From contig JBAZFU010000001.1 in the NCBI GenBank assembly GCA_041653195.1, positions 415-64,414 of the forward strand: a stretch of 64,000 bases of DNA, written 5' to 3'. Of this stretch, positions 1-64,000 are shown one piece after another. The first letter of the stretch is position 1, and every line of letters begins with the position of its first letter. Position numbers and translations under genes: made by a program. The stretch is from an archaeon (lineage in GTDB: Archaea > Iainarchaeota > Iainarchaeia > Iainarchaeales > JAAZKV01). The notes beneath the pieces are model-generated. The model ran no database searches, was not told the origin of the DNA, and was given only the letters and a program-made list of their open reading frames with translations.

Positions 1-381
1 CCTCAAAGAATAAGTTCTCAAATCACCAATGCAAGGAGGCAACCCTGAAACAGAAACATTAGAAGAACCCCCGCCCAAAATCTTCGCACTAGAAACATTA
101 ACATCAGCACCATCAACATTCAAACCAGTAACCGTAACATCCTCAACACCATTATTCGAAAATTTAAAAACCCCGCCACCATTAGAATCAACAGCAGAAT
201 TAACAATCCCCAAATCCTGCGAAGACCAATACAACTCGCCCTTGCCCTTCGAAATATTCGGAGCTGAACTCATAAAAGAAGAACTCAGAACGACAATAAC
301 CAACCCAATAACAACGATAATTGCAAGAAGAACAACATATTCAATGGTTCCCTGCGCACGGGAGACTGACTCTTTTTGCAT
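1..381 (-). CDS. Class III (archaeal type IV pilin-like) signal-peptide protein; 3' end runs off the window
   Basis: Not in the ORF track because there is no stop in the window. The reverse-strand ATG at 381-379 gives MQKESVSRAQGTIEYVVLLAIIVVIGLVIVVL... The RAQGTIEY motif plus a hydrophobic helix is the archaeal prepilin-type N-terminus. I checked the frame codon by codon and it stays open to position 1. This call displaces + strand ORF 29..391. Confidence 0.6.
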   Translation of the reverse strand, partial: MQKESVSRAQGTIEYVVLLAIIVVIGLVIVVLSSSFMSSAPNISKGKGELYWSSQDLGIVNSAVDSNGGGVFKFSNNGVEDVTVTGLNVDGADVNVSSAKILGGGSSNVSVSGLPPCIGDLRTYSLR

Positions 382-511
382 ATTTGATTAACATTCTACA
401 AGCATATAAACCTTTTTCAAAAAACTGGAACAGTTTCTTTTTTAAAAACAACCACTTCCATTCAATTCAGAAAGATTTGTTTGCTTTGACAATTTGAAAT
501 CGGGTGATGGA

Positions 512-904
512 ATGGTTGATGAAAAAAAGTTTGAAGGTGCGGGTTCGCTGAAGCCGAACCACTATGTTCTGATAGACGGCGAAGTGTGCCAGGTAAAAAG
601 TGTTGAAAAATCGAAGCCGGGAAAGCACGGAGCGGCGAAAGTAAGGGTAGTTGCGTTTAACATCTTTACAGGACAAAAAAGAGGATTGCTGAAAGGAACG
701 GACGCGGAAGTTGAAATACCGATTGTTCCAAAAGCGACGGGGCAGGTAGTTGCAGTAATAGGGGACACCATACAATTGATGGATAAAGAAACCTACGAGA
801 TTTACACTGCGCCGAAGAACGAGGAAGTTCCCGGGCTCGCTTCGGGAATGGATGTCGAATTCCAAAAATACGGCGAAAACATAAAAATAACCCGAAAGAA
901 ATGA
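512..904 (+). CDS. eif5a: Translation initiation factor 5A (aIF5A)
   Basis: Hypusine-loop motif SKPGKHGAAK followed by an OB-fold C-terminus. The ATG at 512 lies 4 nt after GGTGA; the track ORF starts at TTG 494. Confidence 0.9.
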   Translation: MVDEKKFEGAGSLKPNHYVLIDGEVCQVKSVEKSKPGKHGAAKVRVVAFNIFTGQKRGLLKGTDAEVEIPIVPKATGQVVAVIGDTIQLMDKETYEIYTAPKNEEVPGLASGMDVEFQKYGENIKITRKK

Positions 905-1003
905 TTTTCAAACAAAAATTATTTCAAAAAAGTTTTTTGCCCTCACAAAACGAAACCTTTATTAACAACAAAGGGCTCAATCCTACTGAAATGAGGTGAA
1001 TTT

Positions 1004-1264
1004 ATGCCAGGAATAGCAACAATGAGAGTACCTGCAGCGATTGTTGGGAAAAGAAAAGTATCTGCCAAAGCAGCACAAGAACTTCGTAGAATCCGCCAAA
1101 GGAAATACAAAGATGCCGATAGAGCTGTGAGAAGGGTTCCCAGTGGCCCAAAAGCGAACGCTGCATATAAAGATATATTTACCAACGGCAGAAGCCGAAG
1201 CTACGCAGTTAGACATTATGGAGAAAGATTCGCTGCCACAATTTGGCCAAAAAAGGCTCGCTAA
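1004..1264 (+). CDS. Small basic protein, function unknown
   Basis: 86 aa, rich in R/K, with GGTGA 5 nt upstream of the ATG. I recognise no family motif. Confidence 0.45.
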   Translation: MPGIATMRVPAAIVGKRKVSAKAAQELRRIRQRKYKDADRAVRRVPSGPKANAAYKDIFTNGRSRSYAVRHYGERFAATIWPKKAR

Positions 1265-1313
1265 CCTAACTTCGAATAACTAACTTAAAACCAACCACCT
1301 AAATAATTCGATT

Positions 1314-1967
1314 ATGGTGGCAACAAAAAACAAGCTGACCGCAGGCAAAAAACCAAAAGCCCTTCTTTTGCTTTCAGGCGGAATCGATTCGCCGGTAGCG
1401 GGGTTGCTTGCGCAAAAAAAATTCGAAGTGGAAGCGATTCATTTCTCGCAGGCGCCGTTCACGGACGACAGCCCGGAAAAAAAATCAACTGAAGCAGCAA
1501 AAAAACTCGGGCTAAAAGAACTGATTGTTGTTGATGCGGGAAACGAATTCAAAGAAATCGCCGAAAAAGGGGCGAGACCGTTTTACTTCGTGCTGATGAA
1601 AAGATTCATGATGAAAGTGAGTGAAAAAATCGCAGAACAAAGGGGTGCGAAATTTTTGGTGACGGGAGAGAGCATCGGACAGGTAAGCTCGCAAACTATA
1701 AGCAATCTGAACAACATTAACAACGCGACAAAAATTGAAATTCTTCGCCCGCTGCTATTCATGCAAAAACAGGAAATAATCGATTTGAGCATTGCAAACG
1801 GGTTTTACGAAACTTCGAAAGGGCCGGAACTGTGCGACGCGCTCGCAGCCGAAAAACCAAAAACAAAAACAAAAATAATGGAAGTGCTCTTCGAGGAAAA
1901 AAACTGCGGAATGAAAGAGCTCGTTGAAAAAGCATCGAAAAAAATAAGAATTGTTCAAATCAATTAA
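1314..1967 (+). CDS. thiI: ThiI-type PP-loop ATPase domain protein (tRNA 4-thiouridine synthase catalytic half, no THUMP domain)
   Basis: Intact PP-loop LLLSGGIDSPVAG, plus TGESIGQVSSQT and RPL motifs typical of the ThiI C-terminal half. At 217 aa it has no N-terminal ferredoxin-like or THUMP region. Confidence 0.8.
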   Translation: MVATKNKLTAGKKPKALLLLSGGIDSPVAGLLAQKKFEVEAIHFSQAPFTDDSPEKKSTEAAKKLGLKELIVVDAGNEFKEIAEKGARPFYFVLMKRFMMKVSEKIAEQRGAKFLVTGESIGQVSSQTISNLNNINNATKIEILRPLLFMQKQEIIDLSIANGFYETSKGPELCDALAAEKPKTKTKIMEVLFEEKNCGMKELVEKASKKIRIVQIN

Positions 1968-1988
1968 AACTTAATTAACTTGAATTGA

Positions 1989-2300
1989 GTGAATGCCGTG
2001 GAACTGAGTGATTATGTCGGAAAACCCTGCAAGAGCAGAGTCGCCTTTGAATTCAGGCCGAAAAAAGAAATCAAAATCGATTTGGAAAAAGCGGCGAAAT
2101 CACTCCGTGAAGAATTTTCAGTGGAACTCGAATCAAAACTACTCATAATAGTTGCAATCGACGCGCACAGGATTTCAATATTCCCATCGGGAAAAATTTT
2201 GGTGCGCGGAGAAAGAGAAGAAGCAAAAGCCAGAAAGCTCGCGGAAAAAATTTTGAAAAATCTGCCGCAAAACGGGCGGGCAAAAAGTTTTATTAAGTAA
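1989..2300 (+). CDS. Hypothetical 103-aa protein (possible ThiF/MoeB C-terminal-like module)
   Basis: GTG start. The C-terminal ISIFPSGKILVRGEREEAKARKLAEKIL resembles, from memory, the LF.DGRAxIKGT...A module that ends many ThiF-family E1-like enzymes. The call is weak. Confidence 0.35.
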   Translation: MNAVELSDYVGKPCKSRVAFEFRPKKEIKIDLEKAAKSLREEFSVELESKLLIIVAIDAHRISIFPSGKILVRGEREEAKARKLAEKILKNLPQNGRAKSFIK

Positions 2301-2319
2301 TGAAACCATTGTATGTGCT

Positions 2320-2505
2320 ATGGAATTCGTTCTGCTATTCACATCATTCCTAATCGCGGGAATAGCACTGATTTATTCAGGGCTAACATTTCAAATAAAT
2401 TTTTTGACGAACACGGCTATGCTCGCACTCGGCGGAATCGCGCTTGCTATTGATGCCTTCGCACTGCTCGTGCAGGCCGTAAACTGGAAATACTACAAGA
2501 AGTGA
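2320..2505 (+). CDS. Small two-TM membrane protein
   Basis: 61 aa with two hydrophobic helices. Its stop overlaps the start of the next gene. Confidence 0.4.
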   Translation: MEFVLLFTSFLIAGIALIYSGLTFQINFLTNTAMLALGGIALAIDAFALLVQAVNWKYYKK

Positions 2506-2951
2506 TTTTCGTGAATTTTGAACAAAAAGAAAATTGCATCTTTTGCAAATTCGTTACCGGCGAAATAAAACCAGTCATTGTAATGGAAACAGAAAGCGTT
2601 CTCGCAGCGCTCGACATAAACCCTGCGGGCACGCTATGCGGGCACACCCTGGTAATGTCAAAAAAACATTTCGAAAATATTCACGATTGCCCCGATGAGG
2701 AACTAAAAAAAATTATTGTGGCGGTGAAAAAAATTTCTACCGCAGTGAAAGAAGCTTCGGGCGCGGAAGGAATAAACGTAATACAAAATAACGGAAAGGC
2801 TGCGGGGCAACTGATAAACCACGTTCATTTCCACGTAATTCCAAGAGCGAGAGGCGACGGAATTCACTTTGACGAAAACAGGCGCAAACCAAAGCCCATG
2901 GAACTAACCGAAGCCGCTGAAGCAATCAAAAAAGCATTGCAGGAACAATAG
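2502..2951 (+). CDS. HIT-family nucleotide hydrolase/transferase
   Basis: Histidine triad NHVHFHVIPR and an N-terminal CxxC (CIFC). Confidence 0.85.
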   Translation: MIFVNFEQKENCIFCKFVTGEIKPVIVMETESVLAALDINPAGTLCGHTLVMSKKHFENIHDCPDEELKKIIVAVKKISTAVKEASGAEGINVIQNNGKAAGQLINHVHFHVIPRARGDGIHFDENRRKPKPMELTEAAEAIKKALQEQ

Positions 2952-2987
2952 GAAGGGCAAATACTAAAGCAAAAAAGGGATTTTCAA

Positions 2988-3284
2988 GTGAAAAGAAAAA
3001 AAGAAAGCGGACAGGGCGCGGTGGAATACCTTCTGATACTTGCAGCAGGAATAATAGTCGCCGCAACGGTAATCTCATTCTTGATAGGCACTATACCTCC
3101 GGTTGAGGAAACGGGTTGCGAGGGGCTAAAAAACATGCTCTGCGACAGCCTCGACTCAAACACAGCGTTTTGCGCCTGCCAAAACGGAAATGAAAGCTAT
3201 TTCGGAGGCATTGACGCGGGAAAAACATACTGCTGCAAACAAAAATGCCCGACTCTAAAATCGCATTGGCTCTGCGGAGAATAA
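2988..3284 (+). CDS. Class III signal-peptide (pilin-like) protein with a cysteine-rich C-terminal domain
   Basis: N-terminus KESGQGAVEYLLILAAGIIVAATVI is prepilin-like. The last ~60 aa contain 9 Cys. Confidence 0.6.
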   Translation: MKRKKESGQGAVEYLLILAAGIIVAATVISFLIGTIPPVEETGCEGLKNMLCDSLDSNTAFCACQNGNESYFGGIDAGKTYCCKQKCPTLKSHWLCGE

Positions 3285-3489
3285 AAAAACCGTCAAAAAA
3301 AAAGTTTTTGAATTCGGTTTTCCAGCAAAACCAAAATAATTCTTTTCAGTTTCCGAACCAAGAAGATATTAATTCAAGGTGCGCCCCATAATATAAGAAA
3401 AAAAATTTTATAAAATTTCGGGCCTTTTACCAACAAAGTTTCCGAAACTAATTCTCCCACACAATGAGCTGAGTGCCAAAGGCACTATT

Positions 3490-3606
3490 TTCGTCGGTCT
3501 TTTTCTAAAAGACCGATACGAAGCATTATTTTTTGCCGGCTTTTTATTAAAAAGCCGACGCGAAGCATTTAGTTTTTTCGCCAGCCTTTTTCAAAAAAAG
3601 GCTGAC
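3490..3606. repeat. Three tandem ~42-nt hairpin units (GC-clamped A/T palindromes)
   Basis: Stems are cggtctttt/aaaagaccg (3495-3515), cggcttttt/aaaaagccg (3537-3557) and cagccttttt/aaaaaggctg (3582-3604). Units are separated by (a/g)cgaagcatt plus a T6 run. Confidence 0.7.
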
Positions 3607-3655
3607 CGGCATGGAACTCTAAAAAGGGTTTTAAGCCGAAAGAAACGAGCTTTAA

Positions 3656-6600
3656 GTGATGGGAATGGAAACTAATCTGGAAGAAATCGGAAGAGAAGAA
3701 AACGAGGGCGGAGCTTTCACCGAAAAATTCGAGGAATTCTTTAACACCGAATACCGAAAAGAAATAGAAAAAATAATTGAAAATTATCCCGAAAAAAGAA
3801 GCCTGAACGTTGATTTTAAGTTGCTCGAAAAATTCGACCCGACACTAGCGGACGAAATAATTGATAATCCTGACATTCTTTTGAACGCGGCGGATATCGC
3901 AATAAAAAATGTCAATATTCCATCCCTCAATCTGGAAGAATTCAGCCCCCACATAAGGTTCTCGAATCTGCCAAAAGACAGCGAACTCGATTTGAGAGAC
4001 ATAAGTTCAAAACACATAGGAAAACTTGTCAGCATCGAAGGAGTCGCGAGACTAATAACCGATGTTCTGCCGAAAATAAAACTTGCGGTATGGAAATGCA
4101 AAAGATGCGGAAACATTTACCGCACACCCCAGGAAAAACAAAAAGTAAAAATGCCGAATATGTGCGAATGCAATCATCGAGATTTCGAACTAATGGAAGA
4201 TAAAAGCGAATTCATAGATTACCAAAAAGTACAAATACAGGAGCCCTTAGACAAATTGAAAGGAAGCGAACAGGCGGCACATATTGACGTTTACATAATG
4301 GATGATTTGGTAAACAAGGTTTCGGGAGGAGATAAAACAAGATTTGTCGGAATTTTAAGACTCTCTCCGCCGGACAAGGACAAAAAATCCGTTTACCAAT
4401 GGTTCCTCGAAACAAACTCGTTGGAAGAAACACAAAAAGATTTTGATGAAATAGATGTTTCAAAAGAAGACGAAGCCGAAATAAGAAAATTAGCCCGCGA
4501 CCCGAAAGTTTACGAAATGCTGCAGGAAAGCATCGCTCCTGCAATCTACGGCCACGACATGGTAAAACAAAGCATTGCACTTCAACTTTTCGGCGGCGTG
4601 ACAAAACACCTTCCAAATGACCAAAAAATAAGGGGAAACATGCACATTTTGCTGATTGGAGATCCTGGCTGCCTAATCGGAGATGAAAGGGTTGTGATGG
4701 GCGACGGTGCGATAAAAAAAATCGAAGACCTCGGCGACAGCCATCTCCAACAAGTTGACTTTCAAGTTCTCACAGGAGAAGGCGGAAAAAAAAGAGACTC
4801 TGCAACAACATTCTTTTATTATCCCCAAAAAAAAGTAATGGAAATAATTACTGAAAGCGGAAAAAGCATCAAAGGAACACACGACCACCCGCTGCTCTGC
4901 GTCGGAAAAGAAAACGGCAAAGTAAAAAGAGAATGGAAACGCCTCGACCAATTCAAAGTAAAAGACAAAGTGGCGGTTGTAACCAGCATTCCCTGCACCA
5001 TTAATTCTTATGTTCAAACAGGATTCAAAGAACACAAAAGCGCAAGCGGACCAAAATTCAAAGGAAAATTGCCGGAAAAAGTCACGCCCGAACTCGGCGC
5101 ACTGCTCGGATACATGCTCGGAGACGGATGGGTGAGAAAAAAAGAAGCGTACTTTGTTGTTTCTGAACCCGAAAAAGATATTCTCCCGGAACTTGAAAAA
5201 AAAGTGAGAACCCTATTCGGGATAAAACCTTCAATCACTTCAAAAAAAGAAAAAGGGCGAAACGTTTTGTTGCACCGCGCAGGAATGCACTCAAAAGATG
5301 TAGCACAAAACTTATTGTTCCTCCGCGAAAAAAGAGTTCCGACAATAATACTCGAATCGGGAAACAAAGTTGTATCGGAATTCCTGAAATGGCTTTACGA
5401 GGCGGACGGCTGCGTTTTCAGCAAAGGAAGAGGAAGCAGGTCGGTGTCGCTGAAAGCAAAAAATATCGAGCTGCTAAGAGACGTGCAAATCCTCCTACTG
5501 AGATTCGGAATCCACTCAAGAATCGTTGGAAACTCATTGATGATACGAAGAGGAAACTCGATAAAAAAATTCGCCGCAAAAATAGGATTCGCTTCCAAAA
5601 AGAAAAAAGAAAAAATGAAAGAAGCCGCAAAAAATGCGGAAGACCACGCCCGACTCGGACAGCAAAGAAGCGAAAAAATAGTAAAAATAATCGACCACGG
5701 ATTAGAAGATGTTTATGACATTGAAGTGCCCGGAAGCCATAGGTTTATCGCAAACGGAATAATCTCTCACAACTGCGGAAAATCACAATTGCTTCTCGCA
5801 TCGCACCACATCGCACCAAAAAGCATTTATGTCGGCGGAAAAACTACAAGCGGAGTAGGGTTAACCGCATCTGCCGTAAAAGACGATTTCGGAGAAGGCG
5901 GATGGACACTAAAAGCAGGAGCACTCGTGTTAAGTTCCGGTGGAATTTGCATGGCGGATGAATTGGACAAAATGAGTGACGAAGACAGAAGCGCGTTGCA
6001 CGAAGCAATGGAACAGGGAATGATATCCGTTGCGAAAGCCGGAATAGTCGCAAGATTCAAAGCAGACACCTCTCTCCTCGCAGCCGCAAATCCAAAATAT
6101 CACCGCTTCGACCAATACACTCCATTTACCGACCAAATAAATCTTCCCCCCTCCTTAATTTCACGATTCGATTTATTCTTCATGATAAAAGATGTTTTGG
6201 ACAAAGAAAGGGACAGAAAAATTTCAGAACACATACTTCAAACGCACCAAAGCGGAGAAAAATTAAGACAATCCGAAAAAACCGGAAAACCTCTTTCAAA
6301 AAAAGAAAAAGATCACATAGAAAAGATTACTACTCCAATAATTGACGGAAAAGTATTGAGAAAATATGTTTCTTTTGCAAGGCAAACATGCTTCCCTGTC
6401 CTAAGCCCCGAAGCGATAGAAAAAATAACCGAATTTTACATAGCGCTGAGAGACCAGGGAAGAAACGAGTCAAGGTACGCCGCAACGGCAAGACAACTTG
6501 AAGGACTTGTCAGGCTAACCGAGGCAAGCGCAAAAGTAAGACTCAGCGACATTGCAGGAGTAGAAGATGCGGAAAGAGCAATCGCCCTAGTAAAATCATC

Positions 6601-6883
6601 TCTTCAAGACACTATGATTGATCCCGAAACAGGAAAAATAGACATTGACATTGCGACAAGCGGCGTAACTCACACAAAACAAAACGCGCTCACAACAGTT
6701 TTGAGAATAATAAAAGAAGGACTCGGCACGGGCGCCGATGCAGTTCCAATAGAACAAATAATAGAAGAAGCGGCGCAAAAAGGAATCAATGCGGAAAAAG
6801 TTGCCGAAGCTCTGGGCGAACTGGAAAGCAAAGGCGAAATATACAAGCCAAGACACAACCTGATAAAAACAACCAACAAATAA
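3656..6883 (+). CDS. mcm: MCM replicative helicase, interrupted by an intein
   Basis: Zn-finger CKRCG...CEC, Walker A GDPG/CGKSQLL split by the intein, Walker B CMADELDKM, arginine finger SRFDL and a C-terminal wHTH. GTG 3656, ATG 3659 and ATG 3665 are all possible starts. Confidence 0.95.
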   Translation: MMGMETNLEEIGREENEGGAFTEKFEEFFNTEYRKEIEKIIENYPEKRSLNVDFKLLEKFDPTLADEIIDNPDILLNAADIAIKNVNIPSLNLEEFSPHIRFSNLPKDSELDLRDISSKHIGKLVSIEGVARLITDVLPKIKLAVWKCKRCGNIYRTPQEKQKVKMPNMCECNHRDFELMEDKSEFIDYQKVQIQEPLDKLKGSEQAAHIDVYIMDDLVNKVSGGDKTRFVGILRLSPPDKDKKSVYQWFLETNSLEETQKDFDEIDVSKEDEAEIRKLARDPKVYEMLQESIAPAIYGHDMVKQSIALQLFGGVTKHLPNDQKIRGNMHILLIGDPGCLIGDERVVMGDGAIKKIEDLGDSHLQQVDFQVLTGEGGKKRDSATTFFYYPQKKVMEIITESGKSIKGTHDHPLLCVGKENGKVKREWKRLDQFKVKDKVAVVTSIPCTINSYVQTGFKEHKSASGPKFKGKLPEKVTPELGALLGYMLGDGWVRKKEAYFVVSEPEKDILPELEKKVRTLFGIKPSITSKKEKGRNVLLHRAGMHSKDVAQNLLFLREKRVPTIILESGNKVVSEFLKWLYEADGCVFSKGRGSRSVSLKAKNIELLRDVQILLLRFGIHSRIVGNSLMIRRGNSIKKFAAKIGFASKKKKEKMKEAAKNAEDHARLGQQRSEKIVKIIDHGLEDVYDIEVPGSHRFIANGIISHNCGKSQLLLASHHIAPKSIYVGGKTTSGVGLTASAVKDDFGEGGWTLKAGALVLSSGGICMADELDKMSDEDRSALHEAMEQGMISVAKAGIVARFKADTSLLAAANPKYHRFDQYTPFTDQINLPPSLISRFDLFFMIKDVLDKERDRKISEHILQTHQSGEKLRQSEKTGKPLSKKEKDHIEKITTPIIDGKVLRKYVSFARQTCFPVLSPEAIEKITEFYIALRDQGRNESRYAATARQLEGLVRLTEASAKVRLSDIAGVEDAERAIALVKSSLQDTMIDPETGKIDIDIATSGVTHTKQNALTTVLRIIKEGLGTGADAVPIEQIIEEAAQKGINAEKVAEALGELESKGEIYKPRHNLIKTTNK
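4670..5773 (+). mobile_element. Intein (368 aa) with a LAGLIDADG homing-endonuclease domain in the MCM P-loop
   Basis: Starts with CLIGDERVV immediately after GDPG. Ends with IISHN followed by the +1 Cys (CGKSQLL). LAGLIDADG-like motifs are LLGYMLGDGWV and FLKWLYEADGCV. Confidence 0.85.
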
Positions 6884-6975
6884 AAAAAGCCCTAATCTTT
6901 AACGCCAATTTTGCCGACCCTAAAAAAAGCTGCTTGGCGGAAAAACATTAAAACACTTCATAGCAAAAACTAATT

Positions 6976-7884
6976 ATGCCAAGAAAAAGAAAAACCGTAA
7001 AACCAAGACCTGCTGCAAAAAAACAAAAAATAAAATCAAAAAATTCTAAAAGAAACAGAGTAAATTCACGAACAGGAAAAAAATTCAACGCCAACGCATT
7101 CGCACTCTTATTCCTCATTTTTGCGGTCACCGAAATACTCGGCCTGATAGTTGCGCAATCGCTTCTGAAAACAATTCAGGTCGAACCGGTTTTCGGACAA
7201 ACAATAAACGACGCAAGCAACGCAATATACCTTGTCGGGATGATACTCGCAACAACCGCGCTGCTTATTCTTCTGCTGCGAATGAAACGCAAAAGAAACT
7301 TCCTGTGGATAATAGAAGCGCTTGCAGTATTTTCCACATCAACAATAGTATTTGGAACAATTATCGGAGACTATTCCATTCTAGTCGCAATACTTCTCGT
7401 GCTGCTGCGCCAAATGAACCGAAAAAAATTATGGCTTAGAAACCTGACCTGCATAATACTAATAGCGGGAGCCGGCGCATACCTCGGAATTTCACTCGGC
7501 ACACTGCCAATACTAATTTTCATAATCGCGCTTGCAATATACGACATTATTGCGGTTTTCGGAACAAAACACATGGTGACAATAGGAAAGGAAGTAAGCG
7601 AAGGAAACTTCGCATTCACAATTGCTATTCCAACAAAAGAACACAAATTTGAACTCGGAAACGGAGATCTTGTTGTCCCACTAATGGTCGCGTCAAGCAT
7701 AATGGCAAACGGTCCGTTCAAAAACAATTACACAGTGGCTGCGGCCTGCCTCTTAGCAAGTTTCATCGGCCTCGCAATAAGCATCGAAACAGTTTCAAGA
7801 AAAAAAATTGCGCTGCCGGCACTCCCTCCCCAAACAGCACTCATACTAATAGTGATTGCTGCAACATACCTGCTCGGAGCATAA
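6976..7884 (+). CDS. Presenilin / signal-peptide-peptidase-like intramembrane aspartyl protease (A22 family)
   Basis: YD motif (AIYDIIAVF), GxGD motif (LGNGDLVVP) and PAL motif (ALPALPP) in a multi-TM protein. The N-terminal tail is Lys-rich. Confidence 0.8.
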   Translation: MPRKRKTVKPRPAAKKQKIKSKNSKRNRVNSRTGKKFNANAFALLFLIFAVTEILGLIVAQSLLKTIQVEPVFGQTINDASNAIYLVGMILATTALLILLLRMKRKRNFLWIIEALAVFSTSTIVFGTIIGDYSILVAILLVLLRQMNRKKLWLRNLTCIILIAGAGAYLGISLGTLPILIFIIALAIYDIIAVFGTKHMVTIGKEVSEGNFAFTIAIPTKEHKFELGNGDLVVPLMVASSIMANGPFKNNYTVAAACLLASFIGLAISIETVSRKKIALPALPPQTALILIVIAATYLLGA

Positions 7885-7904
7885 TTCAACAAAAAATAGA
7901 GCAC

Positions 7905-8546
7905 TCACTTTTTCTTAAAATAAAATTTTCTAACAAGCAAAAAAACAACCGCCAAAAAAACGACTACACAGATTAGCGGCAGAGCAAACGGAAGCAACCC
8001 GCTCAAAACTCCGCCAACCCACTGGGCGCCGAAAAAAACAATATACGCAAAAACAAAATAACGCGCCGCCTTTCCAATTAAACATCCGAGAAAAAAATTT
8101 TTGAAAGGATATTTCAACAAGCCCGCAGAAATTCCTATGACATCAAACGGAAGCGGAATAAAAGCAAGAAACGCGATTACCGGAATTCCGCGGCCCGCAA
8201 TACTTTCCTTCAATTCCTTGAGCCTTCCAACCTCGCTCTTCTTCATGCTCTCAAAACTTTGAATGCCCGCACGGCCGACAAAATAACTCGACATTTCTCC
8301 TATCGCGGCGCCGGACCCATAAATTATTCCAAGTAAACCGACTGTAAAAATTCCGAGCCCGAAATAATCAATGCCGCTGCCAATCACCAGAATAAAAACC
8401 AAATCTGTCGGCATCGGGAGAATAAGCGAAGCATTCCCAATGATTGCTGCAATGAAAAGCCCGACCGGGCCTATCTGCGCAAAAAACATCATCAACGAAG
8501 AAAGTAACTGCACAAGCTGGCTAAAACCGAACGAAAATCCGGACAT
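7905..8546 (-). CDS. DedA/SNARE-associated (VTT-domain) membrane protein
   Basis: GEMSSYFVGRAG and PFDVIGISAGLLKYPFKNFFLGCLIGKAARY match the DedA family pattern. Confidence 0.7.
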   Translation of the reverse strand: MSGFSFGFSQLVQLLSSLMMFFAQIGPVGLFIAAIIGNASLILPMPTDLVFILVIGSGIDYFGLGIFTVGLLGIIYGSGAAIGEMSSYFVGRAGIQSFESMKKSEVGRLKELKESIAGRGIPVIAFLAFIPLPFDVIGISAGLLKYPFKNFFLGCLIGKAARYFVFAYIVFFGAQWVGGVLSGLLPFALPLICVVVFLAVVFLLVRKFYFKKK

Positions 8547-8598
8547 GAAAATAAATACAAGACGCCGGTTTATATAGTTTTTGCTGGCAAAAATTCTT

Positions 8599-9009
8599 AT
8601 GGAAAAAAACTACGAAGAAATGCTCGACGAAGCATATTCGCGCCTGCCGAAAAAGGCGCTCGAACACGAAAGATTTGAGATTCCGAGAGTAGAGTCATTC
8701 ATACAGGGGAGCAAAACAATCGTGCCCGGATTCAGCGGACTCATAAAAGACATTAGGCGCGACGAAAAACATTTATTAAAATACTTAACAAAAGAAACCG
8801 CGACGAGCATAACAAAAGCCAATAATCAGCTGACAATAAACGGAAAAGTTGGCGCGATTCAACTGAACAAACTCATAGAAAATTATTTCAACCAATTCGT
8901 TCTCTGTCCCGAATGCAAAAAACCGGATACAAAAATAATTTCAGAAAGAGAAACAAAAATATTGAAATGCGAGGCGTGCGGCGCACTAAGCCCTGTGAAA
9001 GGAATCTGA
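8599..9009 (+). CDS. eif2b: Translation initiation factor 2 subunit beta (aIF2-beta)
   Basis: C-terminal zinc ribbon CPECKKPDT...CEACGA and an N-terminal YEEMLDEAYSRLP. The track ORF starts at TTG 8581. Confidence 0.9.
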   Translation: MEKNYEEMLDEAYSRLPKKALEHERFEIPRVESFIQGSKTIVPGFSGLIKDIRRDEKHLLKYLTKETATSITKANNQLTINGKVGAIQLNKLIENYFNQFVLCPECKKPDTKIISERETKILKCEACGALSPVKGI

Positions 9010-9065
9010 TTTTTTCAATAATCCTTAAACAAAATTTTTAATATTTTTAAAAAGAAGGAGATTTT

Positions 9066-9356
9066 TTGATAGCAAAAATACACCAAATCGATCAAAGAAA
9101 AATACTGGCAGTATGCGACAAGGAACACATCGGAAAAACATTCGAAAGCGGAAAAATAACATTCACCGCTTCTGCAAAATTTTACGGAGGAAAAGAAATT
9201 TCCGCCGAAGAATTCGAAGAAATGCTCAAAGAAGCAGACAGCGCGAACCTATTCGGAAACAAGTGCGTCGAAATCGCCCAAAAAAAAGGTTTAATAACCG
9301 AATCAGGCGTGATTCTAATAAGCGGAATAAAACACTCCCAAATCTACCAAATGTGA
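9066..9356 (+). CDS. DUF424-like protein
   Basis: 96 aa, ILAVCDKEHIGKTF..., in the position between aIF2-beta and aIF1A typical for this family. TTG start. The family call is from memory. Confidence 0.5.
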   Translation: MIAKIHQIDQRKILAVCDKEHIGKTFESGKITFTASAKFYGGKEISAEEFEEMLKEADSANLFGNKCVEIAQKKGLITESGVILISGIKHSQIYQM

Positions 9357-9383
9357 TTTTTAAATTTTCAAAACGGTGAAACT

Positions 9384-9773
9384 ATGGCAAACTTTAACAG
9401 TCAAAAAAGAAAAAACGCTCCTTTCAAAAAGAAAGGCGGCTCGTTCAACAGACCAGCCTTTGAAACCGAAGCGGAAGAAAATGCAGCTTACCAGCGTCTG
9501 AGACTTCCAAACAGAGATGAACTCGAACAATTCGGGCTTGTTACACAGCTAATGGGCGGAACACAAATAAAAGCGATATGCGAAGACGGAATCGAAAGGA
9601 ACTTGAGAATACCTGGAAAAATGAAAAAAAAGTTCTGGATACGCGAAAATGATGTTGTTATTGTAAAATTGTGGGATTTCCAGCCGAGCAAAGGCGACAT
9701 AGTGTGGAGATACATGGGCAGCCAAATCGGGTGGCTCAAAAGAAACGGAAAACTCGGAAAACTGCCGGTTTAA
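9384..9773 (+). CDS. eif1a: Translation initiation factor 1A (aIF1A)
   Basis: S1-like OB core GGTQIKAICEDGIERNLRIPGKMKKKFWIRENDVVIV. Confidence 0.9.
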   Translation: MANFNSQKRKNAPFKKKGGSFNRPAFETEAEENAAYQRLRLPNRDELEQFGLVTQLMGGTQIKAICEDGIERNLRIPGKMKKKFWIRENDVVIVKLWDFQPSKGDIVWRYMGSQIGWLKRNGKLGKLPV

Positions 9774-9788
9774 ATTTGCGCATTATTT

Positions 9789-10637
9789 TTGACCGAACCA
9801 ATTTCTTTAAAAAATCCAATAACCAACTCTTCTTCTATGAGAGAAATTGAAAAGTCCAAAACACCGGAAAGGCTGCCGAAAAAGTTTGTCGAAACAATGG
9901 TAAAGGACGATAATACCAGACGAATATTCAACGACGTTTTCGACGGAGCAACAATAGCCGCGGTACACGAACTCGCACGCAAAAAATATTTTGATGCGGT
10001 TGAATTCGTGGTTTCAACCGGAAAAGAAGGAAACGTTTTCAGATGCAAGGGCGGAAAAAATTATTACGCGCTCAAAATATACAAAATAGAAACCTCCGAT
10101 TTCAACCGAATGCAGGAATACATAATCGGCGATGAGCGATTCAAAAATGTGAGAAAAGGAAAGCTTGAAACTGTAATTGCTTGGACAAAAAAAGAATTCA
10201 AAAATTTAACCGAATTCAAAAAAGCGGGCATAAGAACACCTAATCCGATAATATTCAAAAGAAACTGCTTACTAATGGAATTTATCGGCAGCGAAGGAGA
10301 AGCGGCACCCACGGCAAAAGAAAAGCCTTTCGCGGAGCCGGAAAAACAGTATGAAAAAATGTGCGAATACCTGGCAAAAATGATTGAAGCGAAACTTGTG
10401 CACGCGGATTTAAGCGAATACAATATTCTGAACGATGATGAAGAAATGGTAATAATTGATGCGGGCCAGGCAGTCAGCACGCTCCACCCAAAAGCGAAAG
10501 AATTTTTCGAAAGAGATATTAGAAACCTCTCAAAATGGTTCGCGAAAAAAGGAGTAGCCACTGATTTTGAAAAAATGTACGAAAAAATAAAAGCAAAAAC
10601 CAAAGAAAAAAAAGAAACGCAAAAGACTTCAAAATGA
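9789..10637 (+). CDS. rio1: RIO-type serine protein kinase (Rio1-like, no N-terminal wHTH)
   Basis: STGKEGNVF nucleotide loop, catalytic LVHADLSEYNIL and metal-binding IIDAGQAV. The start is uncertain (TTG 9789 or ATG 9837). Confidence 0.85.
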   Translation: MTEPISLKNPITNSSSMREIEKSKTPERLPKKFVETMVKDDNTRRIFNDVFDGATIAAVHELARKKYFDAVEFVVSTGKEGNVFRCKGGKNYYALKIYKIETSDFNRMQEYIIGDERFKNVRKGKLETVIAWTKKEFKNLTEFKKAGIRTPNPIIFKRNCLLMEFIGSEGEAAPTAKEKPFAEPEKQYEKMCEYLAKMIEAKLVHADLSEYNILNDDEEMVIIDAGQAVSTLHPKAKEFFERDIRNLSKWFAKKGVATDFEKMYEKIKAKTKEKKETQKTSK

Positions 10638-10788
10638 ATACGGACGAGAAAAAAGCCTTAAAAGATTTTTAAACATTTGTAATTATTCTTATATTATAGG
10701 GCTAATTTGAAAAACCATGCTTTTGAAATTTCCGCCTCTTAAAGATAAGGGTTTCGGATTTAAATTGTTTTTACTTAAAGGTGATTGA

Positions 10789-11307
10789 ATGGAAGAAATA
10801 ATACGAATTCCTCACGATCGAATCGGCGCACTCATTGGCTCTGACGGAAAAACAAAAAAAACCATTGAGTTGAAAACGAAAACAAAAATAGAAGTCGATT
10901 CGGAAAACGGAGAAATAACAGTTTTCGGCGAAGGCGAGGAATTCTTCAAAGCGACCGACATTGTCAAGGCAATCGCCCGCGGATTCTCGCCGTTAAGGGC
11001 ATTCGCACTGTTCAAAGAATGGAACGTCCTCAAAATAATCGAAATACAGGAATTCACCGGAAAAAATTCGTCAAAACAAAAAGCGCGGCGCGGAAGAGTA
11101 ATAGGAAAAGGCGGATTGGCGCGCGAACAAATCGAGAAAAAAACGAATTCATTAATCTCTGTTCAGGGAAAAACCGTTGCAATAATCGCGCGCGAAGAAG
11201 ACATGCGAGTTGCGGAAGCGGCGATTGAAATGCTATTGGAAGGCGCGAAACACGAAACCACAACAAGATTCATAAACAGGGCGCAAACCGAAAGATTCGA
11301 ACTCTAA
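10789..11307 (+). CDS. KH-domain RNA-binding protein (Dim2/Pno1-like)
   Basis: Two KH GxxG loops (IGSDGKTKK and IGKGGLAREQ). It follows the RIO kinase gene, as in the conserved archaeal cluster. Confidence 0.8.
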   Translation: MEEIIRIPHDRIGALIGSDGKTKKTIELKTKTKIEVDSENGEITVFGEGEEFFKATDIVKAIARGFSPLRAFALFKEWNVLKIIEIQEFTGKNSSKQKARRGRVIGKGGLAREQIEKKTNSLISVQGKTVAIIAREEDMRVAEAAIEMLLEGAKHETTTRFINRAQTERFEL

Positions 11308-11446
11308 AAAACAAAAAACCCAGAAAAAAACTTCAAAAAGCGCCGCCAAAATTGAAAAGTTGCCGAAAAAAAAGCCTGGTGAGGTAATAAAAAGTTTATT
11401 GTTTTAAGATTAATGCGCAAAAACAAGAAAAATTGCTGGTGAGCAA

Positions 11447-13210
11447 ATGGCTGAAAAAAACAAAGAAAAAGAAAAATCAAAAAAGGAAATAGAAAAGCCG
11501 AAAAAGGAAGAAGCCTCGGAAGAAGAAATTAACGAGAGCAACGCGGCACTCGTAAAAAACATTGACAAAGAATTCAAAGAACACAGCGTAGCCGAATTCT
11601 TCAAAAAGAACAAGCAAATGTTAGGCCTTTATGGAAAAGTAAGAACGCTCACAATGGTTGTCCACGAATATGTCACGAACAGCTTAGACGCCTGCGAAGA
11701 AGCAAACATTCTACCAGAAATAGATGTTAAAATTGACGAGCTCGGTTCCGAATATTATCAGGTCACAGTAACAGATAACGGCCCGGGAATATCAAGGGAA
11801 AATGTGGGCAAAGCATTCGGAAAACTTTTAGCGGGAACAAAATTTCACAGACTAATACAAGCGAGAGGCCAACAGGGAATAGGCTGTTCGGGATGTACAA
11901 TGCTCGCGCAAATGACGACCGGGAAACCCTCAAAAATAATTACAGGGCGAAAAGGGCAAAAAGCGATTTCGCTGGAAATAACTGTTGATCCGAAAACAAA
12001 CGAACCGAAAATTGCGGACTTAAAAGAATTCGGAAAAGAATTCAACGGCACTGCTGTGCAAGCAAAATTTAAAGGCGTTATTTACAGGGACTCGGAACAG
12101 GGCCCAATGGAATATTTGAGAAGAACGGCCATTGCAAATCCGCACGCTCAAATATCTTTCAGAGACCCTGCAGGAAAAAAAATTGTTTTCAAGAGAACCG
12201 GAAAAGAAATTCCTGCGCCGCCAAAAGAAATAAAGCCGCACCCGAAAGGAGTCACAATAGACGATTTGCTTTCAATGAGCAAAGTTTCGAAAGCAAGAAC
12301 CGTTGCAAGTTTCTTAACGACTGATTTTGATAGGATGGGCGCAAAAGGGGTTGAAGAAGTAAAAAAAAGAGTAAACTTCGACATGGCAAAAGACCCTAAG
12401 AAATTGACCTGGGACGAAGCGGAAGAAATAATAAAATCCTTTAAAGAAATTGATTTCATTGCACCAAGCACCGACGCGCTAAGACCAATAGGCGAAGAAA
12501 GAATAAAAAATTCTCTTCAAAGCATAGTTCAGCCAGAATTTTTAACAGTGCTTACAAGAAAGCCGGCGGTTTATGCGGGCGGATTCCCTTTCCAGATAGA
12601 AATCGGAATAGCTTACGGTGGAAATGCAGGAAGACCGGGCGGAGAGGGCACGGAAAGAAGAATCGAAATAATGAGGTTTGCAAATAAATCACCGTTGCTT
12701 TTTGATGCTGGAAGCTGCGCGCTCACAAAAGCAGTTCAAACCGTTGAATGGAAAAGATACGGAATAAAAGATGTGGAACAGGCGCCTCTAACAGTGCTGG
12801 TAAATTTTATTTCGGTCCACATACCTTACACTGGCGCAGGAAAACAGGCGATTGCAGACGAAGAAGAAGTGCTCGAAGAAATAAGACTCGCGCTAATGCA
12901 AACAGGAAGAAGAGCAGGCATTTACATTTCAAAAAGAAGAAGAGAACAGGAAAACCAGTTAAAGAGAGAACTCTTCTACAAATTCATACCTGAAATAGTT
13001 GAAGCACTGCACAAAATTACCGGCGAAAATAAAGCATCGATGCAAAAAAAACTAGAAAAAGTGGTTCTTGAGAAATTGAAACTTGAGGATGCGGAAGAAG
13101 CAAAAAAATCAAGAGCTGATGATAAGGCAATGAAAGAAATGGACAGCGACAGCACATACATTCAAAAGAAGAAAAAGGGCGAAGACAAAGTTGAGAAAGA
13201 AGAAGAATAA
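11447..13210 (+). CDS. top6B: DNA topoisomerase VI subunit B
   Basis: Bergerat-fold motifs EYVTNSLDACEE and DNGPGI. Both termini carry K/E-rich extensions. Confidence 0.9.
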   Translation: MAEKNKEKEKSKKEIEKPKKEEASEEEINESNAALVKNIDKEFKEHSVAEFFKKNKQMLGLYGKVRTLTMVVHEYVTNSLDACEEANILPEIDVKIDELGSEYYQVTVTDNGPGISRENVGKAFGKLLAGTKFHRLIQARGQQGIGCSGCTMLAQMTTGKPSKIITGRKGQKAISLEITVDPKTNEPKIADLKEFGKEFNGTAVQAKFKGVIYRDSEQGPMEYLRRTAIANPHAQISFRDPAGKKIVFKRTGKEIPAPPKEIKPHPKGVTIDDLLSMSKVSKARTVASFLTTDFDRMGAKGVEEVKKRVNFDMAKDPKKLTWDEAEEIIKSFKEIDFIAPSTDALRPIGEERIKNSLQSIVQPEFLTVLTRKPAVYAGGFPFQIEIGIAYGGNAGRPGGEGTERRIEIMRFANKSPLLFDAGSCALTKAVQTVEWKRYGIKDVEQAPLTVLVNFISVHIPYTGAGKQAIADEEEVLEEIRLALMQTGRRAGIYISKRRREQENQLKRELFYKFIPEIVEALHKITGENKASMQKKLEKVVLEKLKLEDAEEAKKSRADDKAMKEMDSDSTYIQKKKKGEDKVEKEEE

Positions 13211-13241
13211 AAAATTTGTTAGGTTTGAAGGGTGAATAAAG

Positions 13242-14384
13242 ATGGCAAGAATAATTCCAAAAGAAAAAGCAAAAACAAAGGAAGCAAAAGTCGGATCGAA
13301 AGAAATTGCCGAGAGGCTAAAAAAAATGTCCGAAGGAATAGTAAAAGAAATTAACGCCGGAAAAGATCCAAGCTTTACCACTGCTCAAAGAGGAAAAGGA
13401 AACGTTGAATGGGACGAGGAAAAAGGTTACCTTGGTCTTGGAGACAAAACCGCTACAAGAAACTTCCTCAACATAGCGCACGCAAAAAAATTCATGCAAA
13501 CAACCCTAATCACTGCGAAAACTCACGAGTATTTGAAACACAACAAAACCGCCTCTATTCGTGAAATTTATTACGAATTAAAACACACTGTTGAAGGAAC
13601 AAAGGAAAACACTTTCGAGGGACAGGACGAAAGCGACCCCATAATAGTTGACATAGAACATAGTGTCGACACCATCAGGGAAAAATTAAATTTACATGCG
13701 AACCCGAAAGGAACACTTTACGGAGACATAAGTTTGAAAGACAAAATGCACAATAACGACAAGTTCAACGCATCAAAACTCGGAAGAGGCGGATGGAGCA
13801 TAATGTCAAGAGTTGAACCGGAAGAAATAGAAATTGTTGATGCCGACGCGGATTACTGTTTAGTAGTTGAAACCGAAGCGATGTTCGAAAGGCTTATTGA
13901 AGAAGGATTTCCGCTTGAAAACAAATGCTTACTAATAGGAACAGGGGGACAAGCGGCAAGAGGAACGAGAAGGCTTGTGCACAGAGTGCATTCTGAACTC
14001 GAAATGCCAATTTACGTTTTCACGGACGGAGACCCCTACGGATGGTACATTTACTCGGTAGTAAAGCAGGGTTCGATGGCGCTCGCCGCCCACTCGGAAT
14101 TCCTTTCTGTGCCCGACGCAAAATATATCGGAATGACTCTCGACGACGTCGAAACTTACGATTTGAAAAATGTGACAGAAAAAATGAAAGAAGCGGACAT
14201 AAAAAGAGCGGAAGAAATGATGGAGTATCCTTGGTTCAAAAACGAAGGATGGCAAAGGCAGCTGAAAAAAGCGCTCACAATGAAAATCAGAATTGAACAA
14301 CAGGCGCTCGCAAACAAGAGCCTTGACTTCGTTGCAACAAAATACTTGCCGGAAAAAATCAAAAAGAAAGACTTTTTGGAATAA
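13242..14384 (+). CDS. top6A: DNA topoisomerase VI subunit A (Spo11 family)
   Basis: Catalytic Tyr region REIYYEL, Toprim VVETEAMFERL and DGDPYGWYI. Confidence 0.9.
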   Translation: MARIIPKEKAKTKEAKVGSKEIAERLKKMSEGIVKEINAGKDPSFTTAQRGKGNVEWDEEKGYLGLGDKTATRNFLNIAHAKKFMQTTLITAKTHEYLKHNKTASIREIYYELKHTVEGTKENTFEGQDESDPIIVDIEHSVDTIREKLNLHANPKGTLYGDISLKDKMHNNDKFNASKLGRGGWSIMSRVEPEEIEIVDADADYCLVVETEAMFERLIEEGFPLENKCLLIGTGGQAARGTRRLVHRVHSELEMPIYVFTDGDPYGWYIYSVVKQGSMALAAHSEFLSVPDAKYIGMTLDDVETYDLKNVTEKMKEADIKRAEEMMEYPWFKNEGWQRQLKKALTMKIRIEQQALANKSLDFVATKYLPEKIKKKDFLE

Positions 14385-14401
14385 ATTGAGACGACATAGC
14401 A

Positions 14402-15184
14402 ATGGAACTTAATGACCCTACAGTGTTCTTTTCGAGCTTTTGGGCTATTCTGCTAATAGCGGGCGTGTTGGCCATCGTCATATACAGTTTCATGCGAAAG
14501 GGCAAAAAAAATATTTTCACAAAAATAATTCCCCCAATAGATGCAACGCAAGTTTTAATAGTTTTGATAGTTCTTGCACTGGTTGTCATTATAATCTTTG
14601 ACGAAATAGTGAAATTCATTTATGCTTCCGGCTTAGCAGTTGGATTCATTTTAATTTTTTTACCAATCACCATCCTATATGTTATTGCACTATTTGAAGT
14701 GAAATCACTAATATCCAACAAAAAATCCCAAAAAGCATTTGAATGGGAATATGATCTAAGCCCAAAACTTGGATTGGGCGCAATAATTTTCGGCGGATTC
14801 GTGCCTGCCGTATTGGCAATAGGCGCAGGGCTGCAATTATTTGCCAATAGTTTCAATTTCCAAAATGAAAGTTTGATGGTAACGATTTTTATTGTAATAC
14901 AGCTATTGATAATATGCTACGGGCTAATACGCAATTTTGTAATCCTTTTCTTGACAGCCGCCATATACGAAATGAGCACAGGCAATTTGGGCATGGAAAC
15001 TGCCGCAAAAACTGTTTCAGCTGAAATTTTGTTAAACGTCTCTCAAAGCAAAAAAAAGGTCTTATTCGCTTCAATTTTAACAATATTAATATTCTGCGGC
15101 AACTTGGTTATTGGCTTACATTGGGTCGCTAGCGCGTTCTATACAATAATAATTGCACAAACTGTGACAGTCATTATAAAATAA
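14402..15184 (+). CDS. Polytopic membrane protein, function unknown
   Basis: 260 aa with about 7 hydrophobic helices and no recognised motif. Confidence 0.5.
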   Translation: MELNDPTVFFSSFWAILLIAGVLAIVIYSFMRKGKKNIFTKIIPPIDATQVLIVLIVLALVVIIIFDEIVKFIYASGLAVGFILIFLPITILYVIALFEVKSLISNKKSQKAFEWEYDLSPKLGLGAIIFGGFVPAVLAIGAGLQLFANSFNFQNESLMVTIFIVIQLLIICYGLIRNFVILFLTAAIYEMSTGNLGMETAAKTVSAEILLNVSQSKKKVLFASILTILIFCGNLVIGLHWVASAFYTIIIAQTVTVIIK

Positions 15185-15199
15185 CACAATAAAAAAAAA

Positions 15200-16408
15200 T
15201 TAATCCACCTCAAGCAACACTTCCTCGGCTTTTTCGTTTTCGCCTTCTGAAAGAAGCCCGAACATCCTCCGTGAATCAAAGCCCTCGAGTTTGGCTTCCT
15301 CGACATTTTTTTCCAAAATATCCTCGCCGATTTCAAGAATGCTTTTCCTTTTCAAATGCTCTTCCCTGAAAGATTCCATTTTCTTCTCGAAACGCTCGGA
15401 AGAAAACTCCTTCGAAATTGAGAGAATAGTTTTCTGCTCCGCATCCTTCAAGTCAAAAGAAATATCCGACTGCGAAAAGCCTTTCGCGAGAGTGCCGACC
15501 AGCCTGAATCTTATGAGCGGCTTTAGTTCAAAATCTTTACACAAAATGTTGGACACTTTTTCTTCCACAGCGCTTTTTACTTCTTCGGGCTTCGCCCCCT
15601 TAAAACTAATTTTCTCATAAAAAAGTTTTCTCTGAACAGGAAACGGAACAAATTCGATTTTTTTTGAAACCGTGTCAAACAAAAAAAGTCCTTTCTCGCG
15701 CTCCGCCTCTAATTTTTTCATTTGCGTGAAAACGGTTGAGCCGGTCAAAAGCAGGCGCCTGCCTTCTGAGTTCTGTTCATCCTGCCAATGCAAATGGCCG
15801 TCAACAATCAAATCAAATCCATTAGGCAAATCGCTGAGGGAGAGCGAAGCGACAGACTCGTCTCCAAAAGGCAAAAACTCTGTGAAAGATTGGTGCAAAA
15901 GAAGCACATTCTTCGCCCCTTCAACAAGCACAGGCGCAAATTTCTGGAGAACCGCTTTCGCATTCCTTTCAGGAACACCGCCCATTCCGTGAATCGCAAC
16001 TTTCTCACCGTTCTTTTCCAAAACCACTTTCGCGCAATGCAATTGAACCAAAAAACCGGCGGATTCCAAAACGTCAAGAGCATTCGCAAAATCCTTTCCC
16101 CTGAACTCGTGCGTCCCGTGAATCGCAAAAAAAGGAATCCCCCGCATCGAAACGCTTTCGCTTTCGTCGAACTTTTCTCTCACAAAAGAAGTTTCTTTCC
16201 CGCGGTTTTCCGAAAAGCAATCGAAGGCTTTCCGCCAAACTTCCTGCCCCGGAACGGCCTCGTCAAACAAATCGCCGGCATGAAGAACCGCATCAACATT
16301 TTTTTTTCTGAAAAAAGCGAGCGCTTCCTTCAAACGCTCAAAAGATTCATCACAAATATCTCCGTCTCCAAAGCCTAGGTGGGTGTCCGAAAAAATTCCG
16401 AGAAGCAT
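15200..16408 (-). CDS. mre11: Mre11-type DNA repair nuclease (calcineurin-like phosphoesterase)
   Basis: Motifs SDTHLG, HAGDLFD, AIHGTHE and GHLHW in the canonical order. Confidence 0.8.
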   Translation of the reverse strand: MLLGIFSDTHLGFGDGDICDESFERLKEALAFFRKKNVDAVLHAGDLFDEAVPGQEVWRKAFDCFSENRGKETSFVREKFDESESVSMRGIPFFAIHGTHEFRGKDFANALDVLESAGFLVQLHCAKVVLEKNGEKVAIHGMGGVPERNAKAVLQKFAPVLVEGAKNVLLLHQSFTEFLPFGDESVASLSLSDLPNGFDLIVDGHLHWQDEQNSEGRRLLLTGSTVFTQMKKLEAEREKGLFLFDTVSKKIEFVPFPVQRKLFYEKISFKGAKPEEVKSAVEEKVSNILCKDFELKPLIRFRLVGTLAKGFSQSDISFDLKDAEQKTILSISKEFSSERFEKKMESFREEHLKRKSILEIGEDILEKNVEEAKLEGFDSRRMFGLLSEGENEKAEEVLLEVD

Positions 16409-16467
16409 AAAGTAAATTTGAGAGAAAAGATTAAATTAGGGATTCCTGTGCTGTACCGGTCGAAGGC

Positions 16468-17325
16468 TTAACTAAAATAGGTTTTTGAAGAATTAAGAAT
16501 AAACGGGGCGAAAACTTTTTCACCAATAGAAAAATTAATTTTCTCAATTCGATTTGCAGCCGTTTCGGAAGAAAAAAAGGCTAAAATCCTTCCTTCTTCA
16601 AACCGCTTTTTTGCCTCTTCAACAGATATTTCTTTGAAATTATTCAATGAATTCCATTCGCGCAGCTTCCCAAAAGTTTTCGAAAATTTTTTCTCTGTAA
16701 CAGGCAAAACCTTGCAGCCGCTCCTCATCAAGAGCCAACCGAGCGCCAAATCCTTTTTCGCTTTTCCAGACAAAATTAATGCAATCGCGCCCTGAGAACC
16801 GACCGGAAAGCCGCCCGCACCAGCATCGCTATCAAAATAAAAAAAAGCTTCTTCGCCCCAAACAATACAATGAACAGTATTGTCTGGTTTTGAAAGATTA
16901 ACTTTCAGTTTTTTATTTGCAAAAAGAATTTTTTCGCCCATTAGGCAATCAATTTCTTTTGAGCTAATTTCTTTCAAATGGCTTTTCGCGCGAACAGCGA
17001 ATGTTCCTTTACTAATTATTTCCTTTGAAATTTCAACACCCTTTTCTGAAAGAACCTCGACCGATGTAAAATTTGTTCTTTGGGCGATTGAAATCGCGTG
17101 AATACCAAAACATTTCTTCAAAGCAGCGGCAACTTTTTCCGGCTTTGAGGAGCCAATTAAAAACCTCGCACCCAGACCGCTTATCCCATGAAACTCAACG
17201 CCATTTGCTTTCAACAAATCCCTTATGTTTTCGCGCAGCTTTTTTTCAATAAAGCGCCTAACGAAAAAAGTTTTCAAAGAAGTCTCTGGCGCAATGGTCA
17301 CAATAACGCAATTCGGCTCGAACAT
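16468..17325 (-). CDS. ThiI-like THUMP-domain protein with a degenerate PP-loop
   Basis: The N-terminus (IAPETSLKTFFVRRFIEKKL...) and THUMP region resemble ThiI. The position of SGGIDS reads LILSGKAKKDLALGWLLMRSGCKV, and the C-terminal half is truncated. The likely start is ATG 17325; the longer track ORF runs into a structured non-coding region. Confidence 0.7.
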   Translation of the reverse strand: MFEPNCVIVTIAPETSLKTFFVRRFIEKKLRENIRDLLKANGVEFHGISGLGARFLIGSSKPEKVAAALKKCFGIHAISIAQRTNFTSVEVLSEKGVEISKEIISKGTFAVRAKSHLKEISSKEIDCLMGEKILFANKKLKVNLSKPDNTVHCIVWGEEAFFYFDSDAGAGGFPVGSQGAIALILSGKAKKDLALGWLLMRSGCKVLPVTEKKFSKTFGKLREWNSLNNFKEISVEEAKKRFEEGRILAFFSSETAANRIEKINFSIGEKVFAPFILNSSKTYFS

Positions 17326-17446
17326 ACAGAAGGACTCTGAAAAAGAGGTTTTTAAAGAAAACGCTCGACAAATTTTTGAAATATGAAGCACGCCATCCCC
17401 GAAGGGGACGGCACGCCATTGAGCCAATATCAAAGCCCCGCGGAAC

Positions 17447-17522
17447 AAAATCTATCGAGCATGTCCCCGAATGGGACACTCGTCGCGAGCCGACGTGACG
17501 GCTCAGCGAAGATAGATTTTTT
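17447..17522 (+). other. Candidate structured RNA element (three-way junction plus T6)
   Basis: A 10-bp outer stem aaaatctatc/gatagatttt encloses hairpins gtccc-cgaat-gggac (17463-17477) and gagccg-acgtga-cggctc (17487-17504). It ends in T6. The strand is not certain. Confidence 0.3.
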
Positions 17523-17544
17523 CGCCGGCCTTTGAAAAAGGCCG
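17515..17544. repeat. Copy of the GC-clamped A/T-palindrome hairpin family, abutting tRNA-Cys
   Basis: ttttttcgc + cggccttt-gaa-aaaggccg (17526-17544). The last G is nucleotide 1 of the tRNA. Confidence 0.6.
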
Positions 17545-17614
17545 CAGGGGTGGCAGACCGGTCATGCACTCGCCTGCAGAGCGAGTTAAGTGGGTTCGAC
17601 TCCCGCCCCTTGCT
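17544..17614 (+). tRNA. tRNA-Cys (anticodon GCA)
   Basis: Hand-folded cloverleaf: acceptor GCAGGGG/CCCTTGC with one G-U pair, D-arm GCA..TGC, anticodon stem CTCGC/GCGAG with loop CTGCAGA, T-arm GTGGG-TTCGACT-CCCGC and discriminator U73. A T-run follows. CCA is not encoded and there is no intron. Confidence 0.85.
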
Positions 17615-17728
17615 TTTTTCAAGCAAACAAAGAAGCTTTATAAATATTTCAGAAGAGGTTTATTTGGAACTTTTGAACGGTAAGAGTCAAATAGGACTAA
17701 TTAAGAAATAATTAACTGGTGAGCAAAA

Positions 17729-18508
17729 ATGGGTTTAAGACCGGCAAAGTGCTACAGGAATGTGGGGCATAAACAAAGAGCCAATACACGCGTAGCGCCC
17801 GGAAAGCCAAGAAAAAGTTACATCAAGACAGCGCCGGCTTTAAAAATAAGACAATTCAACATGGGAAACCCCCTTCCGGCTTACGACGCCATAGCTGACC
17901 TTTATGTAACGGAAGCACTTGATTTGAGAGACAACGCAATCGAAAGCGCAAGAATTGCAATCAACAGAAAACTTGTAAAAGAACTTGGAAAAGAAAGCTT
18001 CTTCATGAAAATAAGGTCATACCCCAATCACATACTCAGAGAAAACAAACAGGCACAAGGCGCGGGAGCAGACCGTGTCAGCCAAGGCATGTCATTGTCA
18101 TTCGGCGGACCGATAGGAAGAAGCGCACGCTTCAAAAAAGGCCAAACTGTTTTCAGCATATTATTCATGAGCCCACAAAAAGCAATTGTTAAAAGCGCAC
18201 TAATGAGAGCGAAAGCAAAATTCTCCTGCAGCGTAGGAGTAAAAATTCATAACGATTTGAAAAGTATCGGAACACTTCCAAAGAAAGCGGTTGAAGAAGT
18301 TGTTATCGAAACAAAAAAAGCAGAAGGAACAATTGCGGAAGGCACAGCAGCGGCAACAACCGAAGCGGGCGCAGAAGCAGGAAAAGCCGGAGCAACAGCC
18401 GGAAAGAAAGAAGCGGGCGCAACAAGCGGAACCGAAGCAGGAAAGAAAGAAGCGGGCGCAACCGGCGGAAAAACGGGCGGAAAAGAAACCGAAAAGAAAG
18501 GAAAATAA
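17729..18508 (+). CDS. rpl10e: 50S ribosomal protein L10e (uL16) with a ~75-aa low-complexity C-terminal tail
   Basis: N-terminus MGLRPAKCYRN...KIRQFNMGN is canonical L10e. GGTGA lies upstream of the ATG. Confidence 0.9.
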   Translation: MGLRPAKCYRNVGHKQRANTRVAPGKPRKSYIKTAPALKIRQFNMGNPLPAYDAIADLYVTEALDLRDNAIESARIAINRKLVKELGKESFFMKIRSYPNHILRENKQAQGAGADRVSQGMSLSFGGPIGRSARFKKGQTVFSILFMSPQKAIVKSALMRAKAKFSCSVGVKIHNDLKSIGTLPKKAVEEVVIETKKAEGTIAEGTAAATTEAGAEAGKAGATAGKKEAGATSGTEAGKKEAGATGGKTGGKETEKKGK

Positions 18509-18614
18509 TTTTTTCAAAAACTATTCAAAACTTCTGTCACGCCACGCCGAAAAAAATTGTTTTTTTACGCAGGCAAATCTTTTTAATTAGAAAAGCCGTC
18601 TCTTTATTGATTAG

Positions 18615-21107
18615 ATGAAAAACATCCTCTGGTTCAACGAAATTCATATCGCAGACATTCCCCAAGTTGGAGGAAAAGGCGCTTCCCTAGGAGAAATGGC
18701 AAACAATGATTTCCCGATACCTGGAGGATTCGCAGTAACTGCACAGGCATACTTTTACTTTTTAGAAAAAACAAAAATTGCCGACGAAATAATATCAAAA
18801 GCAGATTCAATCGACGTTGAAAACAACGATGAATTAGAAAGAGTCAGCGCGGAAATACGAGAACTAATAATGGCAACAAAAATGCCTCTTGAAATAAAAA
18901 CCGAAATAATTTCCCACTACAAAAAATTAGGCGAATCGGAATTCGCAGGACTCACTACAAAAAGAGAAGAATTCGTCGCAGTCAGAAGTTCCGCAACAGC
19001 GGAGGATTTGCCCGAAGCGAGTTTCGCGGGGCAACAGGAAACTTATTTAAATGTCAGAGGATACGATGCAGTTATTTTTGCCGTAAAAAAATGCTGGGCA
19101 TCACTATTCACCGCACGCGCGGTTTACTACAGAAAAAAGAACGGTTTCAACACAAAAGACGTCGGCCTCTCCGCAGTAATACAAAAAATGGTGCAAAGCG
19201 ACGTAAGCGGAATAATGTTCACAACAGACCCTTCAAACGGAGACAACACAAAAATAATAATTGAAGCAGGATTAGGTTTGGGAGAAACCGTTGTAAGCGG
19301 AAGCATAACCCCTGACAACTATGTAGTGGACAAGGAATCCTTGGGCATTGTGAACAAAAAAATAAATTATCAAGAATGGCTTCTCACAAAAAAAGGCGGC
19401 GAAAACCAGCGAATAGAACTTTCAAGAGAGGCGGGGGAAACACAAAAAATGCCGAACCAAAAAATAGTCGAGCTCGCAATAATCGGAAAAAAAATCGAAG
19501 ACCATTACAAAAAACCCATGGACATCGAATGGGCCATGGAAAAAAATGTGATTTACATAGTTCAGGCAAGACCTGTAACCGCGCTTGGAAAAAAAGCCGA
19601 ACAGAAAAAAGTAGAAACTGGAGAAAAGCCGATTGTTGAAGGACTTGGCGCTTCGCCCGGCGCAGTAACCGGAAAAGTCAAAGTTGCAGTGGACATGAGC
19701 GAAAGCGACAAAATAAAACAAGGAGATATTTTAGTAACAAAAATGACTTCTCCTTCATGGGTCCCGATAATGAAAAGGACCGCGGGAATAATAACTGATG
19801 AGGGCGGAAAAACCTGCCACGCCGCAATAGTCAGCAGAGAACTCGGAATACCTTGCATAGTGGGCACCGGAAATGCAACACAAATACTTTCAGACGGGGA
19901 AGAAGTTACTCTCGACGGTTTCAGCGGAAAAGTTTACGCGGGAAAACTCGAAATAAAAACCGAAAAAAGAGAAATAAAAGTTATTGAAGAAAAAGAAATG
20001 GATGAACTTGAAGAAGGAATTGAGGAAGAAGTGCGTGAAGAGAAAGAACATGCCGAAGAAACAAAATTCGCCAAAAAGGATGAAAGCAAAATGGGCGATC
20101 TGAGCGAAAGAGCTGCAGAAATAAAGGAAAAATACAAAGAAAAATTCGAACAAATGAACCCGGAAAAAAAAGCTGAAGAAGAAAAGGAAATTCTTTCACT
20201 GCTAAAGGATCTTTCAATAAAAGTCAAAGTCAATGTCGCACTGCCGGATGCGGCGGAGCAAGCTGCACAAACGGGCGCCGACGGCGTCGGCCTTCTGCGG
20301 GCAGAACATATGATTACAAGCTCGGGAATGCACCCTGCCGAATTCATCAGACAAGGAAAATACAATGAACTGAAAGACACCGTGAAAAAAGGAATACGCA
20401 CGGTTGCAGAAAAATTTTCAGGCCCTGTTTGGTTCAGAACATTCGACGCGCGAACCGACGAATTCAAAGAACTCGAGGGAGGAGAAAAAGAAGACAAAGA
20501 AGACAACCCCATGCTCGGCTGGCACGGAATAAGGAGAGACTTGGACGAACCGGAAATGTTCAAAGCACAAGTTGAAGCAATAAAAGAACTCCACGAAGAA
20601 GGATTGAAAAATGTCGGAATAATGCTGCCTTTTGTTCAAAGCGTTGACGAGGTTACGGGCGCGAAAAAAATTGCGGACGAATTAGGCTTGCAAAAAGAAG
20701 TTGATTTCGGAGTAATGGTAGAAACGCCCGCAGCAGTCTGGACGATTGATGAAATGATTCCGCACATCAGATTCATTTCCTTCGGAACAAACGACCTCAC
20801 ACAACTAACTCTCGGCATGGACAGAAACAACCAGAAAGTTCAGAAACAATTCACTGAACTGCACCCCGCAATTCTGCGAGAACTTGAGTACGTGATAAAA
20901 AAATGCAAAAAAGCGGGAGTAACAACAAGCATTTGCGGGCAAGCTGCAAGCAATCCCGAAATGGTGAAAAAACTTATTTGGATGGGAATAGACTCGGTTT
21001 CTGCAAACATAGACGCGGTCGAAGATATACGAAAAACGGTTATGGCGGAAGAAAAGAAAAAAATAATCCAAACTTACGAAAACAGCCTGAAACAAAAAAA
21101 CTCTTAA
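18615..21107 (+). CDS. ppsA: Phosphoenolpyruvate synthase (pyruvate, water dikinase)
   Basis: GGKGASLGEM ATP-grasp start, phospho-His motif GGKTCHAAIVSRELGIPCIVG and C-terminal FISFGTNDLTQ / CGQAAS. Confidence 0.9.
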   Translation: MKNILWFNEIHIADIPQVGGKGASLGEMANNDFPIPGGFAVTAQAYFYFLEKTKIADEIISKADSIDVENNDELERVSAEIRELIMATKMPLEIKTEIISHYKKLGESEFAGLTTKREEFVAVRSSATAEDLPEASFAGQQETYLNVRGYDAVIFAVKKCWASLFTARAVYYRKKNGFNTKDVGLSAVIQKMVQSDVSGIMFTTDPSNGDNTKIIIEAGLGLGETVVSGSITPDNYVVDKESLGIVNKKINYQEWLLTKKGGENQRIELSREAGETQKMPNQKIVELAIIGKKIEDHYKKPMDIEWAMEKNVIYIVQARPVTALGKKAEQKKVETGEKPIVEGLGASPGAVTGKVKVAVDMSESDKIKQGDILVTKMTSPSWVPIMKRTAGIITDEGGKTCHAAIVSRELGIPCIVGTGNATQILSDGEEVTLDGFSGKVYAGKLEIKTEKREIKVIEEKEMDELEEGIEEEVREEKEHAEETKFAKKDESKMGDLSERAAEIKEKYKEKFEQMNPEKKAEEEKEILSLLKDLSIKVKVNVALPDAAEQAAQTGADGVGLLRAEHMITSSGMHPAEFIRQGKYNELKDTVKKGIRTVAEKFSGPVWFRTFDARTDEFKELEGGEKEDKEDNPMLGWHGIRRDLDEPEMFKAQVEAIKELHEEGLKNVGIMLPFVQSVDEVTGAKKIADELGLQKEVDFGVMVETPAAVWTIDEMIPHIRFISFGTNDLTQLTLGMDRNNQKVQKQFTELHPAILRELEYVIKKCKKAGVTTSICGQAASNPEMVKKLIWMGIDSVSANIDAVEDIRKTVMAEEKKKIIQTYENSLKQKNS

Positions 21108-21161
21108 ACCAAAAAACCCTTAATAAAAAAATACTTAATCCTTTCCGAACCCAATTATTGC

Positions 21162-22148
21162 ATGCTGAAAATTGAACTCGCTGAAGCCGTAGGACAGCTA
21201 AAAAAAATAAATGCGAAAAAAATATTCCTCCAAATACCCGAGGGATTGAAAACGAACGTCGACACAATTGTTGAAGAACTGGAATTTGAAGGCTTTGAAA
21301 TAATCACTTCAATGGACCCGTGCTTCGGCGCCTGCGACATCAAAGAGAATGAGGCAAAAGCCCTCGGATGTGACGCAATACTTCATATAGGACACAGCGC
21401 ATTTCTCGAAAAAACAAAACTGCCAGTAATTTATGCCACTTTGCGATACGACCTCGGAGAAAACTTTGCAGAAGTTTCAAAAGTGCTTGAAAAATATTTG
21501 AAAAAAAACGAAATAGAAGCTGTCGGATTAACAACAACCGCACAATTCGTCGAATACCTACCAAAATTAAAGCGGGCACTTGAAAAAAACAAAATAAAAG
21601 CAATCATTGGAAAAGGCAAAAGAGTGCTCGACGGACAGGTGCTCGGATGCAACTACTCCCCTGCAAATGTTCAGCCCCAAACAATAATTTTTTTCGGGGA
21701 CGGGTTATTTCACCCGCTCGGAATTTCATACGCGACCGGAAAACGGGTTATCATCGCAAATCCATTCACAAAAGAAATAAAGGAACTACACGAAGAAAAA
21801 GAAAATTTCATTCGGCAGAGAATAATGCTCATAGAGAAAGCAAAGGAAGGAAAAGAATTCGGAATACTCGTTTCCACAAAGGAAGGACAGAACAGGGCAA
21901 CGCTTGCAAAAAAAATAAAAGAACTTTTGGAACTCGCCGGAAAAAAAGCGAAAATTTATTCGATGGACAACATCTCAAAAGAGTCGCTGCTCGGGGCGAA
22001 AGCGGAAGTGCTGATAAACACCGCCTGCCCGCGTTTGGCTTTTGATGATTTCAGCAGCTTCAAACAGCCCATTCTGAATTCAAACGAAATCGGGTTGCTG
22101 CTCGGAAAGAAAAAATACGAAGATTATTTTATCGAAGAGATTTATTAA
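21162..22148 (+). CDS. dph2: Diphthamide synthesis protein Dph2 (2-(3-amino-3-carboxypropyl)histidine synthase)
   Basis: LQIPEGLK, CFGACD, HIGHS and GCNYS motifs, with archaeal Dph2 size (328 aa). Confidence 0.8.
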   Translation: MLKIELAEAVGQLKKINAKKIFLQIPEGLKTNVDTIVEELEFEGFEIITSMDPCFGACDIKENEAKALGCDAILHIGHSAFLEKTKLPVIYATLRYDLGENFAEVSKVLEKYLKKNEIEAVGLTTTAQFVEYLPKLKRALEKNKIKAIIGKGKRVLDGQVLGCNYSPANVQPQTIIFFGDGLFHPLGISYATGKRVIIANPFTKEIKELHEEKENFIRQRIMLIEKAKEGKEFGILVSTKEGQNRATLAKKIKELLELAGKKAKIYSMDNISKESLLGAKAEVLINTACPRLAFDDFSSFKQPILNSNEIGLLLGKKKYEDYFIEEIY

Positions 22149-22164
22149 AAAAAATTAATTACTA

Positions 22165-23007
22165 CTAATCCTCTTCTTCGTTTTCCTGCTCTGCCGAGGT
22201 TGAAGCGGTTTGCACAATCGTGCCCTTGAAATGCTCGCCGCGAACACACGCCTTGAAGTTTGCCAAATCGCTTCCGTTAATAAAAAAACTTCGAACTCTG
22301 CTACGCCACAAAATATGCGCAGCCTGCTGGTCCACAAAAGTGTGCGCGCCGGGCTTAGAAGCAATCGCCTTCAAAAGAGAAAGCATTTTGGTGTGAGTAA
22401 GTTCATCAAACATTTTAGTACTCGGATGAGTGGCAGGGTCGGAAGCAAAAATCCCGTCAACATTACTCAAATTACAAAAATCACACTGCAAATATTCCGC
22501 AACAGAAGCGGCAACCGCATCAGTGGTCTGACCCGGCATATTTCCTGCAAAAATCGGAATCCTTCCGAAAGAAAGAACTTTGCGCGCCATTTTAACGTCC
22601 TGTAGAACATCCTTCCAAGCATTCTCAATAATATAAGTAAAAAGAAGCGCATTGGATTTAGTAACTGAAATCCCCATTTCATCCATCTCAAAATAATTCG
22701 CGCCAAGAGATTTTGCCGAAGCCTGATAAGTGCGCGCAACCTGCCCGCCGCCAACAACAAGAACAAAAGCAAACCCCTCCTTTGCAAGATCGTTAATAGT
22801 TTCACAGAATTTTGCTATATGGGCGGTGCGCGGCTTGTCGTCAAAAAAAAGAGAACCTCCCACGCTCAACACAATTGTTTTTTTCGAATTATAATAAGCG
22901 ATTGAAGAATTTTGAGAAGACTGCTGCACAACCGAGGAATCGCCTTCGCCGCGGGCCTCGTAAGCCTGCTTATTTTCCTCCGAAAAATTCTGAAACATTT
23001 CAAACAT
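22165..23007 (-). CDS. pyrH: UMP kinase (archaeal type) with terminal extensions
   Basis: Amino-acid-kinase fold motifs LSVGGSLF and VVGGGQVARTY, plus DEMGISVTKSNALLF. It has a ~45-aa N-terminal extension and an acidic C-terminal tail. Confidence 0.75.
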   Translation of the reverse strand: MFEMFQNFSEENKQAYEARGEGDSSVVQQSSQNSSIAYYNSKKTIVLSVGGSLFFDDKPRTAHIAKFCETINDLAKEGFAFVLVVGGGQVARTYQASAKSLGANYFEMDEMGISVTKSNALLFTYIIENAWKDVLQDVKMARKVLSFGRIPIFAGNMPGQTTDAVAASVAEYLQCDFCNLSNVDGIFASDPATHPSTKMFDELTHTKMLSLLKAIASKPGAHTFVDQQAAHILWRSRVRSFFINGSDLANFKACVRGEHFKGTIVQTASTSAEQENEEED

Positions 23008-23132
23008 AAAACCACTTCAAATACTCAAAAACCTGCCAAAATCCTGAAGCATTTATTAAGCTTATGATACCGAAATATATGAATTTACTCATTTAAATAA
23101 GTTTCTGAGAAAAGAAAACAAATGTGATTAAA

Positions 23133-24374
23133 ATGAAGCAGATAGAGGAGATTTCAAGTTCGGACCTTGCAGTTTTCAGAAAAAAACTAAAAATGCTTGA
23201 AAAGTTCAAGGGAAAAAACACAGAACTAATCACACAATACATACCAGAAGCTGCCGACAGGAGTTCAGTAATGAACCAGCTCACGGAAGAAATAAGCCAG
23301 AGCTCAAACATAAAAAGCCCCACAACAAGAAAAAATGTTCAGGGCGCATTACGCAAAATAACTACTTTTTTAAAAAAAATAAATTTCAATATCCCAAAAA
23401 ATGGAATAGTTGTTTTCGCAGGAAACGTTTCTCCCGTGGAAGGAAGAAGCGACATAAGATTATTCACAGTAAACCCTGTAAAAAATTTAAAAGTAAAACT
23501 TTACTGGTGCGACTCTGAATTTCATTTGGACTATTTGAAAGAAATGCTCGCGCCAAATGATTTCTACGCAATAGTGACAATAGATAAAAACGAAGCAACA
23601 ATTGCACAGCTCTACGGAAAAAAATACGAAATACTCGGCCACTTCACATCAATGGTGCCGGGAAAAACGAGAGCAGGCGGACAAAGTGCACAGAGATTCG
23701 AAAGGCTGAGGGAAGAGGCAACACAGGACTTCTTCAAAAAAATAAGCGAAAAAATAAACTCCTATTTCGCTAACTATGGAGACAAACTGAAAGGAATGAT
23801 AATAGGGGGCCCGGGAATAACAAAAAATTATTTCATAAACAAAGGGCTAATACATCATGAAATATCGAAAAAAATAATCGGCGTGCTTGACATTTCTTAC
23901 ACGGACGAATCCGGAATAAGAGAAATGGTTCAAAAAAGCGAAGAACTTTTGAAAGATACCGACTTGATGAAAGAAAAAATTGTGATGGACAAGTTTTTAG
24001 GCGAAGTGGCAAGAAACGGGCTTGCAACCTACGGCCAAAAAGAAGTTGAAGACGTTATCGAAAGCGGAAAAGCATCCGTTTTACTGATTTCGGAAGCGAT
24101 TGAATGGATGGTTGTGAAAAAACTGTGCGGGAAATGCAACTCTGAAGAAATAGAAATAATAAAAACCCAAAAAGATTATGAAGAATCAAAATGGCAATGC
24201 TCAAAATGCGACGCAACCGGCGAAATAGTTGAAGAAGTGGATTATATGGATTATATGCTGGAAAAGGCAAAGAGCATAGGTGCAGAGGTAATAGTAGTAA
24301 GTACGGAAACTGCGGAAGGAAAACAATTTTATGATGGGTTCGGCGGCTTGGCGGCAATGCTTCGCTACAAATAA
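23133..24374 (+). CDS. prf1: Peptide chain release factor aRF1
   Basis: NIKS motif (SSNIKSP), GGQ motif (AGGQSAQRF) and a C-terminal Cys-rich insert. The track ORF starts at GTG 23124. Confidence 0.9.
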   Translation: MKQIEEISSSDLAVFRKKLKMLEKFKGKNTELITQYIPEAADRSSVMNQLTEEISQSSNIKSPTTRKNVQGALRKITTFLKKINFNIPKNGIVVFAGNVSPVEGRSDIRLFTVNPVKNLKVKLYWCDSEFHLDYLKEMLAPNDFYAIVTIDKNEATIAQLYGKKYEILGHFTSMVPGKTRAGGQSAQRFERLREEATQDFFKKISEKINSYFANYGDKLKGMIIGGPGITKNYFINKGLIHHEISKKIIGVLDISYTDESGIREMVQKSEELLKDTDLMKEKIVMDKFLGEVARNGLATYGQKEVEDVIESGKASVLLISEAIEWMVVKKLCGKCNSEEIEIIKTQKDYEESKWQCSKCDATGEIVEEVDYMDYMLEKAKSIGAEVIVVSTETAEGKQFYDGFGGLAAMLRYK

Positions 24375-24416
24375 TAAATTTAAATTAACTTGAAAACTAA
24401 AAACAAACTGATTTTT

Positions 24417-25682
24417 ATGGAGCCGATTTTTGTAACAACAACCGAAGCGCTCGGCGGAAAAATAAAACAACGCTACTCAGACTTTATCGTGGAAGAAGTT
24501 TTAATAGACGGAAGAATTTGCCAAGTCAAAAAATTTGACAAAGCATTCGGCGAAAGAAAGGAAGAACTCGAAAAAATAATTGTTCCGGCATCAAACGGAA
24601 AGGAACAACTTCTTCTTGATTTGGAAAAAATAAATCAGGACACAAATTTCGTTTTTGCAAGACTCGCACGAGGTCTTAATGTCAGCAAAAAAAGAATAGG
24701 CTACGCGGGATTGAAAGACAAAAGAGGAATAACCTGCCAAAGAATAAGTCTTTACGGCCCAGACCCAAAAAGAGTCGAAAGATTCGGTTTCAGAGGAATC
24801 GAATTAAGAAATCCTGAATGGAGCGACAAAAGAATCGAACTGGGCGAACTGAAAGGAAACAATTTTGTTTTAACAATAAGAGGAATCGAAAAAAGCGAGG
24901 ACGAAATAAAAAAAATAATTTCCGAATTCGCGGAGCAGGCAAAAGAAGGGTTGCCGAATTTTTTCGGAAACCAGCGCTTCGGAGGAAAAAGAGAAATAAC
25001 TCACAGAGTGGGGAAACTTCTTCTCGCCGAAAAATTTGAAGAAGCTGTAATGCTTTATTTAACCGAAACTTACTCTGAAGAAAAAGAAGAGCTTAGGAAT
25101 GCGCGCATTAATTTAGCAAACACAAATAATTTTTCGGACGCACTTAAACAATTTCCCTTTCTTGATGCAAGATCCGAAATCGCAATGTTGAATCATCTTG
25201 TGAACAACCCAAAGGACTTTGCCGGCGCATTCGGAAAGCTTCCAAAAAAAATACGTTATCTGTTCGTGCACGCTTATCAAAGCCACATTTTTAATAAAAT
25301 AATTGAGGAAAGACTACTTCAATTCGGAAAAAAAGGACTCGATGTAATTGAGGGGGACGAATTAATTGAAGGAGAACCTGCCGCACTTCTCCCAGGTTTT
25401 GAAAGCAAATTTGCAGAAGGAAAAGCGGGCGAAATTGAACAAAAAATACTTGCAGACGAAGGAGTTGATTTCAGGACTTTCAGAGTTGGCGGAATGAGCG
25501 AGCTTTCAAGTAAGGGAAGCAGGAAAAATATTGTACTGCGACCCGAAAATTTTAATTTGATTGAAACAGGGGCGGACGAATTCAACGAAGGGAAAAGGTT
25601 TGCAAAAGTCTCATTCTTCCTAAGCAAAGGAAACTACGCAACGACAATTATGCGCGAATTATTAAAAGAAGAAATTTTTTAA
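24417..25682 (+). CDS. truD: tRNA pseudouridine synthase TruD/Pus7 family
   Basis: GGKIKQRYSDFIVEEV N-terminus, catalytic GYAGLKDKRGIT and FGNQRFG. The track ORF starts at TTG 24390. Confidence 0.85.
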   Translation: MEPIFVTTTEALGGKIKQRYSDFIVEEVLIDGRICQVKKFDKAFGERKEELEKIIVPASNGKEQLLLDLEKINQDTNFVFARLARGLNVSKKRIGYAGLKDKRGITCQRISLYGPDPKRVERFGFRGIELRNPEWSDKRIELGELKGNNFVLTIRGIEKSEDEIKKIISEFAEQAKEGLPNFFGNQRFGGKREITHRVGKLLLAEKFEEAVMLYLTETYSEEKEELRNARINLANTNNFSDALKQFPFLDARSEIAMLNHLVNNPKDFAGAFGKLPKKIRYLFVHAYQSHIFNKIIEERLLQFGKKGLDVIEGDELIEGEPAALLPGFESKFAEGKAGEIEQKILADEGVDFRTFRVGGMSELSSKGSRKNIVLRPENFNLIETGADEFNEGKRFAKVSFFLSKGNYATTIMRELLKEEIF

Positions 25683-25687
25683 ATTTC

Positions 25688-26977
25688 CTAATCTATCCAA
25701 GGACCCGAAACATACTGCTTCATAGGAGGCAGACATTTTTCAAATTTTATTATTATACAATCTTGGGTTGTTATTATCTGCGCATTCGGAATATTCAAAT
25801 CATAAGAATATTCTCGGTAAAGCACAATATTTGTTTCCGATTCAACAAGCCTATTGAAATCCCCTTCCCAACCGACCTGTTCGGCAACTATTCCTTTTGG
25901 ATAAAAATAAACCCAATTATCGCTTCCGACTCTGCAATTTCTAATAAAATCATTTTCCGGAATGCGGGGCGAATAATTATTGATTCTTATCCCTGTTTGA
26001 AAAAAAGCAACCAAAAAAATAGATAAAAACAACAGCGCCACAAAAAAAACTTTTATTTTTTTATTGCCAAAACTCGCGCGCGCCGCATTAACCGCCTGAG
26101 ACGGCACGAGAACATTAAGAAACCTGCTTTCTTTTATTCCAGAAAAAACGAACTGCACAACAGAAATAAAAGAAACCTGGTTTTTTTCATCAAGAAAATT
26201 TTTCTTAACATTTAGGAACACTGTTGCAATGAAAAAAACAATAAGCAAAACAAAACCAACGCCTATTTCAGAAGCGACACCTCTTGTAAAAACATTTATG
26301 TAAAGCGTCTGATTGAGACTGAAAAACGGGTTGCCCGTGTGCACAAAATTAAAGGCAAGCCACGGCAACCAAACGAGAGAAAAAATCCCTAAAAAAAGCA
26401 AAATTTTTTTTGGGTTTCTGCGAAACTGCCACAAAAACACAGGAAAGTAAAACAAAAAATTATAACGCGACAAAGTCGCAAGCCCGAAGAAAAAACCTTT
26501 TTTGAGGGGATTTGAAAAAAAGAGCGCAAGCAAAAGAAATGAAAGAGCAAAAAGATCAGACCCGTAATTGGCCCCGATAAGAATTGTCGGAAAAACAAAT
26601 GCGAATAATGCAAAAACAAACTGGTCAATTTTTCCGTTTTCTTTTTTATAAATCAAAAAAATTGCTGCGAGGTAAATGAATGATGCAAACACCGTGGAAA
26701 AAAACGCCGAATTCATTTCAGCTCCAAAAAGACAATTAAAAAAACCCGGAACAGGCGGCCTTAGATACTCAAGGTACAGGTGCTGCCCGCAGAACCACTT
26801 CCCCTGAAAAACGTATGTTATAGAGTCCCATTCTGAAAGTGTTGCCTGATAAGCCTGAAAAACCAAAAAAATTGAAAAAAAAATAAAAACCCATTTAAAT
26901 TCAAGGATTTTTTTAATTGGTTTCGCAACGCCAACAGAAAAAACATTTTTTTTATTTAAAAAAAGAGGCTGGGCCAC
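25688..26977 (-). CDS. Polytopic membrane protein, GT-C-like glycosyltransferase candidate
   Basis: About 10 TM helices. The first loop has an acidic SEWDSITY motif and LRPPVPGF, reminiscent of the ArnT/PMT-type DExxY...PPL pattern. The C-terminal soluble domain is ~100 aa. The call is weak. Confidence 0.45.
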   Translation of the reverse strand: MAQPLFLNKKNVFSVGVAKPIKKILEFKWVFIFFSIFLVFQAYQATLSEWDSITYVFQGKWFCGQHLYLEYLRPPVPGFFNCLFGAEMNSAFFSTVFASFIYLAAIFLIYKKENGKIDQFVFALFAFVFPTILIGANYGSDLFALSFLLLALFFSNPLKKGFFFGLATLSRYNFLFYFPVFLWQFRRNPKKILLFLGIFSLVWLPWLAFNFVHTGNPFFSLNQTLYINVFTRGVASEIGVGFVLLIVFFIATVFLNVKKNFLDEKNQVSFISVVQFVFSGIKESRFLNVLVPSQAVNAARASFGNKKIKVFFVALLFLSIFLVAFFQTGIRINNYSPRIPENDFIRNCRVGSDNWVYFYPKGIVAEQVGWEGDFNRLVESETNIVLYREYSYDLNIPNAQIITTQDCIIIKFEKCLPPMKQYVSGPWID

Positions 26978-26987
26978 TGCAGTCCCC

Positions 26988-27629
26988 TCATTTGCATCTG
27001 AGTTCGTTCAGAAGCGTTTCATTTGTCTGGAGAGAATCAAATTTCTTGTCATTAATAACTATCGTTCCCGCTTTCGTAATATTATATTGTTTTTCAAGTA
27101 TGCTTGTAAACTTATAGTCCGGCCAATTGTACGGAAATGCAAAAACACCTGCGCCAGGGCATAATTGTTTTATTTGGTCTAGCTGATTAGCTATTGCTCC
27201 GCATTCAACATCGCACGAATTATCCTCTGCATAAAAATAAAGAATCGGCTTTATATCCAAATTACAGTCTGCAACAGCCTTCTTGACCCTGCTGTAAAGC
27301 AAAAGATTGTTTATCAAATAATTTTTTTTCGCAACAGTATATTCCTGCGAAACCATTGACTCTTTGTAACTTTTCAATCTTAGCTCAAGTTTTGACAAAG
27401 TATCGCTTATATTCGCAATATTATCTTCTATAAAATAGCAATAATAATTAGAATCAGAAGCGGATAATTCCGAATAAACTTTGTCGAGCTGGCTCTCAAA
27501 CGCAATTTGATTTAGTTCCTCGTTCACCTGGTAAAAGCGCGCATCTTCAAAAGCTTTGACGCTAAAGAAGGCAACCGAAAAAATAGCAAGTGTTGCGACA
27601 AACGCAATCAAGTAGACACTCTTACCCAT
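26988..27629 (-). CDS. Membrane-anchored extracytoplasmic protein, thioredoxin-like C-terminal region
   Basis: N-terminal TM anchor, then ILYFYAEDNSCDVECGAIANQL (CxxxC) and KAGTIVINDKKF, consistent with a Trx-like fold. Its start overlaps the upstream GT2 gene by 22 nt. Confidence 0.4.
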   Translation of the reverse strand: MGKSVYLIAFVATLAIFSVAFFSVKAFEDARFYQVNEELNQIAFESQLDKVYSELSASDSNYYCYFIEDNIANISDTLSKLELRLKSYKESMVSQEYTVAKKNYLINNLLLYSRVKKAVADCNLDIKPILYFYAEDNSCDVECGAIANQLDQIKQLCPGAGVFAFPYNWPDYKFTSILEKQYNITKAGTIVINDKKFDSLQTNETLLNELRCK

Positions 27630-28936
27630 TTCGATTTCACCCCCGCCATTTCTTTTAAATAACTCTGAAAATAAACCGTGCTAACGAAGAACGGGTAAAG
27701 TAAAATGTTTATTAATATAACCAGCCAATCAAAATTCTTTGTTTTGTAACCAATAAGCTTAAGGCTGAAATAAGTAAAAAGCAAAATAAGCAAATAAGAA
27801 AAAACAAAAAATATTGCTGTTGAAGGCACAATAATTTCTTTTACAAAAAATCCAAACGAGTTTGTCAATCCAAAAACAGTTGTCTCGATTGCAAAAAAAT
27901 TAAAAACCGTGTTTGCAAACAAAACGATTGTTCTGAAAAGAAGCAAAACCGACGATATTTCAAGTGCGAAAAGGTACGGAAGTGCGAAAAATCCCAAATC
28001 AGAATTTTTTTTGTTGAAAAATAGCGATTTGTATTTAATCAAATTAAAAATTCTGCCCCTGTACCACCTATCCCTTTGCTTGAACAATTTTTTCCAAGTA
28101 TCAGGTATATCCGTGAAAGCTTTTGCTTCAAAACAAACCATTATTTTGTAAGAATGCTTTTGAAGCCTCAACGCGATTTCCATATCCTCAGTTAAATTTC
28201 CAGGGTCATAGCCGCCGATTTCATCAAAAGCTTTTTTTCGAAACACTGTCAGAGGGCCAGGTATCATAGTCATAGAATTTATTGAAGATAATATTGTGGT
28301 CCAAAAGCCAAAGCCTATCGCATACTCAAAAAATTGAAGCCTTTGAATCAGAGACTGAACCTTATCCGGCAGAATCAATCCGGTCACTGCGCCAACCCGC
28401 GCATCCTCAAAATAACCCATTGTTTTTAGCAAAACGTCGTTCTCCGGATAGGTGTCAGAGTCTATGCAGGCAACAAAATCGGTTTTAACAAATTCCAATC
28501 CCTTGTTTAGCGCGATTGCTTTCCCTGAATTTTTTTTCAATTTTATAAGTTTAATCCCTTTTAATTTTTCCAAATATTCTCTGGAACCATCGGTGCTGCC
28601 GTCATCAACAACAATTATTTCAATTTTTTTCGGATATTTTATTTTTTTTATTGCCGCCATGCATTTTCCAATAGTTTTTATAGAATTATAAACCGGGACA
28701 ATTATTGAAACCGAAGGATATTTTTTAATCAGCTTAGCTTTGCCGTAATCCCCTCTTTCCAAATAAAGAAGCAGGAACAAAATGAGCACGAATAAAAGAA
28801 AAAAATTAACAAAAACAATCGTATAAAAAAACGGCAAAAAAAAGCTGAATATTAAAAGCCCGACAGACACTGCGCTTAGGAAAAAAAGTATCGCTTTTTC
28901 TAACATATTTAGGGAACTCATTTCCATTTCCATCAA
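27608..28936 (-). CDS. Membrane-integrated processive family-2 glycosyltransferase (chitin/PNAG/cellulose-synthase-like)
   Basis: VSIIVPVYNS, VVDDGSTDGS, IDSDT, LTEDMEIALR and the processivity signature QRDRWYRG (QxxRW). It has 2 N-terminal and ~4 C-terminal TM helices. Confidence 0.8.
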   Translation of the reverse strand: MMEMEMSSLNMLEKAILFFLSAVSVGLLIFSFFLPFFYTIVFVNFFLLFVLILFLLLYLERGDYGKAKLIKKYPSVSIIVPVYNSIKTIGKCMAAIKKIKYPKKIEIIVVDDGSTDGSREYLEKLKGIKLIKLKKNSGKAIALNKGLEFVKTDFVACIDSDTYPENDVLLKTMGYFEDARVGAVTGLILPDKVQSLIQRLQFFEYAIGFGFWTTILSSINSMTMIPGPLTVFRKKAFDEIGGYDPGNLTEDMEIALRLQKHSYKIMVCFEAKAFTDIPDTWKKLFKQRDRWYRGRIFNLIKYKSLFFNKKNSDLGFFALPYLFALEISSVLLLFRTIVLFANTVFNFFAIETTVFGLTNSFGFFVKEIIVPSTAIFFVFSYLLILLFTYFSLKLIGYKTKNFDWLVILINILLYPFFVSTVYFQSYLKEMAGVKSKWVRVST

Positions 28937-29002
28937 CTTACCTTTGCAACAAAACCTTTAAATAAAAATAAAAATATTCTTACTAAAATAATTGGAAAAA
29001 AA

Positions 29003-29659
29003 TCAGCTTACTTGCCCGATAATATCATTTATTTTTTTTATTATTTCAGCAGCATCAGGATAGATTTGCTCGATTATTTTCAGGTTAAGGCTGCTGACTG
29101 TTTGGCTGTTAGAATAAAATATCTGCATTTTTCCCTTTGAAAGAATAACCTTGTCTTCCCCGCTTTTATCTATTAACACCTTCATTTTTCCGCCATCGGA
29201 AAGGATTTCATTGCATTCTTGCGTGCTTATCTGCACGCTTTTGTTGGTGTCTCCCCAATTAGTGTGGCAATAAAGCAGCTGCCCTTCCTGACTGCTTCCC
29301 GTCCCACCATAAACGCGAACCAGTTGTATTGCACTTTGTCCCTTTGAAATCAAAACTACTTGCCAAATGTTCATAGAATTCACGACCAGTTGATCAGTTT
29401 TACCTTCGATTACCTCGGGCGAAACATACACTTCATTAACATCTTTAAATGCGCTAAAAAATTCCGAAGGAGAGTATTCATTGGAATAATACTGCACACC
29501 ACTCCTTTGAAAAGAAAACTTATAAGACGTTAATATTCCAGATTGCAAAACTAAAAAAAGAACCGCCAATACAACAATTGCGCTTGCAACAAGAATCAAT
29601 TTTTTGTTGTTCTTTTTTGCTGATTTTTTTGAAACTTTTTTTTCCGAAACCTTTTCCAT
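29003..29659 (-). CDS. Membrane-anchored extracytoplasmic protein, function unknown
   Basis: K-rich N-terminus, one TM helix and a ~170-aa soluble domain with 2 Cys. Confidence 0.45.
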   Translation of the reverse strand: MEKVSEKKVSKKSAKKNNKKLILVASAIVVLAVLFLVLQSGILTSYKFSFQRSGVQYYSNEYSPSEFFSAFKDVNEVYVSPEVIEGKTDQLVVNSMNIWQVVLISKGQSAIQLVRVYGGTGSSQEGQLLYCHTNWGDTNKSVQISTQECNEILSDGGKMKVLIDKSGEDKVILSKGKMQIFYSNSQTVSSLNLKIIEQIYPDAAEIIKKINDIIGQVS

Positions 29660-29765
29660 AGATAATTATTTGAGTAACAAAGGAATAAAAAAGAAACTAA
29701 TTAGCCCGGCGAAGGCAATGCTCAAAAAAAACAAGGCTTCCGCGAGCACACAAAAAAAATCAAAT

Positions 29766-29803
29766 TAAAAAAAAGAAAAAAATGGGGAGTTAATCCCCAT
29801 TTT
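29766..29803 (-). terminator. Hairpin plus T-run terminator downstream of the S-layer-like gene
   Basis: On the minus strand: AAAAAUGGGGA-UUAAC-UCCCCAUUUUUUUCUUUUUUUU, beginning 11 nt after the stop codon. Confidence 0.5.
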
Positions 29804-29813
29804 TATCAAACAG

Positions 29814-32519
29814 TTATTCGTTCAATATATTTTCAAGCTGTGAAATCAACGCTTGAGCAGCTGAAGCTGTGTCGTCAGCAGTGTATCCGGCAACGATTAT
29901 ATCGCCAGTAACTTCTGAAACGTAGGAAACCTTGTCTCCTGAGCTTACAAGCAAGTCTGATAGACTCTGGCCGTCAACTACCGCACTTGCAGCAGCAGAG
30001 TTAACCATTTGTCCTCCGACTATGATTGATTTAGTCGCTGAACTCTTAGCGTCTGTTACAACCAGTTGTCCTGTTATAGGGCTGATTATTACAGCAGTTC
30101 CGCCAGCACCGCAGCTTCCTGCGATTGCGTCAACGGTTACTGTTACACCATCTTTTGTCTGAGTTGACTGATCAGCCAAATCAGTGAATGATGTTCCACC
30201 GCTCTGAGTAGTCTGAACCGAGTTACTCTCAACAGAGAAGTATGACTTCATCTGTCTATCCGGTATTGTTACCGTTAACTCTCTACCGTCAAGCACTAAC
30301 TTCGTACCGTAGTCCGAATATGCTTTCTTGTAGTTAGCTGAGCTTTCTCCAGGATTACCAAGATACTCGCTTAGAGTTGTTAAGTTCTGGTTTGCACCAT
30401 AGTACTCAACAGCAGTTGTCTGACCGTTATAGTTCAATTTAGCTATATTGGCAGTATCAACTGTTCCTGAGTTTCCACCTTCAGTATCTACGTAGACTAA
30501 ACCGCTAGCAGCCGTTGTAGCAACTTGCCAAGTGGCCTGTACACCTTCAGTGAATTCGAAGACAGCAGTCCTGTATATTCCTGTTGAGGAACCTGACTGC
30601 ACTCCGTTGAAGTCGTACATGTCTGGAAGATAGTATGGAACACCTGTTACGCTTGGTCCTTTTAGATCAGAGTTATAGTCTCCAACCCAAGACATGTTAG
30701 TATTGGCGTCGTTCAAAGCAGTTCCAAGGAAGAACAGCGAGCCAGCACTATACTGAAGATCGTCTATTTTTCCTGTAGATGCTACTGCGTCCGCCGAGTC
30801 CTTTCCTTGAAGAACCAAGAACACACCGTTGTTTGTTCCTCTCTTTGCGAGGTACTTGTATGTCTTTTCGTTCTTACCAGTCAAGGTAATTGGCGTATCG
30901 TAGTTAACGTCCGCACCACTTATCACGATGTTCTGGTCGGAGGCGTTAAGGCTCGGATTGAAGCCGTTAAGCAAGTTCGTGTCCAACGAGTTTATCCTTA
31001 TTAGTAAATCAGTTGGTGAGGTTGTACCGTTAGTTGCGTAAGCAACGTCGATTCCCTCGAACTTGAACGTCTGTCCAGAATTCGTTCCGCTTGTAGAGTT
31101 CAATGAGATTGCCATTGGTATGCTGTGCGCTTGTCCTGAAACATCAGTGTAGTTTATTGCACCGTAGCTTATAGCCGTTGTTTCAGAAGCAACACTGGTT
31201 CCCTTTTTGTAAGAAACCCCTGTTTTCTGTGCGCCAACATCGTAGAATCCTTTGAACTTTACTGATCCGATTGAGTCAAGGCCTGTTCCTTCAAACAAGT
31301 TGAAAGAAGTTGCTTTCTCTGTCGGATAGAATGAATACTCTTCTGAATACAGCGGAGTATCGTTGTTCTTGTAGTACGTGTTGTTTTTCAAAGTTATCCC
31401 TGTCAAAGTTGAGCCGCTTGTGTTGATTGTTGCAACCCATGGCATGCTTGAACCAGTACTGTTAGGGTCATATGGTACTTCCCTTCCGTTCCTGATTTCA
31501 ACTCTGTCAGTTCCAACAAGTGCAGTGAAATTGAATACCGTACTATCAGCCGAAGTTGTAGTACCTATAGTTTTCAATCTTACCTTTGTTGAAAGGATTT
31601 CCTGACCCTGATTGTTTCTGAAAACAATATCAGAGTTTGCATTGAATGATTGCTCTTGCAATTTAATGCCATTTGCATCATCCAATTCTATTGTAGCCAC
31701 ATTCGCAGATCCTGTGTTGTATCCGCCAGTGAACTTCAAAGAATACATTAATCCGTCTCTTCCCTGCACGTTTGATATTACGTCTCCTGCTTTGTAGAGT
31801 TGTTCAGCATTATCTGAAACCAAAACTACTGAAGAAGCAGTAGCACTATCAATAACGTAGCTTTTTCCCATGAAAGAAACCGGAATGTAATCTCCTGTTC
31901 CGTTATCCTGGAAATTTAGTGTTATCCCAGGGTTTATTGTCATTACGTAGTTTACATCGTTAGGATCAACGTCTGCAACCAAATCTTTTACATTTTGGCT
32001 CGTTACATTCATCCTTGCATCCAATGTAACACCAACAGTTTCCAATACATTTATACTGAAAGTACTGTTACCGTCTCTTGTAGCATTTTTAGTAGTGTTT
32101 GCAAATGATTTGAAGTAAGTATTTCCGATTGATTCGGTATACTCTGCAGTACCTATTGTACTGTTCAAATTTGCATTTGACAATTCTCTTGCGCCACCAG
32201 AAACTACTGATGTTCCGCCAACAGTTACACTTACTGATTTACCTGCCGCTTCGCCGCTTGCGCAGCTACCGTCAGTTGTTGCCAATTGAGCAACTCTTGC
32301 AGCGATGTTTCCTGCCCACACTACGTCCGAAGCCGCAGCGTTTACTCCTACCACAACATCAACCACTGGAGCACCAGCAGTGCTGATAATATCGCCCTTT
32401 ACTATAGAGCTAACATTATCCTTTACAGTTGCAGCAGAAACTACAGGAGCCAATGCTGATCCAACTAATGCTGCGCCTAAACCTATTGCAGCAAGTCTTT
32501 TCATACTAAATCCTTTCAT
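29814..32519 (-). CDS. S-layer-like surface glycoprotein
   Basis: Signal peptide MKGFSMKRLAAIGLGAALVGSALAPVVSA. 901 aa rich in T/S/N/G/V/A, poor in K/E and carrying many N-x-S/T sequons. AGGTGA lies 6 nt upstream of the ATG. Codon usage favours T-ending codons, unlike neighbouring genes. Confidence 0.6.
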   Translation of the reverse strand: MKGFSMKRLAAIGLGAALVGSALAPVVSAATVKDNVSSIVKGDIISTAGAPVVDVVVGVNAAASDVVWAGNIAARVAQLATTDGSCASGEAAGKSVSVTVGGTSVVSGGARELSNANLNSTIGTAEYTESIGNTYFKSFANTTKNATRDGNSTFSINVLETVGVTLDARMNVTSQNVKDLVADVDPNDVNYVMTINPGITLNFQDNGTGDYIPVSFMGKSYVIDSATASSVVLVSDNAEQLYKAGDVISNVQGRDGLMYSLKFTGGYNTGSANVATIELDDANGIKLQEQSFNANSDIVFRNNQGQEILSTKVRLKTIGTTTSADSTVFNFTALVGTDRVEIRNGREVPYDPNSTGSSMPWVATINTSGSTLTGITLKNNTYYKNNDTPLYSEEYSFYPTEKATSFNLFEGTGLDSIGSVKFKGFYDVGAQKTGVSYKKGTSVASETTAISYGAINYTDVSGQAHSIPMAISLNSTSGTNSGQTFKFEGIDVAYATNGTTSPTDLLIRINSLDTNLLNGFNPSLNASDQNIVISGADVNYDTPITLTGKNEKTYKYLAKRGTNNGVFLVLQGKDSADAVASTGKIDDLQYSAGSLFFLGTALNDANTNMSWVGDYNSDLKGPSVTGVPYYLPDMYDFNGVQSGSSTGIYRTAVFEFTEGVQATWQVATTAASGLVYVDTEGGNSGTVDTANIAKLNYNGQTTAVEYYGANQNLTTLSEYLGNPGESSANYKKAYSDYGTKLVLDGRELTVTIPDRQMKSYFSVESNSVQTTQSGGTSFTDLADQSTQTKDGVTVTVDAIAGSCGAGGTAVIISPITGQLVVTDAKSSATKSIIVGGQMVNSAAASAVVDGQSLSDLLVSSGDKVSYVSEVTGDIIVAGYTADDTASAAQALISQLENILNE

Positions 32520-32651
32520 TTTGCTTCACCTCTTGTATATACAATACAAAGAATATAATCCACTCGCCACCGCCCGCGTTAAATCAAAATCTTTATGATT
32601 AAGATTTCGAGGCAGCAACTATTGGATTCGAATGTAATAGCTGTCCTTCTC

Positions 32652-32667
32652 TTTATATATGTTTCGA
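32652..32667 (-). promoter_or_regulatory. Candidate BRE/TATA for the S-layer-like gene
   Basis: The minus strand reads cgaaac-atatataaag about 135 nt upstream of the ATG, implying a ~100-nt leader. There is no transcript evidence. Confidence 0.3.
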
Positions 32668-32855
32668 TTTGAACGGAGGCTTAAAAATGCCCCGTTTCAA
32701 AAATAAGGCAAAATTTACCCTTTTCGTAGAACTCCTATTCGTCAATCGTCAAACTTATTTTGTGGTGCAAACGTCAAAAAATGAACTTGTTTTTTGAGCA
32801 AAAAATTTTAATTTTTTACACACCTGTTCGGAAGGCAATTACTTTGTCGCCCCAG

Positions 32856-33488
32856 TTAATCATACATCTTGTTATGAAACTTCCTTAATTCATCATCAGT
32901 CATTTTTGAGAGGAAATATTTCGAATAATTCTGAAAAATCATTGCTAACTCAACCAAACCCTCTTGGAACTCATATTGTGAAAGAGTCAACTTATCAGGC
33001 TTTAAAACCTCTACTGAAGAAGCCCCATAATAGAAAAGAAGCCTCACAGCGGAGGAAAAGTTCTTCACAGAAAGGTCAACTTCTATAAAAGAAGAGTACA
33101 TCTCACCCTCTTTTGCCGGTTTAGCCCTGTGTATTCCATATATCGTGAACAATTTCTCTTTTTTGAGCGCCTCAACAACCTTATCTGTGTGCTTCTTAAG
33201 AAGGCCTTTTTCTATCGCCTGCAGGTCAATTATCACTCTCAGGCGTATCCTAAAAGAATCTACTTCAACAATCGCCCTCCGCCTCAAAACCTCATCAACA
33301 ATCTCCTGTTTTAATACATAACAATTTTCTTTGTTTTTTGAAACCAACTTCAATTTGAGCATTCTTACAATTACCTCATCAAAGGCTTCCTTTGAAATGC
33401 CCAATTTCTTTTGAAGCTCTTCACGGCCCCTTGGCCCACTTAACAACAAATTAGCAATTTTTTTCTGCTCTTCCGGAACATTAACCAT
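32856..33488 (-). CDS. wHTH-domain protein fused to an uncharacterised alpha/beta domain
   Basis: The N-terminal IANLLLSGPRGREELQKKLGISKEAFDEVIVRMLKLKLV looks like a winged helix. I do not recognise the remaining ~130 aa. Confidence 0.5.
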   Translation of the reverse strand: MVNVPEEQKKIANLLLSGPRGREELQKKLGISKEAFDEVIVRMLKLKLVSKNKENCYVLKQEIVDEVLRRRAIVEVDSFRIRLRVIIDLQAIEKGLLKKHTDKVVEALKKEKLFTIYGIHRAKPAKEGEMYSSFIEVDLSVKNFSSAVRLLFYYGASSVEVLKPDKLTLSQYEFQEGLVELAMIFQNYSKYFLSKMTDDELRKFHNKMYD

Positions 33489-33653
33489 AAAAAAACCTTA
33501 ACACTTGCTCAATTCAATTCCCGATTCCATTAATGCAATTCAAAAATGTTTAAAAAACAGTCCGCGCCCGAAAAAACCTTTTCATAGAAGGCCTGCAAAA
33601 CATTCCGCCCAAAAGGTAATTATTAAAACACGATTCACAAGAATAATGCTTAT

Positions 33654-34010
33654 ATGTTTCCAGACGCACTCGCGATTTTCTCGACGCCATTTTTTCTTGA
33701 TTTTGCCGATGCGATAAAATGGGCGAACCCGATTGAAACGACACAGAGTGTGCAACAAACCGCCGCCATTTTCAACAATCCGCTGGCGCTCATTGGAATC
33801 GGAATAATTCTAATAATTGCAACAGTTATTGTTTTATTTCTGATGAAAAAAATCATAATCAACACCGTGCTCGGACTTATTCTTTGGGGAATAGTGACCT
33901 TCGTTTTCAACGCGAATCTGCCTTTCCTTCCAAGCCTTGTAATTGCTGCAATTTTCGGGCCCGCAGGAATCGGCGCGATGCTACTGCTCAAACTATTCGG
34001 ATTATTCTAA
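33654..34010 (+). CDS. Small 3-TM membrane protein (BofA-like?)
   Basis: The ending INTVLGLILWGIV...AAIFGPAGIGAMLLLKLFG resembles the BofA-family pattern. The call is weak. Confidence 0.4.
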   Translation: MFPDALAIFSTPFFLDFADAIKWANPIETTQSVQQTAAIFNNPLALIGIGIILIIATVIVLFLMKKIIINTVLGLILWGIVTFVFNANLPFLPSLVIAAIFGPAGIGAMLLLKLFGLF

Positions 34011-34082
34011 AAAAAATTTCTGCAAAAAAATCATTTTGAAAAATTTGTTTAACGAATACTTTTAGAAAAGTGATTTAAAAAA

Positions 34083-34706
34083 ATGGAACTAAACGAAAGC
34101 AAAAAACTAAAAGAAACAAGAGAACAACTCCTCGAACAGGCAAGAAACCATCCACTTTACAAAAATGTTTCCACAACCAACGGAAACATTGTTTTTGGAA
34201 GAGGAAGCGACGAGGCAAAAATTCTTTTTATCGGAGAAGCACCGGGTTTTAGTGAAAACGCGCAGGGAAAACCTTTTGTCGGAAGAAGCGGAAAACTGCT
34301 GAACGGATGGATAAGCGAACTTGGACTCACGGAAAACGATTATGCAATAATGAATGTCGTTCCCATAATCCCCCTCACCAGCGATGGAAAAATCAGGCCG
34401 CCGACACAGGACGAAATCGATTACTTCCTCCCGCTCACAAAAAAAATGATGGAAAAAATTGCGCCGAAAATAATTGTTCCTTTGGGAAGAAGCGCAGGAA
34501 GCATCTTCAGCAAATCTCTTACACTCGGCGAGGTGAAGCGCTATGATAACTACAAATTATTTTTCATTTACCATCCCGCATACTACCTGCGCAACGGCGC
34601 CGACGGCATCAAAGATTTGCGAAACCTAAAAAAAATTTTAAAAGAAAGCGAAACCGAAGAAAATTCAAAAATCCAAACAACCTTGAGAAAATTCAACACA
34701 CCCTAA
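34083..34706 (+). CDS. udg: Uracil-DNA glycosylase, family 4/5-like
   Basis: Motif A GEAPGFSENAQGKPFVGRSGKLL and motif B HPAYYLR. Confidence 0.8.
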   Translation: MELNESKKLKETREQLLEQARNHPLYKNVSTTNGNIVFGRGSDEAKILFIGEAPGFSENAQGKPFVGRSGKLLNGWISELGLTENDYAIMNVVPIIPLTSDGKIRPPTQDEIDYFLPLTKKMMEKIAPKIIVPLGRSAGSIFSKSLTLGEVKRYDNYKLFFIYHPAYYLRNGADGIKDLRNLKKILKESETEENSKIQTTLRKFNTP

Positions 34707-35479
34707 CGCACATAGGTGAGACCGCAGGAAGGCTTATCTTCTTCAAGATTTTCCAGCTGCTTGTTCAACTCGGTAAACGCCTTTTCAATATTCTTAGTTT
34801 CTTTTTCAATCGAATGCATATTCAGTTTGAAGCCGAAACGTTTCGAAAGAATTTCCAAAACGCTTTTTGCACTGCCATGGTCGCCGTAAACAAGCTGCGC
34901 ATTAGTTTCACCCATCAGGCACGCGCCCTCAATCCCATGAAGCTTTCCTATTCCCGCAATAAGCCCTGCAGCACCGGAAATAAGCCCTTCTTTTTTGTCT
35001 TCCTTCGCGCCGACTTTCTTCCACACAGAAAGAATCTTGTCATCAGTGCCCGCAACAATTACCTGCGGTTTAGTGCTCATTCTCGCGCCCCCGACATTAA
35101 CACCTGCAAGAGTCACAATTTCCTTGACACCGATCGATTTGAAAAAATTCACCAAAGTTTCAGCAAATTCGTAATGCTCGTGAGAAGAACCGACTTTAAA
35201 ATCAAGCGCAGGTTGAACGGGGCCTGCAAGAAACAAAAAATCCTTTTTCTTGTATTTAAAATGAAACAAATCGTTCTTAATCAAAAAAATTTTCGAATCC
35301 TTGGTATGAATACTCGGCGGAAAAGAATCCGAAAGCACCTCTGCAATTTTATCGGTTTTAAACTGCTTAAGCAGATAATCAACAGCAATTTTTCCAACCA
35401 GCCCTATTCCCGGCAGGCCAACCAAAAGCGTCGCATTGGGAAAAGAAACTTTTTTCAAAACAAGAATTCTAGTGGGCAT
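34703..35479 (-). CDS. PAC2-family proteasome assembly chaperone-like protein
   Basis: LLVGLPGIGLVGKIAVDYLL N-terminal signature. The likely start is ATG 35479. Confidence 0.7.
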   Translation of the reverse strand: MPTRILVLKKVSFPNATLLVGLPGIGLVGKIAVDYLLKQFKTDKIAEVLSDSFPPSIHTKDSKIFLIKNDLFHFKYKKKDFLFLAGPVQPALDFKVGSSHEHYEFAETLVNFFKSIGVKEIVTLAGVNVGGARMSTKPQVIVAGTDDKILSVWKKVGAKEDKKEGLISGAAGLIAGIGKLHGIEGACLMGETNAQLVYGDHGSAKSVLEILSKRFGFKLNMHSIEKETKNIEKAFTELNKQLENLEEDKPSCGLTYVR

Positions 35480-35602
35480 AAAACAAACCGCCGCAAAAGG
35501 CAAGCTACAAACTAAAATTGCAGGAAAAGGAATTTAAAACAACGCATTAAAAACAAAAAAATGCTTTTCCAAAAAAACGCTAAATGAATCGCAACAAAAA
35601 AA

Positions 35603-36367
35603 TTACTTCGACTCTTCTTTTGTAAATTCGAAAGAAGCGCCAAGTTTCTTCGATTTTTTTTCCAATAAATCAACCGCTGTTGAAAGCCTTTTCTCAGCCT
35701 CTTTAAAAGTCGGAGCCGAGCATGAAAGAGAATACCTTCCGGCGCCCAAATAAACCGAATTGCATTTTTTCACTTCGCTTATTTCAGAAAAAATTTCCTT
35801 TATTTCAGTTAATCCTTTCGGCGAAAAGGAAGAAAGTTTAACAACACCTTTCAATTCCTTTTCAGAAACAATCACATTCTTCTCAACAAGTTCCTTAACA
35901 GACACAATCCATTCTTTCGGAAGCAGGGCATTAACATCTGCGCCGAGAGAAATTTTTTCAAAGCCTGAATAAACGCTGCCAAATTCATCAATAAGCGGAA
36001 CCGCGACCTGCTCCCACACTTCATCAAAATTTTTCTTATGCTGCTTCGCCAAACCCTCCAACAATTTTTCAACCCTCTTAAATTGCCTGTAATCATTTAT
36101 CTTTTGCCTTTCCTTTGACTGCGAAACCATTGCAAGCGACAAATCCACCTGCTCCCTCGAAACATCAACGTTAAGCACTTTTGCAACCCTGACCTGTCCG
36201 AGCTTAACAAAATTCCTTATATTTTTAACCCATGATGAAGCAACATTACTCACATGCACAAAACCGCGAAGATTTTTGTACTCCAGCAGTTCAACAAAAA
36301 CGCCGTAATTAAGCACCTTAGTTATTTTCACAACAACTAACTCTTCCCGCTCAGGATATTCAACCAT
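35603..36367 (-). CDS. eif2a: Translation initiation factor 2 subunit alpha (aIF2-alpha)
   Basis: N-terminal S1 domain YPEREELVVVKITKVLNYGVFVELLEYKNLRGFVHVSNV. GGTGA lies 4 nt upstream of ATG 36367. Confidence 0.9.
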   Translation of the reverse strand: MVEYPEREELVVVKITKVLNYGVFVELLEYKNLRGFVHVSNVASSWVKNIRNFVKLGQVRVAKVLNVDVSREQVDLSLAMVSQSKERQKINDYRQFKRVEKLLEGLAKQHKKNFDEVWEQVAVPLIDEFGSVYSGFEKISLGADVNALLPKEWIVSVKELVEKNVIVSEKELKGVVKLSSFSPKGLTEIKEIFSEISEVKKCNSVYLGAGRYSLSCSAPTFKEAEKRLSTAVDLLEKKSKKLGASFEFTKEESK

Positions 36368-36427
36368 CAAATCACCAAAAAAATAAAACAACTCAATACA
36401 ACACAATCACAAAAAAATTTTCAAAAA

Positions 36428-36964
36428 TTATTTCTCCTCCGCAAGCTTTCTAGAAAGAAAAAGCTGCGCAATTTTTTTAGGAATCTCTACAAATTCATCC
36501 TTTGAAAACGGACCATATTCCCGCATATCAGTGCCGATAAAAGTCGGCACATCTTTTAACATTTTCAAAGCAACTTTCTCAGAATCTTTTTCAATCACTT
36601 CACCGAAAAGTCCTGTACAGACCTTGTTATGTTCTTCAAGAACTTTCAAAAGTTTTTTGAACGCGTCCTTTTCCTGCGACGCCATTTTTTCCTCGGAAAA
36701 ATCCTCGGTACGCGAAACAATAAGCGCCTTGTTCAAAATTTTCTTTTCTCTCAGCAAAAAAATTTCCTCGACCACTTTTTTTAAATTCGCAAATTCGCGT
36801 GCGTCACTCGGAGAAAAATTTTTCAGCGAAGCGAGATATGATTTTTTCTGCCCTTCAACAAATTCCGAAACCGAATCAAAAAAATCTGCATCGACCTCGA
36901 CAAGACGAGAGGTGTTCTTTTCAAGCCTGTGAATTCTTCTCAACTCATCATAATTTATCTTCAT
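36428..36964 (-). CDS. GINS subunit (Gins51/Sld5-like)
   Basis: N-terminal YDELRRIHRLEKNTSRLVEVDADFFDSV and C-terminal VPTFIGTDMREYGPFSKDEFVEIPKKIAQLF match the archaeal GINS pattern. It lies directly downstream of priS. Confidence 0.7.
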   Translation of the reverse strand: MKINYDELRRIHRLEKNTSRLVEVDADFFDSVSEFVEGQKKSYLASLKNFSPSDAREFANLKKVVEEIFLLREKKILNKALIVSRTEDFSEEKMASQEKDAFKKLLKVLEEHNKVCTGLFGEVIEKDSEKVALKMLKDVPTFIGTDMREYGPFSKDEFVEIPKKIAQLFLSRKLAEEK

Positions 36965-36989
36965 TCGAAACAACCTTCAAAACAACTTT

Positions 36990-38216
36990 CTACTTCAAAA
37001 CAGCGCCTTTACCGATTAAATAAACCGCACAAAACAAAGGCACCTCCGCTTCCTCATTTTCAAAAGGACCAAAGGACTGCCCACACAAAGAAACCCTTGG
37101 TGCCTTACTAATAAAAACCTTTACTAGCGCTTTGCCAAAAAGATTTTCATCGCTAAAAACAACCGCATCGGAAAAAGGATTAAATTTTTTTAACCCTTCA
37201 AAAGGAATTTTTGTTGCAAGAAACCCTGTTTCGCCGTGAAGCGTTTCAGGAACGCGCAAAATTTTGTGCAAATCAATGCTCGTCTGCCTGTCAATAGGAA
37301 GCATCTCGCTTTGCGCAATAAATTCGAGAATTTTTTTCCAAAAATCCTTGCTCTTTTTACCGTCAAAAGGAAAAAGAACTCCGCGATTCATCGCAGAAAG
37401 CACCTCTTCCTTTGAATCAAAAAACTTTTTTATTTTTCTAACTGAAAAACCAGTAAATACAGCAATCCTTTCAGGACTCTTCTCAAACAATTCCCTTAAC
37501 CCTGAATTTATTCTTTTTCGCCATGCCCCGTTATTATTCGGGCACGTCATCGGCGTGGAAGAAAACCCATAACCAATTTTTTCGAAAAAAATGCCTGATG
37601 CAGTTAAATAATCAACAAGCTCGATTCTTGCATTTCTTCCCAAATTCCTTATTTCATCATTCTGCAGGCGAATATGATAGCCCGCTTTTCCCGAAAAATT
37701 TATTTCAATCCCTTTTGTGAAACCGAAATCCTTCTCCAAAATATTCAGAAGACGAAAAACCTGATTCTTCGCTTCTCCGAGGCACTCCTCGCAAAACCAC
37801 TGCGAAACGCTCGCGCGCTCACCACACTCCGGGCAGTTTTCGAGGCTACCGTTGCCCGAATGGCCGTTTTGGCACTTCCACGAATCGTGCTTTTCTTTGC
37901 ACGCAGTATCAATATCGTCGGCATCAAATTCGTAAATAATGTCCGAACCAAGAATTTCTTTCGCGCCCATTGGCTTCCTGTCAGGATATTTGTAATAAGC
38001 TGCGGAATAGGAAAAAAAAAGCGGAGATTGCTGGCGCAAAAAATTATTCATTTCGCGAGAGGAAGAAAACGCCATGTTTCTGTCGGCAATTTTTCTTCCA
38101 AAAACGCCGTATCCGAATTCGCGCCTTTCCACCTCACGCACGGAATCAACAAAATTATTTTCATAATATTTTTTGAAATTATTTTTCAAAAAAACTTCTT
38201 CATTTTGAGAATTCAT
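36990..38216 (-). CDS. priS: DNA primase catalytic (small) subunit PriS
   Basis: Catalytic YEFDADDID, a Zn-knuckle (C..C...CPEC...CEEC) and SGKAGYHIRL. Confidence 0.85.
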   Translation of the reverse strand: MNSQNEEVFLKNNFKKYYENNFVDSVREVERREFGYGVFGRKIADRNMAFSSSREMNNFLRQQSPLFFSYSAAYYKYPDRKPMGAKEILGSDIIYEFDADDIDTACKEKHDSWKCQNGHSGNGSLENCPECGERASVSQWFCEECLGEAKNQVFRLLNILEKDFGFTKGIEINFSGKAGYHIRLQNDEIRNLGRNARIELVDYLTASGIFFEKIGYGFSSTPMTCPNNNGAWRKRINSGLRELFEKSPERIAVFTGFSVRKIKKFFDSKEEVLSAMNRGVLFPFDGKKSKDFWKKILEFIAQSEMLPIDRQTSIDLHKILRVPETLHGETGFLATKIPFEGLKKFNPFSDAVVFSDENLFGKALVKVFISKAPRVSLCGQSFGPFENEEAEVPLFCAVYLIGKGAVLK

Positions 38217-39271
38217 TCCGCACCACTTCCGCCAATACTTGCTTTTTCGCGTTCAGGTTTTTCCGAAACGATTTGCTTCTTTGACTGCCTAACTTTCGAA
38301 AGATAATATCTGAGAGGATGCTTGTAATTGCATTCCTGTTCGCACTCCTTTATTTTCAGCCCGTATTCTTTTATTTTTTTGCACCCTGGCGCTGAAAGTT
38401 TCTTGTCAAAAATTCTCGCAATGTGATAACGCGCAATGTGAGGCTTGTAATCCGGACTCTTTGAAAAAAGAACCAACAACTCCTCCTGAGAAAATCCGAC
38501 CTGATAAAGAAACGAAGCTATAGTTATGCGCGCAGTATAGGAAAGCCTCTTGCCCGCAAGAAGATCGACATAGAGTGCCTTCATGCACGGCGGAAAGAAA
38601 TTCGGATTTGCTTTGCCTGAAACCTTAAGATCGAAATCCTTTCTTTCAATCGAACCTATCTGGTTTTCTATGGCACGAGCAAATTGCTTAAATTCTCCAG
38701 GAATATCATCCGCACTTATCGGAAGCGAATCAAAAACTTTTTTGTAAGCAACTTCGGAAAGAAACCGCGCAAAATCGTTTGTTGCCAAAAAAATGTTTCC
38801 GCCAGAAACCGCAAGATTAACAAGCTTCAATTCTTCATCATTAAAATTTATTTGTAAAAATTCTGTCAATGGAAGTTGGACAAAAAATTCGCCTTCAAGC
38901 AAAGAAAAATTTATTCCGAGTTCGAGAGCAAGGTCAACTGAAAGTTCCTTTTGTTTTTTTGCAGTGGTAAGATAAGAAAAAGTTTTTTTTTCAATCATCA
39001 TCGAAAATTTTTCAATTATCCGCGGATGCTTCATAACAGAAACAAGCATTTTTGCAATCGGAAAAGCCATTAACTCATTCATCAAGTCCTCTTCCGAAGG
39101 ATTGCTGAGTTCAAACATTTTTTGCTTTCCTGCGGCAGAAAACAAAACAAGCTCTCTTGCAATTTCAAAAGCCTGCTTTGGCGCACTATCCAAAGAGACG
39201 CCTGATTTTTTCAAAACATTTCTAGCTTTCTCAGTAAAAGGAAACTCCTGGGAAAAAGAAATATCATCCAT
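38213..39271 (-). CDS. priL: DNA primase large subunit PriL
   Basis: FPPCMKAL and a C-terminal Cys cluster (CKK...CEQEC) for the Fe-S domain. An ATGA overlap joins it to priS. Confidence 0.85.
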   Translation of the reverse strand: MDDISFSQEFPFTEKARNVLKKSGVSLDSAPKQAFEIARELVLFSAAGKQKMFELSNPSEEDLMNELMAFPIAKMLVSVMKHPRIIEKFSMMIEKKTFSYLTTAKKQKELSVDLALELGINFSLLEGEFFVQLPLTEFLQINFNDEELKLVNLAVSGGNIFLATNDFARFLSEVAYKKVFDSLPISADDIPGEFKQFARAIENQIGSIERKDFDLKVSGKANPNFFPPCMKALYVDLLAGKRLSYTARITIASFLYQVGFSQEELLVLFSKSPDYKPHIARYHIARIFDKKLSAPGCKKIKEYGLKIKECEQECNYKHPLRYYLSKVRQSKKQIVSEKPEREKASIGGSGAE

Positions 39272-39356
39272 TATTAGAAATTAATAGGAAACCATTAAAT
39301 AGCTTTTTTGGCAACGATTTCCCTCGCAGGATTTTTTTATAAAAAATTGCCAAAAG

Positions 39357-39433
39357 CCTTTTCGCCGGCCAAGTGCCCTGCAGGGTACGGACAGAGTAAA
39401 ACCAGGTTTTACTCGGCCTTTTTAAAAAGGCCG
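39357..39433. repeat. Hairpin-family copy interrupted by a 48-nt two-hairpin insert
   Basis: ccttttcgccggcc | 48 nt (39371-39418) | tttttaaaaaggccg. cggcc flanks both ends of the insert. A perfect 20-nt palindrome lies at 39414-39433. Confidence 0.55.
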
Positions 39434-39435
39434 AT

Positions 39436-40155
39436 TTATAGAATCATGCTGGCAAGGTAAAAAACAATTCTGCTTTCCCCAATTGAAAAAGAAACCCTCA
39501 TCGGCGCGTCATTTTTCAATTCTATAACAACCGGCTTTTCATTATCAGCCTCTTTCACAATATTCTGGAAAAAATTTAGAGAAAATTTTACAGTCACGCT
39601 TTCCTTGGAAGTAACCTTTATCGCTTTTCCAATAGCTTCGGATTCCATTGCGCCCTGAGGGCTTCTTGCTTCCACCACAAATTTTCCATTCGAAACTTTC
39701 AACACAACCGCACTGCCAAAAAGACTCGCATCCTTTAACAATTCCTTCAAATTAAAACCCGAAATTTCAACCTTCGCATCATACTTTATGTCAGGAACCT
39801 TGACATCATCCTCGGAAACATCTACAAGTGGAAGCTTAAAGCTCCTCTTCAAATCGGATTCAAGACGGATTTTAAGTTCCGAATCAGAAATACCGAGAAC
39901 CATTTTATCCCTTGAGGTCGCGCGCTGCATTATTCTGTTAAACGCAACCAAATCAATCCCAATAAAATTCGGCTCAATCGAATATTCATCAAAAAACTTT
40001 TTGTCCACAAAGTAGTCGACAAGAATTATCTGGCTAGGATCGGTGGCTTTAAAAAAAATTCCTTTTTCCGAAAATCTGAAATTCCCCTGCGGGACAAAAA
40101 AAGAAACAGCTTCTACAGCCCTCTTCCAAAAATCCACTTTTCTAAGCTCAATCAA
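39436..40155 (-). CDS. pcn: PCNA sliding-clamp paralog B (divergent)
   Basis: KATDPSQIILVDYFV, FKLPLVDV and SRIVFYLASMI align with the PCNA pattern. The likely start is TTG 40155, 6 nt after GAGGTG; the track ORF extends to 40215. Confidence 0.75.
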   Translation of the reverse strand: MIELRKVDFWKRAVEAVSFFVPQGNFRFSEKGIFFKATDPSQIILVDYFVDKKFFDEYSIEPNFIGIDLVAFNRIMQRATSRDKMVLGISDSELKIRLESDLKRSFKLPLVDVSEDDVKVPDIKYDAKVEISGFNLKELLKDASLFGSAVVLKVSNGKFVVEARSPQGAMESEAIGKAIKVTSKESVTVKFSLNFFQNIVKEADNEKPVVIELKNDAPMRVSFSIGESRIVFYLASMIL

Positions 40156-40331
40156 CTCAAACACCTCTAAAAAAAAATCAAAATCAAAAACTTGTGAAAA
40201 CCAAAAAAACCTCAAAACAGCACTAAAAGAAAAAGACGAAGGTTATTTAAATTATTTTTTAAAGAGAAAAAAATCTTTGAACCCGTGCGACTAAAAAAAC
40301 AGCCCTTTCATTTTAAAAAAATACCAAAAAA

Positions 40332-41075
40332 TCACTGGCTTTCTATGCGCGGAGCAAGAAAATAAGTTATCGCTGCAGCACCTATGGAGTAGGAAACCCT
40401 GATCGGCGCATTGGTTTTGAGGCAAATATCCACAATAGTCGAAGCATCAGCCGCTTTTAACATATCCTGCAGGTAATCCAGCGGAAACATGCTTTTACAT
40501 TCGCGCTTAACTTTCATTTCCGGAAGAGTTTCCTTGTTTTGGGGCGTTTCTTCATTCAAGTTACCCTTGGACGACACCGCTTTCACAAAAAATTTTTTAT
40601 CACTAGCGCCCAAAGTAACGTGCGTGCTTATCAAAGCCGCATCTTTAAAAGAATTCTGAAGAAGCGAAGCGGAAGCCCTTATCTCCGCATCAAACTCAAT
40701 CTTCGGATTTGGAACTTCGGAAGCGGAAATATCAATAAGAGGAACCTGAAACGATTTGTCCCCGGTGCCCTTAAAAGAAACCATCAAATGAGCCTTTTTC
40801 TCATCCAATTCAAGCTCAAGAGTCTCCCCTGACTGAACACGCGAAAGAATCCTGTTAAAATAATCCAAATCAAGACCAAGCCGCAACTCCTCGGAATCAA
40901 ATTTTTGAAAAGCTTCCTTGGGAAGAGAAAAATCAACCATTGAAATCTGACTAGGATCAGTAGCTCTTAGTTCCAACCCGTTTTTTCCCACAACCAGTTC
41001 GGCCTCATCAATCAAAACAGAAACAGCTTCAATGCACTTTTTGAAAACTGCCCCATCCTTCAAAACCAGTTTCAT
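40332..41075 (-). CDS. pcn: PCNA sliding-clamp paralog A
   Basis: MKLVLKDGAVFKKCIEAVSVLIDEAELVV...LRATDPSQISMVDFSL...ITYFLAPRIE is a canonical archaeal PCNA layout of 247 aa. Confidence 0.85.
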   Translation of the reverse strand: MKLVLKDGAVFKKCIEAVSVLIDEAELVVGKNGLELRATDPSQISMVDFSLPKEAFQKFDSEELRLGLDLDYFNRILSRVQSGETLELELDEKKAHLMVSFKGTGDKSFQVPLIDISASEVPNPKIEFDAEIRASASLLQNSFKDAALISTHVTLGASDKKFFVKAVSSKGNLNEETPQNKETLPEMKVKRECKSMFPLDYLQDMLKAADASTIVDICLKTNAPIRVSYSIGAAAITYFLAPRIESQ

Positions 41076-41194
41076 AACAAACCACTTAACAACAACTAAA
41101 GGCTCCGCTACTTTTTAAAACCAAACTGAAACAACTTCAAAATCATTCACGACGAACACTGCCGTCACGCCACTAATGTCTGCGCCCCAAGAAC

Positions 41195-41632
41195 TCACTT
41201 TTCTTTTTTATAATCAATTATTTTTCCAGAACCGTCAAGAATGATTGAAAGCTTCACTCCTGAAATTTCAACCCTTGCAATGAAATTTTTTGAATTATCC
41301 ACCGCTTTCAAATCAATAACATTCACTTTCGATCCAATTTGCGATTCAAGCTTTGGTTTGAACTTTTTCACAAGCATTTCCTTAATTGAAACATCCGAGT
41401 TTGACAATCCGCTTGATGCTTTCTCATTTTTTTCAAAAATTTTTCCAGATTTCATCATCGCCACTTTGTCAAGCACAGTCTCAATATGCTTTTCCTCGTC
41501 ACTCTTCCTGTTTTTGAACAAATAAATAATTATTGCAACAGCTATGATAACAAAAGAGAATGCAATCACTAAAATAGAAAAATTTATTATGGAACCGCGC
41601 GGAACGGAAACAAACATCTCAACTAAATCCAT
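41195..41632 (-). CDS. Membrane-anchored protein, function unknown
   Basis: One TM helix. The C-terminal FIARVEISGVKLSIILDGSGKIIDY looks PepSY-like. Weak. Confidence 0.45.
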   Translation of the reverse strand: MDLVEMFVSVPRGSIINFSILVIAFSFVIIAVAIIIYLFKNRKSDEEKHIETVLDKVAMMKSGKIFEKNEKASSGLSNSDVSIKEMLVKKFKPKLESQIGSKVNVIDLKAVDNSKNFIARVEISGVKLSIILDGSGKIIDYKKEK

Positions 41633-41725
41633 ACTGAACTAACCGCCTTCAAAAATAAAAACTCTTCCATTGTGCCGCAATCCCTTCGCCCCAATAAAAA
41701 AGGCGATTTCAAATTCTTGATCAAA

Positions 41726-42493
41726 TCAGCAATAACCCCTGAAATCGGACGGAAACTTCCCGGTTGTAAGCAGCGACAAAGGATTATCAATAACCCACAA
41801 TTTAACGCAGCCTAATTTGGGAATATTAAAAAAATCAATTCCCTGTAAATTTTTGACATCCACTGCGTAAAAAGTTATACAAGGTTTCTCGGACCTGTTC
41901 AAAACTATTTTTCCGCAATCCTGGTCAATGGTCGGATTCGTAGAATCGTTGTCCCCCTTTGTCAAAATAAAAACGCCGTCGCCCGCATTAATCTTTACAA
42001 CCGCGCGATGAATAATCGGAATGTTAATCGGATAGGCATTGTAAACAACTATCGAACCGCTTTTGTTAGGAAAAATCTTTTGTCCGTCAAAAAACTCTAT
42101 ATAATCAATTACCTTTCTTTCCAAATCATAATGAACCGAAGCATATTCTGAAACCGGTACGCCTGAAATATTTTTGTTTAACGAAATTTCCTGCGCAAAA
42201 ACAGATTTTGAATTCGCGTTGCCAAGCATGACAATATCGCCTCTGAACAAAGTATTCTCCATACTGCCCGAATAAACAATCATGAGGGGCGAGGATGTTC
42301 CAAAAGCAATGCCCAAAATGACATAAAGCGCCACTGCAAAAAAAGCTGCAAAAAAAATATTCACTAAATCTTCAACTAATTTATTTCGAGTAATTTTTTT
42401 TACGCGCGGCATAACAAACAAATCAACATATGTAAAAGGATCAACCCATTTGAGAAAACTGAGTTTCTCCCTAATTTTTTTCAATACGCCCAT
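41726..42493 (-). CDS. Signal peptidase I (archaeal/Sec11 type, S26B)
   Basis: Catalytic Ser box YSGSMENTLFRGDIVML, His box IIHRAV and TKGDNDSTNP. Confidence 0.8.
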   Translation of the reverse strand: MGVLKKIREKLSFLKWVDPFTYVDLFVMPRVKKITRNKLVEDLVNIFFAAFFAVALYVILGIAFGTSSPLMIVYSGSMENTLFRGDIVMLGNANSKSVFAQEISLNKNISGVPVSEYASVHYDLERKVIDYIEFFDGQKIFPNKSGSIVVYNAYPINIPIIHRAVVKINAGDGVFILTKGDNDSTNPTIDQDCGKIVLNRSEKPCITFYAVDVKNLQGIDFFNIPKLGCVKLWVIDNPLSLLTTGKFPSDFRGYC

Positions 42494-42584
42494 AAGTTAC
42501 ACCACAATAATACCAAAATTGGTTCTTAAAAAATTAGCTCCTAAAAACAAATTCGCCGAAAAAAACGCACCTGAAAAAAAGCCC

Positions 42585-43604
42585 CTAATCAGTGTCGCAA
42601 ACATCCGAAGAACCCTTTCGACCATAAACCACCACTATAACAATTAACGCCAGCAGATAAACGAAACCCATTCCATAATAGAGAAGCGGACTGCTCCCGG
42701 TCATTATTGAAGCTTCCATTATTGCCCCGTAAAAAATCGAGAAAAATGCGAGCCCTGCCAAAAACACAAAGTCTTTGAAAATCACTCCGAACTCGTGCGT
42801 CAAAATTTTTCCTTTCGCAACCATTGCGGAAAGTATTGCACCTGCGAGCGCGCCGGCAACATAACCGAGCAACTCCGGAGGACCATGCCCAATCAGCATG
42901 CTTTCAAGCATTCCAAATCCCTGAAAAATTTGTCCGGAAGCAATCATTTCGCCGAAAAAAATTCCGAGAACCGAGGCGTTCCACGCAATTAAAAAAATCG
43001 CGCCTGCACCGTAAAAAAGAGAAAGAACAAGCGTGAAAACCAATACGCCGGCATTATTCTCAAAAATAAAACCTGCACAACCAAAAAGATTGCTGGTTTC
43101 TGGATTCTTACACTCGTCCATTGCAAAAGCAGTTGCCTTTCCCGTTACTCCTCCAATGCTCCCCTGTTGGTCCGCGATTTTTCCAACAATCGAAAATGGA
43201 GTGGTTCCTTCACATTTTCCTGAAATAACACAAAATGTTTTTGTTTGCTCCGAAAACATTGTCTGACTAAGCTCCGGCGGCAACACCAAATAAACCGCCG
43301 CAAAAACAAAAATCACTCCGATGAAAAGCCAAACATAAATCATTATTATGTTAAAATGGCGCGCGAAAAAAGTTGCACAACTCTTTTTTTCGGTAACTTC
43401 CTCCGCCTCCTCATGAATCAAAATCCTGTGAATGAGCGGCGCAAACCCTATCGTAATAAAAGCTATTGAAAGAACACTCGCATAGTCAGGAAAAAAGGCG
43501 TTTGCACAAATCATTGCGCCGATGGAAATCGCTACGGCCATCAAAAAAATAAAAAGAGGGTGTTTCCGCACAATTCGCTCTCCGAGAATTGACTCCAAAA
43601 CCAT
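42585..43604 (-). CDS. SpoIIM/DUF95-like polytopic membrane protein
   Basis: IGHGPPELLGYVAGALAGAILS resembles the family HGxxELxA motif. It also has a large Cys-containing loop. Confidence 0.55.
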   Translation of the reverse strand: MVLESILGERIVRKHPLFIFLMAVAISIGAMICANAFFPDYASVLSIAFITIGFAPLIHRILIHEEAEEVTEKKSCATFFARHFNIIMIYVWLFIGVIFVFAAVYLVLPPELSQTMFSEQTKTFCVISGKCEGTTPFSIVGKIADQQGSIGGVTGKATAFAMDECKNPETSNLFGCAGFIFENNAGVLVFTLVLSLFYGAGAIFLIAWNASVLGIFFGEMIASGQIFQGFGMLESMLIGHGPPELLGYVAGALAGAILSAMVAKGKILTHEFGVIFKDFVFLAGLAFFSIFYGAIMEASIMTGSSPLLYYGMGFVYLLALIVIVVVYGRKGSSDVCDTD

Positions 43605-43734
43605 TGCAACACCAACACAGGAGGCTTAATCAATCTGATTTATATACCTTATCATAAAGATAGTTTCTAGGTATAAATAACTTTGCTAAAAAGAAAAAAA
43701 CCACCAAATTCTAATTTTTTAGGAGTGGATTTGA

Positions 43735-44706
43735 ATGAATAAAGAAAATGAACTTGTTTTTCCGGGAGAGGAAATAACAACTGAAGAAGAATTTGCGCCA
43801 GGAAAGAACACTTTCGCGGAAAAAGGCGCGGTAAGAGCTAGCATAGTCGGAAAAAAAGAATTCGACGATGCGACAAAAGAAGCAAGAATAAAAGGAACCG
43901 CAGTAACAAAACTTCGGAGCGGAGACATAGTTACTGCAAAAGTCAGATCTGTAAGCGATTCAAAAGTTTTGACAAGCATAATAAGCGTGGAAAACGAAGA
44001 AGGCGGAAAAAAAGTGATAGGTATTAAAGACGCCGCACTTCCCGTAAGAAATGTTTCAAATGCATATGTTACAAACCTCAAAACTCTTTTCAAAATCGGG
44101 GACATAGTGCGAGCGAGAGTGTCAATGGCAAACAGACTCGCGGTCGACCTCGAAACAAACTCGAAAGGATTCGGAGTAATAAAAGCATATTGCCACCAAT
44201 GCAGACAAGAACTGAATTACAGCAACGGAAAACTGATGTGCTTAAACTGCGGAAACGTAGAAGAAAGAAAATGGTTCGAAGCAGAAGATGAACGAAGCGA
44301 AAGAAGAGGCGGCTTCGAGGGCGGAGACCGCGGGAGAGGCGGTTTTGGCGATAGACGTGGGGGCGGAAGAAGCTTTGGAGGAAGAGGATTCGGCGAAAGA
44401 GGCGGAGAAAGAAGAAGCTTTAGCGGACCAAGAAGAAGCTTTGGCAGACCCGAAGGAAGAAGCTTTGAAAGAGGCGGGTTCCGAGGAAGAAACGGCGGAA
44501 GAAGCTTCGGAGGACAAGGCGAAAGAAGTTCCGAAGGCGGCAGTTTCGGAAACAATCCCCAAGGAGACGGGCAAAGCTTTGGAAACAGAAGCGGAGAACG
44601 AACGAGTTTCCGAGGCAGAGATGATAGACGGACCTTTGGAAACGGAGAAAGACATTTTGAAAAAGGTTTTAAAAACGAGAGGCGCCACTTTAGTGATAGG
44701 CGTTGA
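43735..44706 (+). CDS. csl4: Exosome RNA-binding subunit Csl4 with a ~140-aa RGG-rich C-terminal tail
   Basis: N-terminal VFPGEEI, a central S1-like region, a zinc ribbon CHQC...CLNC, then the RGG/RSF tail. Confidence 0.8.
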   Translation: MNKENELVFPGEEITTEEEFAPGKNTFAEKGAVRASIVGKKEFDDATKEARIKGTAVTKLRSGDIVTAKVRSVSDSKVLTSIISVENEEGGKKVIGIKDAALPVRNVSNAYVTNLKTLFKIGDIVRARVSMANRLAVDLETNSKGFGVIKAYCHQCRQELNYSNGKLMCLNCGNVEERKWFEAEDERSERRGGFEGGDRGRGGFGDRRGGGRSFGGRGFGERGGERRSFSGPRRSFGRPEGRSFERGGFRGRNGGRSFGGQGERSSEGGSFGNNPQGDGQSFGNRSGERTSFRGRDDRRTFGNGERHFEKGFKNERRHFSDRR

Positions 44707-44730
44707 ATTAAGAAACTGAGAGGGTGATGA

Positions 44731-45000
44731 ATGATGAAAATAGAAGTAATAAAGAATGAGAAAAACTTGTTAGAATTTTTTATAGTTGGAGAGCGACACA
44801 CGCTCTCAAACCTTTTAAGAGAAAGATTATCTCAAAACAACGCCGTGGAATTTTGCAGCTACAGACTGGACCATCCGCTGGACAAAAAAGCGAGATTCGT
44901 TGTCAGAGCACAAAACCCGAAAAAAATAATTGAAGACACGATAAAAGAAATAACCGACGAAGTTTCGGAATTCAAAAAAGCTTTCGAAAAAACGAAATAA
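44731..45000 (+). CDS. rpoL: DNA-directed RNA polymerase subunit L (Rpo11)
   Basis: LEFFIVGERHTLSNLLRERL...SYRLDHPL is the RpoL pattern. It follows csl4, as in many archaea. Confidence 0.8.
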   Translation: MMKIEVIKNEKNLLEFFIVGERHTLSNLLRERLSQNNAVEFCSYRLDHPLDKKARFVVRAQNPKKIIEDTIKEITDEVSEFKKAFEKTK

Positions 45001-45030
45001 ATAATAAACATTTCGGGGGAAAAAACAAAA

Positions 45031-46044
45031 TTATTTCTTTCCTTCCAATTTTGCCTTCTTAACCGCTTTGTCCACGTAATCCCTCAAAACGCCTTTGTAT
45101 TCAGAATTCATTTTCTCAACTACGCGAACCTGCTTCTTCGGCAAATTGTTGCCCAAATTAGAAAAAGATTCTGCGAGTTTTGAAAACTCTGCGGGGAAAA
45201 AAATCTTCGACCCTTTACCCTTGGACATTCCTTCAATTGCTCTGATGTAATAATACGCAAGAGCCTTTTCATCCAAATCCGCCGCAGCCTCTTTGACCGC
45301 CTGAATCTCTGCCTTATGAGCCAAAGCGCGCTCCATTCTCGCAAGTTTTTCCTGCACAGCGGCTTTCTCTTCGTGCATCGCCTGAAGAACAATATCGGGA
45401 ATCTGAATGTCTTTTATCTCAACTGAATCAATTGTTATTCCCCAATCGGCAGAAATTTCTTCCAAATTAATTTTAAGCTGCTTATTCAATTCCTCAATAT
45501 TTGAAAGCACGTCACTCAACGGCATCGCACCAACAACATCACGCAAAGCAGAAACAACAAAAAGCTGCGCCGACCCAATATAATCTTTTACTTCAATTAC
45601 CGCATTAACAACACTCTGATTATCCTTCTTCACGCGCATGTAAATTATTGCATCAATAATTAATTCGATAGAATCCTTGGTTACCACTTCCTGCTTAGGA
45701 ACATCAATAGTCTGAATCCTCAAATCAACTTTTGTGTAAGTCTCAATAACCGGCCAAATCCACGCCCAACCCGGGCCGCCGACCCTGTTAACCTTTCCAA
45801 ACCTAAAAATAACTGCTCTTTCATAGTCAAGAAGCTGCAAAATAAAATCATATTTCCAAATTAGAAAAAGAAAAACCGCTGCCAAAGCGACCCACAAAAT
45901 ATTCTGAATCACAAAATCCCTATATGCAACAAGCGCAATCAAAAAAGCAATTACAATAAGAATTATCCCAAAAAAAACGGCATATTTAAAATTGGATTCA
46001 GCCATCAAAATCACACACTTTTCGATTTTTCCACTTTTCTTCAA
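45031..46044 (-). CDS. SPFH/band-7 (stomatin/prohibitin-like) membrane protein
   Basis: N-terminal TM helix, then YERAVIFRFGKV...VDLRIQTIDVPKQEVVTKD, a typical SPFH core. The start is TTG 46044 or ATG 46005. Confidence 0.85.
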   Translation of the reverse strand: MKKSGKIEKCVILMAESNFKYAVFFGIILIVIAFLIALVAYRDFVIQNILWVALAAVFLFLIWKYDFILQLLDYERAVIFRFGKVNRVGGPGWAWIWPVIETYTKVDLRIQTIDVPKQEVVTKDSIELIIDAIIYMRVKKDNQSVVNAVIEVKDYIGSAQLFVVSALRDVVGAMPLSDVLSNIEELNKQLKINLEEISADWGITIDSVEIKDIQIPDIVLQAMHEEKAAVQEKLARMERALAHKAEIQAVKEAAADLDEKALAYYYIRAIEGMSKGKGSKIFFPAEFSKLAESFSNLGNNLPKKQVRVVEKMNSEYKGVLRDYVDKAVKKAKLEGKK

Positions 46045-46060
46045 CCTTTTTTAAAAAGCC

Positions 46061-46088
46061 CTTCGCCAGCCTTTTAAGCAAAAGGCAG
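46061..46088. repeat. Further copy of the hairpin family
   Basis: cttcgcca + gcctttt-aagc-aaaaggc (46069-46086), in the divergent intergenic region. The 5' flank matches unit C at 3578-3585. Confidence 0.4.
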
Positions 46089-46164
46089 ATAAGTAACTTG
46101 TCACGTTTATATATATAAGTGTTTCTCAGCAACAAATATTTTGAAATATTTTGAAGTGTTTTGA

Positions 46165-47391
46165 ATGAAAAAAACCGTTTTCGTAGTGTGCGTCGACAGA
46201 GACAACGACCTTGGAAGAAAAGCAAACATACGGGGCCCGGTAATAGGGAAAGAAAACAACCTCGATGCCGCGATAAAACTTTCTCTCGCAGACCCTACCG
46301 AAAGCGACGCCAACACCATGTTCGCCGCAATAAAAAAATTAGACGAAGCGAAAAAAGAATACTCCCATGTGGAAGTGGTTACTCTAACGGGCTACGGAAA
46401 AACCGGCCTCCAATCAGACAAAGAAATAAACGCACAGCTTGACAAACTCCAAAAAAAATATTCCATAAGCGGATGGATACTATTGACGGATGGAATGGAA
46501 GATTCCCAAGTCATTCCAATTCTTCAATCAAGAGCAAAAATAATTTCAACCGAAGAAGTGATAATCAAACAAGCGCAAGCCGTGGAATCAACTTTTTACA
46601 CAATAAAAGAGGCGCTGAAAGATCCTGGCGTTGCGAGACTCGCATTCGGAGTTCCCGGGCTTTTACTTGTTCTCATCGGAGGAATGCTGGAATTCGGACA
46701 ATTTTCTCTTCAAATAATTTCACTGGTCCTAGGCACATATATGCTTCTCAAAGGATTCGGAATAGAGGAAAGAATTTTTGGATTCCTAAAAGAAGTTTCT
46801 GCAAGTTTTTCCGAACAAAGAATAAGTGCGTTTATGTACATTGCCGCGACACTCATCCCACTTCTTGGAATCTGGGCACTCTACTGGCAATTAATCACAT
46901 CAAATTATCTTGATATCAGCCTAAACATAGCGTCGGCAGTAAAATCGACGCTTCCGATTTTTACGCTTGCAGCTTTGTTCCTCGGCGCAGGAAAAGCCAT
47001 GGACTCATTCCACTTCAAAAAAGTATACCTTCTAGGAAAATATCTCATTTGGATGATTTCAATATTGCTCCTGTGGGCAATAATAGACGCCGGAACATCA
47101 GTATTCCTAAGACAGGCAACACTGGACTGGTTCCTCACAACAATAATGATTAGCCTTGTAATTCTTGTAATCTCAATGAGAATAGGAAACGTGTTCGATA
47201 TCAGGGAAAAGATAACAAAACTCCTTGTAGGGACAAACGTCCTTGATGAAGACGGAAACCTGTTGGGCAAGGTAACACAAATAGACCGAAAAAAAGAAAG
47301 CATTACATTCATGAACGCGAAAAAAAAAGAAATTGAAAAAACAAAAAAAGAATTCACACTGCAAAACGGAAAAATAATACTTCCTTCATAG
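46165..47391 (+). CDS. DUF373-like archaeal membrane protein
   Basis: N-terminal VFVVCVDRDNDLGRKANIRGPVIGKENNLDAAIKLSLADPTESDANTMFAAIK matches my memory of DUF373, followed by ~6 TM helices. Confidence 0.6.
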   Translation: MKKTVFVVCVDRDNDLGRKANIRGPVIGKENNLDAAIKLSLADPTESDANTMFAAIKKLDEAKKEYSHVEVVTLTGYGKTGLQSDKEINAQLDKLQKKYSISGWILLTDGMEDSQVIPILQSRAKIISTEEVIIKQAQAVESTFYTIKEALKDPGVARLAFGVPGLLLVLIGGMLEFGQFSLQIISLVLGTYMLLKGFGIEERIFGFLKEVSASFSEQRISAFMYIAATLIPLLGIWALYWQLITSNYLDISLNIASAVKSTLPIFTLAALFLGAGKAMDSFHFKKVYLLGKYLIWMISILLLWAIIDAGTSVFLRQATLDWFLTTIMISLVILVISMRIGNVFDIREKITKLLVGTNVLDEDGNLLGKVTQIDRKKESITFMNAKKKEIEKTKKEFTLQNGKIILPS

Positions 47392-47437
47392 AACAAATAA
47401 TAAATTTCAACTTCTGGTTTTTTATTTCGCCAAATTT

Positions 47438-49447
47438 TTATTCAACATCCGGATTAACACACAAATTCATCGAAGACTTGGAGCCTGGAACACAAACAAT
47501 TTTTTCCAAAAGACCAATGAGCCTGTCGCGCTTCTGCCCTTTCTCAAAAGCAATTTTCAAAACCTCCGAAATGTTAGAAACCGGATAAATTTTTATCTTC
47601 GCCAACTCTGCCTTCGAAATAACAATGTCCCTTAAATTTGCTTTCGGGATTATCACTCCTTTAAAACCCGCTTGTATAGCGGCAGTAATTTTGGAAGAAA
47701 CTCCTCCAACAGGCAAAACCTCTCCGCGAACACTCAAAGAACCAGTCATTGCCAGTTCCTGATTAACAGGAATAACTTCTATTGCGGAAATTACCGCAGT
47801 TGCTATCGAAATTGCGGCAGAATCGCCTTCAACCCCCTCATAGGTTTGAAGGAACTGTATGTGCATATCTTGCGTCGAAAAAGTTTTTCCCGAAATTTTT
47901 TTAAAAATAACAGACACGTTTTGCACGGCTTCTTTCGCTATTTCTCCGAGCTTTCCTGTCGCAATAACCCTACCTTCGCTTTTGCTTCCCGAAGGCGAAA
48001 CCGCCGCCTCAATCGGAATAATGCTTCCAGCACTTCCATCCCCAAAAACAGCTAATCCATTTACCCTTCCAACTACACTTCCCTTTGTTAGATAAACCTC
48101 GTAATCCTTCTTCATCTCAATCGCCTTATCAATCATTTGCCTCTCAAGAGTTTTTGAAGAAAGCTTTGCTTCATAAACATCCTCGGTCAAAACTAAGTTG
48201 TGAGATTTTTCTCTTGCAACATCCCCTGCGGCGCGAACCAATCCGCCCAAGTCACGCAATTTAAGCGTAAGTTTTCCTTTTCTCTCGGCACGACGCCTAG
48301 CTTCAAAAATTATTTCATCAACCGCGCCTCTTTCAAAATGAGGAATCTTTTTGTCCTTCACAACTTCCTGCGCGACAAACTGCGCAATCTTGAATCTATT
48401 AGCGTCATTGTCCTCCATATCAAGGTTCATATAAACCTCGTAACCGTAACCGCGGATCCTTGAACGCAAAGCAGGATGCACTTTTGCCAAATCATCGTAG
48501 CCGCCGGCCGCAACCAAAACAAAATCACATGGAACGGGGTCTGTTCGCGTCATCGCACCGCTCGAATTCTCACTCTGCCCAGTAATCGCATATTTTTTTT
48601 CCTGCATCGCCGAAAGCAATTCCTGCTGCGACTTATATGAAAGCGTCGAAATTTCATCAAGGAACAAAACACCGCCCGAAGCACGGTGAATGTATCCAGG
48701 CTCAACTCTCAAATGCGCAGGAGTCCCTAACCCTCCGGATTGCAACGGATCGTGCCTAACATCTCCGAGCAAAGCACCGGCTCTGCTCCCTGTCGCTTCA
48801 AAAAAAGGCGCTGTTTTTTTTCCAAGATTATTTACCAAAAGTTTCGGAGTCAAAACATTCTCTTTGCCGCGCATCTGACTACCAAGAGAAAGGCCTACGA
48901 GCAAAAAAGCGCCAATCAAAAGAAGCGCTGCAAAAATAATGTCTGAATACCAGTTCAACTGCCACAACACGCCGGCAATAATCATCCAACCAAGAGGCAA
49001 AATAAAAGAAATCATTCTCATCGAATCAGAAACACGCCTCGCTTCCAGAGAAGCCTCGTCCATAATTTTTTTGCCGTCGCCTGCTTTTACAGTTCTGACT
49101 TTCGGATTATTCGGATCCTCTTCATTCGGATAAATTAAAATATCTTCAAGTTTCTGCACAGGCAAAATTTCCGACATGGCCTGCGCGAGCAAAGACTTTC
49201 CAGTGCCGGGCACCCCTACAAGCAAAACATTTCTCTTCTGCGCCGCCGCTTTCCTCACAATTTTTACACTATCATCCTGCCCAATTATCTGATCAATAAG
49301 CCTCTTAGGCACCTGAATTTCGGAGGTGTCCTTGAAAGAAAATACTTTGAATCCCCCATACATTTTTTGCGCAGGCTGCGCATGCTTGCTCGCCGCCTTT
49401 GCTTTGAGACGACTTGAATTCCCGCGTTTAACTTTCTTAGGAGGCAT
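47438..49447 (-). CDS. lonB: Archaeal membrane-bound Lon protease (LonB)
   Basis: Walker A GVPGTGKS with a TM insertion after it, an AAA+ core and a C-terminal protease Ser region [16 protein letters not shown]. Confidence 0.9.
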
Positions 49448-49487
49448 ACAAATAATCTCTCAATAAAAGGGTTAAAAAGGTTGTGAA

Positions 49488-49808
49488 ATGATTTGGCATT
49501 ACACAGTGGCAAAAACGAAAAAAGGAAAAATACTTAAACAACAAACGAGAAATTTAATAATGCCAAAATTAAGAATTCCAGACAGTGCGGTTCTCAAAAG
49601 AAAACAGCGCAATGCAAGAAATCATCATTTGGAAAAGGTAAAAAGAAAACGCGCGGAATTCATAAGCGTCCTGCGCGAAATTAAGGGGCAAAAACCTTTG
49701 GATGCTCACCCTCACAGACCCTGGATGGAAAGACACACGATGAAAGCACTAAGTAAAACCGTCAGAAACGGCGACAGAAAGCTTACAAATCATCACTCTG
49801 AACCTTAA
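49488..49808 (+). CDS. Hypothetical basic protein (doubtful)
   Basis: This is the only long ORF in a 413-bp gap. It is R/K/H-rich with no motif. An alternative start is ATG 49560. Confidence 0.3.
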   Translation: MIWHYTVAKTKKGKILKQQTRNLIMPKLRIPDSAVLKRKQRNARNHHLEKVKRKRAEFISVLREIKGQKPLDAHPHRPWMERHTMKALSKTVRNGDRKLTNHHSEP

Positions 49809-49860
49809 AAAATTTCACCCAACAAAAACCTATTTAAAACAAGGTCAATCAAATTCTTTC

Positions 49861-50769
49861 ATGGAACCGATAAAAATAACTTTTTTAGGCACCTCGGGCT
49901 CTGTTCCCCAAAAAGAAAGAAACTTTGCGAGCGCACTAATCGCATTCAGAGGGCATAACTTTCTATTTGACTGCCCCGAAGGAACTCAAAAACAACTGAT
50001 GATTTCCGAGCACTCTTTAATGAAAATTCAAAACATTTTCATTTCGCACATGCACGCCGACCACTTCCTCGGCCTCTTCGGATGGATAGCGACAATGACA
50101 CTCAACCAAAGAAAAGAAAAACTCTCAATTTTTTCTCCAAGAGGGGGAACAAAAAAAATAAAAAAAATGATGAAAGAAGTGGTGATGCCGAGTTTCGAAA
50201 TAGAATACAAAGAAATCAAAAGCGGTTTGCTGATTAAAAACGAGTTTCTTCAGATAAGCGCGTTTCCCCTGAAACACGAAATTCCATGCTATGGTTTTGT
50301 TTTCAAAGAAACTGAAAAAATAGGCGCGTTCGACAGGAAAAAAGCGGAAAAACTTGGAATACCTGCAGGGCCATTATACTCAAAACTGGTTGCGGGAGAA
50401 AAAATTAAATTAAACGGAAAAACTTTTACTCAAAAAGACGTCATGGATTATTCACAGAAACGCGCCGGAAGAAAAATTGTTATCGTTTCGGACACACGCC
50501 CATTGAAAGAAACGATTCTGAATGCAAAAGACGCGAACATACTTGTACATGAAGCGACTTTCATCGAAGAACAAAAAGACAAAGCTATTGAAAGTTTGCA
50601 CAGCACGGCGCTCGAAGCCGGAGAAATAGCAAAAAAATCATGCGTGAAAAAACTTGTACTGTTCCACTTCAGCGCAAGAAACAACGATGAAAAAAAAATA
50701 CTTGACGAAGCAAAAAAAATGTTCAAAGAAACCATTGCTGCAAAAGATTTTGATACGATTTCAATATGA
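49861..50769 (+). CDS. rnz: Ribonuclease Z (tRNA 3' endonuclease)
   Basis: MBL motif HMHADHFLGL and FLGTSGSVP at the N-terminus, with typical length. Confidence 0.9.
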   Translation: MEPIKITFLGTSGSVPQKERNFASALIAFRGHNFLFDCPEGTQKQLMISEHSLMKIQNIFISHMHADHFLGLFGWIATMTLNQRKEKLSIFSPRGGTKKIKKMMKEVVMPSFEIEYKEIKSGLLIKNEFLQISAFPLKHEIPCYGFVFKETEKIGAFDRKKAEKLGIPAGPLYSKLVAGEKIKLNGKTFTQKDVMDYSQKRAGRKIVIVSDTRPLKETILNAKDANILVHEATFIEEQKDKAIESLHSTALEAGEIAKKSCVKKLVLFHFSARNNDEKKILDEAKKMFKETIAAKDFDTISI

Positions 50770-50785
50770 ACGCGCGACTAGTCTT

Positions 50786-51358
50786 TCAAAGTGATTCTTT
50801 TTTTTCCGCAGGAATTTCATTCGCACTGATTTCTTCCAAAATTTTTCCCTTATGAGAATCCTCAACAAGATGCAGAAGCTCCGACTCTTTTTGGATAAGC
50901 TCCGACTCCTTAACAGTCATCATTTTTTCAAAAACGTTGTCCCTTATCTCGCGTTTTAAAAGCTTGGCTTCAAGAACACCCATCTCATGCCTGAGAGCCT
51001 CCGTTTCACGAAGCAGAGAAATTATTTTTACCTTTAAACGCTTCGGCGGATTCGGAATCCTGCTCAAAATATCTTCCGCCTTTTTTCTCGCGGATTGCGA
51101 AGCCGGACGACTAAGCGCCGCTCTTTCCAACTCATAGGAAACCAAATCAGATTCAAACCCGCTTACAAGCGAATCAAAAACATTCTTTGAAATCTTTCTT
51201 TGCAAAAACTTTTTTTCAGCCAAACGAAGCTTGGACCTTGTAATATCAATATGGGCATCAAGTTGCGCAACAACCGCGCTTTCCCTGGACAGCAGATAGT
51301 AAAGCCAAAGAAGAATTATCAAAACAACTAGAAGCACCACTGCCAATACTTCAATCAT
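50786..51358 (-). CDS. Membrane-anchored coiled-coil protein with an internal duplication
   Basis: One N-terminal TM helix and two SHOCT-like segments (KKFLQRKISKNVFDSL... and AKLLKREIRDNVFEKM...). Confidence 0.45.
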   Translation of the reverse strand: MIEVLAVVLLVVLIILLWLYYLLSRESAVVAQLDAHIDITRSKLRLAEKKFLQRKISKNVFDSLVSGFESDLVSYELERAALSRPASQSARKKAEDILSRIPNPPKRLKVKIISLLRETEALRHEMGVLEAKLLKREIRDNVFEKMMTVKESELIQKESELLHLVEDSHKGKILEEISANEIPAEKKESL

Positions 51359-51492
51359 ACAAAAATAATGGTTTTAGTTAATTTATTCCTTTCCTTTTAA
51401 AAAAATCTAACAAAGAAGCTCAAATTAAAAACAATCAATCAAAGTTTCCTAAAAAAAATATTTCCAAAAAAACAGCTAAATAATCAAAAAAA

Positions 51493-52176
51493 TTAAACTC
51501 TCACGGTTTCTCCCGGAGCCAAAACAACAGGCCTTGTTTTAAGCAAACTCTTCTCAATCCGTTTTTTAAAATCCTTCGGATCCGCCCTGGTTGATTCAAA
51601 AAGATTATATTGCATTGGAATAACTATTCGCGGCTTAATCATTTTTGTAGCACGTACCGCATCCACAACATCCATCGAATTCCTTCCGCCTATTGGAAGA
51701 AGAGCGACATCGGCTTCGGTTCCGCTAAATGAATCGAGCAGTGCGGTAACCCCTGCGTGATAAATTTTCGTGCTATCCAAATCAATAACAAATCCCATCG
51801 GATAAAAACTTTTTGGGCAGTGAGCAATCGCGGTTTTTATTTTCGCGCCCTTCAAAAATAATTCTGAATTAGATGAAATCGGAACTTTCATATTCCTTGG
51901 AAGACTAAGCTGATTCAATACAATATCATGCGCCATAACAGGCGCCTTGCTTGCACAACAAATTTCTTCAACAGCCCGCTTATCAAAATGTTCAGGAGTT
52001 TCATTGGACAAAAGCACGAAAGAAACGTTCTTCAAATCCTTCGGCTTTACCGGAATCTTTGCAATGCGTTTAAAATCAGTTTTAGTAGAATCAAAAATCG
52101 GGTCAATTATTATGTTGCCTGATTTGCCTCCAATTCTAAAAAAGGAGTGCCCAAAGTACTGGACCTCTACCATCAA
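51493..52176 (-). CDS. Metallo-beta-lactamase-fold hydrolase (UPF0173-like)
   Basis: VQYFGHSFFRI...IIIDPIF N-terminus and overall size fit the family. The canonical HxHxDH reads ETPEHFD here. Confidence 0.65.
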   Translation of the reverse strand: MMVEVQYFGHSFFRIGGKSGNIIIDPIFDSTKTDFKRIAKIPVKPKDLKNVSFVLLSNETPEHFDKRAVEEICCASKAPVMAHDIVLNQLSLPRNMKVPISSNSELFLKGAKIKTAIAHCPKSFYPMGFVIDLDSTKIYHAGVTALLDSFSGTEADVALLPIGGRNSMDVVDAVRATKMIKPRIVIPMQYNLFESTRADPKDFKKRIEKSLLKTRPVVLAPGETVRV

Positions 52177-52339
52177 AAAACCCGCGCTCTCGTTCCCTTC
52201 AATACAATATAATAGCCAAGTGTAATTTAAAGGTGCCTGAAAAAAAGCTCAAAAAACAGCAAAAGAACGAAAAAATAAAAAAAATACGAAAAACATGTCC
52301 GAAAAAGGTTATTTAATACTTAAGAACAAAATATTGATT

Positions 52340-53137
52340 ATGAAAAAAGCTTTCATACTGCCGATTGCATTGATTCTATTCTTTCTAATTGTTCCAGTTT
52401 ATGCGCAGGAATATGAAATAGGCACTCATGAAGTAAGAATACAAGTTGATTCAAACGGAAATGCTTCCGCTACAGAAAGATTTTACCTTAATTTTCCAAA
52501 TGAAACCGAAAGAGCCTCGTTTAGAACAACAAGCACACAACTCGGCTCTGACATGGACAAATGGCTGCAATTCAACTCAAAATTTCAGCCAAACATAAAA
52601 AATCCGAATGCTAAAGACGGCGGAATTTCAAATAAAAAAATTTATTACAACGAAGGCCAAGACACCTATCTTGAAATAAGTTATAATCTAGACGACCCTC
52701 TAATGGCAAAACTTAACGAGACTCCTACCGGAAGCGAATTCGCACTAAAAGCTATTTTTCTCAACAATTTTTTCGAATTCGGACTATGGGTAATTCCCGA
52801 CAATACAAAAATAATAATTGAATTACCTCTAGAAGCAGAAGTAAGAGAACCTGTAGAACCAGCGGCAGTAGTTTCGCAAATCGGTTCAAAAAAAGTTGTT
52901 CAATGGGAAGGATACAAAAGCGGAAACAACCTAGAACTGAGATATGTCCTTTGGAAGCAAATAGCAATAGACTTTAACCTTTTCACAACACTTAACAACC
53001 TAATTTTCACAGAAACAGGAATTTCAATTATAATAATCGTGGCAATAATAATTGGCGCGATTTTTTATTCAAGAAAAAAAATATCCCAAAAAGTAGAGGA
53101 TTTTGTCGCCGACAATTCAAAACTCGAAGACGACTAA
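52340..53137 (+). CDS. Secreted protein with a C-terminal TM anchor, function unknown
   Basis: Signal peptide MKKAFILPIALILFFLIVPVYA, a C-terminal TM helix and an acidic tail. The track ORF starts upstream at 52295. Confidence 0.5.
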   Translation: MKKAFILPIALILFFLIVPVYAQEYEIGTHEVRIQVDSNGNASATERFYLNFPNETERASFRTTSTQLGSDMDKWLQFNSKFQPNIKNPNAKDGGISNKKIYYNEGQDTYLEISYNLDDPLMAKLNETPTGSEFALKAIFLNNFFEFGLWVIPDNTKIIIELPLEAEVREPVEPAAVVSQIGSKKVVQWEGYKSGNNLELRYVLWKQIAIDFNLFTTLNNLIFTETGISIIIIVAIIIGAIFYSRKKISQKVEDFVADNSKLEDD

Positions 53138-53167
53138 AAAATTTTTAAATCACAACCGAACTATTCA

Positions 53168-54463
53168 TTACTCCGAAAAATTTGAATTAATCCTTGCTAC
53201 CACATTCTCTTTAGAAATCAATTCAGAAGCCGCAATCAAATCTTTTACTTTCTTTGAATCCTTTTTCGCCGAAAGCAATTCGGCTAATTCCTTCTCATCA
53301 AAACCGAAAAAATGAACCATTGGCGGCGCAACAGACTTATTCTCAAGCATTAATTTGAAAAAAGGCAAGTCCTTCATCGCCTGACGGCGGGAACAATGAG
53401 TTCCCTTCCCTATTTTCGCAGCAACATTTTTGCGAGCTTCTCTGCCGGCGGTGCTCGCTGAAAGCGAACCAAGCAAAGAAGGAAACTGAAAAGGAATCCA
53501 TCCGTAATATTCTTTAGTTCTTGAAAGGCCAACACCAGCAGTTGCAAGCAAACTCGAATAACGAAGGAAACCGTAATTCTGACGCCTAAAAATTCTGCCG
53601 TTAAAAACATCGGCTCGGCTAAGCTTGTCGAAAGCAACTGCAGAATCCTTTGGATCGAACTGGCGCGGAATATTCTCTTCCATCCAGCGAAAAAGCATTT
53701 CGCCGGAAACCTCTGAATCGAAAGTCGCCCCTTGAATTTCTTTCACAGAATTTCCTTTGAAAATTTTTGTCATTATTGAAAATATTTTTTCTTTGCGTTC
53801 ACGCGGAAAAAGCGCTTTCACTTTTTCAATAGTAACTGACGGCGCCAAACTTTCAAGATCAATGATTGCACTCCTAAAATCCCCTGCAGAATTTTTGGCC
53901 AATTCCTTTACAGCCTCGTCTTCAAAATCTATTCTTTCAAGTGCTGCTATTTCCCTCAGGCGTTTCGCAATACTAAAATAATTAATTTTTTTGAATTCTT
54001 TTAATTCAGCAAGCGTACGAAGAGGCACAAGTTTTTTATCGGAATAAATATTATTAGCTGTTAGAATTACCGGATTGCTTGACTCTTTTATTATTCGCAT
54101 TATTGCTTCGGCTCCGCCCCTGTCAACGGACTGTAGACCATCAACTTCATCAATCAAAATAAGGCGTCTGCCGCCGAAAAGCGAGGCGTTTGCAACAGCC
54201 GCACCCATCACTTTTTCGATTTCATCCTTGGATCTGAAATCAGAGGCATTTGTTTCGAACAACTGCCAGCCGAACTGCTTTGCGATCAAAAAAGCGAGAC
54301 AAGTTTTTCCCGCGCCGGTTTGCCCGAAAAAAAGAAGCGGCTTCTGCCTCTCGCCCTTCTGCCACTTTTCGGCCCACTTTCTCGCATCATCAACGATTTC
54401 GGAATTTCCTATGAATTCCTCAAAGTTTTTCGGAAAATATTTGTCAATAAGCAGGAGCGTCAT
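53168..54463 (-). CDS. rfcL: Replication factor C large subunit
   Basis: LIDKYFPKNFEEFIGN, Walker A GQTGAGKT and Walker B LILIDEVDGL. At 431 aa with a basic C-terminal region it fits RfcL. Confidence 0.85.
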   Translation of the reverse strand: MTLLLIDKYFPKNFEEFIGNSEIVDDARKWAEKWQKGERQKPLLFFGQTGAGKTCLAFLIAKQFGWQLFETNASDFRSKDEIEKVMGAAVANASLFGGRRLILIDEVDGLQSVDRGGAEAIMRIIKESSNPVILTANNIYSDKKLVPLRTLAELKEFKKINYFSIAKRLREIAALERIDFEDEAVKELAKNSAGDFRSAIIDLESLAPSVTIEKVKALFPRERKEKIFSIMTKIFKGNSVKEIQGATFDSEVSGEMLFRWMEENIPRQFDPKDSAVAFDKLSRADVFNGRIFRRQNYGFLRYSSLLATAGVGLSRTKEYYGWIPFQFPSLLGSLSASTAGREARKNVAAKIGKGTHCSRRQAMKDLPFFKLMLENKSVAPPMVHFFGFDEKELAELLSAKKDSKKVKDLIAASELISKENVVARINSNFSE

Positions 54464-54522
54464 AAATCAACTATTTACCGCCACAAATTTAAATAAAACC
54501 CTTACTAATTATTTCTGATTAG

Positions 54523-55719
54523 ATGCAGATAGGAATAGTGGGAAAGCCGTCGAGCGGAAAAAGCACCTTCTTCAGCGCCGCAACACTCATAGACGTTGCA
54601 ATAGCAAGCTACCCATTCACCACAATAAACCCTAACAAAGGAATGGGTTTCGTGCGCGTGGAAGACGCTGGAAAATTTTTCGGAGTCCAAAGCAATCCGC
54701 GATACGGATTTGTAGTCGATTATGTGCGATATGTTCCGATTGAGTTGGTCGACGTTGCAGGATTGGTGCCGGGCGCGAATGAAGGAAGAGGACTTGGAAA
54801 CAAATTCCTCAACGATTTGAGCCAGGCGGATGCCCTTGTGCACGTTGTTGATGCCTCGGGAAGCACGGACGCGGAGGGAAAAACCGTTGCGGAAGGAAGC
54901 CACGATCCGTGCGAAGACGTTTCGTTCCTTGAAAAGGAAATCGATCTGTGGTTTTTGAAAATACTTGAAAACAACCTGCCGAAAGTGGCTAGAAACCCTG
55001 AAAAGGATCCAAGAAAAAGAATCGCGCTGCTTGCACAACATCTTGCAGGAGTAAAAATACTTTCGCCGCACGTGGAAAAAGCTTTGAAAATGCTTGAAAT
55101 AGAAGAAAAGAGGTTTGACGAGTGGAGTGAAGAGGACAAAAAAAACTTTGCAACAAAATGCAGGGAACTCAGCAAGCCCATAATAATCGCGGCGAACAAG
55201 TGCGACCTGCCGTCAGCCGAAAAAAATATTCAGCGCATGAGGGAAAAATTTCCTGGACAGATGATTGTGCCCTGTTCTGCGGCAAGCGAACTATCACTCA
55301 GAAAGGCGGCGAAACAAAAAATTTTGACTTATTATCCGGGGCAGAAGAATTTCGAAATAACCGGACAGATAAACGAAAAACAAAAAGACGGACTCGAAAT
55401 TATTCGAAAAAATGTTTTGGAAAAATTCGGCGGAACCGGTGTGCAAGATTGCCTCGACAAAACAGTTTTCGATTTCCTAAAATACATCTACGTTTTTCCT
55501 GGCGGAACAAAGGGGCTCGTCGATAAGGAAGGAAGAACGCTTCCGGATTGTTTCCTCATGCCCCATGAATCCAGAGCAATTGATTTCGCGTACGCGCTCC
55601 ATACGGATATGGGCGAAGGGTTCATCCGTGCGATTGACGTTAAAACAAAACAGGTTGTTGGAAAAGAGCACTTGCTCAAAGCCGGCGACGTCGTTGAAAT
55701 AGTTTTTAAGAAAAAATAA
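54523..55719 (+). CDS. Obg-family GTPase (YchF/DRG-like) with a C-terminal TGS domain
   Basis: G1 GKPSSGKST, G3 DVAGLV, G4 NKCD and a TGS-like C-terminus ending GDVVEIVFKK. Confidence 0.8.
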   Translation: MQIGIVGKPSSGKSTFFSAATLIDVAIASYPFTTINPNKGMGFVRVEDAGKFFGVQSNPRYGFVVDYVRYVPIELVDVAGLVPGANEGRGLGNKFLNDLSQADALVHVVDASGSTDAEGKTVAEGSHDPCEDVSFLEKEIDLWFLKILENNLPKVARNPEKDPRKRIALLAQHLAGVKILSPHVEKALKMLEIEEKRFDEWSEEDKKNFATKCRELSKPIIIAANKCDLPSAEKNIQRMREKFPGQMIVPCSAASELSLRKAAKQKILTYYPGQKNFEITGQINEKQKDGLEIIRKNVLEKFGGTGVQDCLDKTVFDFLKYIYVFPGGTKGLVDKEGRTLPDCFLMPHESRAIDFAYALHTDMGEGFIRAIDVKTKQVVGKEHLLKAGDVVEIVFKKK

Positions 55720-55767
55720 AGTCTAAAAAAACTAATACGAAAAGGCTGCCAAAAAAAATGGCTTAAA

Positions 55768-56160
55768 TTATTTTTCCTCTTCGATTATCTCAGTAATCGT
55801 TTTAGATTTCACAGGCGCATTTTCCGAAGGAGGTGCGACCGCCGAAGAAGTTGTTTCCTCAACAATCTCAGTCCTCTTAACAGTTGTTCCCTGAACGGGT
55901 GCAGACGAAACCTCCGAAGCGAACTTTTCAGCGCCAACAACTTCTTTGCAGGCAATACTGTTTTGTTCTTCGATTATTTTCCTTTCAAACTTTCTCATCG
56001 AATCATCTTTGTTCTTCAATCTGTTCAATGAATAAAAATACGAATTTATCATTTGATCAAGATCGAGCTGCCTCTTGAAACCAAGACGAGCGATCTCCTC
56101 AAAGTAAAGCCTTACTATCCTAAATGCAACTTCTTCATCCTTCATACCAATCACTTCCAA
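55768..56160 (-). CDS. Small protein sharing a ~45-aa domain with the upstream basic protein
   Basis: TTG start 5 nt after AAGGAG. The N-terminal DEEVAFRIVRLYFEEIARLGFKRQLDLDQMINSYFYSLNRL is paralogous to the C-terminus of 56177..57181. Confidence 0.55.
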   Translation of the reverse strand: MEVIGMKDEEVAFRIVRLYFEEIARLGFKRQLDLDQMINSYFYSLNRLKNKDDSMRKFERKIIEEQNSIACKEVVGAEKFASEVSSAPVQGTTVKRTEIVEETTSSAVAPPSENAPVKSKTITEIIEEEK

Positions 56161-56176
56161 AAAAACTCCTTAAAAA

Positions 56177-57181
56177 TTATTTTCTTATCCTGCTTCGCCT
56201 AACCGCTTCAGCAACGGCAGTCATTTCAATATCCTGCCTTCTAACCCTTGCCAATGCATAAAGGTAAGCGTTAATTATTTCGTCGAGAGTTAGTTGCTTT
56301 TTGAAACCCATCCGCGCAACCTCTTTGAAATAAGTTTGAATTATTTTAAAAGCGATTTCCTCTTCACTCTCGCCCAAAAGCTCTTCCACATCAGTTCTTG
56401 AAACTGATTTTGAACCCGCAGTTGAAACAACAGACTGCATTATCGAACGCATCTGCGCAGGAGTAACCGTTTCAGTCGAAGAAATCATTGTTCGTTTACG
56501 AACACGCGGAACAGAAACCCTTCTGACTATTCTTGAAAATACTTTTTTTCTTTTTCTTTTCGGCTTAACAATAACTTTTCTCGTTCTGTACCTTAATTTT
56601 GTTATTACCTTCGGTTTGCTTCGCCTGTACCTTACTTTAGTAACGACCGTCGGCTTGCTTCTGATTCTTTTTACCACAGTTCTTGTTCTCGTCCTGGTAA
56701 TAACTCTCGGTTTTGATTTTATACGCCTAACCTTAAACACCGTTTTTGTAACAGTCCTTGTTTTTCCTTTTTTTCCGAGTTTGCCAGCCTTCGCGAGTTT
56801 CCAAAGAGCAACAGCCTGCTTGAAAGTTTTTCCCAATCGCATTTGAGAACCGATAAATTGGTTGTAAGCGGAAGGCCTTCTCTTGTCCTTGCTCACAAGC
56901 GCCTTGTATTTGTTCCACTCCTTAACGGCTTTTGCGAAAGTCGCTCCCGCAAGAATCTGCCTCTTGATAAAAAGATTATATTCAGAAACGTGTCTTGAAG
57001 AAAGCTTCTTCGTTTTTTTTAGCTTCTCAATATCAGATTTCAATTTTTCGATTTCCTTTCCCTGCTCGACAGTTTTCTTCTGCGCTTTAACAGCGGCTTT
57101 CTTTGCAGACTTAATGTTTTTCTGCGCCCTAACGGCAGCCTTCTTAACGGACCTAATGTCCTTCCTGCTCTTCTTATCCAT
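56177..57181 (-). CDS. Highly basic repeat protein with two YABBY/HMG-like PSAYNxFI modules (candidate nucleic-acid-binding protein)
   Basis: See findings for details. The repeats were read directly from the translation. The start is ATG 57181 or GTG 57217. Confidence 0.6.
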   Translation of the reverse strand: MDKKSRKDIRSVKKAAVRAQKNIKSAKKAAVKAQKKTVEQGKEIEKLKSDIEKLKKTKKLSSRHVSEYNLFIKRQILAGATFAKAVKEWNKYKALVSKDKRRPSAYNQFIGSQMRLGKTFKQAVALWKLAKAGKLGKKGKTRTVTKTVFKVRRIKSKPRVITRTRTRTVVKRIRSKPTVVTKVRYRRSKPKVITKLRYRTRKVIVKPKRKRKKVFSRIVRRVSVPRVRKRTMISSTETVTPAQMRSIMQSVVSTAGSKSVSRTDVEELLGESEEEIAFKIIQTYFKEVARMGFKKQLTLDEIINAYLYALARVRRQDIEMTAVAEAVRRSRIRK

Positions 57182-57402
57182 AACAGTTTTTTTTACAGCC
57201 AAATAATTCACCCACACAAAAAAACTTTAACTGGGCAAAAAAAGTTGTCGCCCAATAACCTATACCCTACCAAAATAGTATATAAATGTTCCCATTTAAC
57301 GGGAATGCGTGAATTAGAGGTGTTTTTTGTTCAAATCGCCAATAAAAGGCAATATAACGGGTTTATAAGCAATTTAGCGAATAATATGAAACAGTGAATT
57401 TA

Positions 57403-57549
57403 ATGAGCATAAAACCAAAATGCGACAAATGCAAAAAAGAACTGCGCGAATTCGGAGGCATACTTTTGAGCCCGCCGGACAAAAAATCGAAAGTGAAAAA
57501 ACACCATTTGTGCAAAAAATGTTACAAAAAGATCGCGTCCGAACTTTGA
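57403..57549 (+). CDS. 48-aa zinc-ribbon-like protein
   Basis: Below the ORF-track length cutoff. It reads MSIKPKCDKCKKELREFGGILLSPPDKKSKVKKHHLCKKCYKKIASEL, with CxxC...CxxC and AGTGA 7 nt upstream of the ATG. It displaces track ORF 57420..57605. Confidence 0.4.
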   Translation: MSIKPKCDKCKKELREFGGILLSPPDKKSKVKKHHLCKKCYKKIASEL

Positions 57550-57645
57550 AAAATTTCAACCCGCAGATTCAAAACTGCCAATTCAACCTTTCTGACAACA
57601 TTTAAATAGAACGCAATCACAATGTTTTTAGGAGAACGGAAAAAA

Positions 57646-58248
57646 ATGAAAACCCTTAGAAGAAGCGGAAGAATTGCGCGAGGAACGGCAGTAACCGCCG
57701 CAATCCTCGGAATAACGACGCGACCGGCACTTGCCACAAAAACAATCCGCGAACTTGAAAAAAATCGTTTGCCAACCGCGCAACATGCCGAAGTACTTCA
57801 ACACCACCCGGGTTTCGTGAAACTTCTAAATAAACACAAAAAAATTTCTCCGGCACTGGCAAACTCGCTGAACCGCGAATACTGGAAAGCAATCGAAATG
57901 ATTGACGAAACCTACAAGCTTCAACAAACCATTCTTTACATGAAATCAGAAATGACTTTATACAGCGGCAAACAACTCGAACTCATCAAAAAAAAACTGT
58001 CCATATTCATGGAAAAATATGCCAACAAAAGATATGAATTCATAGAAAAAATGGAAAACATTAACGCGTCGCTCGAATTCCCCCAAATTCTGGAAACCAA
58101 AAAAGCGAAATACAAAAAAGAACACGGAAAAGAACCCGCAGGAAAAGAACTGAAAAAAATTATGAAGGAATCTGCAAAAGCCGCAAAAGTAAGGGCACTC
58201 GGCACCGCCGGAATCGAATTCTTTAACCAGGGCGGCCCCTCAAAATAA
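57646..58248 (+). CDS. Hypothetical protein, paralog 1 of a tandem pair
   Basis: AGGAGA lies 10 nt upstream of ATG 57646. It has an N-terminal RRSGRIARGTAVTAAILGI hydrophobic segment, and its C-terminus aligns with the next ORF. Confidence 0.5.
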   Translation: MKTLRRSGRIARGTAVTAAILGITTRPALATKTIRELEKNRLPTAQHAEVLQHHPGFVKLLNKHKKISPALANSLNREYWKAIEMIDETYKLQQTILYMKSEMTLYSGKQLELIKKKLSIFMEKYANKRYEFIEKMENINASLEFPQILETKKAKYKKEHGKEPAGKELKKIMKESAKAAKVRALGTAGIEFFNQGGPSK

Positions 58249-58263
58249 AAATGAAGTGATTTT

Positions 58264-58665
58264 ATGCGAATGAAAGAAAAACTGATAAGGGCAACGGCAA
58301 TTGGCGCAACAGTTGCTTCTGCAGCAGGTGCATTCTGGTTCGGGCAGCGGGCAACGAAACTTGAACAGGAAATTGAACGAAGCCGACCAATAATGAAAGC
58401 GAAACAAAAAGCATATCAAGAAAGAATGAAAATTCTTGAAAAGCCCTACGCCGAAAAAAGAGAATTCCTTATGAGAGAACACCAAAAAAAATATTTCAAA
58501 AAATATTTTAACGAAATAAAACAGGAAAAAATCGCTGAATTCAAAAAAGCAAACGGAAGGGAACCGGACAAAAACAAATTAAAAGAAATAGAAAGATTCG
58601 CAAAAACACAGGCATATGCACTTACGAGAATAGAAGCTGCAGAGCAATTCCCTCCGCCAAATTAA
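58264..58665 (+). CDS. Hypothetical protein, paralog 2 of a tandem pair
   Basis: N-terminal LIRATAIGATVASAAGAFWFG. The C-terminal FKKANGREPDKNKLKEIERFAK aligns with YKKEHGKEPAGKELKKIMKESAK of the previous ORF. Confidence 0.5.
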   Translation: MRMKEKLIRATAIGATVASAAGAFWFGQRATKLEQEIERSRPIMKAKQKAYQERMKILEKPYAEKREFLMREHQKKYFKKYFNEIKQEKIAEFKKANGREPDKNKLKEIERFAKTQAYALTRIEAAEQFPPPN

Positions 58666-58688
58666 AATCAAAAAAAAAAGCGAAAACT

Positions 58689-59762
58689 TCAGACTTGCTT
58701 ACTTTTTGAAATCATTCTGGTAAAACCGCGCCCCTTCGGAACTTTTCTTGTTTTTAAAATCTTTTTGAACTCCAAATCAGAAACCGCTTTTCGAAGAGTG
58801 CGTTCGGCAAATTTTTTGTTCAGCGCTTTGTACACTGCTCCCGCATCCACTTCTTTGCCGCCGACAAAATTCAAAACCAAAAATTCCTGTTCGCTCAAAT
58901 TCTCCGCAATTTCAAACTTCACCGGCTTCTCCTGCATGAAAGAAGCGCGCACATGCTTCAACTGAACCTGCGCCGCGCCTTCTCGTTCAGCAAGACGCGC
59001 AGCTTTCAAAAGAACAGTGATTGCGATTCGGGCATCGCCGCCGTTCTTTGCGGCGTGCGCGGCACACAGCGGAATAACCTCATCTTCGAGCGCGTTTGAA
59101 AAAAAAGCGGAAGATGCTCTTCCTCGCAAAATTTCTTTCAATTCAATTGAAGAATACTTTTCAAATGCAACGTACGAAGCCTGAAGCGAACTTCTCACCC
59201 TCTCGTCCAGAAGCGAAAGAAAAAAAGAATCATTCGAAATGAAAACCATGCCGACAAAAAGCCCCTTGTCCTCGCCCATGCGGGAAAAATCGTAAATAAG
59301 TTTTTTCGAATCATCCGACTTCAACAACTGCTCCGACTCATCAAAAACAATTATTGGAACAATTTTTTTGGAACGAAGCAGGGCAACAAACCGCTCATAA
59401 ACTTCGTCACTGCCTAAACCCCTTTCAGGAACAGGATAGCCGAGCGCATTCGCAATTTTAACAAGAATCCCGCTGCGCGTCGAAGTCTCAAAACAATTCA
59501 CATAAACACACTTCGCCCTGTCGGAAAATTCCTCAAGCTCGTTCAAAACATACTTCAAGGTAACGGTTTTTCCAGAACCAGGGCTTCCGGAAACAAAAAC
59601 ATTTCCGGGCTTTTTTCCCATCGCAGCCGGCTTCAACGAAAAAACAAGCTCGCCGATTTCTTTGTCCCTGAAAGGCAACCTGTCGGGAACAAATTCGGGA
59701 TAAAGGAAACGCTCGTCCTTCAGAATCCCTTCACCGAAAGATTTCTCAAAAGAGTTTGCCAT
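58689..59762 (-). CDS. cdc6: Orc1/Cdc6 replication initiator
   Basis: FVPDRLPFRDKEI, Walker A GSPGSGKT, Walker B IIVFDESEQL and a C-terminal wHTH. ATG 59762 is likely the true start. Confidence 0.9.
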   Translation of the reverse strand: MANSFEKSFGEGILKDERFLYPEFVPDRLPFRDKEIGELVFSLKPAAMGKKPGNVFVSGSPGSGKTVTLKYVLNELEEFSDRAKCVYVNCFETSTRSGILVKIANALGYPVPERGLGSDEVYERFVALLRSKKIVPIIVFDESEQLLKSDDSKKLIYDFSRMGEDKGLFVGMVFISNDSFFLSLLDERVRSSLQASYVAFEKYSSIELKEILRGRASSAFFSNALEDEVIPLCAAHAAKNGGDARIAITVLLKAARLAEREGAAQVQLKHVRASFMQEKPVKFEIAENLSEQEFLVLNFVGGKEVDAGAVYKALNKKFAERTLRKAVSDLEFKKILKTRKVPKGRGFTRMISKSKQV

Positions 59763-59849
59763 AAATAATCGAATAATGCAAAACAATTAAAACTATGCGC
59801 CGCGGTTTGGCAATCAGCTAAAAATTTACCGAAAAACACCCCACTCAAA

Positions 59850-61505
59850 TTAGCACAGCGGAAATTCAAACAAAACAACCGGATTCTTCAAGCCGAAATT
59901 TTGCAAAACATCGGAAGAAACTTCCCCCACAAACCCTGCTTTGCCGTTTACAAGAATCTCTGCAGAATTTTCGCCCATAAAAGAAAAAGCTTTTTTCCTC
60001 AACTCCATCTTAAGCCCCAAATAATTGCAGGCGGAAACAAGCGCCGACTTTATGTCAGTGAAATTCGCTTTGGAAGAAGAAAGCGCTACGCAAAGATTTG
60101 TCGTCTGCCTGACCCCGTTTTCGGAATCTTTGTGCAATTCGAGGCAGGTTCCGATTTCAAAAATTTTTTGCGGATAAGATTCGGACTTATTTTTAGTTAA
60201 AAATTCGAGCAACTGCGGCGACAGCCTTTTGCGCATAATCGAATAATTTTGAGAAATCGGGTTCATTATTTCCACAAAACCCTCATCTGCAAGAAAATTT
60301 TCAGACTGTAATTTTTTAGAAGTCATGTTATACGTAAGAATTTCCTGCAACCCCATTCCGACGCAGGCATCCCTCACCAATTCAAAAAATTCCTCCTCCG
60401 CCCTCTGCGAACCTATAACACTCATTTTTATCGGCTGAGGAACTATTTTGTTGAAACCGTAAGAAATAAGCAAATCTTCTATTACATCAACAGGGTGCAA
60501 AATATCCGCTCTGTAAGAAGAATATTCTACGGAAATTTTTTTGGAATCTATTTTGACATTATAACGGGCGCGCTCAAGAAGCTCTTTTATTTTTAAATCC
60601 CCAAGCTTAAAACCTGTTTTTGTTTCAACCAGCCGCTTTTCAAAAGAAATTTTCTTTGTTAAAAAGCGAGGAGATTCCAAAATACTTTTCGGATAAATTT
60701 TTCCCTTGGGATAATGCATTTTGCAGGAATAAATTTTCCCGCCGCGATCGGCAAGAGCCATGCACATAACCTCAAGCGCAGTTTCGATGGTTTCTATAGA
60801 AAATCCAGTAACTTCCACAAAAAGATTCCTTGTTTTTTCAGTGACTTTGCCAGTGGAATCGGAATTTATTATCGGCGGCATAGAAGCAACAATTTTTTTC
60901 GAATCCATTACAATCGGATAAAATTCGATATTATCAAGCAAGGCCGCATAAGCCTTTCCTTTTTCATGTTGAGACAAAATTTCAGTCGGCCTCATTGGAA
61001 CCTTCCATTCAAGCGGAACAAACTCTATTTCCTTATCCCTAAAACCCCTGTATTCAATAGGCGGATTCATCGCATCAAAATCATAGAGCCCTATTGCAGC
61101 TTCCCTTCTCTTTCTGCCAAAATTTTCACACACTTTTTCCTGCAACTGCACCATCTGCAGCAAAAAATTTTCATTAACAGTTACTCCCCTGACAACCGCG
61201 CACACAATAAACGGGCGGACTTTCTCAAGATTCGAATCAACAAAAACATCTACGCCCATTTTTCCAACTTTGTAAGCGCACAACCCCTTTTCTTTTCCAA
61301 TTCTGGCCTTTATTTCGCGAGCTAACCCTTCGGCGCTCCACAAATCAGGCCGATTAGTCTCCTTACAATCAATTTTGAGAACATCCCCCTCGACGCCGTC
61401 AAGCTCCGACTTTGCAAACTCCAAAAGCTCATCCAAAGATTTCATTGAAATAGTTTTTCCGATAAGTGATTCCAAATCTTTTTTTGAAACTTCAAATTTT
61501 GGCAT
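59850..61505 (-). CDS. pheT: Phenylalanine--tRNA ligase beta subunit (archaeal type)
   Basis: At 551 aa, the N-terminal MPKFEVSKKDLESLIGK plus B3/4 and B5 layout fit archaeal PheT. It is coupled to pheS by a TAATG overlap. Confidence 0.9.
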   Translation of the reverse strand: MPKFEVSKKDLESLIGKTISMKSLDELLEFAKSELDGVEGDVLKIDCKETNRPDLWSAEGLAREIKARIGKEKGLCAYKVGKMGVDVFVDSNLEKVRPFIVCAVVRGVTVNENFLLQMVQLQEKVCENFGRKRREAAIGLYDFDAMNPPIEYRGFRDKEIEFVPLEWKVPMRPTEILSQHEKGKAYAALLDNIEFYPIVMDSKKIVASMPPIINSDSTGKVTEKTRNLFVEVTGFSIETIETALEVMCMALADRGGKIYSCKMHYPKGKIYPKSILESPRFLTKKISFEKRLVETKTGFKLGDLKIKELLERARYNVKIDSKKISVEYSSYRADILHPVDVIEDLLISYGFNKIVPQPIKMSVIGSQRAEEEFFELVRDACVGMGLQEILTYNMTSKKLQSENFLADEGFVEIMNPISQNYSIMRKRLSPQLLEFLTKNKSESYPQKIFEIGTCLELHKDSENGVRQTTNLCVALSSSKANFTDIKSALVSACNYLGLKMELRKKAFSFMGENSAEILVNGKAGFVGEVSSDVLQNFGLKNPVVLFEFPLC

Positions 61506-62947
61506 TAAAGCATCACCGCCTTTGCTTTTCTCAAATAACCGATATCTTCCGAAAACAATTCCCTGATATCTTTTATTCCTAGCTTGAACATCGCAAGCCT
61601 GTCAAGACCGGCACCCCATGCGATTGCCTGCCCCCTGATGCCGAGATTTTCCAAAATTTCAGGCCTAAACATCCCTGCACCCGCAAACTCAATCCACCCG
61701 AGATCAGGATGCTTTGCGGAAAGCTGAACACTCGGTTCGGTAAAAGGAAAATAATCTGGCAAAAACTTTACTTTCTCAGCACCCGCAAAATCAACCGCGA
61801 AATCCCTAAGCATTCCGAGAAGATGCGTGAAATTCAAATCCTCTCCGACAACAAAACCTTCCATCTGATTAAATTCTATTAAATGAGTAGCGTCAAGAAC
61901 ATCTGGCCGAAAAACCCTTGCTATCGAAAAATATTTTCCAGGAGATTCAACTCCTTCTACAAGCCGCCTCGCACTATGCGCCGTCGTCTGCGAAGCGAGC
62001 ATAAGCCTTCCCGCAATATTTTCATCCCAATCATATCGCCACCCGACGCTTTCCGATTTTCCGCCGTGTTCGTGCGCAGCGCGAATCGCATCAACCTTTT
62101 TTTTCGAAGGAAGATTCCCTGATTTAAGATTCTTCAATTGATAAGAATCCGAAATAGCTCTTGCAGGATGATTCTGCGGCTGAAACAACACATCAAAATT
62201 GTAAAATTCCGGAACAACCAGCGGAGAATACATTTCCTTAAAACCAAGAGCAACCAATTTTTGTCTCACCTGCCAAAGAAACTGAACGTAAGGAGCTTTC
62301 TTTCCCAAAAAAATTTCGGGAACAGGAGCTTCTACATCATAAGTGCGGGAAACTTTTTGCGTTCGCAAAACTTCCTGCGCGTTTTTTCCTTCCGCAGTTA
62401 TACAAATTTTCCTTTCAACAAAATCCTTTTTTTCCGCAAGACCCCGCTTAACAAGTTCCGGCGCAGAAACCGCCTTGCCCTCTGAAATAGATTCGAGCAA
62501 ATTCTGCTCGCCAAAATTTTCCTGCTCCTTTGCAACACCCGTTTCTTCAATAACTCCACCGACAATTGTAATGAAAGCCTTTTTCTTGTTTATTCCAAAC
62601 GCGGCGGTGAATCCCTGCTGCCCAAGGCCGGATTCTTTCATAAGCGAATTAAAATCAGATTTCCCGCCGAGCTTTGTAAGCGCTTCAAGGAAAACATTTT
62701 CAGGCATCCCTTTATCAAGTGCGGTTTTCCCTTCTGCGGTTAAAAAAAGTTTTTCTGAACGCTTCTCTGAAATTTTTGCAAATCCTTTCTCAGCAAGCCA
62801 TGCGCATGCCCTTCTAACGGAATCAATCGAAAGACCCGTTTCGGACGCGACTTCTTCGAATCCTTTTTCCGACTGTTCGAGAATCGAAAGTGCCTTCCTT
62901 TCAATATCGCTTAACTCCCTAATTCTCTCCAAATCAGCCATTTTCAA
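61505..62947 (-). CDS. pheS: Phenylalanine--tRNA ligase alpha subunit
   Basis: Class II motifs are present (FRPDVLDATHLIEFNQMEG and GAGLDRLAM), after N-terminal wHTH repeats. The start is TTG 62947 or ATG 62941. Confidence 0.9.
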   Translation of the reverse strand: MKMADLERIRELSDIERKALSILEQSEKGFEEVASETGLSIDSVRRACAWLAEKGFAKISEKRSEKLFLTAEGKTALDKGMPENVFLEALTKLGGKSDFNSLMKESGLGQQGFTAAFGINKKKAFITIVGGVIEETGVAKEQENFGEQNLLESISEGKAVSAPELVKRGLAEKKDFVERKICITAEGKNAQEVLRTQKVSRTYDVEAPVPEIFLGKKAPYVQFLWQVRQKLVALGFKEMYSPLVVPEFYNFDVLFQPQNHPARAISDSYQLKNLKSGNLPSKKKVDAIRAAHEHGGKSESVGWRYDWDENIAGRLMLASQTTAHSARRLVEGVESPGKYFSIARVFRPDVLDATHLIEFNQMEGFVVGEDLNFTHLLGMLRDFAVDFAGAEKVKFLPDYFPFTEPSVQLSAKHPDLGWIEFAGAGMFRPEILENLGIRGQAIAWGAGLDRLAMFKLGIKDIRELFSEDIGYLRKAKAVML

Positions 62948-63078
62948 CGCCTTTTAACACTACCAGAAAAGTAAGCTTATTCGTTATTTTAAAGGTTTCC
63001 AGTCAATTCGACAGAAAAAACAGCAAGTTATTTAAAGAATAAAACACACAAAATAATACGGCTGATAGGCGGGCGGAA

Positions 63079-63354
63079 TTGAAAATGGCGGACGAAAAGA
63101 AAAGCGGACAAGTTGACAAATGGTTCACAAAAATAAGCGACTCTGTTTCCGAAAAAATAGGGGGTTTTGTAGCCTTCATGTTCTTTCTCGTCGCATTGGG
63201 AGCTCTCGCATCTCTAATCGTAGTGCACAAATGGCCCGAATTCGGTTATTTGACAGTAATTGTTCCGGTAATTGCGGGAGTACTCGCATACTACGACAGG
63301 ACCATTGCAACAGTATTATTCACCCTCCTGATTCTTTTCGCATTCATATTATAA
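63079..63354 (+). CDS. Small 2-3 TM membrane protein, function unknown
   Basis: 91 aa with hydrophobic helices. The start is TTG 63079 or ATG 63085. Confidence 0.45.
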   Translation: MKMADEKKSGQVDKWFTKISDSVSEKIGGFVAFMFFLVALGALASLIVVHKWPEFGYLTVIVPVIAGVLAYYDRTIATVLFTLLILFAFIL

Positions 63355-63419
63355 AAAAAATCTTCTGCAATCAACGAATTCTTGGAAAAACTTTTTAATC
63401 CTTCAAAAAAAACTCTTTT

Positions 63420-63926
63420 ATGCGCGGACTCTTCAGCTTTAGCATAACACTTGCCATGCTCGCAATACTCCTAAGCCTCTCAATTTCAGGAAACAATTTT
63501 TACTCAAAACTGGAAAAGGGAAAAAGCGCGCTGATTGAAATGGAAATATCAAGCAAAGAAAGGACTCTGATGGAAAACAACACCGACAAAATAATAGAAA
63601 AAAAACTGGAAGAACAAATTGCAAAAAGAAACATGAAACCGGAATTGGCGAAAGATGAAATAAATTCCGCACTCACAAATTACCTTGCGGAGAGGGCGGA
63701 AGAATCAACGATATTCGGCGAAACAATTTCAAAAACAACCGGGAAAGAATTTTTGAACGAAACTAGCAACGCTTTCGTAATAGAAACTTCCGTTGGAGGG
63801 TACGGAGAATATTCTTTCTCATCAAATCTGCAAAAAAACACCATAATCTCAAAAAGTTTCGGAAAAAACTCAACAACAAAATTCACAATACCCATCGGTT
63901 ACACAATGAGGCTGGTAAAAAACTAA
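63420..63926 (+). CDS. N-terminally anchored extracytoplasmic protein, function unknown
   Basis: N-terminal hydrophobic segment FSFSITLAMLAILLSLSI. The stop overlaps the ATG of a further ORF (63926 onward, MPMQKRRKFYRRIFLNTLEALLSLI...) that runs off the window. Confidence 0.4.
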   Translation: MRGLFSFSITLAMLAILLSLSISGNNFYSKLEKGKSALIEMEISSKERTLMENNTDKIIEKKLEEQIAKRNMKPELAKDEINSALTNYLAERAEESTIFGETISKTTGKEFLNETSNAFVIETSVGGYGEYSFSSNLQKNTIISKSFGKNSTTKFTIPIGYTMRLVKN

Positions 63927-64000
63927 TGCCAATGCAAAAACGAAGGAAATTTTATCGGAGGATTTTTTTGAACACTTTGGAAGCGCTACTTTCGCTGATA

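Follow-up and report, generated by a model that had tools for sequence, protein, structure and literature searches.

A basic protein with two helix-loop-helix modules and its small partner, encoded behind orc1/cdc6 in Iainarchaeia, as a candidate DNA-architectural pair

Introduction

The 64,000-nucleotide stretch of DNA examined here (hereafter, the window; contig JBAZFU010000001.1, assembly GCA_041653195.1) comes from an archaeon of the DPANN class Iainarchaeia and contains, on its minus strand, two neighbouring open reading frames, ORF1 and ORF2. An initial annotation, made from the sequence alone, suggested that they may be an undescribed chromatin or nucleic-acid-binding pair, in which ORF1 would carry two helix-loop-helix (HLH) modules resembling YABBY and HMG-box domains, and a C-terminal domain (CTD) shared with ORF2 would join the two proteins. 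To our knowledge, HMG-box proteins are essentially eukaryotic, and the HMG-box and YABBY domains alike are regarded as eukaryotic, YABBY as plant-specific. What, then, is an archaeal gene pair with such modules, and what might it do?

Results

A conserved gene pair outside known families

We identified 122 homologues of ORF1 and 162 of ORF2 in Iainarchaeia (Diapherotrites) MAGs, all of them without names and recorded at the source as 'hypothetical'. Relatives are present in 76 species-representative genomes (labelled Iainarchaeum, Diapherotrites, Forterrea or unassigned archaeon), plus three labelled Micrarchaeota. Given these homologues, and given that module spacing and domain order are conserved among them, ORF1 and ORF2 are a real, selected gene pair. 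Full-length searches of Pfam, NCBIfam, PHROG and PDB sequences assigned neither protein to a family, and weak matches to DUF4200, DUF6154, HAUS-augmin3, eL18, TraB and gp39 were dismissed as non-significant coiled-coil or composition similarity. As a search for literature on archaeal or Diapherotrites HMG/YABBY-like proteins also found nothing relevant, the pair can still be called undescribed, as was first proposed. A viral or mobile origin was rejected, there being no PHROG match and no relative on IMG/VR viral contigs; the chromosomal position of the pair is fixed between core genes.

Neither protein matched a known archaeal chromatin family (histone fold, Alba, Cren7, Sul7d or MC1) in Pfam or NCBIfam. 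A tblastn scan of the window with hand-typed queries for these five families yielded nothing below E 0.4, in agreement with the earlier remark that no histone-, Alba- or Cren7-like gene is present there. Since histones have been reported from Diapherotrites (PMC6136690), the pair is not required as a sole chromatin protein.

Gene starts, spacing and upstream elements

Both ORFs were recovered on the minus strand exactly where the initial annotation had placed them (Table 1). The ORF1 product of the window has a pI of 11.5, a net charge of +77, 30% Lys+Arg and no cysteine (family median pI 10.65), an extreme basicity that would suit RNA binding as well. Its true start is probably TTG 57202 (341 aa) or ATG 57181 (334 aa) rather than GTG 57217, because homologue N-termini read MVxAKTVDKK...; the alignments and the model use the numbering of the 334-aa, ATG-start protein. 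For ORF2, ATG 56145 (125 aa) is probably the true start and is preferred over TTG, since nearly all homologues begin with M(N/K)DEE. ORF2 had been described as starting 16 nt after the ORF1 stop behind an AAGGAG site: the site is there, whereas the start is better placed at the ATG, 31 nt from the stop, the 16-nt distance being that of the TTG. The gap also holds T5 and T7 runs resembling archaeal oligo-T terminators, and with AAGGAG and these runs side by side co-transcription is plausible at most. ORF1 and ORF2 are direct neighbours in about 45 of the 76 genomes.

Boxes of the TTTTTATA type, 35-50 nt upstream of ORF1 in most of the closer relatives, together with the TATA-type box of the window, point to a promoter of its own for ORF1. 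Next to this box is a dyad (family consensus aTT(A/C)ACTnnTTccAGTTAA) whose conserved inverted repeat TTAAC-N8-GTTAA precedes the TATA box by 10-15 nt in 21 loci, the window included, with one copy per locus. A role as a dispersed regulon or origin motif was rejected, the sole other exact match in the window falling inside the Lon protease coding sequence and being taken as chance. The dyad may be an operator or an initiator site; it bears a loose resemblance to origin recognition boxes.

Table 1. Positions of the two genes, their parts and upstream elements in the window (all on the minus strand, listed in the direction of transcription)
Feature	Coordinates	Strand	Description
orc1/cdc6 gene	58689..59786	-	Immediately upstream of ORF1, same strand, in most relatives
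Conserved dyad, ATTCACGCATTCCCGTTAAATGGGAAC	57288..57314	-	Directly upstream of the TATA box
TATA box, TTTATATA	57279..57286	-	About 75 nt upstream of the ORF1 TTG start
ORF1	56177..57217	-	346 aa counted from GTG; very basic; 122 homologues with conserved architecture
Duplication VKKAAVRAQKN / AKKAAVKAQKK	57074..57148	-	KKAAV(R/K)AQK, in the Lys-rich ORF1 N-terminus
Leucine-zipper-like heptads, EIEKLKSDIEKLKK	57014..57055	-	Conserved; directly before HLH1
HLH1, RHVSEYNLFIKRQILAGATFAKAVKEWNKYK	56903..56995	-	Two predicted helices, pLDDT above 90
HLH2, RRPSAYNQFIGSQMRLGKTFKQAVALWKLAK	56789..56881	-	Most conserved stretch of the ORF1 family
Disordered Lys/Arg/Thr-rich tract	56492..56785	-	Net +42, pI 12, pLDDT below 50
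Three copies of R(I/R)(K/R)SKPxV(I/V)T(K/R)xR	56591..56728	-	Inside the basic tract
KPKRKRKK	56543..56566	-	Inside the basic tract
Ser/Thr-rich linker	56366..56491	-	Slightly acidic, poorly conserved
ORF1 CTD	56180..56365	-	Two-helix domain EEIAFKxxQTYFxExARxGFKxxLxLDEIIxAYxYxL and a C-terminal helix; paralogue of the ORF2 N-terminus
ORF2	55768..56160	-	130 aa counted from TTG, pI 5.2; the small partner of ORF1
ORF2 N-terminal copy of the shared domain, DEEVAFRIVRLYFEEIARLGFKRQLDLDQMINSYFYSLNRL	56017..56139	-
ORF2 C-terminal motif KTITEIIEEEK	55771..55803	-	After the Thr-rich linker

Architecture of ORF1

The layout of ORF1 is conserved: a leucine-zipper-like helix, two HLH modules, a disordered Lys/Arg/Thr tract and the CTD, with one HLH module instead of two in distant members. 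Every element described at the outset (the KKAAV duplication, two PSAYN modules, three basic repeats, KPKRKRKK, the Ser/Thr linker and the CTD) was found in its place. In Smith-Waterman comparisons against 5000 composition-preserving shuffles, which never reached the real scores, z was 6.1 for the N-terminal duplication, 10.5 for HLH1 vs. HLH2 (14 of 31 residues identical), and 6.3 and 7.7 for the basic repeats. The Lys-rich N-terminal region differs in length among homologues, and the number of repeats in the basic tract, which at the DNA level form a 39-nt repeat with 81% identity, varies widely. In the zipper, I44, L47 and L54 (334-aa numbering, as are all residue numbers here) are invariant or nearly so and fall within a single long helix predicted for residues 3-58; the heptads are presumed to be a dimerisation element. 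HLH2 begins exactly 38 residues after HLH1 in nearly all homologues with two recognised modules.

The shared domain and ORF2

That the CTD of ORF1 recurs at the N-terminus of ORF2 was borne out (z = 29, 23 of 41 residues identical, 5000 shuffles; BLASTP, 50% identity over 54 aa, E 2e-20). Fifteen natural fusions unite the two CTD copies in a single chain, nine fused loci were counted among the surveyed genomes, and the tandem CTD is modelled by AlphaFold2 as a confident bundle (pLDDT 83.8, pTM 0.77) for which Foldseek returned no match in PDB and BFVD with E below 0.2 (TM at most 0.4). Together with the frequent adjacency of the genes, the fusions and the model support the suggested pairing of the ORF1 CTD with its paralogous copy in ORF2. 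The CTD as half of a histone fold (helix-strand-helix) was rejected, with hhalign probabilities of 0.3-0.5% against archaeal histones for CTD and tandem CTD. Also rejected, as a general feature, was an HMGB1-like acidic regulatory tail: the tail of ORF2 is Thr-rich, not acidic, with a net charge of -3 in the window and a family median of 0. Its C-terminal motif, a possible docking peptide, is kept as KTI(T/A)(E/D)I(I/L)E in the clade of the window, and other clades end in ETKEQLFP-type sequences.

Relation of the modules to YABBY and HMG-box domains

Among the families of Pfam, YABBY is the one matched by most ORF1 members (24 of the 33 tested), always below the cut-off (best E 0.0055; window ORF1, 10.8-11 bits, E 0.6-0.7, against a gathering score of 28.6 bits), and none of the 33 reaches the cut-off of either YABBY or HMG_box. 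Comparison of the tandem-module alignment with YABBY domains by hhalign gave 92% probability (E 5e-7), both helices being aligned with a 10-residue gap in the loop, vs. 5.5% for canonical HMG boxes; the YABBY and HMG reference sequences were hand-typed rather than curated. An exhaustive profile search of 1.84 billion proteins, based on archaeal modules only, produced 177 matches at E<=1e-3, and true HMG_box proteins were retrieved at library-wide E-values of 1e-6 to 1e-4. One of the retrieved proteins, P0381 (E 7e-7), scores 106 bits against Pfam HMG_box and 80 bits against YABBY, another, P0395, scores 35 bits against YABBY, and P0390, P0436, P0433 and P0444 each pass the HMG_box or HMG_box_2 cut-off, so that all six exceed a Pfam cut-off. 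The link to bona fide members of the HMG-box/YABBY superfamily is significant, with the signal coming mainly from helix 1, and at the profile level the likeness initially noted holds. In P0358, P0363, P0368 and P0444, the same module is repeated beside topoisomerase C-terminal repeats, which indicates a DNA context. We found no recorded names for the module proteins outside the ORF1 family, which number roughly 90.

Structure prediction and a Foldseek search had been proposed as checks on the likeness. In the AlphaFold2 model of the ORF1 monomer, each module is a confidently predicted helix-loop-helix (pLDDT above 90) whose two helices span about 31 residues. The full-length ORF1 model returned nothing from PDB with E below 3 in Foldseek and no HMG-box fold, a null result that is not decisive for the modules because two-helix units are too small; the module profile likewise had no match among PDB sequences. 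Most of the similarity comes from helix 1 and the basic residues that lead into it, so it may reflect convergence on a short motif.

The archaeal module and the YABBY domain (PF04690) have in common a two-helix HLH that follows a basic lead-in, the sequence (V/R)PSAYNxFI in the first helix and a conserved A..W in the second, and neither the YABBY domain (PMC8074164) nor the archaeal module has a helix III. The archaeal loop, however, is about 10 residues shorter (LGKT vs. IKAxNPDISHREA). YABBY transcription factors have an N-terminal C2C2 zinc finger (PMC8074164), whereas ORF1 has neither this finger nor any cysteine and begins with a Lys-rich helix; it carries two modules per chain, comes from an archaeal rather than a plant host, and its zipper, basic repeats and CTD are unrelated to YABBY proteins. 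With the HMG box (PF00505/PF09011), the module shares K/R-R-P-x-S-A-Y...F in helix I and a Trp in helix II, but it lacks helix III and with it the L-shaped three-helix fold of about 70-80 residues, and ORF1 has no Pfam HMG, PDB-sequence or Foldseek match. With modules of two helices, a loop about 10 residues shorter than that of YABBY and no zinc finger, ORF1 falls outside both the YABBY and the HMG-box families.

The orc1/cdc6 neighbourhood

The conserved position behind orc1/cdc6, absent from the initial annotation, is the strongest contextual clue. Of 76 loci, 68 have this gene upstream of the pair and on the same strand, 52 of them at a distance of no more than 300 nt; the median gap is 98 nt. 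In the window, three plus-strand ORFs (57394-58665) separate orc1/cdc6 from ORF1, and here, in L004, in L050 and in about ten other loci the distance from cdc6 to the pair is 0.6-3 kb. Downstream, the gene closest to the pair encodes a TGS-domain GTPase of the Obg family (YGR210-like) and is on the opposite strand; the RFC large subunit is a further neighbour. The adjacency to cdc6 survives where PheT, GTPase and RFC are rearranged; the PheT-cdc6-pair-GTPase-RFC block is also syntenic as a whole, and the linkage could reflect a gene order that members of one class have inherited. In about 19 genomes, only a small CTD-only gene without the HLH module follows cdc6, and these genes are nearer to ORF2 than to the ORF1 CTD. 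The locus of CP064981, a complete genome, is no more than 7.5 kb from coordinate 1.

Haloarchaea carry 'oap' genes, origin-associated conserved genes beside orc/cdc6, which resemble the present pair as uncharacterised genes marked chiefly by a conserved place next to the initiator gene. They belong to another lineage, and the likeness is one of position.

Discussion

We lean, with modest confidence, towards ORF1 and ORF2 being a nucleic-acid-binding and most probably DNA-architectural (nucleoid-associated) pair specific to Iainarchaeia; the nucleoid-protein reading draws on composition (pI 11.5) and module similarity. ORF1 would dimerise through the short conserved leucine zipper in which its long N-terminal helix ends, and the two minimal HLH modules of each chain would bind DNA, probably with little sequence specificity; their basic K/R-R-P lead-in, S-x-Y-N-x-F and helix-2 Trp suggest that they are related to helices I and II of HMG-box and YABBY domains. 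The expandable disordered Lys/Arg/Thr tract would add non-specific backbone contacts and neutralise charge. The CTD and its ORF2 paralogue would form a compact helical bundle, thereby attaching the Thr-rich tail and conserved C-terminal peptide of ORF2, a possible docking site for another factor. The resulting multivalent assembly would bend, bridge or coat DNA. Tandem modules on a basic protein are also seen in TFAM, Abf2p and chloroplast HBD1 (PMC8157925, PMC5314765), packaging proteins whose role, bending and compaction of a small genome, is the one proposed here for ORF1. In design only, the protein resembles H-NS-like bridging proteins (PMC6936261), in which helices at the N-terminus mediate oligomerisation and a flexible basic linker leads to a small unit that binds DNA, making a multivalent binder able to bridge DNA; they have no sequence or fold relation to ORF1, use another DNA-binding unit and lack a counterpart of its heterodimerisation CTD or of a separate partner protein. 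The weakest part of our interpretation is that the pair may work together with the initiator, or at the replication origin or close to it, which is suggested by its place directly downstream of orc1/cdc6 in most genomes and by the CTD-only gene that keeps this position.

If this last element were the core of the matter, the CTD would be a partner or regulator of Orc1/Cdc6 or another replisome-loading component, and ORF1 a derived paralogue tethering it to origin DNA, with an origin-specific rather than genome-wide function. Such a role, which we consider unlikely, would account for the same-strand orc1/cdc6 gene immediately upstream in 68 of 76 genomes at a median of 98 nt, for an adjacency that outlasts the rearrangement of other neighbours, and for the CTD-only, ORF2-like genes; the conserved C-terminal peptides of ORF2 would suit docking, and the conserved dyad between cdc6 and ORF1, loosely like an origin recognition box, and the place of the CP064981 locus near coordinate 1 also fit. 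However, we found no similarity to Cdt1/WhiP, GINS, MCM-binding or other known initiation factors, the synteny of the wider block means that the linkage may partly be inheritance, and the distance to cdc6 reaches 0.6-3 kb in the window and about a dozen other loci. Origins usually carry several recognition elements, but each locus has a single dyad, and the second match in the window lies in the Lon gene.

The dyad also bears on a sequence-specific transcription factor, whose zipper-dimerised modules would, as in plant YABBY proteins, read a defined site, for example this inverted repeat upstream of the TATA box in 21 loci (as an autoregulator), with ORF2 as co-regulator. The closest profile similarity is indeed to the YABBY DNA-binding domain, and the zipper is directly N-terminal to the modules. 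A net charge of +77 and a 100-residue basic low-complexity tract of variable length are, however, typical of non-specific binders, the modules number one or two and are absent from some lineages, and nothing ties the dyad to ORF1 rather than to Orc1/Cdc6 or another regulator, which leaves this explanation very unlikely. Improbable to much the same degree is an RNA-binding or ribosome-associated basic protein or chaperone, with repeats and basic helices binding rRNA or other RNA and no role on DNA. Extreme basicity and disordered KPK/RTRT repeats do resemble ribosomal-protein extensions, the GTPase is the nearest downstream neighbour, and there is a weak, non-significant eL18 profile match (E 0.53); yet no ribosomal or RNA-binding family was matched, the GTPase gene is on the opposite strand, the conserved same-strand partner is orc1/cdc6, and the only remote similarity that could be reproduced links the protein to YABBY/HMG modules, which bind DNA, and to module repeats fused to topoisomerase repeats.

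The DNA-architectural reading admits a bolder form, in which the module of about 31 residues and two helices (K/R-K/R-x-P-S-A-Y-N-x-F ... G-K-T-F/M ... A-V-x-x-W-K) would be a prokaryotic and viral, possibly ancestral, branch of the HMG-box/YABBY superfamily; Iainarchaeia would have incorporated it in a chromatin organiser of two subunits, with a functional coupling to Orc1/Cdc6 at the origin via a new helical-bundle domain. We regard this combination as decidedly unlikely.

No published description of an archaeal family with an HMG/YABBY-related module at its core came to our notice. If homology and DNA binding are true, the pair would represent a new class of archaeal nucleoid protein in the little-studied DPANN archaea, and the presence of the module in numerous metagenomic proteins that lack annotation would allow a large, so far uncharacterised domain family to be defined. 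A minimal two-helix module of HMG type would, if real, inform ideas on the origin of the three-helix box. Because the CTD is so tightly linked to orc1/cdc6 across the class, it is a concrete candidate for a partner of the initiator specific to this lineage, and the short, heterologously expressible gene pair makes the candidate testable.

The ORF1/ORF2 gene pair

The two ORFs of the initial annotation and all elements listed in them were found where they had been placed (table below): ORF1, a very basic protein with two helix-loop-helix modules (HLH1 and HLH2), and ORF2, a small partner protein encoded downstream. In 5000 composition-preserving shuffles, no score was as high as that of the HLH1-HLH2 alignment (z = 10.5), of the short repeats of ORF1 (z = 6-8), or of the alignment between the two-helix C-terminal domain (CTD) of ORF1 and the ORF2 N-terminus (z = 29). 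The latter, together with the BLASTP comparison of ORF1 with ORF2 (E = 2e-20, 50% identity, 54 residues), bears out the proposed recurrence of this domain in the next ORF. ORF1 has a net charge of +77, a pI of 11.5 and no cysteine; the pI of ORF2 is 5.2. Because of the N-termini of homologues, the true starts are probably TTG 57202 or ATG 57181 for ORF1 and ATG 56145 for ORF2, making both proteins slightly shorter. The 31-nt segments spanning the stop codons of ORF2 (55746-55776) and ORF1 (56154-56184) are 71% identical, each stop being followed by T-rich runs that may represent paired oligo-T termination signals; if they terminate, the two genes may be co-transcribed only in part.

Features of the ORF1/ORF2 locus and its surroundings in the window
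Feature	Positions	Strand	Remark
ORF1	56177..57217	minus	346 aa from GTG
ORF2	55768..56160	minus	130 aa from TTG
KKAAV(R/K)AQK duplication, ORF1	57074-57148	minus	
HLH1, ORF1	56903-56995	minus	
HLH2, ORF1	56789-56881	minus	
Three SKPxV(I/V)T repeats, ORF1	56591-56728	minus	
KPKRKRKK, ORF1	56543-56566	minus	
Ser/Thr linker, ORF1	56366-56491	minus	
CTD, ORF1	56180-56365	minus	
KTITEIIEEEK, ORF2 end	55771-55803	minus	
TATA box of ORF1	57279-57286	minus	
Conserved dyad element	57288-57314	minus	directly upstream of TATA box; consensus aTT(A/C)ACTnnTTccAGTTAA
280-aa protein	52295-53137	plus	
RFC large subunit	53168-54463	minus	neighbour
Obg-family GTPase	54523-55719	plus	neighbour
Three unassigned ORFs	57394-58665	plus	neighbours
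orc1/cdc6	58689-59786	minus	neighbour
PheT	59850-61505	minus	neighbour

Conservation and linkage to orc1/cdc6

Homologues of ORF1 (n = 122 at E ≤ 0.01) and ORF2 (n = 162) are all named 'hypothetical protein' or clearly mis-annotated; where a source is named, it is a MAG of Diapherotrites, Iainarchaeum or an unassigned archaeon. Across GTDB, sampled at one genome for each species, 76 distinct loci were recovered, titled Candidatus Iainarchaeum, Diapherotrites, Forterrea or unassigned archaeon (Micrarchaeota for three), including the complete genomes CP010424 (AR10) and CP064981. No relatives were found in IMG/VR viral contigs, and the PHROG search gave no match. ORF1 and ORF2 are a genuine gene pair, conserved within a single class of archaea; no database family matches them and no publication describing either protein was found in the library searched, in agreement with the earlier label 'undescribed'.

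The domain order of ORF1 is strongly conserved among homologues: the Lys-rich N-terminus, which differs in length, is followed by a short motif resembling a leucine zipper, with I44, L47 and L54 (numbered in the 334-aa protein from ATG 57181) invariant or nearly so. Next come two S-x-Y-N-x-F modules; in almost every homologue in which two modules are recognised, the distance from start to start is exactly 38 residues. A basic repeat tract of widely variable copy number and a poorly conserved linker then lead to the CTD. The AlphaFold2 model of ORF1 (alignment of 114 sequences) comprises a long helix at the N-terminus (residues 3-58, pLDDT about 75-95), two helix-loop-helix units (67-77/82-98 and 105-115/120-131, pLDDT above 90), a basic tract modelled as disordered (pLDDT mostly below 55) and a helical CTD (273-290 and 299-330, pLDDT about 80). 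A Foldseek search of the full model against PDB gave no match with E below 3.

The chief new finding is the genomic linkage to orc1/cdc6. In 68 of the 76 loci this gene precedes the pair on the same strand, and in 52 of those 68 it is ≤300 nt away (median gap 98 nt); two of the 8 exceptions are cut by contig ends. This adjacency is kept where PheT, GTPase and RFC have moved. Locus architecture differs between clades: ORF1 with two modules and CTD, followed by ORF2, occurs in about 45 loci, an ORF1-ORF2 fusion in 9 (among GTDB genomes), a single-module ORF1 in about 11, and only a small CTD-only gene behind cdc6 in about 19. By identity, the CTD-only gene is an ORF2 orthologue. Of all elements, the CTD therefore has the most constant linkage to cdc6.

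Despite this linkage, ORF1 has a putative TATA box of its own. The dyad element was found in 21 loci (including the window, L004, L005, L015, L017, L018 and L036), 10-15 nt upstream of the ORF1 TATA box; the window copy is a perfect TTCCC-N7-GGGAA inverted repeat. The element might serve as an operator or as an ORB-like site for Orc1/Cdc6. Its only exact match elsewhere in the window, inside the Lon gene, is taken as chance.

In most relatives, orc1/cdc6 and ORF1 are separated only by a spacer of about 100 nt; at this place the window carries three ORFs that look like a lineage-specific insertion: a 51-aa CxxC...CxxC zinc-ribbon-like protein (in Pfam, sub-threshold DUF7685 alone, E = 0.004; no NCBIfam match) and two weak paralogues, 208 and 133 aa long (E = 1e-4 at 29% identity; no Pfam match at E ≤ 0.01, no NCBIfam match). 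The closest relative, L004, shares only the zinc-ribbon ORF. The 280-aa protein, which has a signal/TM-like segment at its N-terminus, a C-terminal TM segment and no Pfam match, is another lineage-specific conserved protein; in about 25 related loci (41-70% identity) it lies beside the RFC large subunit. Cumulative GC skew climbs as far as about 26 kb and declines steadily from there to the window end, and G+C dips to 0.355-0.359 at 26-30 kb; the turn (at about 24000-28000, about 30 kb from orc1/cdc6) may mark a coding-strand change, or a replication or integration boundary.

Relationship of the modules to YABBY and HMG-box domains

No Pfam family passed the cut-off with ORF1, and YABBY gave matches in more members than any other Pfam family did (24 of 33, best E = 0.0055). 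When the tandem-module alignment was compared by hhalign with five Arabidopsis YABBY domains (sequences entered by hand, a caveat to the result), the probability was 92% (E = 5e-7), with helix 1 and helix 2 both aligned and a 10-residue gap placed in the loop, vs. only 5.5% for eight canonical HMG boxes (likewise entered by hand). PDB sequences searched with the module profile gave no match. Most informative was HMMER, run exhaustively over 1.84 billion representative proteins with a profile from the archaeal modules alone, which produced 177 matches at E ≤ 1e-3. Among the 140 listed matches that were new compared to earlier searches, 49 carry the CTD, and are thus family members, and 91 do not; several of these 91 exceed Pfam cut-offs. 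Scores were 106 bits for HMG_box and 80 bits for YABBY in P0381 (HMMER E = 7e-7), 35 bits for YABBY in P0395, 41 bits for HMG_box_2 and 28 bits for HMG_box in P0390, 39 and 26.4 bits for HMG_box in P0436 and P0433, and 30 bits for HMG_box_2 in P0444. The matches fall in a visible series of three types: two-helix modules with a short loop, the protein terminating directly after WKxxK; modules that also have a short loop and precede a helix-III-like W..L....K..Y...A segment; and YABBY/HMG-type boxes with a long NPD-containing loop. In P0358, P0363, P0368 and P0444, module repeats are combined with topoisomerase C-terminal repeats, an association that would place the module in a DNA context.

The YABBY domain has been described as resembling HMG helices I and II, without helix III (PMC8074164). 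The ORF1 modules are probably distantly related to helices I and II in the HMG-box/YABBY superfamily, with a small residual chance of convergence on a short motif because the similarity signal sits mostly in helix 1. Membership of ORF1 in either family was rejected: Pfam scores are sub-threshold, the modules have a shorter loop than YABBY and lack HMG helix III, and ORF1 lacks the YABBY zinc finger. The YABBY/HMG likeness of the initial annotation thus holds in the profile comparisons and in the Pfam-passing proteins recovered by HMMER, and not at the level of Pfam cut-offs for ORF1 or of Foldseek.

The module of ~31 residues, KRKPSAYNxF(I/V)GxxMKxGK(T/S)MxEAVxxWKxxK, occurs in about 90 unannotated non-family metagenomic proteins (among P0356-P0478). 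Many are 40-110 aa long, with the module as their exact C-terminus; others contain it in 2-5 repeats, in some cases beside topoisomerase C-terminal repeats or a Rho_N domain. Most are covered by no name, PHROG or Pfam family, and the module looks like an undescribed, widespread mini-domain family.

The shared C-terminal domain

Matches to the CTD profile were confined to small proteins of the same lineage, with nothing significant in PDB; a relationship to the histone fold was tried and rejected. In fifteen proteins two CTDs stand in tandem, an ORF1-like copy followed by an ORF2-like one; these proteins are natural fusions of ORF1 and ORF2. The AlphaFold2 model of the tandem (121 residues, 14 sequences) has four to five helices, a pLDDT of 83.8 and a pTM of 0.77, so that the two copies are predicted to pack as one compact unit. 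This prediction supports heterodimerisation of unfused ORF1 and ORF2 and, with the fusions, agrees with the suggestion that the pair interacts through its common domain. Foldseek found no convincing counterpart of the tandem in PDB and BFVD (best E 0.25-0.9, TM at most 0.4).

Behind its CTD copy, ORF2 has a helix, then a linker rich in Thr (median 20%) and finally a conserved, clade-specific C-terminal peptide (KTI(T/A)(E/D)I(I/L)E in the window's clade, ETKEQLFP-like in others) that may be a short linear docking motif; AR10 and other clades have ETKEQLFPS-like ends. At L079 (JAFCEU010000033.1, 5617-6381), away from cdc6, a second CTD protein of 255 aa combines a long coiled coil with a different C-terminal extension and lacks a helix-loop-helix module; it is encoded in a genome that also has a CTD-only gene behind cdc6 (L066). 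The CTD is therefore joined to other partners too.

Discussion

We slightly favour the view that ORF1 and ORF2 form a lineage-specific DNA-architectural heterodimer, in which the leucine zipper of ORF1 would mediate dimerisation, each ORF1 chain would present two mini HMG/YABBY-like modules, the polycationic disordered tract would contribute non-specific DNA binding, and CTD-CTD pairing would bring in ORF2 with its tail peptide. The cdc6 linkage and the CTD-only lineages would also fit an accessory factor specific to the origin or initiator, which we consider unlikely; no known initiation factor was matched. A sequence-specific regulator acting at the conserved dyad seems quite improbable, no binding protein in particular being tied to that element, and we give equally little credence to a basic protein associated with RNA or the ribosome.

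As initially reported, the window has no histone, Alba or Cren7 gene, nor one for Sul7d or MC1, although 64 kb tells little about the whole genome. Diapherotrites have been reported to possess histones (PMC6136690), so the pair would come in addition to other chromatin components rather than replace them. The original reading of a nucleic-acid-binding or chromatin pair is supported as far as computation reaches. The putative DNA-binding module of ORF1 would be distant kin of a known kind; what is new is the architecture as a whole, the CTD bundle, the arrangement as two genes and the linkage to cdc6.
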